Part shown: in pieces, positions 1-42,676 of the stretch | Numbering within the stretch: position 1 is the first letter of the stretch | How the letters are laid out: every line of letters begins with the position of its first letter | Assembly (NCBI RefSeq): GCF_004010195.1 | Contig: NC_057718.1 | Span: 227,035-269,710, forward strand | Length of the DNA: 42,676 bases | Direction of reading: 5' to 3' | From: Chiloscyllium plagiosum | Lineage: Eukaryota | The notes under the pieces: generated by a model | Seen by the model: the letters and a program-made list of their open reading frames with translations, nothing else | What the model was told of the DNA's origin: nothing | The model's database searches: none | Position numbers and translations under genes: made by a program

Positions 1-510
1 CAGAGAGCACCTCTGGGCCATCCGGACGAACCAACCCAACCACCCTGTGGCACAGCATTTCAACTCCCCCTCCCACTCCACCGAGGATATGCAGGTCATT
101 GGACTCATCCACCGCCAAACCACAACAACGGGACGGTCGGAGGAGGAGCGTCTTATCTTCCGACTGGGAACCCTCCAACCACAGGGGATGAACTTGGACT
201 TCACCAGTTTCTTCATCCCCCCTCCCCTTGTCTCAGCCGAATCCCTCCAGCCCGGCTCCGCCTTCCTGACCTGCAGTCTTCTTGTTGACCTCTCCGCCTC
301 CATCCTACTCCGACCTATCACCCTCACCTTGACCTCTTTCCACCTATCACATTTCCAACGCCCCTCCTCCAAGTCCCTCCTCCCTACCTTTTATCTTCTC
401 CTGCTGAACACTCTCTGCTCATTCCTGAAGAAGGGCCTGTGCCCGAAACGTCGAATCTCCTGTTCCCTGGATGCTGCCTGACCTGCTGTGCTGTTCCAGC
501 AATAAAGTTT
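1..510 (+). mobile_element. Penelope-like element 3' end: GIY-YIG endonuclease C-terminus plus pseudo-LTR
   Basis: The frame from nt 2 reads REHLWAIRTNQPNHPVAQHFNSPSH...EEERLIFRLGTLQPQGMN, typical of the C-terminal GIY-YIG region of Penelope elements. A pyrimidine-rich UTR, a hammerhead core (425-452) and AATAAA at 501 follow. Confidence 0.85.
421..456 (+). ncRNA. Minimal type I hammerhead ribozyme motif (Penelope-associated)
   Basis: ATTC-CTGAAGA-A-GGGC-ctgt-GCCC-GAAA-CGTC-GAAT. It has the CUGANGA and GAAA cores, 4-bp helix II, helix I ATTC/GAAT, palindromic ACGT in place of helix III, and a GUC cleavage triplet. Confidence 0.75.
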
Positions 511-539
511 CATCAAAGAAGAAATAGTGAGCAGGTTAT

Positions 540-990
540 TGGGACTGATGGGAAATTGTTGGAATCTTTTTTAAAAAATTAATAACAGGAGATTTTCAAC
601 ATCAAACCAACACTCGTCAGAGTCAGCAGGGTTTTATGAACGATGAATGATTTTTAAATGAATTGCTCGAGTTCTTTAAAGAAGGGACATGCAACATGGA
701 TAATGGGGGTCCTGGAAATGTAGTATGACTGGACTTCTAAAAGGCATTGAATAAGATGCTGCACCAAACATGAATCCATAAAGTAAGAACACCATTTCAT
801 TAGGAATAATTTATTAGTTTGGATAGAGGATTGGTGAACTAACAAAATGCAGTGAGATGGAAGGGGGCTGTGTAGCTTTCTGTTTGGCAATCTTTGGTGT
901 GCCATAGAATTCAGATGTCAGGCCCCAACTATCTGCATTCAGTCATGATCATATTAAATGGCAGAGCAGGCTTGAGAGCCTGAATTACCA
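540..990 (+). mobile_element. Degenerate CR1 LINE fragments (RT pieces and 3' tail)
   Basis: Contains decayed GAGTCAGCAGGGTTTT and AAGGCATTGAATAAG RT remnants and a CR1-like tail (catgatcatattaaatggcagagcaggcttgag). Confidence 0.55.
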
Positions 991-992
991 AT

Positions 993-1290
993 TGGTTAGA
1001 TTCCCTACATTATGGAAACAGGTCTTTCAGCCCAACAAGTCCACACTGACCCTCCGAAAAGTAACCCACTCAGACCCATTCCCCAACCCTATATATACCC
1101 ATGGCTATGGACAATTTAGCATGGCCAATCCACCTAACCGACACATCTTTGGACTGTGGGAGGAAACCGGAGCATCCAGAGGAAACCCACACAGACATGG
1201 GGAGAATATGCAAACTCCACACAGACAGTCAAACCTGGGTCCCTGGTGCTGCGGGGCAGCAGTGCTAAACACTGAACCACCATGCCACCC
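993..1290 (-). mobile_element. HE1-like (V-SINE) tRNA-derived SINE
   Basis: The reverse complement reads GGGTGGCATGGTGGTTCAGTGTTTAGCACTGCTGCC (tRNA head), GGGTTTCCTC..GCTCCGGTTTCCTCCCACAGTCCAAAGATGTG (V domain) and a CR1-type tail. It matches the other copies in the window. Confidence 0.85.
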
Positions 1291-2253
1291 AAATTGATAC
1301 TCTTCATTCTTATTCAGCATTTTGGATGTGCTACAGAGGAACTGGAGTGTGTACTGGCGAGCTCACTCTGAAACATTCAGACATCAGAGGTGTTGCTGCA
1401 TCTCCCTGATGGTCTGCTCCCTGATGTTCCCAGTGGCCCCGTTGCTCTCATCACACACAAGATATTTTGATGTAGTTAATTGGCGGTGGGAAGTGGTGAT
1501 GGGGAGGGTGTTTTGAACAGTATATCAAGGGGATGGCCTCTATCTGAGAGGCTACCCTTTTATTCTACTTGGAAACCTGAAGATGATGGGATTGGCTCAC
1601 TGCTTCTGAATGAAGAGTTTGTGGCTCTGCCAGGACACTGGTTGTTCACCAACATGATATACTGTGCATGGTCACACCACAACATTAATGAACTGAGAGT
1701 TCTTCCAGTTCATCCACCTCTCCCCTTTGACATGTGGACCCCGCAGAGTCATGTACACCATCGGGAATCACGCTATATTGAGAAACAAGGATACACACAA
1801 CACGTCCCCGCTGAGGGAGAAAACACTGAACTAACCACATCTGCCATATATACCCTCCATTACCTAATAGTGGCATTGATGTCAAAATACAGGGAGATGA
1901 TGGATATATCACCCACTCCTGCCTGGAAAGTTCCAGATCATGGAACCTGAATGAAACTGTGACACTAACAGCCACTGGCAGCACCGTCCTCCCCCTGGTG
2001 TGAAGCTGAAGGTCGTGTTGAAGGAAGTGACACTGCTCAGTGGTCAGCTCCTTGTTCAGTTAGGATCCCCTCATAACCTGCTCCTGGGTTAAATATAACT
2101 TGGGAAGCTGTTCTTGGGAAAACCTGGAGTGAATACGGCAGATGCTTTTCCGTACTCCGTGGTTTCAGAGCTTCCCCTCTCTGCAGCCTCTGCTCCATCT
2201 GTTGTTCATGTTGCAGACCCAGGTGCTGTATCTACAGTTCCCATGCTCAAGTT

Positions 2254-3170
2254 TCACAACATCTTTCTGGTAGAAAGGAGATCAGATTTGCACGCAATAT
2301 TCCAAAGGTGGCATAGCCAATTTCTGTACAGCCGCAACATGACCCCCCAACTCCTGTCCTCAATACTCTGACTAATAAAGGAAAGCATACCAAATGCCTT
2401 CTTCACTATCCTATCTACCTGTGACTCCACTTTCAAGGAGCTATGAACCTGCACTCCAAGGTCTATTCAGCAACACTCTCTAGGGCCTTACCATTAAGTA
2501 TATAAGTCCTGCTAGGATTTACTTTCCCAAAATGCAGCACCTCACATTTATCTAAATTAAACTCCATCTGCCACTTCACAGCCCATTGGCCCATCTGGTC
2601 CAGATCCTGTTGTAATCTCAGGTAACCTTCTTTGCTGTCCACTACTCTTCTAATTTTGGTGTCATCTGCAAACTTACTAACTGCACCTCTTACGCTCAGA
2701 TCAAAATCATTTATACAAATGACGAAAAGTAGTGGGCCCAGCACCAATCCTTGTGGCACTCCACTGGTCACAGGCCTTCAGTCTGAAAAACAACCCTCCA
2801 CCACCGCCCTCTGTCTTCTACCTTTGAGCCAGTTCTGTATCCAAATGGCTAGTTCTCCCTGTATTCCATGAGATCTAACCTTGTTAACCAGTCTCCCATG
2901 GGGAACCTTATCGAATGCCTTACTGAAGTCCAAATAGATCACGCCCTCATCAATCCTCTTTGTTACTTCAAAAAACTCTATTAAGTTTGTGAGACATGAC
3001 TTCCCATGCACAAAGTCATGTTGACTATCCCTATCCCGAATCAGTCCTTGCCTTTCCAAATAAATGTACATCGTGTCCCTCAGGATTCCTTCCAACAACC
3101 TGCCCACCACCGACATCAGGCTCACTGGTCTATAGTTCCTTGGCTTGTCCTTACAACTTTCTCAAATAGT
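2254..3170 (-). mobile_element. CR1 LINE ORF2 (RT) fragment, disrupted
   Basis: ORFs contain KSCLTNLIEFF, YLDFSKAFDKVPHGRL, SGVPQGLVLGPLLF, KFADDTK and WQMEFNLDKCEVLHFG. Confidence 0.9.
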
Positions 3171-3939
3171 GGATCAACTGAGAAGGACAAACACAGGAGT
3201 TCCCTGGACAAGCACAGACATGCTCAATTCCATCATGGAATATCACATGGAACGCACGGGGAAATGCACAACAGCCCAACACACACCATTTCGTTGTTTC
3301 TGAAGTTCACAAGGACATACATAATATACTAGGGAGCCAAAAAACCATGTTTGTGGAAAGTTACAGAGAACCAGAAAGATTCACTTTAAATATAGAAACA
3401 GGTAATGAATTATCTGAGAAGATATTGCACAAATATATGGAAGAATACAGAGAATTGAGACTAACAGGAGGAGTGGACCATGAAGGGTCCAAATCACAGA
3501 ATTGATAAAGACATTGCTATATCAGTTGAAATGGGTCATTACATCAAATTCTAAATGTGCATCACAGAATCAGCCGTGACACCATAAACTTGAACAAGAT
3601 GGTAGTCCATCATGGAGAGTATTGCAAACCTTTATTGGTACACTTCTTGCACTCGATAACTGCCTGGCATGGGGAAATTTGCAGCTAATGCTGTGGGTGA
3701 CTGTAAATGGCGCTCCCACAAATCTTTGTTTCTATATCTTTATGGTACCAGAAAAAAGGAAGGGGTTTATGTGTTTGTTGTTGATGTGATGAAGTGAGCA
3801 GTGGTAGATGTGGAGGTCACATTTTGAGAGAGAACACACATGGAGGGAATCAGTTTAGATATGAATTGGCAGGGGTTTAGGTAAATGACAGTGAGGGACT
3901 GAGGGACATTTCATGGACAGGTGTGATGACCTGCTTGTC

Positions 3940-4035
3940 ACCTGCTCTTGGATGCTGCCTGACCTGCTGTGCTTTTCCAGCACCACTCTGATCTAAACTC
4001 TGATTTCCAGCATCTGCAGTCCTCACTTTTGCCTT
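3940..4035 (+). mobile_element. Penelope-like pseudo-LTR fragment (5'-truncated, no hammerhead core)
   Basis: GGATGCTGCCTGACCTGCTGTGCTTTTCCAGC is shared with 469-500, 12302-12333 and 42212-42242. Confidence 0.7.
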
Positions 4036-4492
4036 GAGAATATTAAAATCAGGGCATTGCCGGATGCAATCACAGTCAAGATCAGTGTGCATAGGAATGA
4101 CTGATGGATAGGGTTATTGTGTCAGTTTGGATATGGGCCGCTGAGTATTGACTCAGATTTGCCTCTGCATATTTGAAGTTGGTATTGTCAGCAGCAGATT
4201 TTTGACATCATTAAGATTGTATTTCATAGCTGAAAGTTCAAAAAGCAGATGGAATGAGCCAGTGAAGTGTATTCTGCAGTTATTAGTAGCTAAAGTTAGG
4301 ACTGGTCAGGGTATGGTGACATGAATCAGCTCATGGCCAAAGGGATTACTACAGTTGTGAGTCATCTGTTTCACCCTCAGATATTAGCCAGGGATGGGAT
4401 GGAGTCAAAAGAATGAAATGGACTTTGTAACCAGATCATAAGACAGTGAACTCCATGTTCCTAATGTGAAATGGCAAGGGCAGGAATACACT

Positions 4493-4822
4493 GAATTAGA
4501 ATGGAAACAGGCCCTTCAGCCCAACAAGTCCACACCGACCTTCCAAAGAGTTGACCACCCAGACCCATTCCCCTACAGTTAACCCCTGACTGATGTACCC
4601 AAACTACACATCCAGGAACACTATGGGCAATTTAGCACGACCAATCCACCGAACTTGCACATCTTTGGATTGTGGGAGGAAACCGGAGCACCTAAAGGAA
4701 ACCCACGCAGACACGGGGAGAATGTGCAAACTCCATACAGACAAATGCCTGGGATTGGAACCGAACCCAGGTCCCTGGCACTGTCAGGCACCAGTGCTAA
4801 TCACTGAACCATCGTGCCACCC
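4493..4822 (-). mobile_element. HE1-like SINE
   Basis: Same tRNA head, V domain and tail as 993-1290. Confidence 0.85.
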
Positions 4823-5761
4823 CTGTTGTGGTACACAGCTGAAATAGAGTTGGTAAACATGAGAGACCCTGCTAGAAGCAAAGAGGGAGAGAGTGAATGA
4901 ACAAGTTGACTGATGCAGGTAAGAGTGGTTTGCAGAGTCAATGGCTGAGTTCAGAGTCTCAGCAGGAATAATTACATCAGTGCGGAGTGTAGAAAAATGA
5001 AAGAAACAGTAATACAGTCATACATGACTTATAGCAATAAAAACAGGATGGTGGGATTTACCAGGGTCACCAATGATAGCCGGGATAGGATAATAAAAAT
5101 ATTAAATAATCAACCGTTTATAATAGATCTGCAATTCTAATGGTAACCAATGAAATGTAGAAAGATACCAAACCTAATTGGAAACACTTCTGTTCATCTT
5201 AGTAGCATTCCTGTCTCCTATTCTTAGATTCTGATCATTTGTTAGAATATTCCAGTCTACTCTTCTCAGATTCTGATCCATTGTTGGAAGATTCCAGTCT
5301 GATATACTCGCTAATGATCTCTCATCCCCCTCTCTCTGTAGTTACTGACCCCAGTTACTGTTGTTGTGATGCTCCCACCCATACTATGGTATCGCACATT
5401 GAATCAAGCACATTTGTTATTGAAAGGTGGAAACCCTCAAGTGGGTTAATGAGAATCGATGGAGACTGACATTAATCACAGTCACCGAACAAATAGGTTC
5501 AGTTAACTGCTTCCTTCAATCACTTTTCATATCACAATAGAAGGGAACATTTACTCAGTCTGGATGGAATGGATAAGGGTTGTTGAGGGATGGACCATAA
5601 ATCTTTCAATCTTTTTAATCTTTCTTCCATGTAACTGGGAGTAGTGCCAGAGCACTGCAGGGTTGTATATGTCTCACGCTGTTTATTAAAGGAGACAGGG
5701 ATAAAATATCAGACCAGCTGTAGAAAATGATTGATGGGGACCTTTCTAGAAACTATAACAT

Positions 5762-6040
5762 AGGGGGCATAAATTTAAGGTGTTACAAGGGGACATAAAT
5801 TTAAGGTGAAGGGTGGAAGGTATAGGGGAGATGTCAGGGGTGGGTTCTTTACCCAGAGAGTGGTGGGGGCATGGAATGCGCTGCCTGTGGGAGTGGTAGA
5901 GTCAGAATCTTTGGTGACCTTTAAGCGGCAATTGGATAGGTACATGGATGGGTGCTTAAGCTAGGACAAATGTTCGGCACAACATCGTGGGCCAAAGGGC
6001 CTGTTCTGTGCTGTATTGTTCTATGTTCTATGTTCTATGT
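5762..6040 (+). mobile_element. CR1 LINE 3' end with (TTCTATG)n tail
   Basis: Encodes RGHKFKVKGGRYRGDVRGGFFTQRVVGAWNALP, followed by the tail ctatgttctatgttctatg. It is nearly identical to 24201-24455. Confidence 0.9.
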
Positions 6041-6460
6041 AGGATAATAATATTTATTGCTCATGTACTTTGTGTAATGCTGCTATTACTTTTAAATGTC
6101 ATGTTATCAAATCCTTTCATAATCTTGAGACATCATTCAGAACATTGAGACTGCTGCTCAGGAACTAGGGAAAGCTACTCTCCATGTGCATGTTACAGAG
6201 GGATAGGAGGAGGCCATTCACCCCCACGAGCCTCTTACCACTTGAAGGGGTGGAAAGCTGAAATGTTTGCACATTTTGCAAAATGAATCATTCAAAACAT
6301 AGAGAAGTGTTACTGCATCTATTTGCTATCTCACTGAGATGATATCTGGAGTACATTGTGTTGGTTGCGTTTCTGTAAATGAGAAGGAAGGGGCCATCAT
6401 CAGAAACAGTCTACTGTCAGCTCATAATCCACAGGTTGGTGTGCTATTTAATGTCTTGGG

Positions 6461-6684
6461 TCTGTTACAGATGGACAGGAGGAGGTAATTCAGCCTCTAA
6501 AGTCTGTTACAGAGGAGTAGGAAGAAACCATTCAGACTCTCAACTCTATTGCAGAGAGATAGGCCGAGACCATTCAGCATCTCGCGTCTGTTACAGAGGA
6601 AAAGGAGGAGTCTATACAGCCTCTTCAGGCCTGTTACAGAGGGACAGGAGGAGGCCATTCAGCTATTGAGCCTGTTACACAGGT
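6461..6684 (+). repeat. ~42-bp degenerate tandem minisatellite (5+ units; isolated unit at ~6191)
   Basis: Units begin tctgttacaga/cctgttacaga at about 6461, 6503, 6545, 6587, 6630 and 6671. The consensus is roughly CTGTTACAGAGGGATAGGAGGAGGCCATTCAGCCTCTCGAG. Confidence 0.8.
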
Positions 6685-6781
6685 TAGAGCATTAGGGCTA
6701 TTGGAAAAGGCTGAATATTTTCCCGATACCGGTAACTGTATAAGAAGTTTAGAAATTCATGAGGGGCATGGATAACATTAA

Positions 6782-7630
6782 TATCCTGCCACAAGCACAA
6801 TTTTTAAATTGAATTGCTGTTACAATAAACTCCATCTGAACAGCCTAGCAGAGTTGTCCTTAAATTTCTCCACAAACCTCAATGTCTTATGATCAGTGTA
6901 TATGATTGCCTCAGATATGTTACTGTTAACATAAACACTGAAAGTTAATGACAACACCAAGCTCCAAGTCTTCTTCTCAGTTGTTGAATATTTCTGCGGA
7001 TGAATGTTCACTTTCCTCGAGAAATACCCGATAGGTGTTTCTACCTTCTCATCGTCTTCCTGCTAGAGCATAGCTGGGCGGCACGGTGGCATAGTGGCAC
7101 AATGGTTAGCACTGTTGCCTCACAATACCAGAGGCCAGGTTCAATTCCCGCCTCAGGTGACTGTGTGGAGTTTGCACATTCTTCCCGTGTCTGCATGGGT
7201 TTCCTCCGGGTGCTCCGGTTTCCTCCCACAGTCCAAAAATGTGCAGGTTAGGTGAATTGGCCATGCTAAATTGCCCGTAGTATTAGGTGAAGGGGTAAAT
7301 GTAGGGGGGTGGGTTGCTCTTCAGAGGGTCGGTGTGGACTTGTTGGGCCGAAGGGCCTGTTTCCACACTGTAAGTAATCGAATAAAAAAAAAAGCACCAA
7401 CACCTACTTCACCTGCATCGATAGCTACATTGATTGGCTTTGTGTAATTATGTGTGGTTAACACTGGGGCAGTGATTAACACAGCTTTTAGGGCATCAAA
7501 TGCATTTTGACAGTCCACTGTCACGGAAACTTCTCTCCCTTCTTTAACAATTCAGTGAGTGGAGCAGCCACACGGCTAAATCTTGGTACAAAGTTTTGAC
7601 ATAATCCACTTAATACCAGGAACCAAAGGG
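6782..7630 (-). mobile_element. Gypsy/Ty3 LTR-retrotransposon RT-RNase H fragment, split by a SINE
   Basis: Reads CQNAFDALKAVLITAPVL...VAIDAGEVGVGA, then the SINE, then ...GYFSRK...KYSTTEK...IIYTDHKTL...RLFRWSL, the Gypsy RT-connection/RNase H motif series. Confidence 0.8.
7076..7393 (+). mobile_element. HE1-like SINE (full length)
   Basis: Starts GGGCGGCACGGTGGC, has B-box-like GGTTCAATTCC, the V domain and the tail GGGCCGAAGGGCCTGTTTCCACACTGTA followed by an A run. Confidence 0.9.
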
Positions 7631-7639
7631 ACCTCCGGC

Positions 7640-10490
7640 TATTGGGAGGCCTTTAAAAGTGAAATAGGTAGAATTCAAGTTATATATGCCCCTGTGAGTA
7701 TTTGGTGAAACATTGGCAGGAATAGGAAACCCTGGATGACAAGAGATATTGTGGCTTTGGGCAGAAAATAAAAGAGGTGGGACTCAGGTACAGGCAGCTC
7801 GGAATGAGGGAATCCCTGGAGGTTTGTAAGGGATACAGGAGTTTACCAGAGAAAGGAATCAGCTGGAGACAGTGGAAAGGGTGCAAGAGATAATCTTGGC
7901 TAAGAAGATTAGGGTGTATCTAAAAATGGTTCTTTAAGTATGTAAAAGGAAAATGAATAACTAGAGAGAGAGAAGAGGGCACCTCAAAGACCCATGTGGC
8001 CATGTATGATTAGGACCACAGGAGATGGGTGAGGTCCTTAATGAATATTTTTCTCTGTGTTTACCATGGAGAAAGGGATGAAGAGTTGGAAACTTGGGTA
8101 AGGTAGTGGTGATATCTTGGGGACAGTCCATACCACAGTAGGGGAGGAGTTGGATGTATTAGAAAACATGAAGGGGAATAGATTTCCTCATGTTGACCAT
8201 ACAGATCCAAAAATACTGCAAGAGGTTAGAGAAGGAATTGCAGCCACCATGGCAGATGTTTTTACATCATTGTTAGCCACTGGTAAGGTCCCAGAAGGCT
8301 GGTGGGCAGCGAATGTTGTGCCCTTATTCAAGAAGGGCTGCAAATAAAAACCTGGTTACTATAGATCAGTAATCCTAACATTTAAGGTAGGTGTATTGCA
8401 TGAGAAGATTTGGGGAGATGAAATATCTAGGCATTTGGAGAGACAGGGCTTGATAAGGTGAAGTCAAATTGGCTTTATGCGTGGGAGATCATGCCTCACA
8501 AATTTGTTACTGTTCTTTAATCAAGTGACCAAGAAGGTTGACAAGGACAAGGCGTTAGATATAGTCCATATAGGTTTCAGTAAGGCCTTTGATGAGGAAG
8601 GCAGGAAGGCAGATTACTACCTAAATTTAGTCAAGTTAGGTAAAGGGGCAGTACAAAGAAATCTGGGTGTTCTTTTACACCAGTCAATGAAGGCAAGCAT
8701 GCAGGCACAGCAGGTAGTGAAGAAGGCTAATAGCATGCTGGCCTTCATAACAAGAAGGATTGAGTATAGAAACAAAGAGGTCCTTCTGCAGCTGTACAGG
8801 GCCCTGGTGAGACCGCACCTGGAATATTGTGTGCAGTTCTGGTCTCCAAATTTGAGGAAAGACATTCTGGCTATTGAGGGAGTGCAGCGTAGGTTCACAA
8901 GGTCAATTCCTAGAATGGCGGGACTATCTTATGTTTAAAGATTGGAGCAACTGGGCTTGTAAACCCTTGAATTTAGAAGACTGAGAGGGGATCTGATTGA
9001 GACGTATAAGATTATTAAAGGATTGGACACTCTGGAGGCAGGAAACATGTTTCCGCTGATGGGTGAGTGCCGAACCAGAGGACACAGCTTAAAAATACAG
9101 GATAGAACATTTAGGACAGAGATGAGGAGAAACTTCTTCACCCAGAGAGTGGTGGCTGTGTGGAATGCTCTGCCCCAGAAGGCAGTGGAGGCCCAGTCTC
9201 TGGATTTGTTTAAGAAAGAGTTGGATAGAGCTCTCAAGGATAGAGGAATCAAGGGTTATGAAGATAAGGCAGGAATAGAATACTGATTGAGGATGATCAG
9301 CCATGATCATAATGAATGGTGTGCAGAATGGCCTACACCTGCACCTATTATCTATTGCCTATTGTCTATATTCTCGAGTGTAGATCATTTGAAATGCAGG
9401 TGAGCTGGCAAATTGGATACGCAATTGTCTTGATGGTAGGAAGCAGAGGGTAATCGTGGAAGGATGCGTGTTGTACTAGGGGCGGATGATTAGTGGAGTG
9501 CCTCAGGTGTTGGGGCCATTGCTGTTTGTTATCTATATCAATGATTTGGATGAGAATGTATAAGGCTTGATTAGTACGTTTGCAGATGACACAAAAATAG
9601 AAGGTATCGTGGACATGATGAAGGTTATCATAAATTACAGCAGGACATTGATCAGCTGGGGAAGTGGGTCTAGAAATTGCAAATGGAGTTTAATATAGAT
9701 ATGTGTGATGTCTTGCATTTTGGAAAGTTAAATCAAAGTAGTAGTTTCATACTCTATGTTATGGCCTTAAGTAGTATAGTGGTACAGAAGGATCTTGGAG
9801 TTCAGGTGCATGGTTCTCTGAAATTGGAGTCACAGGTAGACAGAGCAATGAAGAAGGCTTTTTAGCACACTGACCTTCATCAGTCAGGACATTGAGTATA
9901 GAAGTTGGGAGGTTATGTTGCAGTTATACAGGATGTTTGTGAGGCCGCACTTGGAGTATTGTTATCAGTTTGGGTGACCTTGCTATAGGAAGGATATTAT
10001 TAAACTGGAAAGAGTGATGAAGACATTTACAAGAATGCTGCCAGGGTTCAAGGGTCTGACTTATCGGGAGAGGTTGGACAAGCTCAGGCTTCTTCTACTT
10101 TAGAACATAGGAAACTGAGAGTGCATCTAATAGAAGTGTATAAGATCATGAGAGACATGGATAGGGTGAATGCAGTCTTTTCTCCCAGGGTTGGGGAATT
10201 GAGGGCTAGACGGCATCAGTTTAAGGTTGGAGGGGAAAGAAGACAAAGTAACCTGTTGGGCAACGTTTTTACACAGAGGGTGGTACGCATATGGAATGAG
10301 CTGCCAGTGGACATTGTTGAGGTGGGTACATTAACAACAATTAAAAGGCATTTGTATAAATACATGGATAGGAAAGGTTCAGAAGGATATAAGCCAAGTG
10401 CAGGGAAATCAGGTTAGCGAAGGTGGACATGGTATTCGGTATGGACCTGTTTGGGTCAAAGGGTCTATGCTATAGAACTCTATGATGTAA
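7640..10490 (+). mobile_element. Old CR1 LINE ORF2 (about 2 kb, decayed), interrupted by a younger CR1
   Basis: Motifs in order: VPEGWWAANVVPLFKKG, GRSCLTNLL, FSKAFD, [insert], SGVPQ, FADDTK, QMEFN, FTQRVVRIWNELP, then tail ctatgatg. Confidence 0.85.
8598..9370 (+). mobile_element. CR1 LINE 3' portion nested in the older CR1
   Basis: Encodes [19 protein letters not shown] and RNFFTQRVVAVWNALP, with tail (CTATTGT)n. Same subfamily as 39013-39652. Confidence 0.9.
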
Positions 10491-10494
10491 TGAC

Positions 10495-12636
10495 TCTCTG
10501 TCTGCCTGTGGTCTCTGTCTTCCCCTCTCTCTCCCTGAGTTCTCACACTTTGTCTGCTTGTATCTCTGTAGACTTGCAGAAGGCTGGAAGAACACAGCAG
10601 GCCAGGCAGCATCTGTCTCTCTCATTGTGTGTTTTTACTCGCTGTCAGCCTCTCTCTCTCTATTCCTCAGTCTCTCGCCCTGGGCGTTTTCTCTGTCTGC
10701 CTCTATCACTTTGTCTCTCTGTCTCCGTCACTGATTTTCACTCTGTCTGTGTTTCTCTGTTCCCATGTCTCTCTCCCTGTGTTTTACTCTCTATTTGTCT
10801 CTCTCTATATCCCTCTGTTTCTCTCCTTGGTGGTTTCACACTCTGTTTATCTTTCTCTATCCTTCTCTCTCACTCCCTGTGTGTTTCATCCTCTGTCTGT
10901 GTATCTGTCTCTGTCCACATCGCTATCTCTGGGAGTGCTCATGCTCTGCCTGTCTGTGTCTCTTTATCACTCTACCTCTTTTCCTAGGGGTTTTATAGTC
11001 TGCATACCAGTATCTCTCTATTCTGCTGTTGCTCTCCTTGAGGATTTCTACCCCTGTCTGCCAATCTCACTCTACCCCTTTGTCTGAATTTCTGGGAGTT
11101 ACAGATTCTATCTGCTTGTCTCTTTTTCCCTCTGCCTCACTACCTTGGTGTTTCGCACTCTGTCTCCCTCTGTGTGTCTATCTCTATGTTTCAGTCCCTG
11201 AGGTTTCCACACTCTGACTGTATTTCTCTATCCCCCTCTCTCTCTTTCTCTGGGTTTCAGACTCTTTCTGTCCCTCTCTCTCTCTCTATCCCTCTATCTC
11301 TCTCTCCCTGGGTTTCCACAATTTTTCGTGTGTGTCTCCATGTCCCGTGTCTCTCTCTCTCTCTCCCCTTGGATGTTTTATGCTCTGTCTGCCTGTCTGA
11401 ATCTATTCCTCTGCCTCTCTCCTTGGCAATTTCAAACTATGTCTGCCTGCCTCTCTGTATCTCCCTGACTCTCTCGCTGGGAGTTCCATACTCTGCCTGC
11501 CTGTGTCTCTCACTTTTTCTATCTCATTCCCAATGGGATTCATAACTCGCCTGCCTGTGTCTCTCTGTCCACCTGTCCCTCTTCGTGTGGGTCTCACTCT
11601 CTCTCTGCCTGTGTGTCTCGGTCAGTCTGTGTCAGTGCTTGTGTTTCACACACTGTCTGCTGTTTCTCTATAATTCTCTGTCCCCCTGTGGATGTAATCT
11701 CTGTCAACCTGTATCTCTCTCAACTCCTGTCCCTCTATGTGGGGTTTCCAAATCTTATGGCGTGTTTTCCTCTGTCCCCTGTCTTTCTCCCTGGGGCTTT
11801 CACACTTTGGCTGCCTGTGTGTCTTACTCTCTCTCTGTCTCTCTTCCTGGGTGTTTGTACGCTATGTCTGCCCATGTCTCTCTGTAAACCTCTGACTCTG
11901 TCCCTGTGCAGTTCACTCTCTGTCTGCCCCTTTCTCTCGTTCCCGCCGTCTCTCTCACTAAGTTTCACAGTGTTTCTCCATTCCTTTGTTTCTCTCCTGG
12001 GGGGGGCTTCCCTCTCTATCTGTCTCTCTTCATCAATCCCTCTGTCTCTCCCCCCAGGACTTCACACTCTACCTGCCTGTCTCGCCCGATCCCACTGTCT
12101 CTCTCCCTGGGAGTTGCAAACTCTGTCTACCAGCCTCTCACTATGCCTCTGTATTACTTCCAGGGGTTTCAAGTTCTGTTACTTCTCTCTCTCTCTCTCT
12201 GTCCCTCTATCTCTCTGCCTGGGGTTTCATTCTCTGTTTCCCTGTGAAGAGAAATTCCTGATGAAGGGCTTTTGCCAGAAACATCGATTTTCCTGGTCCT
12301 CGGATGCTGCCTGACCTGCTGTGCTTTTCCAGCACCACTCTAATCTTGACTCTGTTTCCCTATGTCTATCCATTCCTCTACCTCTGTCCTTGTGTTTCAC
12401 AATTTTTATGCCTGTCCCTCAAGATTCCTCTGTCTCCCTGCCTGCATTTGAGACTCTGTATGCCTCTGTGACTCCTGCTGGCTGTTTTCATGCTCTGTCT
12501 GCCTGTCTTTCTTTATCTGCCTGTTTGTCTGTCTCTCTCTCTCCCTGGGCGGTTCACTCTCTGTCTGCCCCTGTCTCTGTGTCTCTCTATCTTTCACTGA
12601 GTTTCACTCCATATCTGTCCCTCTCTCTATGTACAT
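10495..12636. repeat. CT-rich degenerate satellite (~50-bp unit)
   Basis: Recurrent CTCTCTCCCTGGGG(G)TTTCACACTCTGTCTGCCTGTGTCTCTCT motif. It continues on the far side of ERV-A at 22299-23035. Confidence 0.8.
12253..12350 (+). mobile_element. Penelope-like pseudo-LTR with degenerate hammerhead motif
   Basis: AATTC-CTGATGA-A-GGGC-tttt-GCCA-GAAA-CATC-GATT followed by GGATGCTGCCTGACCTGCTG. Confidence 0.75.
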
Positions 12637-13368
12637 TGTGAGAAACTAAGCTCACACACTTCAATAATTTCAGTCCGAGACAAAATCTGAATCAGTAGTG
12701 TCCTTTATTTTACTCTTGCAAGAGGGTGTGATATCCACTGTCTACAAGGCAAGGGACACACACACACTAAATTCAATTAATACACGATATTTATATAATT
12801 TGGTTTCTTTTTTTTTCATTGCTCCTCCCCTGTTTACATCTTCCACTTCCCTAAGACTGGCCCCATTACTCCTGTTTATCTCTTGCCTTATCCGACCTTA
12901 TCTCTGACAAAATGCTTATTTCTGGCCTCACAAGGCCATTTGACATCATCCCGCTGTAAGTCATTGTTAGGCATATTCTTTCTTCACCATTATCTACTCC
13001 CTCCATCTGTACCTTCCCCTACCATACTGATCCTTATGACCCTTTTAATTGGGGTTTATTCCTGTGTCTCTGTAAAAGTGGGAAACAGATGTTTATACCT
13101 ACTGTTTGTACAGGCGTATCTAGCTTAACTTCCTCCCCTCACAGCATCTTATCTATTCGCCTGTAATATCTACCATTGTTTTGCAGTCATGTATCATTCT
13201 GGCATACAATTTTAGCTAATACAAAAACAATTATGTATTTCCCCCACATAGTTTCCATTCTTGTTGACTCAGCTCTTGGCTGAAACAATTACACACTGGT
13301 TTGAGTTCATTTACTTTGTATAAGTAATTAGAATTGCAGAAGTAACACTACTTTACCTATATCCCACA
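12637..13368 (-). repeat. ERV-A 3' LTR (732 bp)
   Basis: Direct repeat of 21568-22298. The minus strand runs TGTGGGATATAGG...TTTCTCACA, with TATATAAA at ~12790-12797 and AATAAA at ~12704-12709. Confidence 0.95.
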
Positions 13369-13370
13369 AT

Positions 13371-13385
13371 TTCCCCTTTTTCTTT
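13371..13385 (-). promoter_or_regulatory. ERV-A polypurine tract
   Basis: Minus strand AAAGAAAAAGGGGAA, then AT, immediately before the 3' LTR TG. Confidence 0.9.
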
Positions 13386-13387
13386 AA

Positions 13388-15132
13388 TTACCATTTGTTA
13401 TCTTCTGCAATTTTTCTTTTAAGCATTGCCCCCGAAATTCAAAATTCGCATCATTCCGGAGATTTTATCCATCTTGGTCTCACTCATCCCCTCATTATTT
13501 AGTCGATAAAGCTCCTCTGCCTGATTCCCTTTTAGGGGCATCTGTTTCATCAAGGCTGTCTCAATCAGTCTTTGGGTGAGCCCTCATATACAGGGTATGA
13601 TACAACAGCCAATGGCCACCAATACCCCGACTACTACTATCAGCGAAGTAAGGATAGAAACCACTACCCCCTTCCATTTTCCAAACCATGATTCAAGCCA
13701 TCCCATGAGAGTTGCATCTAATCCTGAATTCTCAGCCAGTTCCTCTGCTAAGGTAGTCAAGCCCCTTAAGGCCCGAATAATTGAACCATCAGGTGCAGTG
13801 TTATTAGGAATAAAGGTACAACAACTTCCTCCTAACATCACACACACACACCGCCTTTTTCTGCTAAAATCATGTCAAGGGCCATTCTGGTTTCCCATGC
13901 CATCCTACTTGTCACATCAAGCTGTTCTGATATTCCTTTAACCGCATCTCTTGTATAATTTATAAATCGCTGTTGATTGTAGAAAATGTAATTTATCCAA
14001 TCTACAATTTTATTAATTGTTACCCACCAGAAGAGAGCTGACTCAAAGCCAGCTGCAATCTGGTTATGAGAGCTGACTCAAAGCCAGCTGCAATCTGGTT
14101 ATGAGCCTTGAATTCATCAGGTACCCCGGGGAACCTTTAATGCTGAGTAGTTCCCTCCCTTCTCCATTTTGGTAACATTCTTAATCTCTGTACATAATTT
14201 CAGCTCCCCCAGATTTCTCGACCGACTTGTACCTTGTCTACGCACCACACGACGTGTGATTTCCGACTGCAGCGGAAAATGTGGGGGGGATTTTTGCATC
14301 TTTCTCCTCCAAGGGAGGGAACATCAGAGATAGGGAGGTACAATTCCTATCATACCATGCAGCCTCATCCTGATACAGGGCTATCATACATTTCATGCCT
14401 TTCCTGTCTCGCTTCCACCCGAGCGGAAAGGGAACCACCTGGGCCACTGGCCTACCGGAGGCTCATGCAGAGCAATTGATCTTGTTCAGACTTTTTACAG
14501 TATACTTTACCCATTCAACACAGGCATTTGCATCCCCGTACCCAGTCTCTATCTCGATGGTCTGTTTCAAGTCCTTTACCTCTATAATTTTTACTACTTT
14601 AGGGTCAACAGGAGGGGTGAAAGGTTGTATCTTATTATCCAGTAATTCTGCCCATTTTCCCTGTCCTACACTAATTCGAAAACAACAGCCCGAGAAATCC
14701 TTCCCGTTTGCTTTCATTTTTATCCCAAATGTTTCATTTAATTGTATCTCATAGATGCCCCCCCCCCCCCCAGAATTGCTTCATGCCATGTGGTTTTCCT
14801 TATTGTTAGGTATATTGGGTTACATTTTTTATTGGGACAATCGCGAGCTGGTCGGAAGGGGGCCCGGTGTACTGTGACGAGACCATTATACCAAGTACCA
14901 TCCCCGAGGCCATCCCCATATGGACTTCTGAGCTGCGGTACTGTGTCTGATTATCTACATCCCCACAAGTTACTAAGCTGCATGCATCAGCGTCTATTAC
15001 TTGTGGATTATCAGACTCAGGAACCGTTAATAACATGTACGAAAATGATATTTGACAAAATCCCAATACTAAGAGGGCTAGCATCATAACTCTAAGCATT
15101 CCCAGTATTCTAATCATCATGCTTAAGCACAA
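13388..15132 (-). pseudogene. env: ERV-A envelope (gamma-type SU/TM), disrupted
   Basis: Hydrophobic signal-like N-terminus, CSA* (broken CXXC), NKNVDWINYIFYNQQRF, CVMLGGSCC (CX6CC), TM anchor VVVSILTSLIVVVGVLVAIGCCIIPCI. Carries frameshifts, an internal deletion and a 35-bp duplication. Confidence 0.9.
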
Positions 15133-17774
15133 AAAGACTTAATATACAATCTTACAGAAATAATCCCGTGCTCGCGCCGCCACTGTATAGCCAGTTACTC
15201 AAAGTCTCTTTAGTCTGAGTTTCAGCGGGTCTTGCGTTGATTCAGCTGTCCAGACTTCTTCCTCAACTGGAGGGTCCACTGGCCCTTTGATCCGAGTGTA
15301 GTGAGTCCAGTCTTTCTCCGCCGTCCTTATTGCCGTTTCGGTCAAAAGAGCCTGGTACGGCCCTTCCCAGTCCGGCTGCAATTTAGTCTCTGTCCATGAT
15401 TTTACTAAGACCCAATCGCCCGGCCGGGATGAACGGTGAATTCAAGGGGTGGAGTCTGTGCCAATAAACCCTGTTTCCTAAGGAAAGACAAAGAGGAGGA
15501 CAAGCCTAGTATATACTTCTTTAAAAACAAATCTTTAGTTTCGGGAATTGGCAATTCTCCATTCGTCCCCTGGTAAGGTAATCCAAATAAGATTTCATAG
15601 GGGGATAGTCCCAAATCTTTCCTTGGGGCTGTTCGTACTCGCAAGAGAGCTATAGGTAAATATTTGGTCCAAGGGAGTCTGGTTCCTATTATCAATTGAG
15701 AGAGCTGTCGTTTGAGTGTTTGGTTCATTCTCTCAACCCTTCCCGATGATGGCGGGTGCCATGGAGTATGGAACTCCCAGGAAATTCCCAACCCTTTCAT
15801 TACCCCCTGTAACACTTTAGAGGTAAAATGAGTTCCTTGGTCGGAATCTATACAGTTCACTAGCCTATATCGGGGAATTATGTGCTCTAATATTGTTTTA
15901 GACACCCCACTCGCAGTGGCAGTAGCTAGGGGTATGCCTCAACCCAACCAGATAGATGCATCCATATTCCCTAAGAACTAAATCACACATTGCTTGTACT
16001 CCCCAATGGCTGCCTTGGTGTAGGACGGCCATAATCTCCCGCATCATCATTTTGTTTAACATTTCCCTTCCATCAGGTAACCTCCAATGCCCATCTGCTG
16101 TTTTTACAGCCCCTAAATCTCTCAATTCTTTTTCTTCTCTTTCAGTAAGTATAGGAGCTTACCTAGGACCTGGGACAGTTGGTATTAGGGAATGAATCAC
16201 CACTTCTTGTGGGTTCAGGGCTGCTTCCCTAGCCACTTCATCGGCTAATCTATTCCCCCTAACTTCTGGTTCATTTCCTTTCTGATGACCATTTACATGC
16301 ACTACTGCTATTTCTCGGGGGAGTCATAGGGACTCCAAGACCTGTTTAATCAACTCCTCATGTACTAATTCCTTCCCCCGGCTATTGATCAGTCCTCTTT
16401 CCTGCCATATCTTTCCAAAGTATGCACAACACCAAATGCATATTTAGAGTCAGTGTATATTGTTCCCTCTTTATTTTCTAATGTCCTAAGGGCTCTTTCC
16501 AATGCATAGAGTTCGCAAGTCTGAGCTGACCACCCATTTGGCAACCTTCCTGCCTCCACCACATTACCGTTTGTCCCATCTACGACTGCATACCCATTAT
16601 GTCTTTTCCCTTCAGTCACCCGGGATGATCCATCTATAAAAGGTCGGGCTCCTGCATGAAGTGGAACATCTCTCAGGTCCGTGCGGACCTTAGTTTGGTA
16701 TTCTATAATGTCAAGGCAGCCGTGCTCTGGATTCTGAGGAGAGTCTCCTTTCCCTTTCCAAAGAAAGGCAGCTGGATTTAAACAATTGTCCGTGACCAAC
16801 ACTAGATCATCCTTTTCTATTAATATTGCCTCATATTTCAGAATCCGCGAGTCTGTCAACCATCGCCCAGCTTTTTGGTTTAGGATCGTTCTCACTTGGT
16901 GTGGGGTGCTTACTATTAGGGCTCCCCCAACTGTAAGCTTTCTGCTTTCCTCCACCAACAGTGCAGTGGCAGCCACAGCCTGCACACACTCAGGCCACCC
17001 CCGGGATACTGGATCCAATAGCTTTGAAAGATATGCTACTGGCTGTCAAATTCCTCCTCACCTCTGGGTTAATATTCCCAAAGCCGCTCCCTTATCTACG
17101 GTAGCAAAGAGGTGGAAAGGTTTATCTAGAGAAGGTAAGGCTAACACGGGGGCATGGATCAGATCTGTTTTGAGTTCCTCAACTAGTTCGTTTTCCTCAT
17201 CATCCCAACTTAAACACTTTGGTTCCCCCTCTAATAGTTTGAGATATAATTTCTTAGTCTTCTGACCATGGGAATCTATCCACAATCTGCAATATCCCGT
17301 TAGGCCCAAAAATTTGCATAACTCCCGTTTAGGCCTGGGCAGTGGCATCCTCACTATTCCCTCTATCCGTTCTGGGCCTATCTTTCGCTCTCCCTCACTA
17401 ACTAAATGTCCCAAGTATTTCACTTCTTGCTCCACATTTTGTAATTTGTTTTTAGATACTCCCAGTCCTTGCTGGCCCAGGAAATTCAATAATTTGTTAA
17501 TGGCTTCTACTACTCTTTCTCTTCTTTTTCCTGATACTAAGAGGTCGTCTACATACTGCAACAGGGTAGTCCCCTTGGGGCTGCTAAATTTCTCCAATAT
17601 TTGTTCTAACATCTGTCCAAATAAATTTGGGGATTCCGTAAACTCCTGGGGGAGCGCGGTCCACTGGTATTGCTGTTTCTGTCCTGTCTTGGGGTCTTCC
17701 CATTCAAAGGCGAACAAATTCCTACTTTCCTCCGCCAAGGGACAAGCCCAAAAGGCAGCCTTTAAATCTATCAC

Positions 17775-17905
17775 CTGATTGGATCACCTGATGAAGGAGC
17801 ATCACTCCGAAAGCTAGTGCTTCCAATTAAACTTGTTGGACTATAACCTGGTGTTGTGTGATTTTTAACTTTGTACACCCCAGTCCAACACCGGCATCTC
17901 CGAAT
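17775..17905 (+). mobile_element. Short Penelope-like (second family) pseudo-LTR inserted antisense into ERV-A RT
   Basis: Interrupts WF(M)|VIDLKAAF. Contains CAC-CTGATGA-A-GGAG-catca-CTCC-GAAA-GCTA-GTG and an AATTAAA. Confidence 0.75.
17785..17819 (+). ncRNA. Minimal hammerhead ribozyme motif (second family)
   Basis: CUGAUGA/GAAA cores, helix II GGAG/CTCC, palindromic AGCT, CUA triplet, helix I CAC/GTG. Confidence 0.65.
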
Positions 17906-18603
17906 CATAAACCATTTGTGGTCATGAGAGATCTTACTTAATAACGTATAGGGGTTTGGCACCACTGGGTGCCTGATCTGTACTATTCGATTTAATGTTC
18001 TCAAATCCTGCACCAATCGATAAGTTCCATTGGATTTCCGTACTGGTAGGATTGGGGTATTATAAGGAGACATACATGGCTCAACAGTCCATCTCTAATC
18101 AGTCCCTCAATTACTGGCTGCAGTCCTCGTTTACCTTCTATGGAAATGGGATATTGTCGCTCACAGACAACATCCCCTTTCCTTTTTAAACTTATTTCTA
18201 GGGGAGGGATCTGTAGTTTTCCACAATTCCCTTCTCTAGCCCATACAATAGGGTCTATCTCTCTCTCTGCATCCTCTGTCAACATCGCCAGTTGTACAAC
18301 TAATTCTTTTTCCCAAATTCCAATCTCCAGTCCTAAGAGGATAATTAAATCTCTCCCTAGTAAGTTACTTCCTATATCAGGGATATACAACAGTTCCCCT
18401 GTGACTCTATCCTTAGGACCTTCTATCATCATAGGTTCAAATACTGGAACAGTAAATCCCTCCCCTTTTACCCCCGAAACAGCAATTGACCGTGTTGACA
18501 TTCCTACTTTCTTTGGTTTAAAATTCAGCGATGACCGTGCTGCCCCCGTATCTACTAGGAAGACTGCCTCCTCCCTACAGGGTCCCACCTTCAAGTTTAT
18601 CAA

Positions 18604-18648
18604 GGGTTCCTGGTGGCTCCCCAGGGGCAGGAACCCCTGACACCCCTA
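18604..18648 (-). promoter_or_regulatory. gag-pol amber read-through signal
   Basis: In-frame TAG at 18648-18646, followed by GGGTGTCAG and a 9-bp stem GGGTTCCTG/CAGGAACCC. gag and pro are in the same frame. Confidence 0.8.
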
Positions 18649-18817
18649 TTCTTCATCAAAATTCATAAGCGGAATTGCCCTTTCTTCCCTTTGTAGATCA
18701 GGACAGTCCCACTTAAAATGCCCTATTTTTCCACAATAATAGCATCCTGCCTGTGGAGACCTCCATCTCTGCCCCTGTCGCCCAAACCCTCTATCAAATG
18801 CTCCCCCTTGTCCTCTC

Positions 18818-19786
18818 NNNNNNNNNNNNNNNNNNNNNNNNNNNNNNNNNNNNNNNNNNNNNNNNNNNNNNNNNNNNNNNNNNNNNNNNNNNNNNNNNNN
18901 NNNNNNNNNNNNNNNNNNNNNNNNNNNNNNNNNNNNNNNNNNNNNNNNNNNNNNNNNNNNNNNNNNNNNNNNNNNNNNNNNNNNNNNNNNNNNNNNNNNN
19001 NNNNNNNNNNNNNNNNNNNNNNNNNNNNNNNNNNNNNNNNNNNNNNNNNNNNNNNNNNNNNNNNNNNNNNNNNNNNNNNNNNNNNNNNNNNNNNNNNNNN
19101 NNNNNNNNNNNNNNNNNNNNNNNNNNNNNNNNNNNNNNNNNNNNNNNNNNNNNNNNNNNNNNNNNNNNNNNNNNNNNNNNNNNNNNNNNNNNNNNNNNNN
19201 NNNNNNNNNNNNNNNNNNNNNNNNNNNNNNNNNNNNNNNNNNNNNNNNNNNNNNNNNNNNNNNNNNNNNNNNNNNNNNNNNNNNNNNNNNNNNNNNNNNN
19301 NNNNNNNNNNNNNNNNNNNNNNNNNNNNNNNNNNNNNNNNNNNNNNNNNNNNNNNNNNNNNNNNNNNNNNNNNNNNNNNNNNNNNNNNNNNNNNNNNNNN
19401 NNNNNNNNNNNNNNNNNNNNNNNNNNNNNNNNNNNNNNNNNNNNNNNNNNNNNNNNNNNNNNNNNNNNNNNNNNNNNNNNNNNNNNNNNNNNNNNNNNNN
19501 NNNNNNNNNNNNNNNNNNNNNNNNNNNNNNNNNNNNNNNNNNNNNNNNNNNNNNNNNNNNNNNNNNNNNNNNNNNNNNNNNNNNNNNNNNNNNNNNNNNN
19601 NNNNNNNNNNNNNNNNNNNNNNNNNNNNNNNNNNNNNNNNNNNNNNNNNNNNNNNNNNNNNNNNNNNNNNNNNNNNNNNNNNNNNNNNNNNNNNNNNNNN
19701 NNNNNNNNNNNNNNNNNNNNNNNNNNNNNNNNNNNNNNNNNNNNNNNNNNNNNNNNNNNNNNNNNNNNNNNNNNNNNNNNNNNNNN
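18818..19786. other. Assembly gap (N run)
   Basis: Continuous N run. Confidence 1.
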
Positions 19787-19832
19787 GGAACAGGAGAATC
19801 GACGTTTCGGGCATAAGCCCTTCTTCAGGAAT
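19787..19832 (-). mobile_element. Penelope-like pseudo-LTR with hammerhead motif, running into the gap
   Basis: Minus strand ATTC-CTGAAGA-A-GGGC-ttat-GCCC-GAAA-CGTC-GATT-CTCCTGTTCC. Confidence 0.75.
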
Positions 19833-20022
19833 CTGTAGATTAGTAGTTAGTTGAGTTTTGTTTTTTCTCTTTCTCGGTATTTTTCTTTTGTTTCATTTTG
19901 GTTATTATATATTTAAGATTTAATTGTATATCAATGTTTGTACTTGAGAGTTTTGTTTATTTTTGTAAACTTGTAAAAACATTAAATTATCTAATAAAAA
20001 TATGTATAAAAATAATAATAAT
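19833..20022 (+). mobile_element. Probable L1/Tx1-type 3' UTR with A-rich tail inserted in gag
   Basis: T-rich UTR, AATAAA and an (AAT)n tail that abuts gag sequence (…KPLDELL on the minus strand). Confidence 0.45.
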
Positions 20023-20360
20023 TCATCTAATGGTTTTTAGCTCCACCCTTCTATCTTCTGTATATTTCTCTGTATGTCTGGCCATGCCTTTGTCACAAAA
20101 TGTACTTTCAAAGACACTGTGCCACTGGGTCCTCAGGGTTCATTCCAGAATATTTCCGCATTGAGTCTCTTAATCTTTGCAAGAAAGCTGAGGGAGTCTC
20201 ATCTTTCTCCTGTCTAACTTCAAAGGCTTTAGTAAAATTCTGCAACTTCGGAACTGCCTCTCTTATTCCTTTTAGAATCAGGTCTTTCAATTTTTTTATT
20301 TCTTCTCTATGCTCCGGGTTTTGGTTTTCCCACTGGGGGTCTCTGAGGGGAAACTTCACC

Positions 20361-20421
20361 TCGCAACATCGAGGGCCCAAGGGCCTGTACTGCGCTGTAT
20401 TCTTCTATGTTCTATGTTCTA
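20361..20421 (+). mobile_element. CR1 3' tail fragment inside gag
   Basis: gcaacatcgagggcccaagggcctgtactgcgctgtattcttctatgttctatgttcta matches the CR1 tails at 5980-6040 and 22765-22818. Confidence 0.8.
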
Positions 20422-21548
20422 ACTCAGCCCAGGTATACAGACTGGGCCCCAAAATTTGATCAATTTGTTCAGACAACCCCACCGGATCTTCAACCAGGAC
20501 CTTTATTTCCTTTTTAAATGTTCTGACCTCCCCACTGGTGAGGGGGGCACTTACAAACCCAATCTCTTTGTCCCCTATTGGTACCTCCCGAAGGGGATAA
20601 GTCCTTACATTCTTCCCCTTTTTCTTTTGTTTGCCCCCCTTAGGCTTTGATTTAGATCCTCCGGAGGCCTCCTCTACATCTACTGTAGCTTCCCTTTCTT
20701 TTGCTGAGGATTGAGGGTCAGGAACAACAACATCCCCGTCCACCGCCCCCCTCATCCTCCTCTTGTGAATCATCTGTTCCCTGTCCCTGTCTGTCTGTCT
20801 CTCCTCCTTCCCCATGTTCACCTAACCTGTTTTTATGGTGGGGGGGGCAGGGGGGGGGGCAAACAGCCAAGAGGATCCCAGGGACTAGGTGGGGCAGAGG
20901 GGGAATCCTTTGTCTTTACTAACATAATTCCCAAACTGCCCTTCCAACAGGACGCATAGTCCGCCTCCTCTTGACTAAAAGATTGTTTTTTTATTCACAT
21001 ACAAATCTAAATACTGACAGACCCAATCCTCGTCCAAACCATACTTTGGCCAGAAGACAGCCGGACGAACGATTTGTTCTTTGGTCCATACTAAACAACA
21101 ATATTTAATCATTTTCTTTTTATCTTTTGCCCTTGTACAAATATTGCTTGTCCATTCCCATAACATCCTCCCCAATGGACTTTCAGGAGGAATGTTACCA
21201 GGGACTTTTTCTTCTTCCTTTACTCCGTGACAGCTACCCTACCTACCCCCCATTTCCCGGGGCCCTCGCCAGTCCCTCAGCGATTAAATACCCTTTTCCT
21301 GGCCACCAAGGCAATACTTAAAAGTCAGGTTTCTTACCTTGGTCTGTGCACAGAGTTGCCTGGCCCCTTTTCACCGTATTTTCTATCGAGCTCCTGTCAC
21401 TGTCTGATTCAGATGTCTCTCTTGTGGGATGCGTACCAGTCGCCTAAGGGAGCAGACCAAACCGGGACACGAGACCGCTCCTCAATTGGTAACGGGACGC
21501 GTCTTCCCAGTGTCCAAGGCCAGCCATTCCCCCCGGCGATGGAAGAAT

Positions 21549-21565
21549 ATCCCGGACAGCCCCCA
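21549..21565 (-). promoter_or_regulatory. ERV-A primer-binding site, tRNA-Pro
   Basis: TGGGGGCT-GTCCGGGAT, a 1-nt deletion relative to TGGGGGCTCGTCCGGGAT, located 2 nt after the LTR CA. Confidence 0.9.
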
Positions 21566-21567
21566 AT

Positions 21568-22298
21568 TGTGAGAAACTAAGCTCACACACTTCAATAATT
21601 TCAGTCCGATACAAAATCAGAATCAGTAGTGTCCTTTATTTTACTCTTGCAAGAGGGTGTGATATCCACTGTCTACAAGGCAAGGGACACACACACTAAA
21701 TTCAATTATTACACGATATTTATATAATTTGGTTTCTTTTTTTTTACATTGCTCCTCCCTTGTTTACATCTTCCACTACCCTAAGACTGGCCCCATTACT
21801 CCTGTTTATCTCTTGCCTTATCCGGCCTTGTCTGTGACAAAATGCTTATTTCTGGCCTCACAAGGGCGTTTGACCACATCCCGCTGTAAGTCATTGTTAG
21901 GCATATCCTTTCTTCACTATTATCTACCCCCTCCATCTGTATCTTCCACTACCATACTGATCGTTATGACCCTTTTAATTGGGGTTTGTTCCTGTGTCTC
22001 TGTAAAAGTGGGAAACAGATGTTTATACCTACTGTTTGTACAGGCGTATCTAGCTTAACTTCCTCCCCTCACAGCATCTTATCTAATCGCCTGTAATATC
22101 TACCATTGTTTTGCAGTCACGTTTCATTCTGGCATACAATTTTAGCTAATACAAAAACAATTATGTATTTCCTCCACATAGTTTCCATTCTTGTTGACTC
22201 AGCTCTTGGCTGAAACAATTACACACTGGTTTGAGTTCATTTACTTTGTATAAGTAATTAGAATTGCAGAAGTAACACTACTTTACCTATATCCCACA
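21568..22298 (-). repeat. ERV-A 5' LTR (731 bp)
   Basis: Direct repeat of 12637-13368 (about 25 differences by eye), adjacent to the PBS. Confidence 0.95.
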
Positions 22299-23035
22299 TA
22301 AATCCTTCTGTTCCTGTCCTGAGGGTTACTCACTCTGTGTGTCTGAGTCTCTCTCTATCCCTCTGCCTCTCCCTGGAGTTTGCACAGTCCATCTGCATGT
22401 GTTTCTGTATTCCTCCATCTCTCTCTGTGTGGACTTCTCAGCCTGTCTGCCTGTTTCCCTTTGTCCCTCTATCTCTCTCCCTGGGGTGTGTCATCCCAAG
22501 TCTTCCTGTTCCTGTCTATCGCTCCATGGGTGTTTTTCTCTCTCTGTCCGCCTGTGTCTCTCAGTCTCTCTAACTCTGCCTCTGGATTTAACTCTGTCTG
22601 TCTCTCCTCTCTTTATGTATGTATCTCTATCTCTCTCTCTCTGGTTTTCATACTTAGCCAGTAGCAGTGGTGGACTCTCCCTCTTTATGGGCATTTAACC
22701 GGGCATTGGATAGGCATATGGAGGATAGTGGGCTAGTGTAGGTTAGGTGGGCTTGGATCGGCCCAACCTCGAGGGCCAAAGGGCCTGTACTGCGCTGTAT
22801 TTTTTTCTATGTTCTATGACCCCTTGTATCTCTCTATCCCTCTGTCTCTCTCCTTGGGGGATTCACGTTGTCTGCCTCTGTCTCTCTCTGTCCATCTGTC
22901 CCTTTCCCTGTGGATTTCATTGTCTGTCTGGGTGTCTCTCCCTATTTCACACGCTATGTCTCTGTTTCTCTATACCCCTCTGCCTCTCTCACTGGGGTTT
23001 CCACAGTCTGACAATGTGTGCTTCTCCTTCCCCCC
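22299..23035. repeat. CT-rich satellite continuation, with a CR1 tail at ~22655-22820
   Basis: Same motif as 10495-12636. Confidence 0.75.
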
Positions 23036-23650
23036 GTATGCTTGCCTTTATTGGACGGGGTATTGAGTATAAGAGCTGGCAGGTCATGTTAAAATTATAC
23101 AGGACGTTGGTCTGGCCGCATTTAGAATACTGTGTACAGTTCTGGTCCCCACATTACCAAAAGGATGTGGACACCATGGAGAGGGTGCAGAGAAGGTTTA
23201 CGAGGATGTTACCTGGTATGGAAGGTGCTCGCTATGAAGAGAGGTTGAGTAGGTTAGGTTTATTTTCACTAAAAAAAAGGAGATTGAGGGGTTACCTGGT
23301 TAAGGCTTACAAAATCATGAAGGGTATAGACAGGGTGGATAGAGACAAGCTTTTTTCCAGGGAGAGATCACACTTTCAAGGTGAGAGGTGAAAAGTTTAA
23401 GGGGGATACACGAGGCAAGTACTTCACACAGAGGGTGGTGGGTGTCTGGAAAGCGTTGCCAGCAGAGGTGGTAGAGGCAGGCACGGTAGATTCATTTAAG
23501 ATGCATCTGGACAGATGCATGAGTAGGTGGGGAGCAGAGGAATACAGATGCTTAGGAATTGACCAACAGGTTTAGACAGTACATATGGATCAGCTCAGGC
23601 TTGTAGGGCCGAAGGGCCTGTTCCTGGGCTGTAAATTTTCTTTGTTCTTA
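23036..23650 (+). mobile_element. CR1 LINE 3' end
   Basis: Encodes [19 protein letters not shown] and YFTQRVVGVWKALP, then tail gggccgaagggcctgttcc. Confidence 0.9.
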
Positions 23651-23847
23651 CATTATAGGATGTTTGTTTAACGAGTGTCTGAAACCACAAGATTCGACAC
23701 TTAGAAACAGATCACAGTTGAATCCTCCAGCTCAATACTCATAGAACATCTGTCATCTAAAAGGGAATTGGACAAAATTGAGAAATATGCCAACCATCTG
23801 TTATAAACCGAACAATGTGAGTTACCATCCAATCTCAGGAACAATCC

Positions 23848-24463
23848 AGAGGGATCTTGGGGTCTATGTTCATAGATCTTTGAAAGTTGCCACTCAGGTG
23901 GAGTCGTGAAGTGGTGTTGCAGCTGTACAGGACTTTGGTTAGGCCACATTTGGAGTACTGTGTGCAGTTCTGGTCGCCTCACTTTAGGAAAGATGTGGAA
24001 GCTTTGGAGAGGGTGCAGAGAAGATTTACCAGGATGTTGCCTGGAATGGAGAATAGGTCGTACGAGAATAGGTTGAGAGTGCTAGGGCTTTTCTCATTGG
24101 AACGATGAAGGTTGAGGGGTGACTTTTTAGAGGTTTATAAGATGATCAGGGGAATAGATAGAGTAGATAGTCAGAAACTTTTTCCCTGGGTACAACAGAG
24201 TGTTACAAGGGGACATAAATTTAAGGTGAAGGGTGGAAGGTATAGGGGGGATATCAGGGGTATGTTCTTTATCCAGAGAGTGGTGGGGGCATGGAATGCG
24301 CTGCCTGTGGGAGTGGCAGAGTCAGAATCATTGGTGACCTTTAAGCGGCAATTGGATAGGTACATGGATGGGTGCTTAAGCTAGGACAAATGTTCGGCAC
24401 AACATCGTGGGCCGAAGGGCCTGTTCTGTGCTGTATTGTTCTATGTTCTATGTTCCATGACTC
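23848..24463 (+). mobile_element. CR1 LINE 3' end
   Basis: Encodes [19 protein letters not shown] and FIQRVVGAWNALP, then a (TTCTATG)n tail. Confidence 0.9.
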
Positions 24464-25005
24464 TGTTGAGTTGCTGAAAATGAGAAAGGCTATAGCCTTA
24501 AAACTTGTCTTTAAACATTTAGACTAAAATGTAATGCTGAATTATAGAACATATTTGCTGCACTGGAAAATAGACAGGCAGGAAGGATCAGAAAAAGGGG
24601 TGAACTCAAGAAATGCAAAAGATAGGGACATCTGTGCTCACTAGGTGATAACAGGATTCCGTAAGGCAATTAAGAACATTTGCTTTAGTATCAGTGAATC
24701 TGTGTAAACAGGACACCAAGTGATAACATTCACGACTGTTCCCTTGTGAAATTAATGACAGTGTTTGATTCGGACCCTGAAACGAACTCGGTCCTATCAA
24801 AAGCCTTGTAATTAACGGCCAGGTCCTGTCAATGATAATGGATTCTTATTACCCCTTACACAGAGAAAATCATCTTTGCTGTTATAAGACCCTGACTTGA
24901 CAGTTCAAAAGGACACAAGAGAAACAGACCATTTTAGTGCTGAATGTGCTGAACCAGTAGAAAATGAACTCTTATTGCTTACATGCTATGGATTGAATTT
25001 AATTG

Positions 25006-25684
25006 TGTGGGATATAGGTAAAGTAGTGTTACTTCTGCAATCATAATTACTTATGCAAGGTAAATGAACTCGCATCAGTGTATAATTGTTTCAACCAATA
25101 GCTGAGTCAACAAGAATGGAAACTATGTGAAGGAAATACATAATTGTTTTTGTATTAGCTGCAACATGCCTGCAAAGAATGATAGATGTTACAGACAAAT
25201 AGATAAGGTGCTGTGAGGGGAGGGGGTTAAGCTAGATACGCCTGTACAAACAGTAGTTATAAGCATCTGTTTCCCGCTTCTGCAAAAACAAGAACAAAAC
25301 ACAATCAAGAAGTCATGAGGTCATAAGGTCATAACAAGTAAGGGAGGATATACCTGCCCACAGCAGGATGTGGTCAAACGGCCTTGTGAGGCCAGAATAA
25401 GCATTTTGTCACAGACAAGGCCGGATAAGGCAAGAGATGAATAAGAGTAATGGGCGCCGGTCTTAGAGAAGTGGGAGATGTAAACAGGGGAGGAGCAATG
25501 GGAGGAGAGAAGAGAAACAAATTACATAAATGTTGTGTACCAGTTGAATTCAGTGTGTGTGTGTGACTGCCTTTGTACACAGTAGACACCACACCCCTCT
25601 TGCAAGAGCAAAATAAATGACACTACTGATTCAGATCTTGTCTTGGACTGAAATTATTGAAGTGAGTGAGCTTCATTTCTCACA
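25006..25684 (+). repeat. ERV-B 5' LTR (679 bp)
   Basis: TGTGGGATATAGG...TTTCTCACA, direct repeat of 30061-30739, AATAAA at ~25612. Confidence 0.95.
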
Positions 25685-25686
25685 AT

Positions 25687-25704
25687 TGGGGGCTCGTTCG
25701 GGAT
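25687..25704 (+). promoter_or_regulatory. ERV-B primer-binding site, tRNA-Pro
   Basis: TGGGGGCTCGTTCGGGAT, 17/18 match to the tRNA-Pro PBS TGGGGGCTCGTCCGGGAT. Confidence 0.92.
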
Positions 25705-25997
25705 ATTCTTCCATCGCCGGGGAGTGGCTGGCCTTGGGTACTGGGAAGACGCGTCCCGTTCCCCATTGAGGAGCAGTCACATGTCCCGGTTTGGTCTGCT
25801 CCCTTGGTCGACTGGTACGAATCCCACAAGAAAGACATCTGAATCAGACAGTGACGGGAGGTTGATAGACAATACGGCAAAAAGGGGCCAGGCAACTCTG
25901 TGCACAGATCAAAGTAAGAAAATTGACTTTTAAGTCCTGCCTTGGTGGACGAGATTGAGTTTTAGTAGTTAACAAGGGACTAACGAAGGAACTCAAT

Positions 25998-26480
25998 ATG
26001 GGTTGTGCTGTGGGTAAGGAAAAAGCCTCCGGGAGAACAAAAGAAGAAAAAGGCAATGGAAATGGAGGCGTGGTCCCTATCAACATCCCTCCAGAAAGTC
26101 CGTTGGGCAGGATGTTGTGGAATTGGAAAAGGAATACTTGTACAAGGGAAAAAGATGATTAAATATTGTTGCTTTGTATGGACTAAGGAATCCATTCTTC
26201 GTCCCGCCGTCTTCTGGCCAAAGTACGGGTCGGACGAAGACTGGGTTTTTAAATATTTGAATTTATATGTCAATGAAAAACAGCCTTACAGTCAGGAGAA
26301 ATCAGATTATGCTTCAAGTCGGAAGGGCTAGTGGCTGAAGGGCTACTGAGGGTACACTTTGTAACTAAATCATGGCCAGACATCCAGAAAAATATTCAAA
26401 AGATAGAGGGCTGAAGCGAGACGCACCCAGAGGTGTTGTTGCGGGAAGCTCAGAAAGTGCCTGTGAGATATGGTGTGAGA
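25998..26480 (+). pseudogene. gag: ERV-B gag remnants (MA-like N-terminus joined to a capsid C-terminal piece)
   Basis: MGCAVGKE...IPPESPLGRMLW...KMIKYCCFVWTKE..FWPKYG, then LLRVHFVTKSWPDIQK after a large deletion. Confidence 0.8.
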
Positions 26481-26744
26481 GAGAGATAATGAAAAGAGTT
26501 GTACAGTTGGTAGAAAGTTTAACCCTTTGTGATTTGGTTTGAATGCACATTTGTTTGTTGGTGATTGAATGTTTGTGCTTTGTTCCCTGGAGCTTGAGAT
26601 CCGGGACTGTTTTGAATCTGATTTTTATTATGGAAATTTAACATGATTTATTTTAAGGTTAAGTGTCAGTGACCTGTCATATTGATTCATGGTTAATTTA
26701 AAACATGACTGCGTTAATTCATTGTTAATTAAAGAATGGAAAGC

Positions 26745-27214
26745 TACATTACTGGCTGATGAGGTAACGAAAGAAGCAGCTCTGAATCCACAGGAAGCGG
26801 TGGTTTATTCCGTAATACCTACTGTCCCAAGTCCTCGGGAAGCTCCTATCTCTGGCCACTGCCAATTCCCGAAACTAAAGATTTGTTTTTAAAGAAGTAT
26901 ACACTGGGCTTGTCCTCCTCTTTGTCTTTCCTCAGGAAACAGGGTTTATTGGCACAGATTCCACCCCTTGAATTCACCGTTCATCCCGGCCGGGCAATTG
27001 GGTCTTAGTAAAATCATGGACAGAGACTAAATTGCAGCCGGACTGGGAAGGGCCGTACCAGGCTCTTTTGACCGAAACAGCAATAAGGACAGCGGAGAAA
27101 GGCTGGACTCACTACACTCGGATCAAAGGGCCAGTGGACCCTCCAGTGGAGGAAGAAGTCTGGACAGCCGAATCAACGCAAGACCCGCTGAAACTCAGAC
27201 TGAAGAGACTTTGA
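26745..27214 (+). pseudogene. pol: ERV-B pol remnants (RNase H end fused to integrase C-terminus)
   Basis: LADEVTKEAALNPQE...PREAPI joined to LPIPETKDLFLKKY...WEGPYQ...LRLKRL*. Confidence 0.85.
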
Positions 27215-27280
27215 GTAACTGATTAAACAGTGGCGACGCGAGCGCGGGATTATTTCTGTAGGATTGTATATTAAGTCTTT

Positions 27281-30037
27281 TTGTGCTTCAACATGATTTT
27301 TAGAATGGTGGGGATGCTTCGGGTTATGATACAAGCTCTCTTAATATTGGGATTTTGTCAAACATTATTTTCATATGTGTTATTAATGGTCCCTGAGTCT
27401 GATAATCCACAAGTAATAGACGCTTATGCATGTAGCTTAGTAAATTGTGGGGATGTAGATAATCAGAGACAGTACCGCAGCTCTGAGATACATCTTAAGT
27501 CCATATGGGGATGGCCTCGGGGATGGTACTTGGTATAATGGTCTTGTCACAGTACACCAGGCCCCCTTCCGATCAGTTCTCGATTGTCCCGATAAAGAGC
27601 GTAACCCAATATACATAACGATAAAGAAAATCACATGGTCTGAAGCGATTGTCGGGGTGGGGGGGCACCTGTCAGGTACAATTAAATGAAACATTTGGGA
27701 TAGAATTGAAAGCAAACGAGAAGGATTTCTCGGGCTGTTGTTTTCGAATTAGCATAGGATAGGGAAAACGGGTAGAACTACTGGGTAATAAGATACAACC
27801 TTTCACCCCTCCTGATGACCCTAAAGTAGTAAAAAGTATAGAGGTAAAGGACTTGAAACATACCATCGAAATAGAAACTGGGTACGGGGATGCAAATGCC
27901 TGGGTTGAATGGGTAAAGTATACTGTAAAAAGTCTGAACAAGTGCACTTGATATGCATGTGTCTCCGGTAGGCCAGTGGCCCAGGTGGTTCCTTTTCTGC
28001 TCGGGTGGAAGCGAGACAGGAAAGGCATGAAATGTATGATAGCCCTGTATCAGGATGAGGCTGCATGGTATGATAGAATTGTACCTCCCTATCTCTGATG
28101 TTCCCTCCCTTGGAGAAGAAAGACTTAAAAGCACCACCCCCCCACTACGTTTTCTGCTGCAGTTGGAAATCACATGATGTGTGTGCGTAGACGAGGTACA
28201 AGTCGGTCTAGAGATCTGGGGGAGCTGAAATTATGTACAGAGATTAAGAATGTTACCAAAATGGAGAAGGGAGGGAACTACTCAGCACTAAAGGTTCCCC
28301 GAGCGGATCTGTGGTGGTACTGTGGAGGCAAAATATTGCGACCCACCCTACCTCCGGATTGGAGAGGGATATGTGCAATTGTACAATTGGCAATTCCATT
28401 TACCCTGGCAGTTGAGAAGGAAAAGATAGTAGAGAAAAATGGTAGGAGTAAGAGATCACTGTTAGACACTTCTTTCGATGGCAAGATTTATCTAGACTCT
28501 ATAAGACCATAAGACCATAAGACATAGGAGTGGAAGTAAGGCCATTCGGCCCATCGAGTCCACTCCGCCATTCAATCATGGCTGATGCGCATTTCAGCTC
28601 CACTTACCAGCGTTCTCCCCGTAGCCCTTAATTCCTCGAGACAACAAGAATCTATCAATCTCGGCCTTGAAGACATTTAGCGTCCCGGCTTCCACTGCAC
28701 TCCGTGGCAATGAATTCCACAGGCCCACCACTCTCTGGCTGAAGAAATGTCTCCGCATTTCTGTTCTGAAATGACCCCCTCTAATTCTAAGGCTGTGTCC
28801 ACGGGTCCTAGTCTCCTCGTTTAACTGAAACAATTTCCTAGCATCCACCTTTTCCAAGCCATGTATTATTTTGTACGTCTCTATTAAGTCTCCCCTTAAT
28901 CTTCTAAACTCCAACGAATACAATCCCAGTATCCTCAGCCGTTCCTCATATGTTAGACCTGTCATTCCAGGGATCATCTGTGTGAATCTCCGCTGGACAC
29001 GTTCCAGTGCCAGTATGTCCTTCCTGAGGTGTGGGGACCAAAACTGGACACAGTACTCCAAATGGGGCCTAACCAGAGCTTTATAAAGTCTTAGTAGTAC
29101 ATCTCTGCTTTTATATTCCAACCCTCTTGAGATAAGAGACAACATTGCATTCGCTTTCTTAATCACGGACTCAACCTGCATGTTTACCTTTAGAGAATCC
29201 TCGACTAGCACTCCCAGATCCCTTTGTGCTTTGGCTTTATTAATTTTCTCACCATTTAGAAAGTAGTCTATGCTTTTATTCTTTTTGCCAAAGTGCAATT
29301 CCTCACACTTGCTCACGTTAGGAGTCCCTAGGGGGATACCTGATGAGTTCAAGGCTTGTAACCAGATTGCAGCAGGCTTTGAGTCAGCTCTCTTTTGGTG
29401 GGTAACGATTAATAAAAATGTAGATTGGATAAATTACATTTTCTATAATCAACAGTGATTTATTAATTATACAAGAGATGCGGTTAAAGGAATACCAGAA
29501 CAGCTTGATGTGACAAGTAGGATGGCATGGGGGAACAGAATGGCCCTTGATATGATACTAGCGGAAAAAGGGTGTGTGTGTGTGATGTTAGGAGGAAGCT
29601 GTTGTACCTTTATTCCTAATAACACTGCGCCTGATGATTCAATTACTCGGGCCTTAAGGGGCTTGACTACCTTAGAAGAGGAACTGGCTGAGAATTCAGG
29701 ATTAGATGCAACTCTCATGGGATGGCATGAATCATGGTTTGGAAAATGGAAGCAGGTGGTAGTCTCCATCCTTACTTCCCTGATAGTAGTAGCTGGGGTA
29801 TTGGTAGCCATAGGTTGTTGCATCATACCCTGTATACGAGGGCTCACCCAAAGACTGATTGAGACAGCCTTGATGAAACAGATGCCCCTAAAGAGCATTC
29901 AGAAAGAAGGGCTCTACCTGTTAAACAATGAAGGAATAAGTGACCTCAGGGAGATTTCGAAAATAAATGAAATTTTGGGTAAGATGCTCATCAATTTGGA
30001 AGTGACAGACAAGAAAAATGCAGAAGGTAACAAATGA
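27281..30037 (+). pseudogene. env: ERV-B envelope, disrupted by stops and a CR1 insertion
   Basis: *YAC (broken CXXC), LWWYCGG, furin site RSKR, GVPRGIPDEFKA, NRMALDMILAEKG (ISD-like), CVMLGGSCC and TM anchor. Confidence 0.92.
28504..29318 (-). mobile_element. Young CR1 LINE 3' end inserted antisense in ERV-B env
   Basis: Uninterrupted ~240-aa CR1 ORF2 C-terminus and tail (CTTATGGT)n. It splits env codons ATA|GGA (DSI|GVPRG). Confidence 0.92.
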
Positions 30038-30042
30038 TAATT

Positions 30043-30058
30043 AAAGAAAAAGGTGGAA
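30043..30058 (+). promoter_or_regulatory. ERV-B polypurine tract
   Basis: AAAGAAAAAGGTGGAA followed by AT and the 3' LTR TG at 30061. Confidence 0.88.
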
Positions 30059-30060
30059 AT

Positions 30061-30739
30061 TGTGGGACATAGGTAGCGTTACTTCTGCAATCATATTTAC
30101 TTATGCAAGGTAAATGAACTCGCACCAGTGTATAAATATTTCAGCCAAGAGCTGAGTCAACAAGAATGGAAACTATGTGAAGGAAATACATAATTGTTTT
30201 TGTATTAGCTGAAATGTGCCTGCAAAGAATGATAGATGTTACAGACAAATAGATAAGGTGCTGTGAGGGGAGGGGGTTAAGCTAGATACGCCTGTACAAA
30301 CAGTAGTTATAGGCATCTGTTTCCCGCTTCTGCAAAAACAAGAACAAAACACAATCAAGAAGTCATGAGGTCATAAGGTCATAACAAGTAAGGGAGGATA
30401 TACCTAACAATGGACCGCAGCAGGATGTGGTCAAACGGCCTTGTGAGGCCAGAAATAAGCATTTTGTCACAGACAAGGCCGGATAAGGCAAGAGATGAAC
30501 AAGAGTAATGGGCGCCGGTCTTAGAGAAGTGGGAGATGTAAACAGGGGAGGAGCAATGGGAGGAGAGAATAGGGACCAAATTACATAAATGTTGTGTACT
30601 AGTTGAATTCAGTGTGTGTGTCCCTGCCTTGTGGACAGTGGACACCACACCCTCTTGCAAGAGCAAAATAAATGACACTACTGATTCAGATCTTGTCTCC
30701 GACTGAAATTATTGAAGTGAGTGAGCTTCGTTTCTCACA
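30061..30739 (+). repeat. ERV-B 3' LTR (679 bp)
   Basis: Direct repeat of 25006-25684, followed by TSD ATTG. Confidence 0.95.
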
Positions 30740-31179
30740 ATTGCATTTTGGGACTTTATGATGATAATGAGTAGCCATTACCAGTTACTAAATACAAACT
30801 CTGTAAAATGTACTATTGATGAAGCTTTAACTTACTTGCTGTTCTTGCAGACTACTCTGCAGACCTTACAGACTGCCCCACTGTCAATTCTAACTAATCA
30901 GATCTTATGACTTATTTGAATTTGAATCACAACACTGAAAAGAAAGCACATTTAATTCAAAGACTAATGAATCAGTTTAAATGCAGTCTTACAATAACAT
31001 CTCAGCCTCAGTTACAAAATGATTCAGTGCAAAAAAGCAGTAGTCTACTCCTAGCTTAGAAATTATTCTAAGGCCAACATTGACGAGATTCTGGCACAAT
31101 GTGTCAGGAAGCCATTTTATGGTCAAAGGTTTGCCCTCCTTGCTAGGAAGCCATTTTGAAAAGCAATTGTATCTGACAT

Positions 31180-31520
31180 GCTGTTGACCCCGGGAAACAT
31201 CGAGGAGCTCCAGAGGGACTACTCAGGTTGGAGAACCGTGAAGCCCCTCTTTGAATCCCCAGCGGACTAGTGGAAAACAGTAAAAGGGAATATCAAGAGG
31301 TTCTTCATCCTCAAAGGTGTTCAGGAGGCGAGAGAGAGGCAGGGAAAACTGTCCCAGCTCCAGGAAAGTATGCAGAACCTGCACCTGCTGCAGACGATGG
31401 GGGTGGATGTCACGGAGGACCTCCAGGAGGTGAAGGGCCAGCAGGCCTCGCTCTTTGCCTTGGAGGCCTCCAAGATGATCTTCCGGTCCAGGGTCCGCTC
31501 GGTGGAGCAGGACGAGAAGA
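31180..31520 (+). mobile_element. Tx1/L1-clade ORF2 fragment (between endonuclease and RT)
   Basis: WKTVKGNIKRFFILKG...ASKMIFRSRVRSVEQDEK matches the L1/Tx1 RSR..W.E.GEK region. Confidence 0.7.
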
Positions 31521-32130
31521 TGTATAGCACGAAAACAGACCCTTCGGTCCAACTTGTCCATGCCAGTCAGATATTCTATATTAATCTAGTCCCACTTGCC
31601 AGTATTTGGGCAATGTCCCTTTAAACTCTTCCTCTTCATATACCCATCCAGATGCCTTTTAAAAATGTTGCAATTGTACCAACCTCCACCACTTCCTCTG
31701 GCAGTTCATTCCACGCACGCACCACCCGCTGTGTGAAAAGGTTACCCTTAAATCCCTTTTAAACACTTCCCATCTCATCTTAAACGTATACCCTCTAGTT
31801 TTGATCTCCGCCACCCCTTGGCTACTCATTCTATCCAGGCCTCTCATGATTTTATAAAGCTCTATTAGGTCACCCCTCAGCCTCCGACGCTCCAGGGAAA
31901 ACAGTCCCAGCCTATTCAGCCTCTCTCTATAGCTCAAACCCTGCAAACCTGGCAACATCCTTGTAAATCTTTACTGAACCCTTTCAAGTGTCACAACATC
32001 TCAACCCTTTCAAGTTTCACAACAGGGAGACCAGAATTGAAGGTAGTATTCCAAAAAAAGGCCTAATCGACCAGATCAACACCTCTACTCAATGCTCTGA
32101 TCAATAAAGGATGTGTACCAAACATCTTGG
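31520..32130 (-). mobile_element. CR1 LINE 3' end
   Basis: Encodes [37 protein letters not shown]. Confidence 0.88.
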
Positions 32131-32669
32131 TAAAATCTAGTCAGTGTCGCTCTTAGTGGAGCAACTGCCCATAATTCTACTGAGCAAACTGTGCAAAATA
32201 TTCATTAAAAAGCAACATTGCTAGATAGCCATTAAATTTGCTGACACTCTTTCGTGCCTTTGCAGTATAAATAGGACAGTCATTTGGGATCAGGAAGTTT
32301 CCTTTCACAGCTGCTGATTTAACATTTGCAACTTTGCCTATACGTCACCCAGTTGAGTCACCATCCTGTTCCACCTGCTGCCTGAATATCTGCTGAAATG
32401 TAAAACACACTAATCTGACAGTAAAACTGCAACAAGGCAGTTACAACACTGTGCCTCATGAGCCACTTCCACCTCACACCTGGACATTGCTGTCACTATG
32501 TAAGATCTCCTCTGGGAATAATTGAGTGAGATTCAGCATATTCAGCTTTCTATAACCAGAACTAATCACACTTTGCATTAACTCTTTGAGGTATCTTTAA
32601 AGAAATGGATTAAGAATTTCGGGAGCTGTTTGCAGTAACTGAATAATGAACAATTTGATTAATAATTTG

Positions 32670-32805
32670 GTAATTTATCATTGACCAGCAATTGAATTGT
32701 ACTTACCATATCAATACAGTGGATACAACAGCAAGTCAGACGCTGGGAAGCCTGCAACAGAAGACTGACTTCCTGACTCTCAAAGCCTGCCCAACATCCA
32801 TAAAA
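32670..32805 (+). mobile_element. Old CR1/L2-type RT C-terminal fragment
   Basis: Encodes IDQQLNCTYHINTVDTTASQTLGSL. Confidence 0.5.
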
Positions 32806-33691
32806 GATCACCTGTCCTTCGTGGAGAAGTTTATGAAGAAAAACACCTCTGACCACAAGTCCATCAGGAAGTGGTCAGCACCAGCAGGAAGTGGTGAGAC
32901 CCTTTGGGAAAAGGAGAGGGCGGATCCTATCGAGCGGTTCCCTGAGCAGACTGTCAAAGCCATTTGGCAGAATGCCTCATCGCCAGAACTTTCCAACAAG
33001 CACCAAGACATGGCTTGGCTGGTGGTGAGAAGGGCTCTGCCTGTGAGATCCTTTATGCACGCCCGGACTCTCAGCCGCACCGCACGCTGCCCTTGAAGCA
33101 GCTGTCGGGTGGACGAGACTGTCACACACCTCCTTCTGGAATGTGCCTACGCAGAAGAAGTCTGGAGAGGAATGCAGTGATGTTTGCCGAGGTTCGTCCC
33201 AAGCAGCGCCGTGACGCGGGACTCCATGGTCTACGGTCTGTTCCCTGGGACGCACACCGAGACGAACATCAACTGTGACTGGAGGATCATCAACTCGGTG
33301 AAGGACGCTCTCTGGGTGGTCCGAAACCTGCTGATCTTTCAGCTGAAGGAGTTGACCCCGACTGAGTGTTGCAGACTGGCACATTCCCAGGTCCAGGATT
33401 ACGTGTTGAGGGACGCGCTGAAGTCTGGGGCAGCTGCTGCCGAGGCGCGGTGGGGAAAGACCACCGTGTAACATCTGCCTGCCTAAAGAAGAACAGGGGG
33501 CCCACGCAGTCTTTTGGGCTCTGCTGACGCCTTAGCAGAAGAGCTGGATAGTCAATGTACAGATTTGTATAAATTAATAATAAATTTTGATATCTTTATG
33601 TAAAGCAATGTAATGTGTGCACAAAAATGGCATGACCAATTGTACAGAGATCCAAATAATTTTATGAATAAAGTATATTTTTGAAATAAAA
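32806..33691 (+). mobile_element. Tx1/L1-clade LINE 3' end
   Basis: Encodes ELSNKHQDMAWLVVRRALPVR...RCP..C..DETVTHLLLEC...VW (CCHC region), followed by a 3' UTR with two AATAAA. Confidence 0.85.
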
Positions 33692-34492
33692 CAATCTGAC
33701 ATGTGAGCTGTGCAAGGTTACCTTATGAACTCTCCAATTAGCTCAGACTGGTACCTCTTTATGATAGTTTATCTTGCTAGCAGGTGCTTAACTCAGCTGG
33801 GTATGTTTTTCCCACCAGATGAATGGCTTAGGGCCTGTAGGAGTGATTAGTCAAGCGTACAGCGACCTGTCAATTAACTTTTCTTCCTGATGAATTATTG
33901 TCTTTCACTGTTACCTGTCTAATTAAGAACATGCAATGTTTTTGTAAATGTTTGTATAAAGGAAGCCACTTTGTATCAGTACATTGGAGTACCCTGCTAA
34001 AGCTGGTACCCTGCTCTCCTAGGTTATTAGAACCGAGTTAGCTTAGCTTATAGGTATCAGTGTCATGTTGTAACAGTGATGCTATTGGTAAATAAAGGGG
34101 ATGACTAAAATTAAACTAATCTGTCTGTAAGAGGTTTTTTTTATTCCAGACTTCCAAAGGGTACAATCTCCAGGATGAACCAAGAGAGATAGGCTTACAG
34201 GTCTGAGTCCACAAAGGATTCCCTTGGCCGTCTCAAATCTGTACTTTATCTAAAATTCAGACAAGGGGCTCAGGGAGCACTCATTTAGTCTCTTTAACAT
34301 TTATACAATTTTTACATAAAGTCAAAAGTTTTCATTTTGCATTTATCAAGGCAGATACACAGACTGTAAGAAACGCTTCTATTTGAATGTCCCCGATGGG
34401 CTGTGTGCTGAACCAGCCTACGCTTTCAAACTTCAGAACATTATGTACAATATTAGATATAATTCTGCTGTTGGACGAAATGTACTAAACAA

Positions 34493-34752
34493 TCCTGTTG
34501 TGTCTGTGAGAAAGGATTCACTCAGACATCTGAACAACTCGTACATCAGCAAGTTGACAGTGGGGAGAGGACATTCACTTGCTCCACTTTTGGGAGTGGC
34601 TTTACTCAACTGTCACGGCTTGTGACAATGGGGAGAGGCTAATTATCTACAGTGTGTGTGAGAGAAAGGGTTCAGAACTTCATCCAACCTTATGACACGG
34701 ATTCACACTGGGGAGTGGCCATTCACTTGTTCAACCTGTGTAAAAGGATTTT
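34493..34752 (+). pseudogene. Decayed C2H2 zinc-finger array (~4 fingers)
   Basis: CCVCEKGFTQTSEQLVHQQVDSGERTFTC...GFTQLS...(frameshifts)...[17 protein letters not shown] shows C2H2 spacing and HTGERPF-type linkers. Confidence 0.7.
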
Positions 34753-34764
34753 ATCTGTGACTCT

Positions 34765-35470
34765 GGGGCTAAATGGGGAGAAAATGCAGCAATCAGAAGT
34801 GCAAAGGGACTTAGGAGACCTAGTTCAGGTGTCTCTTAAGGTAATTTTTCAGGTTAGGAAGACAAAACAATTTTGTCACTCACATCGAGAGGCCTAGAAT
34901 ATAAAAGCAGGAATGTATTTCTGAGGCTTCATAAGGCACTGGTCAGCCCACATTTAGAGTATTGTGAGCAATCCTGTGCCCCACACCTCAGGAAAGATGT
35001 ATTTGCCCTGGAGTGGGTCCAGAGGGATGTTTACAAGAATGAACCCAGGAATGAAACACTTACCAAAGCAGGAATCTTTGAGGACTCTGGGACTGTACTT
35101 GATAGAGTTTAGAAGAATGAGGGGGATCTGGTTGAAACTTTCAGAATACTGAACAGCCTGGACATTGGGAAGATGTTTCCATTGATATGAGAGACCAGGA
35201 CCCGAGGGCACAGCCTTACAGTAAAGGAAAGCCCTTTTAGACCAGACATAAGGAGAATCTCCTTTAGCCAGAGTGATGAATCTATTGGAATTCATTGCCA
35301 CAGAAGGCTATGGAGGCCAGATCATTGAGTATATTAAAAACAGAGATAGATAAGTACTTGATTTCCAAAGAAATCTGGAGTGAAATACTTATTAGCCATG
35401 ATTGAATGATGGCGCAGACTCAATGGCTAAATGATCTAATTTCGGCTCCTCCATCTTATCGTCTTATGGT
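34765..35470 (+). mobile_element. CR1 LINE 3' end, decayed
   Basis: Encodes QQSEVQRDLG and LHKALVSPHLEYC, with tail tcttatcgtcttatgg. Confidence 0.85.
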
Positions 35471-35482
35471 TTTTTAATAACA

Positions 35483-35830
35483 GACAGAAGGAGATCGGTG
35501 TCAGTGACTGAGGGATAGAGAGTGAGGGTGATAGGCAAAGAGAGGGACAGAGAGTGGGACAGAGAGGGGGATCAGAAAGAGAGCAGGATACAGGGGCAGA
35601 GTTCGAGGGGCAGAGATCGCAGGAAAGAGAGACAAAAGTTGAGAGTGTGGGAGAAAGAGACAACAACACAAATGGGAAAAAGAGAGAGCAGGAGACAAAA
35701 AAGAGAGAGAACAATAGAGAGACAAGAGAAGAAACTTTTTAAAAAGTCAGAATTATAAAGAGAGAGAGAGCTACAGAGAGAGAGAGAGAAAGAGGGAGAG
35801 AGAAAAAGATGGAGAAAAAGGAAGAAGTTA
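35483..35830. repeat. GA-rich low-complexity tract
   Basis: Purine-rich (GA)n-like sequence. Confidence 0.8.
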
Positions 35831-36374
35831 CTCAGAGACAGGTTGCTGCTCACCATTGCCGTGGCTCCCAACTCCCTCCCTCTCTCGATGGTTTATTTCT
35901 CTCTCTCCCTCTCTACCCCCCCGTGCCCCCCAACAACCATGTGGGAGACTGTCTCTCACACGCAGGGATCCTCTGATTCTCACCTCCTAGATCCACCCAC
36001 AGGGCAAAAGATGTATAGCTGCCAAGACCTGGTTTATAAGCCCCAAAGTCTGTCCATCAAACCTCTCTCTCCTCCCCATCCCAGTTTGTCCAATCAGATC
36101 CCAGCTCTCGAGCTTGAACACACCTCGTCCAGGTGCATTGTAAACCAAGAGGCTTTGTGAGTTTTGGTGAAACAGTGAGTATTTATACTCACAGTTCTCC
36201 TTCCCGGCTGCCCCTCTGCTTGCCGTCACTTCCTCTGCTGCTCCCGCTCTTTCTGTGAAGGAGAGGGAAAACAAAACACCGATGCCCGCTACGGGTAAGT
36301 AATTTTGAAAAAAACTCTTACCTTAGCTGTAGTCTCCCGGGTTCACCTCAACTCGGTCTCTCCTAAAACAGTAA

Positions 36375-36640
36375 TGATCTCCCTCAACCTCTTCCAACAG
36401 GGAGGAGACACAGAGGCTTGAAAACATGGACGAGCATGCTCAGGGACACTTCCTTCCCTACCATTATTAGACTGACAAATTGACATCTCTCACTTTTCAA
36501 ATAATATTAACCTTACTAATGTCGATCTTACTTCGCCCACCTCCTGTGAAGCTGTAACCTTGTATGCCTCACTCTGTCCAAAGACCCTGTGATCTCTGTT
36601 TTCTTGTTTAGGGTCTTGTGCTTGCACTACAATAAAAACA
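36375..36640 (+). mobile_element. Rex1/Babar-type LINE 3' end
   Basis: QPLPTGRRHRGLKTWTSMLRDTSFPTIIRLTN* resembles the Rex1 C-terminal LPSGRRYR...SFFP.AIRLLN. AATAAA at 36631. Confidence 0.6.
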
Positions 36641-37399
36641 AACCTTTCCATTGTTCATTTGACTAAAATAAACGAAACCAAAGCAGATCAAACACGTGGA
36701 CTGCAGTGGCTCAAGGTCTTCTCAAGGGCAACTGGAAAAATGAACTCATGCTGCCCCAGTCAGATATACCCATATCTAATTAATAAATATAAGAAGATGA
36801 CCACACTTAGGAAGGACAGACAGAGGGAAGCAAATCGCTTTCAACATGATCTTAGATATACACAGTTTTCCCTCACTATTTGTAAGTAGAGTGCTCCTAC
36901 AAAACCATTCACAAGCAGATATGGTCTAAAGTGCAGTAGCACTGATTGAAATGGGAAGATTTTCGACTTTCTTCGCAAAAGTGAAAATCCTGTTCGGATT
37001 TCTTTTGGTTAGCGAAACAATGTCCTAATGTAAGTCATTCCGAAAGGGAAGTGGCGAAAAGCAAACTTTTGAAAAGCGGGTGATACCTTTATTTACATGG
37101 ATATGATATTCAGGAAGATGGGAAAGGCGAAAAATAAATTAGGTGAATCTCACATTTTATATCGAGACCAGCTGATCATCATTCTTTTTGTTTGCTCTTT
37201 TTCTTCTTTATCTTTCTTTCTCTCTTGATTCCTCCTCCCCTTCAAAGCAGACTTCCCTGTCAAAGGTATTAATCACATTCCTTTCCAGCTGCTTTCAGTT
37301 CAGGCAACTTTCTCAGCACTTTCTGCTCGTTTCTTTGCATTTCTTTCTATAATTTCAGATTTTCAGCTACTTTCTTTATTTGATTTCACCTTCAATTTT

Positions 37400-37770
37400 G
37401 TTAATTCGTGGGATGTTGGCATCTCTGCCAAGGGCAGCATTCGGTGACCATCACTAATTGCTCTGATTATGAGGCCATTCCACAAGCCAATATACAGTTA
37501 AGCACATTGTCATGGGTCTCAAGTCACAATTAACCCAGATCGGGTAATAACATTAGATTTCTTCACTGAAGGCGATCAGTGAAAGATGAAGGTTTCAGAC
37601 AAAATGTTGCTTTTATGTTTGTTTTTCGTGAAATTCACTTTTATTCCAATTCTTATCATTTTTATTTAAGTTCTGTCATCAGCGGAAGTGGACTGAAACA
37701 CATTATTTGAAATAATATCTTTCGTTTAATAAGCTTTGCTTCTGAATTACATCCAGCGACATTCCTACAT
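37400..37770 (-). mobile_element. Old SINE remnant (possibly SacSINE1/DeuSINE-like)
   Basis: Decayed match, from memory, to the shark SINE motif gggatgtgggc..cagcatttattgcccatccctaattgc..cacattgctgtgggtctggagtcac. Confidence 0.4.
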
Positions 37771-38199
37771 TCATATATTGTCTTAATCATGAAGTAACGT
37801 CCGAGACTAGAGCAATTATGTGATTGAAATATTTGTAATCGGAAAAGTGGTCAGAAGAGAGCTTGAAACATTAAGTCTGAATTTTACCAACGTGCAGCCA
37901 ATGGTTGGTTCAGCAACAATACTGACACAGAGATGGAGATTGGGGATATGAGGAGCTGGGAGTGGACAGGTTTGGTGACAGAGTGAACACGAGACATAAA
38001 TCAGCTCAGGTTGAAACGGGATCTCGAGGTTGTGCACAGTTTTGTTCGCAGATGTTTGTGAGGGAGTGGTCTGCAATTCATGGGTAATGAATGGAGACTG
38101 CCATTGAAACGGGAGACAATAGTTTCTTTCTCTGACAAATATAGATAACAGAAATTGCAACGAAGTTCAAACTTGTTTATGGGATTAATGAATGCACAG

Positions 38200-39012
38200 N
38201 NNNNNNNNNNNNNNNNNNNNNNNNNNNNNNNNNNNNNNNNNNNNNNNNNNNNNNNNNNNNNNNNNNNNNNNNNNNNNNNNNNNNNNNNNNNNNNNNNNNN
38301 NNNNNNNNNNNNNNNNNNNNNNNNNNNNNNNNNNNNNNNNNNNNNNNNNNNNNNNNNNNNNNNNNNNNNNNNNNNNNNNNNNNNNNNNNNNNNNNNNNNN
38401 NNNNNNNNNNNNNNNNNNNNNNNNNNNNNNNNNNNNNNNNNNNNNNNNNNNNNNNNNNNNNNNNNNNNNNNNNNNNNNNNNNNNNNNNNNNNNNNNNNNN
38501 NNNNNNNNNNNNNNNNNNNNNNNNNNNNNNNNNNNNNNNNNNNNNNNNNNNNNNNNNNNNNNNNNNNNNNNNNNNNNNNNNNNNNNNNNNNNNNNNNNNN
38601 NNNNNNNNNNNNNNNNNNNNNNNNNNNNNNNNNNNNNNNNNNNNNNNNNNNNNNNNNNNNNNNNNNNNNNNNNNNNNNNNNNNNNNNNNNNNNNNNNNNN
38701 NNNNNNNNNNNNNNNNNNNNNNNNNNNNNNNNNNNNNNNNNNNNNNNNNNNNNNNNNNNNNNNNNNNNNNNNNNNNNNNNNNNNNNNNNNNNNNNNNNNN
38801 NNNNNNNNNNNNNNNNNNNNNNNNNNNNNNNNNNNNNNNNNNNNNNNNNNNNNNNNNNNNNNNNNNNNNNNNNNNNNNNNNNNNNNNNNNNNNNNNNNNN
38901 NNNNNNNNNNNNNNNNNNNNNNNNNNNNNNNNNNNNNNNNNNNNNNNNNNNNNNNNNNNNNNNNNNNNNNNNNNNNNNNNNNNNNNNNNNNNNNNNNNNN
39001 NNNNNNNNNNNN
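38200..39012. other. Assembly gap (N run)
   Basis: Continuous N run. Confidence 1.
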
Positions 39013-39652
39013 TAATAGCATGCTGGCCTTCATAACGAGAGGGATTGAGAATAGAAGGAAAGAGGTTCTTCTGCAGCTGTACAGGGCCCTGGTGAGACCA
39101 CACCTGGAGTACTGTGTGCAGTTCTGGTCTCCAAATTTGAGGAAAGACATTCTGGCTATTGAGGGAGTGCAGCGTAGGTTCACGAGGTCAATTCCTAGAA
39201 TGGCGGGATTACCTTACGCTGAAAGACTGAAGCGGCTGGGCTTGTATACCCTTGAGTTTAGAAGACTGAGAGTGGATCTGATTGAAGTTATTAAAGGATT
39301 GGACACTCTGGAGGCAGGAAACATGTTTCCGCTGATGGGTGAGTCCCGAACCAGAGGACACAGCTTAAAAATAAGAGGTAGGCCATTTAGGACAGAGATG
39401 AGGAGAAACGTCTTCACCCAGAGAGTGGTGGCTGTGTGGAATGCTCTGTCCCAGAGGGCAGTGGAGGCCAGTCTCTGGATTCATTTAAGAAAGAGTTGGA
39501 TAGAGCTCTCAAGGATAGTGTAATCAAGGGTTATGGAGATAAGGCAGGAACAGGATACTGATTAGGAATGATCAGCCATGATCATATTGAATGGTGGTGC
39601 AGGCCTGAAGGGCAGAATGGCCTAATCCTGCACCTATTGTCTATTGTCTATT
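39013..39652 (+). mobile_element. CR1 LINE 3' end (same subfamily as 8598-9370)
   Basis: Encodes [24 protein letters not shown], with tail (CTATTGT)n. Confidence 0.9.
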
Positions 39653-39654
39653 GA

Positions 39655-39776
39655 TACACACACAGACACACACACACACAGACACACACATACATACATA
39701 CACACTCACATAGAGACACAGACACACTCACACAGAGACACAGACGCACACACACAGACACACACACACAGACACA
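39655..39776. repeat. (CA)n-like microsatellite
   Basis: Imperfect CA/GA dinucleotide run. Confidence 0.9.
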
Positions 39777-39851
39777 AGCCCTCGACCTGAAATCCATACA
39801 GAGACAAAGAGCTACAGGTTCAAACCAGCTGCAACAGATAAGTGAGCTTCC

Positions 39852-40190
39852 AGGGCAGAACAGTGGCTTAGTGATCAGTGCTGTTGCTTCAAAGGCGGAT
39901 AGACCCGATATCAATTCCGCCCTCAGGTAGCTGCCTGTCTGCAGTTTACAGATTCTCCCAGTGTTTGCAAGGGTTTCCTCCATCAGTCCAAAACACGTGC
40001 TGGTTAGATGAATTGGCCATGATAAATTACCGTGTAGTGTCCAGAGGTGTGTAGACCGGGTGGTCTAGTCATGGAAAATGCAGGGTTACAAGGAGAGGGT
40101 AGGAGGGCATGCTGGGTGGGATGCTCTACGGAGAGGTTGGTGTGGACTCAGTGGACCGAACGGCCTTCAGCCACAATATATGGATTCTTA
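39852..40190 (+). mobile_element. Degenerate HE1-like SINE
   Basis: gggcagaacagtggcttagtgatcagtgctgttgcttca...gggtttcctcc...gaattggccatgataaatt...gtgtggact. Confidence 0.7.
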
Positions 40191-40469
40191 AAAGAATTCA
40201 GCAAACAAAGAACTCAGATTTAACACACAAGGAACACAGGACTTTCAGAGAGACCAAAGTAAGGTGTGAGTAAGCAGTAAAGTCAGTGAGTTTACTTTTA
40301 ATGAGGTTCTGTGAATGAGTATCAATCAATTTCACAGCTCCACATCAAGGGATTACATGGATCTATTGTCAGGGTGAACGTTTGTTCTTTGTACAAATGA
40401 TCAAGAGGTTATTAGTCACACTTCCCTCCTCCCTACCAATAGAGCGAGGGAGAATCTGGGGCAGAGGGT

Positions 40470-41075
40470 GCTGCACGCGACAGTCCCCGCAACAGCAGAT
40501 TGCGGTGGTTCACGGACTCCCAGTCCAACTACTTATTCTGTGGACCGTATATATATTGGGTGTGGGTGCTGGCACTCCCTTTTCAGTTTTCTGAAAAACC
40601 TTCTCCTCTGTTTCTGGTTACACTTCAGCCCCACCCTCCTGATCTTCGGACACCCGGTACAGAGGGGGAGGGCAGGTCAGAGGACCTCCTCGTGGCTCTG
40701 CTCATGGGCCCGGCCAAACTGGCCATAAACAGGTCCAGGCAGCGGGCCGTGGAGTGGGTCGTTAGGGCCGACTGCCTGACCCTCTTCCGCAGTTACGTTA
40801 GAGCCAGTGTGTCTCTGGAGAAGGAGCACACGGTGTCCACCAGTAGCCTTGAGGTTTTCAGGGAGAGGTGGGCACCGTGGGACGTGGTGAGTTTCAATTC
40901 CCCCTCCAACTCTATTTTAATTTAATCCCTGCCCTCCCCTTTCACGTTTTGATCACACAGCATTGCCCTTTGATGAGAAGTGCATTGCTTGTCATTGGCC
41001 ACTTGGATGTTTCCTTCCTTCCTGCTGGTGGAAAATGAATAAAGATTTATATACTTGTTTTTTTCACTGTGTCTC
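40470..41075 (+). mobile_element. Tx1-type LINE 3' end (second family)
   Basis: Encodes LKNLLLCFWLHFSPTLLIFGHP / LLMGPAKLAINRSR...FRERW, with AATAAA in the 3' UTR. Confidence 0.7.
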
Positions 41076-41091
41076 ATGGTGGCATTACTTC

Positions 41092-41357
41092 ATTATCGAA
41101 TCACTAAAGTTTGGAAACTGGCCATTTGGCCCAACAAGTCCACACAGACCCTCCAAAGAGTAACCCACCCAGACCCATTCCCCTATTACACTACATTTCC
41201 CTTGAGTAATGCATCTAACCTACACATCCCTGAACACTATGGGCAATTTAGCGTGGCCAATTCACCTAACCTGCACATCTTTGGATTGTGGGAGGAAACC
41301 GGAGCAGTGGAGGAAACCCACGCAGACATTGGGAGAACATGCAAACACCACACAACA
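41092..41357 (-). mobile_element. HE1-like SINE, 5'-truncated
   Basis: V domain and tail as in the other copies; no tRNA head. Confidence 0.8.
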
Positions 41358-41575
41358 TGGGAAAAAAGAATAAGCACTACCACAGTTAGGCGGTGCTGCA
41401 AGATTAAAGAAAAACAAGAAAAAAAATTAGAATAAAAATAGATTGAGGGAGATTACGGTACTGTCCCACCTTCTCATCAACATTTCATCACGAAAAGCTG
41501 GGAGTTATCTGTTTGCACAAATTGTGTTAAAAATGGTTAAACTCAGGAAGTGTCAGTTGTTGCACACAGAGTCAG

Positions 41576-41714
41576 CATGTGTGTATGTGTGTGTCAGTAT
41601 GTCTGTATGTTTGTGTTTCTCTGAGTGTGTGTGTGTTTCTGTGTGACTGCCTGTGTGTCAGTATGAGTTTCAGTGTGTGTTTCTGTGTTTGTCTGTATAT
41701 ATGTGTATCTGTAT
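41576..41714. repeat. (TG)n-like microsatellite
   Basis: Imperfect TG run. Confidence 0.85.
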
Positions 41715-41715
41715 A

Positions 41716-42676
41716 CATAGAGTCATAGAGATGTATAGCATGGAAACAGACTCTTCGGTCCAACCCGTCCAGTCCGACCGATATCCCAACCCAATCTAGT
41801 CCCACCTGCCAGCACCTGGCCCATATCCCTCCAATCCCTTCCTGTTCATATACCCATCCAAATGCCTCTTAAATGTTGCAATTGTACCAGTCTCCACCAC
41901 TGCCTCTGGCAGCCAGCTCATTACATATCTGTCCCACCCTCTGTGTGAAAAAGTTGTCCCTTAGATCTCTTTTATATCTTTCCTTTCTCACCCTAAACCT
42001 ATGCCATTTAGTTCTGGATCCCCAACCCCAGGGAAAAGACTTTGCCTATTTAGGGAGAAAGTGAGGTCTGCAGATGCTGGAGATCAGAGCTGAAAATGTG
42101 TTGCTGGAACAGCGCAGCAGGTCAGGCAGCATCCAAGGAACAGGAGAATCGACGTTTCGGGCATACCTGAAGAAGGGCTTATGCCCGAAACGTCGATTCT
42201 CCTGTTCCCTGGATGCTGCCTGACCTGCTGCGTTTTTCCAGCAACACGTTTTCAACTTTGTCTATTTATCCTATCCATGCCCCTCATAATTTTGTAAACC
42301 TCTATAAGGTCACCCCTCTGCCTCCGTCGCTCCAGGGATAACAGACCCAGCCTGTTCAGCTTCTCCCTATAGCTCAAATCCTCCAACCCTGGCAACATCC
42401 TTGTAAATCCCTTTCAAGTTTCACAACATCTTTCCGATAGGAAGGAGACCAGAATTGCACACAATATCCCAACAGTGGCCTAACCAATGTCCTGTATAGC
42501 CACAACATGACCTCCCAACTCCTGTACTCAATACTCTGACCAATAAAGGAAAGCATACCAAACACCTTCTTCACTATCATATCTACCTGCGACTCCACTT
42601 TCAAGGAGCTATGAACCTGCACTCCAAGGTCTCTTTGTTCAGCAGCACTCCCTAGGACCTTACCATTAAGTGGATA
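41716..42676 (-). mobile_element. CR1 LINE 3' portion, interrupted by a Penelope-like insert
   Basis: Encodes [19 protein letters not shown], with tail (CTCTATGA)n on the minus strand. Confidence 0.9.
42053..42257. mobile_element. Inverted Penelope-like pseudo-LTR pair with hammerhead core
   Basis: A minus copy (42053-42165) abuts a plus copy (42166-42257). CTGAAGA..GAAACGTC lies at 42167-42194. Flanking repeat actttg[c/t]ctattta at 42039-42052 and 42255-42268. Confidence 0.85.

Follow-up and report, generated by a model that had tools for sequence, protein, structure and literature searches.

Anatomy of a decayed provirus, very probably a gammaretrovirus-like class I element, and of its primer-binding site in a shark genome

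Introduction

Endogenous retroviruses (ERVs) bearing an Env of gamma type have been catalogued in six cartilaginous fishes, three of which carry more than 500 copies, within a screen of 974 fish genomes; the same preprint, by Chen and co-workers, counts 46 groups of orthologous ERVs in Chiloscyllium, an orectolobiform genus (10.1101/2021.11.23.469661, as described in its accessible portion). In the elephant shark, three lineages of proviruses, the CmiERVs, cluster with snakehead retrovirus and the epsilonretroviruses (Han 2015, PMC4422223). A separate literature concerns the primer-binding site (PBS): for the mouse elements ETn, MusD and IAP, reversion of the PBS has been explained by a 50:50 inheritance of the tRNA copy, and 3′ tRNA fragments have been proposed as PBS-directed silencers (Schorn and Martienssen 2020, PMC7472051, in the sections drawn on here).

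The provirus described herein lies in a stretch of 42,676 nt from Chiloscyllium plagiosum (assembly GCF_004010195.1, contig NC_057718.1, positions 227,035 to 269,710 of the forward strand), hereafter the window. It is very probably a dead copy, carried in the germ line, of a class I ERV that resembles the gammaretroviruses, one of a large and long-lived family of a galeomorph shark. That the host is a shark had been proposed in an earlier, sequence-only reading of the window, and is supported by the RAG1 gene, which is 92 % identical to that of the whale shark, 87 % to Heterodontus and 84 % to Scyliorhinus. The closest of these, the whale shark, is another orectolobiform.

Results

Structure of the provirus

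The provirus spans positions 12637–22298 of the window on the minus strand, as the sequence-only reading had placed it, and possesses paired LTRs at the positions given in Table 1. The order gag–pro–pol–env, together with the LTRs, the PBS and the polypurine tract (PPT), identifies it as a Retroviridae provirus. Each of the landmarks previously named was recovered, i.e. the tRNA-Pro PBS, the PPT, a single CCHC knuckle, the DTGA of the protease, the YVDD of the reverse transcriptase (RT), RNase H, integrase and an env with CX6CC. The former estimate of LTR divergence (about 25 of 730 positions, by eye) was likewise accurate, with 23 mismatches across 730 aligned positions and two indel events (p 0.0315; K2P 0.032).

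Table 1. Features of the provirus, in proviral 5′ to 3′ order (positions in the window)
Feature	Position	Strand	Remarks
5′ LTR	21568..22298	-	731 nt; TG..CA ends
5′ LTR signal, TATATAAA	21719-21726	-	
5′ LTR signal, AATAAA	21635-21640	-	
PBS	21549..21565	-	17 nt; complementary to tRNA-Pro 3′ end; AT between PBS and LTR
gag N-terminus, matrix-like remnant	20987..21166	-	alignable to residues 1–55 of P0090, a bird Gag-Pol
Capsid remnant (Gag_p30)	20022..20611	-	two frames; Pfam 6.5e-17
Dispersed repeat inserted in gag, visible part	19787..20021	-	unrelated to provirus; continues into N stretch
N stretch in gag	18818..19786		969 N, sequence unreadable
Nucleocapsid zinc knuckle, CCHC	18703..18744	-	single C-X2-C-X4-H-X4-C
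gag-pol junction	18583..18648	-	in-frame UAG 18646-18648; strong hairpin begins 8 nt downstream
Protease and RT start	18004..18645	-	DTGA; Pfam RVP 4.9e-5
Short-repeat insertion in RT	17775..17902	+	128 nt; separates RT fingers from palm
RT palm/thumb and connection	17061..17774	-	YVDD; RVT_1 4.7e-23
RT connection and RNase H	16162..17045	-	two frames, in-frame stops; RNase_H 3.8e-10
Integrase: zinc-finger remnant, core, MLV-type C-terminal domain	15202..16158	-	two frameshifts
env	13419..15120	-	signal peptide, SU, furin-like site, TM, membrane anchor, tail
PPT	13369..13385	-	adjoins 3′ LTR
3′ LTR	12637..13368	-	732 nt; TG..CA ends

On the plus strand the element is flanked by TACAT and TAAAT, which provide no clean 4-bp target duplication; at best they amount to a 5-bp duplication mismatched at one position. 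A single degenerate CT-rich tandem array of ~54-nt units, of which Tandem Repeats Finder detected only fragments, lies on both sides. No tRNA gene was found by ARAGORN anywhere in the window, and Rfam at the gathering score returned zero matches across its whole length.

Coding regions

The N-terminal piece of gag yields nothing credible in Pfam even at E-values up to 10, and there is no match to Gag_MA. Downstream of the capsid remnant lies a dispersed repeat for which a first-look search returned 1606 genome candidates, with 39 scored non-self matches being 88–95 % identical. From the spacing of its flanks, the adjoining N stretch should contain the end of the capsid and most of this insertion, which would be roughly 1 kb in length. 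Beyond the zinc knuckle, gag and pol form one frame separated by a single UAG, and the sequence downstream of this codon folds with a dG of -33.1 kcal/mol (a modest z of -1.75). The Rfam gag/pol readthrough model GP_knot1 matches exactly at the junction (22.1 bits, E 0.17, below gathering), and is the sole Rfam match in the 2.4 kb around it. The UAG and hairpin are thus predicted, from their anatomy, to be an MLV-type readthrough signal, read-through gag-pol having previously been listed amongst MLV-like traits.

Within pol, the piece of RT harbouring the palm and thumb stays open, at 241 aa, for longer than any other in the element. The short repeat that precedes it has 1053 first-look candidates in the genome, the best other copies being 98 % identical. 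Integrase lacks ~64 residues near position 15955; its core matches rve at 1.7e-4, which is below the Pfam cut-off, and its tail matches MLVIN_C at 2.4e-8.

The env gene retains, in its TM portion, a stretch resembling an immunosuppressive domain (ISD) followed by CX6CC, at about 13841–13874. The sequence-only reading was correct as to the presence of CX6CC and the gamma-type character of env, but the motif spans a frameshift within a (GT)n run, and recognition by a Pfam family is obtained only through unbroken siblings. For the studied copy itself, Pfam searches with the env pieces returned no env family and nothing credible at E-values up to 10, and the TM piece aligns weakly to the TM cores of MPMV, HERV-FRD and syncytin (E 0.016–0.06). 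The unbroken env piece of sibling L041, in contrast, matches TLV_coat at 1.1e-5 (24.9 bits, the cut-off being 22.5) and the TM of syncytin-1 at 3e-6; a second sibling, L039, also exceeds the TLV_coat cut-off. A C-x-x-C is present in the SU of four of seven sibling copies, with the corresponding site of the studied copy interrupted by an in-frame stop. Judged from the ISD-like stretch and CX6CC here, and from TLV_coat in the siblings, env appears to be of the covalent gamma type.

Decay and age of the copy

The earlier description of the provirus as near-complete does not hold, because all three genes are multiply broken, two unrelated repeats have been inserted, part of integrase is lost and part of gag is unreadable. 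In pol there are four frameshifts and four in-frame stops, in addition to the 128-nt insertion and the integrase loss; gag is frameshifted, and holds the second repeat insertion and the 969 N; env carries at least four frameshifts, at least two stops and a 35-bp tandem duplication (14035–14104). The studied copy cannot encode any viral protein; its LTR signals alone could still affect the host.

The history suggested by these features is that the virus would have integrated into the degenerate CT-rich array, that point mutations, frameshifts, the integrase deletion and the small tandem duplication in env would have followed, and that the two unrelated short retroposons would also have entered the provirus after its integration, this order of events being reconstructed from the present state of the copy. 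By its K2P of 0.032 the copy would be of middling age within its family, at roughly 7 to 73 million years, a range that depends wholly on the neutral substitution rate assumed. When read by eye, both repeat insertions seem to contain hammerhead-like words; a search of positions 17700–20100 with the Rfam hammerhead families, at E-values up to 1, gave no match.

The family in the shark genome

A genome search with the LTR returned at least 2266 first-look candidates, and the 40 matches that were scored (query included) all cover 730 or more of the 732 nt, with 91–100 % identity; among these 40, the best non-self match is the partner LTR. For the RT there were 6957 candidates, and amongst the best 150, which were scored, the best other copy has 90 % identity, and values fall to 58 %. 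The LTR pairs of 13 sampled sibling proviruses with a usable pair show K2P distances of 0.004–0.214 (median 0.028), values which describe copies with the deletion-type PBS (see below), those with the canonical PBS having been sampled as 1.5-kb pieces. The family is therefore both large and long-active. A perfect 4-bp target site duplication borders three of four solo LTRs, and also a second provirus within the window, and this length would be the norm for the family. Fourteen runs, under three coded organism labels, contained 0.29–0.35 of the sampled words, from which no conclusion is drawn as to presence in other species.

Classification

Assignment to class I, with MLV-like character, had been proposed from the sequence alone, and is supported because the capsid and integrase tail match Gag_p30 and MLVIN_C, the best solved relatives of the RT are those of MLV and XMRV, gag and pol share a frame across a UAG, the PBS is that of tRNA-Pro, and the family env is of gamma type, with CX6CC and, in four of seven siblings, CXXC. 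Amongst solved structures, the RT piece aligns best with MLV and XMRV RT (E 4.5e-48 to 1e-47), followed by foamy Pol (~1e-19) and HIV (~1e-8 or weaker). An RT grouping outside class I had been named as the result that would overturn the assignment; in phylogenies, the RT lies inside the class I node, with 100/100 support against delta-like outgroups. This node is itself a polytomy in both trees. Within it, the element belongs to a clade supported at 100/99 (47-row tree) or 98/98 (50-row tree), whose members are other RTs of the same genome and proteins from catshark, skate, snake, lizard and bird.

Scanning IMG/VR with a single RT protein found no relative; scans with alignments returned 14, and then 23. 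Twelve isolate-type genomes from this source (L009–L018, L020 and L076) serve here to represent the genus Gammaretrovirus, one of them, L016, matching MMLV RT amongst solved structures at E 3e-161, and they form an RT clade of their own (99/96–97) that excludes the studied element, itself within the clade supported at 98–100. By its RT sequence, the element is thus placed outside the crown Gammaretrovirus isolate clade. Two further isolate-type genomes of ~10 kb, L019 and L021, are presumably epsilon-like. Their gag proteins have no Gag_p30 match, and they lack a 6-residue RT stretch that is common to the studied element and all gamma isolates. RT identity of the element is 38–44 % to the gamma isolates, and where L019 (a ~10.2-kb record) stands at 40–41 % theirs is equal, at 40–44 %. 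Owing to the polytomy, neither tree sets the clade closer to the crown gammaretroviruses than to L019 and L021, or the reverse.

The primer-binding site

The PBS was previously read as that of tRNA-Pro, which is correct: 17 of 18 positions match, leaving it one base short of the 3′ end of the host tRNA-Pro, genes for which were confirmed in the genome. Among 100 family junctions listed, 43 hold exactly this one-base deletion, and 51 the canonical 18-mer. Genome-wide, the short 17-mer occurs at 63 sites and the canonical 18-mer at 179. A match of the short form to a variant host tRNA was considered and rejected, as the genome has no such tRNA-like word (zero matches for a tRNA-like gene with the short form against 123 for the canonical word, at up to one mismatch). 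A deletion arising at tRNA copying in every ERV with a tRNA-Pro PBS is made less likely by the counts of 63 and 179, because the short sites are mostly at the LTR end of this one family.

Discussion

Considered alone, the locus calls for no more than routine annotation, as a dead provirus of class I that belongs under a repeat mask. In its wider setting it documents a large and long-active radiation of gamma-like ERVs in a galeomorph shark, with LTR-pair K2P from 0.004 to 0.21, and its nested insertions offer a worked example by which the short retroposons that abound in this genome could be given relative dates. From its anatomy, the source virus would prime reverse transcription with host tRNA-Pro, express pol via readthrough of the single UAG at the end of gag, carry a covalently linked envelope of gamma type, and integrate with TG..CA ends and a 4-bp target duplication.

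Other accounts of the element fare differently. That it might be a near-intact and possibly still functional provirus, as the recognition of all expected domains and cis signals in their correct order could imply, has next to no probability and is refuted by the breaks of frame, insertion and deletion across gag, pol and env: no open piece exceeds 241 aa, pol alone has four frame changes, four stops, the 128-nt insertion and ~64 residues lost, and gag and env are similarly frameshifted and interrupted. An epsilonretrovirus-like identity, such elements being common in fish and amphibians, would be in keeping with the polytomy at the class I node, with an RT identity to L019 that is not below that to the gamma isolates, and with the clustering of two of three elephant-shark ERV lineages with epsilonretroviruses (PMC4422223). 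It is nonetheless improbable, given that the Gag_p30 match of the capsid and the 6-residue RT stretch are absent from L019 and L021, that the integrase tail matches MLVIN_C, and that the nearest named relatives are class I proteins of birds and squamates. L019 and L021 are also excluded from the clade of the element with 98–100 % support, their epsilon-like label being one that we assume. The mismatched 4-bp flanks raise a further alternative, in which the copy is not one simple insertion, but a recombinant of two family members or the product of rearrangement after insertion, with the target duplication lost as a result. Only one of six sibling proviruses with both ends visible has a perfect 4-bp duplication (two match at three of four positions and three at two or fewer), and at locus L005 a PBS and a PPT lie on opposite sides of one LTR, which two proviruses thus share, showing that members of the family do recombine. 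Such an origin is rather unlikely for the studied copy, however, as the partner LTR is its best non-self match in the genome (1199 bits and 96 %, against 1157 bits and 95 % for the next), both flanks derive from the same ~54-nt CT-rich array, and the flanks are compatible with a 5-bp duplication mismatched at one position, a length that is also found at solo LTR L003.

With regard to the short PBS, it is possible, and tentatively proposed, that the family retained this one-base-short form through much of its history, with new insertions either inheriting it or being reset to the form that matches the tRNA perfectly. This would explain both the near-even split of 43 to 51 and a near-random scatter over the family tree: in a 41-row tree of LTR and leader, built with the PBS columns left out, the PBS state needs 13 changes, compared with a mean of 13.8 for shuffled labels (205 of 500 shuffles are as low as the observed 13), and at least eight changes are forced by strongly supported branches. 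The short form may instead mark out a single subfamily, or be due to random decay, and be uninformative on replication, for which there is a modest chance. All six rows of the small clade to which the studied copy belongs do carry the deletion, old copies gather mutations, and CpG transitions are common in the PBS, one such being the commonest substitution variant. Against this reading, that variant makes up 9 of the 45 one-mismatch rows listed, while the deletion has 43 exact junctions to 51 canonical ones among the 100 listed; the scatter of states on the tree, the number of forced changes and the lack of the short form in any tRNA-like gene also speak against a subfamily marker or decay. 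Should the imperfect PBS have persisted by blunting PBS-directed silencing, e.g. by 3′ tRNA fragments, this arms race would reach back to the cartilaginous fishes.

Comparison with known systems

The mouse ETn, MusD and IAP elements resemble the shark family in that the PBS form that is most, or nearly most, frequent departs from the tRNA primer, and in that perfect and imperfect sites are spread across the whole family tree (PMC7472051, in the sections drawn on here). The shark family differs in having a one-base deletion rather than mismatches, in its tRNA-Pro primer and its shark host, and in being known from genome sequence alone. Its PBS pattern provides a cheap and purely genomic test of whether the "priming versus silencing" trade-off of the mouse is general in vertebrates.

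Amongst retroviruses, the genus Gammaretrovirus (MLV type) shares with the element a tRNA-Pro PBS separated from the LTR by two bases, Gag_p30, a single CCHC, the MLV-type integrase C-terminal domain, and a common frame for gag and pol that continues across one UAG, with structure downstream. It shares with the family a TLV_coat env that has an ISD-like stretch and CX6CC, with an SU CXXC in four of seven siblings, and probably the 4-bp target duplication. The element differs in its RT (38–44 % identical, and in a separate, strongly supported clade), in having no Gag_MA match and in its longer LTRs of 731 nt. In its siblings, the hydrophobic and presumed fusion stretch would lie ~35 residues past the furin-like site, rather than at the new N-terminus of TM. 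Class I ERV proteins of birds and squamates (e.g. those annotated as "NYNRIN-like" or "Gag-Pol polyprotein" in Crotalus, Pantherophis, Podarcis, Hirundo and Lonchura) share the RT clade of the element, are 52–63 % identical to the element in RT, and possess the same Pfam set, including MLVIN_C and Gag_p30, in a list of matches shaped by genomes annotated without repeat masking. They come from other classes of host, and within the clade the sequences from shark and catshark join in one group (91/85 to 94/91). The existence of relatives in catshark and skate, and the greater proximity of bird and squamate ERVs than of mammalian isolates, fits the frequent host switching that has been published.

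Amongst cartilaginous fishes, the CmiERVs (PMC4422223), compared by their published description alone, are likewise proviruses with similar LTR divergences (0.024 and 0.033), but group with snakehead retrovirus and the epsilonretroviruses. The ERVs of Chen and co-workers (10.1101/2021.11.23.469661), compared by description only, in the accessible portion of the preprint, have a gamma-type Env like that of the element. The sequence-only reading had argued for novelty on the grounds that chondrichthyan ERVs are sparsely characterised, and this argument is weakened because that preprint, in the same portion, already catalogues ERVs with such an Env in six cartilaginous fishes. The element is an additional member of a kind of ERV already catalogued in this group.

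Organisation of the provirus

A repeat search of the window recovers two direct copies of ~731 nt, each opening with TG and closing with CA, and the copy at 21568-22298 is taken as the 5′ LTR because the coding signals all lie on the minus strand (table). Over 730 positions aligned with MAFFT the pair differs by 23 mismatches (11 transitions and 12 transversions) and two indel events, giving a p of 0.0315 and a K2P distance of 0.032, which bears out the figure of about 25 differences counted by eye in the sequence-only reading. Pfam scanning of stop-to-stop pieces of the minus strand places the gag and pol domains in the table, and DTGA, YVDD and a single C-X2-C-X4-H-X4-C knuckle are visible in the translated pieces. 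The parts previously picked out by eye, namely the primer-binding site (PBS), polypurine tract (PPT), CCHC knuckle, DTGA, YVDD, RNase H and integrase, are thus all present, with the rve match of the last of these below cut-off.

Nucleocapsid and protease share one frame and are separated by one UAG, with a long RNA hairpin (dG -33.1 kcal/mol, z -1.75) eight bases downstream of it. The sole Rfam match in a permissive scan of 17700-20100 is GP_knot1, a gag/pol readthrough model, which falls exactly at the UAG site (22.1 bits, E 0.17, far under the gathering score). We read the UAG and hairpin together as a readthrough junction of the MLV type and infer its function.

Features of the provirus and its surroundings in the window
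Feature	Position	Strand	Remark
5′ LTR	21568-22298	minus
5′ LTR signal TATATAAA	21719-21726	minus	LTR read on that strand
5′ LTR AATAAA	21635-21640	minus	LTR read on that strand
PBS	21549-21565	minus	two bases inward of 5′ LTR
Gag_p30	20111-20404	minus	Pfam E 6.5e-17
Gag insertion	19787-20021		235 nt, abundant repeat
N stretch	18818-19786		969 N
UAG	18646-18648	minus	between nucleocapsid and protease
RVP	18004-18645	minus	Pfam E 4.9e-5
RT insertion	17775-17902		128 nt, abundant short repeat
RVT_1	17061-17783	minus	Pfam E 4.7e-23
RNase_H	16392-17045	minus	Pfam E 3.8e-10
rve	15408-15938	minus	Pfam E 1.7e-4, below cut-off
MLVIN_C	15202-15441	minus	Pfam E 2.4e-8
Tandem duplication in env	14035-14104		35 bp, perfect
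PPT (purine tract)	13369-13385	minus	adjoins 3′ LTR
3′ LTR	12637-13368	minus
Second provirus	25006-30739	plus	5.7 kb
TLV_coat of second provirus	29459-30034	plus	E 1.1e-6
Lone RT fragment	2781-3161	minus	RVT_1 2e-12, outside both proviruses
N run	38200-39012		813 bases, adjoins 600-nt repeat
600-nt repeat	39013-39602
Copy of 600-nt repeat	8728-9326		91 % identical

The window also holds a second, related provirus in opposite orientation, 2.7 kb from the first. Over 675 nt its LTRs show 94.2 % identity, it is flanked by a perfect 4-bp duplication (ATTG on both sides), and its PBS is of canonical length with one C-to-T change. Most of the region from gag to integrase is deleted and env is kept, as in deleted forms of 5.3-7 kb sampled elsewhere in the genome. 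The window further contains a lone reverse-transcriptase fragment and, beyond the 600-nt repeat, other dispersed repeat pairs.

Decay of the coding region

The provirus had been described as near-complete, which holds for the order of its remnants only, as frameshifts, stops, insertions and an integrase gap interrupt it and its longest open piece is 241 aa. When P0003, a 1163-aa Pol relative 73 % identical in RT, is laid on the provirus by tblastn, the path runs through frames 3 and 2, the RT insertion, frames 1 and 3, a gap, and then frames 1 and 3 again, with four in-frame stops in the mapped segments; the gap, in integrase, amounts to ~64 residues near 15955. The RT insertion is a copy of a very abundant short repeat (1053 first-look candidates in the genome, the best other copies 98 % identical), often accompanied by an inverted partial copy. 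The capsid lies in two frames and its match stops at 20022, after which the gag insertion, a second abundant repeat (1606 first-look candidates, with 39 non-self scored matches 88-95 % identical), continues into the N stretch. From capsid end to knuckle there are ~70 residues in P0090, a bird Gag-Pol, against 1278 nt in the provirus, and therefore ~1 kb of this interval is foreign, most of it N. Irregular N runs also occur in 14 of 20 sampled sibling loci. In each of the two insertions GAAA follows a word of the CUGAUGA or CUGAAGA type, and no hammerhead was matched by Rfam in 17700-20100 at E up to 1.

Decay extends into env, with at least four frame changes and at least two stops, and the 35-bp tandem duplication sits upstream of the TM heptad region. 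The claim of a CX6CC envelope holds in that the motif is present, crossing a frameshift within a (GT)n run, whilst no Pfam family was matched by the env pieces of the provirus itself at E up to 10. Its TM piece gives weak matches (E 0.016-0.06) to solved gamma-type TM cores (MPMV Env, HERV-FRD, syncytin-1 and -2), the alignment covering an ISD-like stretch and ending at the first Cys of CX6CC. The C-x-x-C of SU is found in four of seven sibling copies and is broken by an in-frame stop in the provirus. In the sibling L041 (2769-3650), where both TM pieces lie in one frame, TLV_coat is matched at 1.1e-5 (24.9 bits against a cut-off of 22.5) and the syncytin-1 TM at 3e-6; a further sibling, L039, matches TLV_coat at 4.7e-5. 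On the evidence of these sibling copies the family carries a covalent, gamma-type envelope.

Host and classification

The RAG1 gene of the 3.56-Gb host assembly is a single locus with an open frame of 1048 aa, 92 % identical to that of Rhincodon typus, 87 % to Heterodontus francisci, 84 % to Scyliorhinus torazame and 80 % to Amblyraja radiata, against 58-74 % for bony vertebrates. The chondrichthyan host proposed earlier is thereby borne out and, by this gene, is a galeomorph shark.

Amongst solved structures, the RT piece matches MLV/XMRV RT best (4.5e-48 to 1e-47), followed by foamy Pol (~1e-19), Ty3 (~1e-9) and HIV (1e-8 or weaker). It is 63 % identical to a full-length named protein of Crotalus, 60 % to those of Pantherophis and Leucoraja and 52-61 % to those of many birds, with 69 % for short forms of Scyliorhinus torazame and up to 70-73 % for proteins assembled from sequencing runs. 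By contrast, twelve isolate-type IMG/VR genomes of 8.1-8.5 kb, one of which (L016) matches solved MMLV RT entries at 3e-161, are only 38-44 % identical to it. Other IMG/VR matches comprise L019 and L021 (10.2 and 10.3 kb), a 6.3-kb fragment, an 11.6-kb record 28 % identical and seven records of 8.5-9.0 kb, 33-34 % identical over half of the RT piece. Four of these seven, which on our reading of size and similarity are delta-like, served as outgroup.

Maximum-likelihood phylogenies were built from unaltered RT pieces, 47 in the first and 50 in the second (the long-branched L082 being omitted from the latter). All class I rows are joined by a 100/100 node, and the twelve isolates form one clade (99/96-97). 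The provirus falls in a separate clade (100/99 with 47 rows, 98/98 with 50), together with ten more RTs of the host genome, three catshark proteins, one from a skate, two from snakes, one from a lizard and eight that are avian or bird-like; of the catshark proteins, the two closest to it nest within the RT diversity of the host genome alone. The MLV-like, class I assignment is therefore upheld by the class I node and the best-matching structures, whilst the RT phylogeny sets the provirus apart from the twelve isolates. The two clades, L019 and L021 form a polytomy at the class I node. A 6-residue RT stretch is common to the provirus and every gamma isolate and missing in L019 and L021, and Gag_p30 is found in the provirus capsid and absent from the gag proteins of these two records; both distributions point to the gamma side. 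By these comparisons the provirus is placed in class I as gamma-like, outside the crown genus.

Of the ERV lineages that Han (2015) described from the elephant shark, three in number, his tree makes none gamma-like (PMC4422223), and the study by Xu and co-workers includes three cartilaginous fishes, with their retroviruses dispersed through the tree (PMC6001957). A preprint survey of anamniote envelope ERVs reports gamma-type-Env ERVs in six cartilaginous fishes, with orthologous groups in Chiloscyllium (10.1101/2021.11.23.469661). In a search confined to article texts no paper naming the provirus family was found, and the family may yet match an entry in the supplementary lists of the preprint or in Dfam/Repbase. 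Because the preprint reports such elements, gamma-type-Env ERVs of cartilaginous fish are already known, and the family is rated a further member of that kind.

Family size, age and integration sites

The LTR search of the host genome returned 2266 first-look candidates. Forty were scored (query included), and all of them are 91-100 % identical and full length or close to it, with no fewer than 730 of 732 nt covered. The RT piece returned 6957; in the 150 scored, identity starts at 90 % for the copy ranking next and declines steadily to 58 %, and open frames around the matches reach 1552 aa. Twenty sibling loci of 10 kb were chosen by the word joining the LTR end of the provirus to its one-base-deleted PBS. 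Their LTRs are 74-94 % identical to that of the provirus, some being matched over ~120 nt only, and since the same 10-nt LTR end and PBS occur on divergent LTRs, several LTR subfamilies therefore carry these words. Many of the loci are internally deleted forms of 5.3-7 kb; coverage of P0003 is at least 75 % in seven of the 20 and nil in five, N runs accounting for part of this. One further locus, L005 (G000:C9:80591510-80595238), has a PBS and a PPT at opposite ends of a single LTR, and is two tandem proviruses with a common LTR.

A 3′ LTR is in view at 15 of the 20 loci, with a usable pair (at least 260 aligned nt) at 13. K2P distances in these 13 deletion-PBS copies range from 0.004 to 0.214, with a median of 0.028 against 0.032 in the provirus. 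The latter corresponds to ~7 million years at the mammalian rate of 2.2e-9 cited by Han (2015), or ~73 million years at the 2.2e-10 assumed there for the chimaera (PMC4422223).

The provirus is flanked on both sides by a degenerate, CT-rich tandem array that repeats about every 54 nt, of which Tandem Repeats Finder retrieves fragments only. A 41-nt stretch of the capsid region (20364-20404) recurs at 22764-22804, 466 nt outside the provirus, with 93 % identity. Elsewhere in the family, target duplications are a perfect 4 bp at three of four solo LTRs and 5 bp at the other; amongst six sibling proviruses with both ends visible, the 4-bp duplication is perfect in one, agrees at three of four positions in two and at two or fewer in three. 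The provirus itself has 4-bp flanks that differ from left to right, and 5-bp flanks (TACAT and TAAAT, plus strand) that agree at four of five positions. A recombinant origin, with which the unmatched 4-bp flanks would agree, is the less likely reading; against it, the best non-self match in the genome to the query LTR is its own partner.

Variation at the primer-binding site

The PBS of the provirus lacks one base out of 18, and the tRNA-Pro genes of the host are canonical, with CGG and AGG genes at one locus (L026). The canonical 22-nt tRNA-Pro 3′ word occurs 123 times in the genome with up to one mismatch, and a tRNA-like word bearing the deletion gave no hits there. Three exact copies of the 22-nt word (L023-L025) come without an ARAGORN tRNA gene; they may be pseudogenes or repeats derived from tRNA. 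Searching for the LTR end joined to either PBS form gave 108 junctions; amongst the first 100 listed, the PBS is canonical in 51 and has the one-base deletion in 43, with T at the variable position in four and A in two. The canonical 28-mer has 55 exact occurrences and 222 with up to two mismatches, and the commonest variant amongst 45 one-mismatch rows listed is a CpG transition (nine rows). Genome-wide there are 63 sites for the short 17-mer against 179 for the canonical 18-mer, and the deletion is therefore concentrated in the provirus family.

A tree of 41 LTR and leader sequences with the PBS excluded (21 deletion and 20 canonical copies), sampled from more than 100 junctions across several LTR subfamilies, requires 13 changes of PBS state, against a mean of 13.8 for shuffled labels (205 of 500 shuffles were as low). 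Well-supported branches force at least eight of these changes, and several close sister pairs have opposite states; the clade of the provirus is uniform, with the deletion in all six copies. A scatter of this kind would also be expected from recombination between co-packaged genomes. Schorn and Martienssen attribute reversion of the PBS to the tRNA copy, inherited at a 50:50 chance, and inheritance of this kind is a reasonable inference for the states of the shark family. These authors further suggest that weaker silencing by 3′ tRNA fragments is what favours an imperfect PBS (PMC7472051), and retention by selection in the shark family may be hypothesised. The scatter of states is the pattern they describe for mouse ETn and MusD, in which perfect and common imperfect PBS forms occur throughout the tree (PMC7472051).
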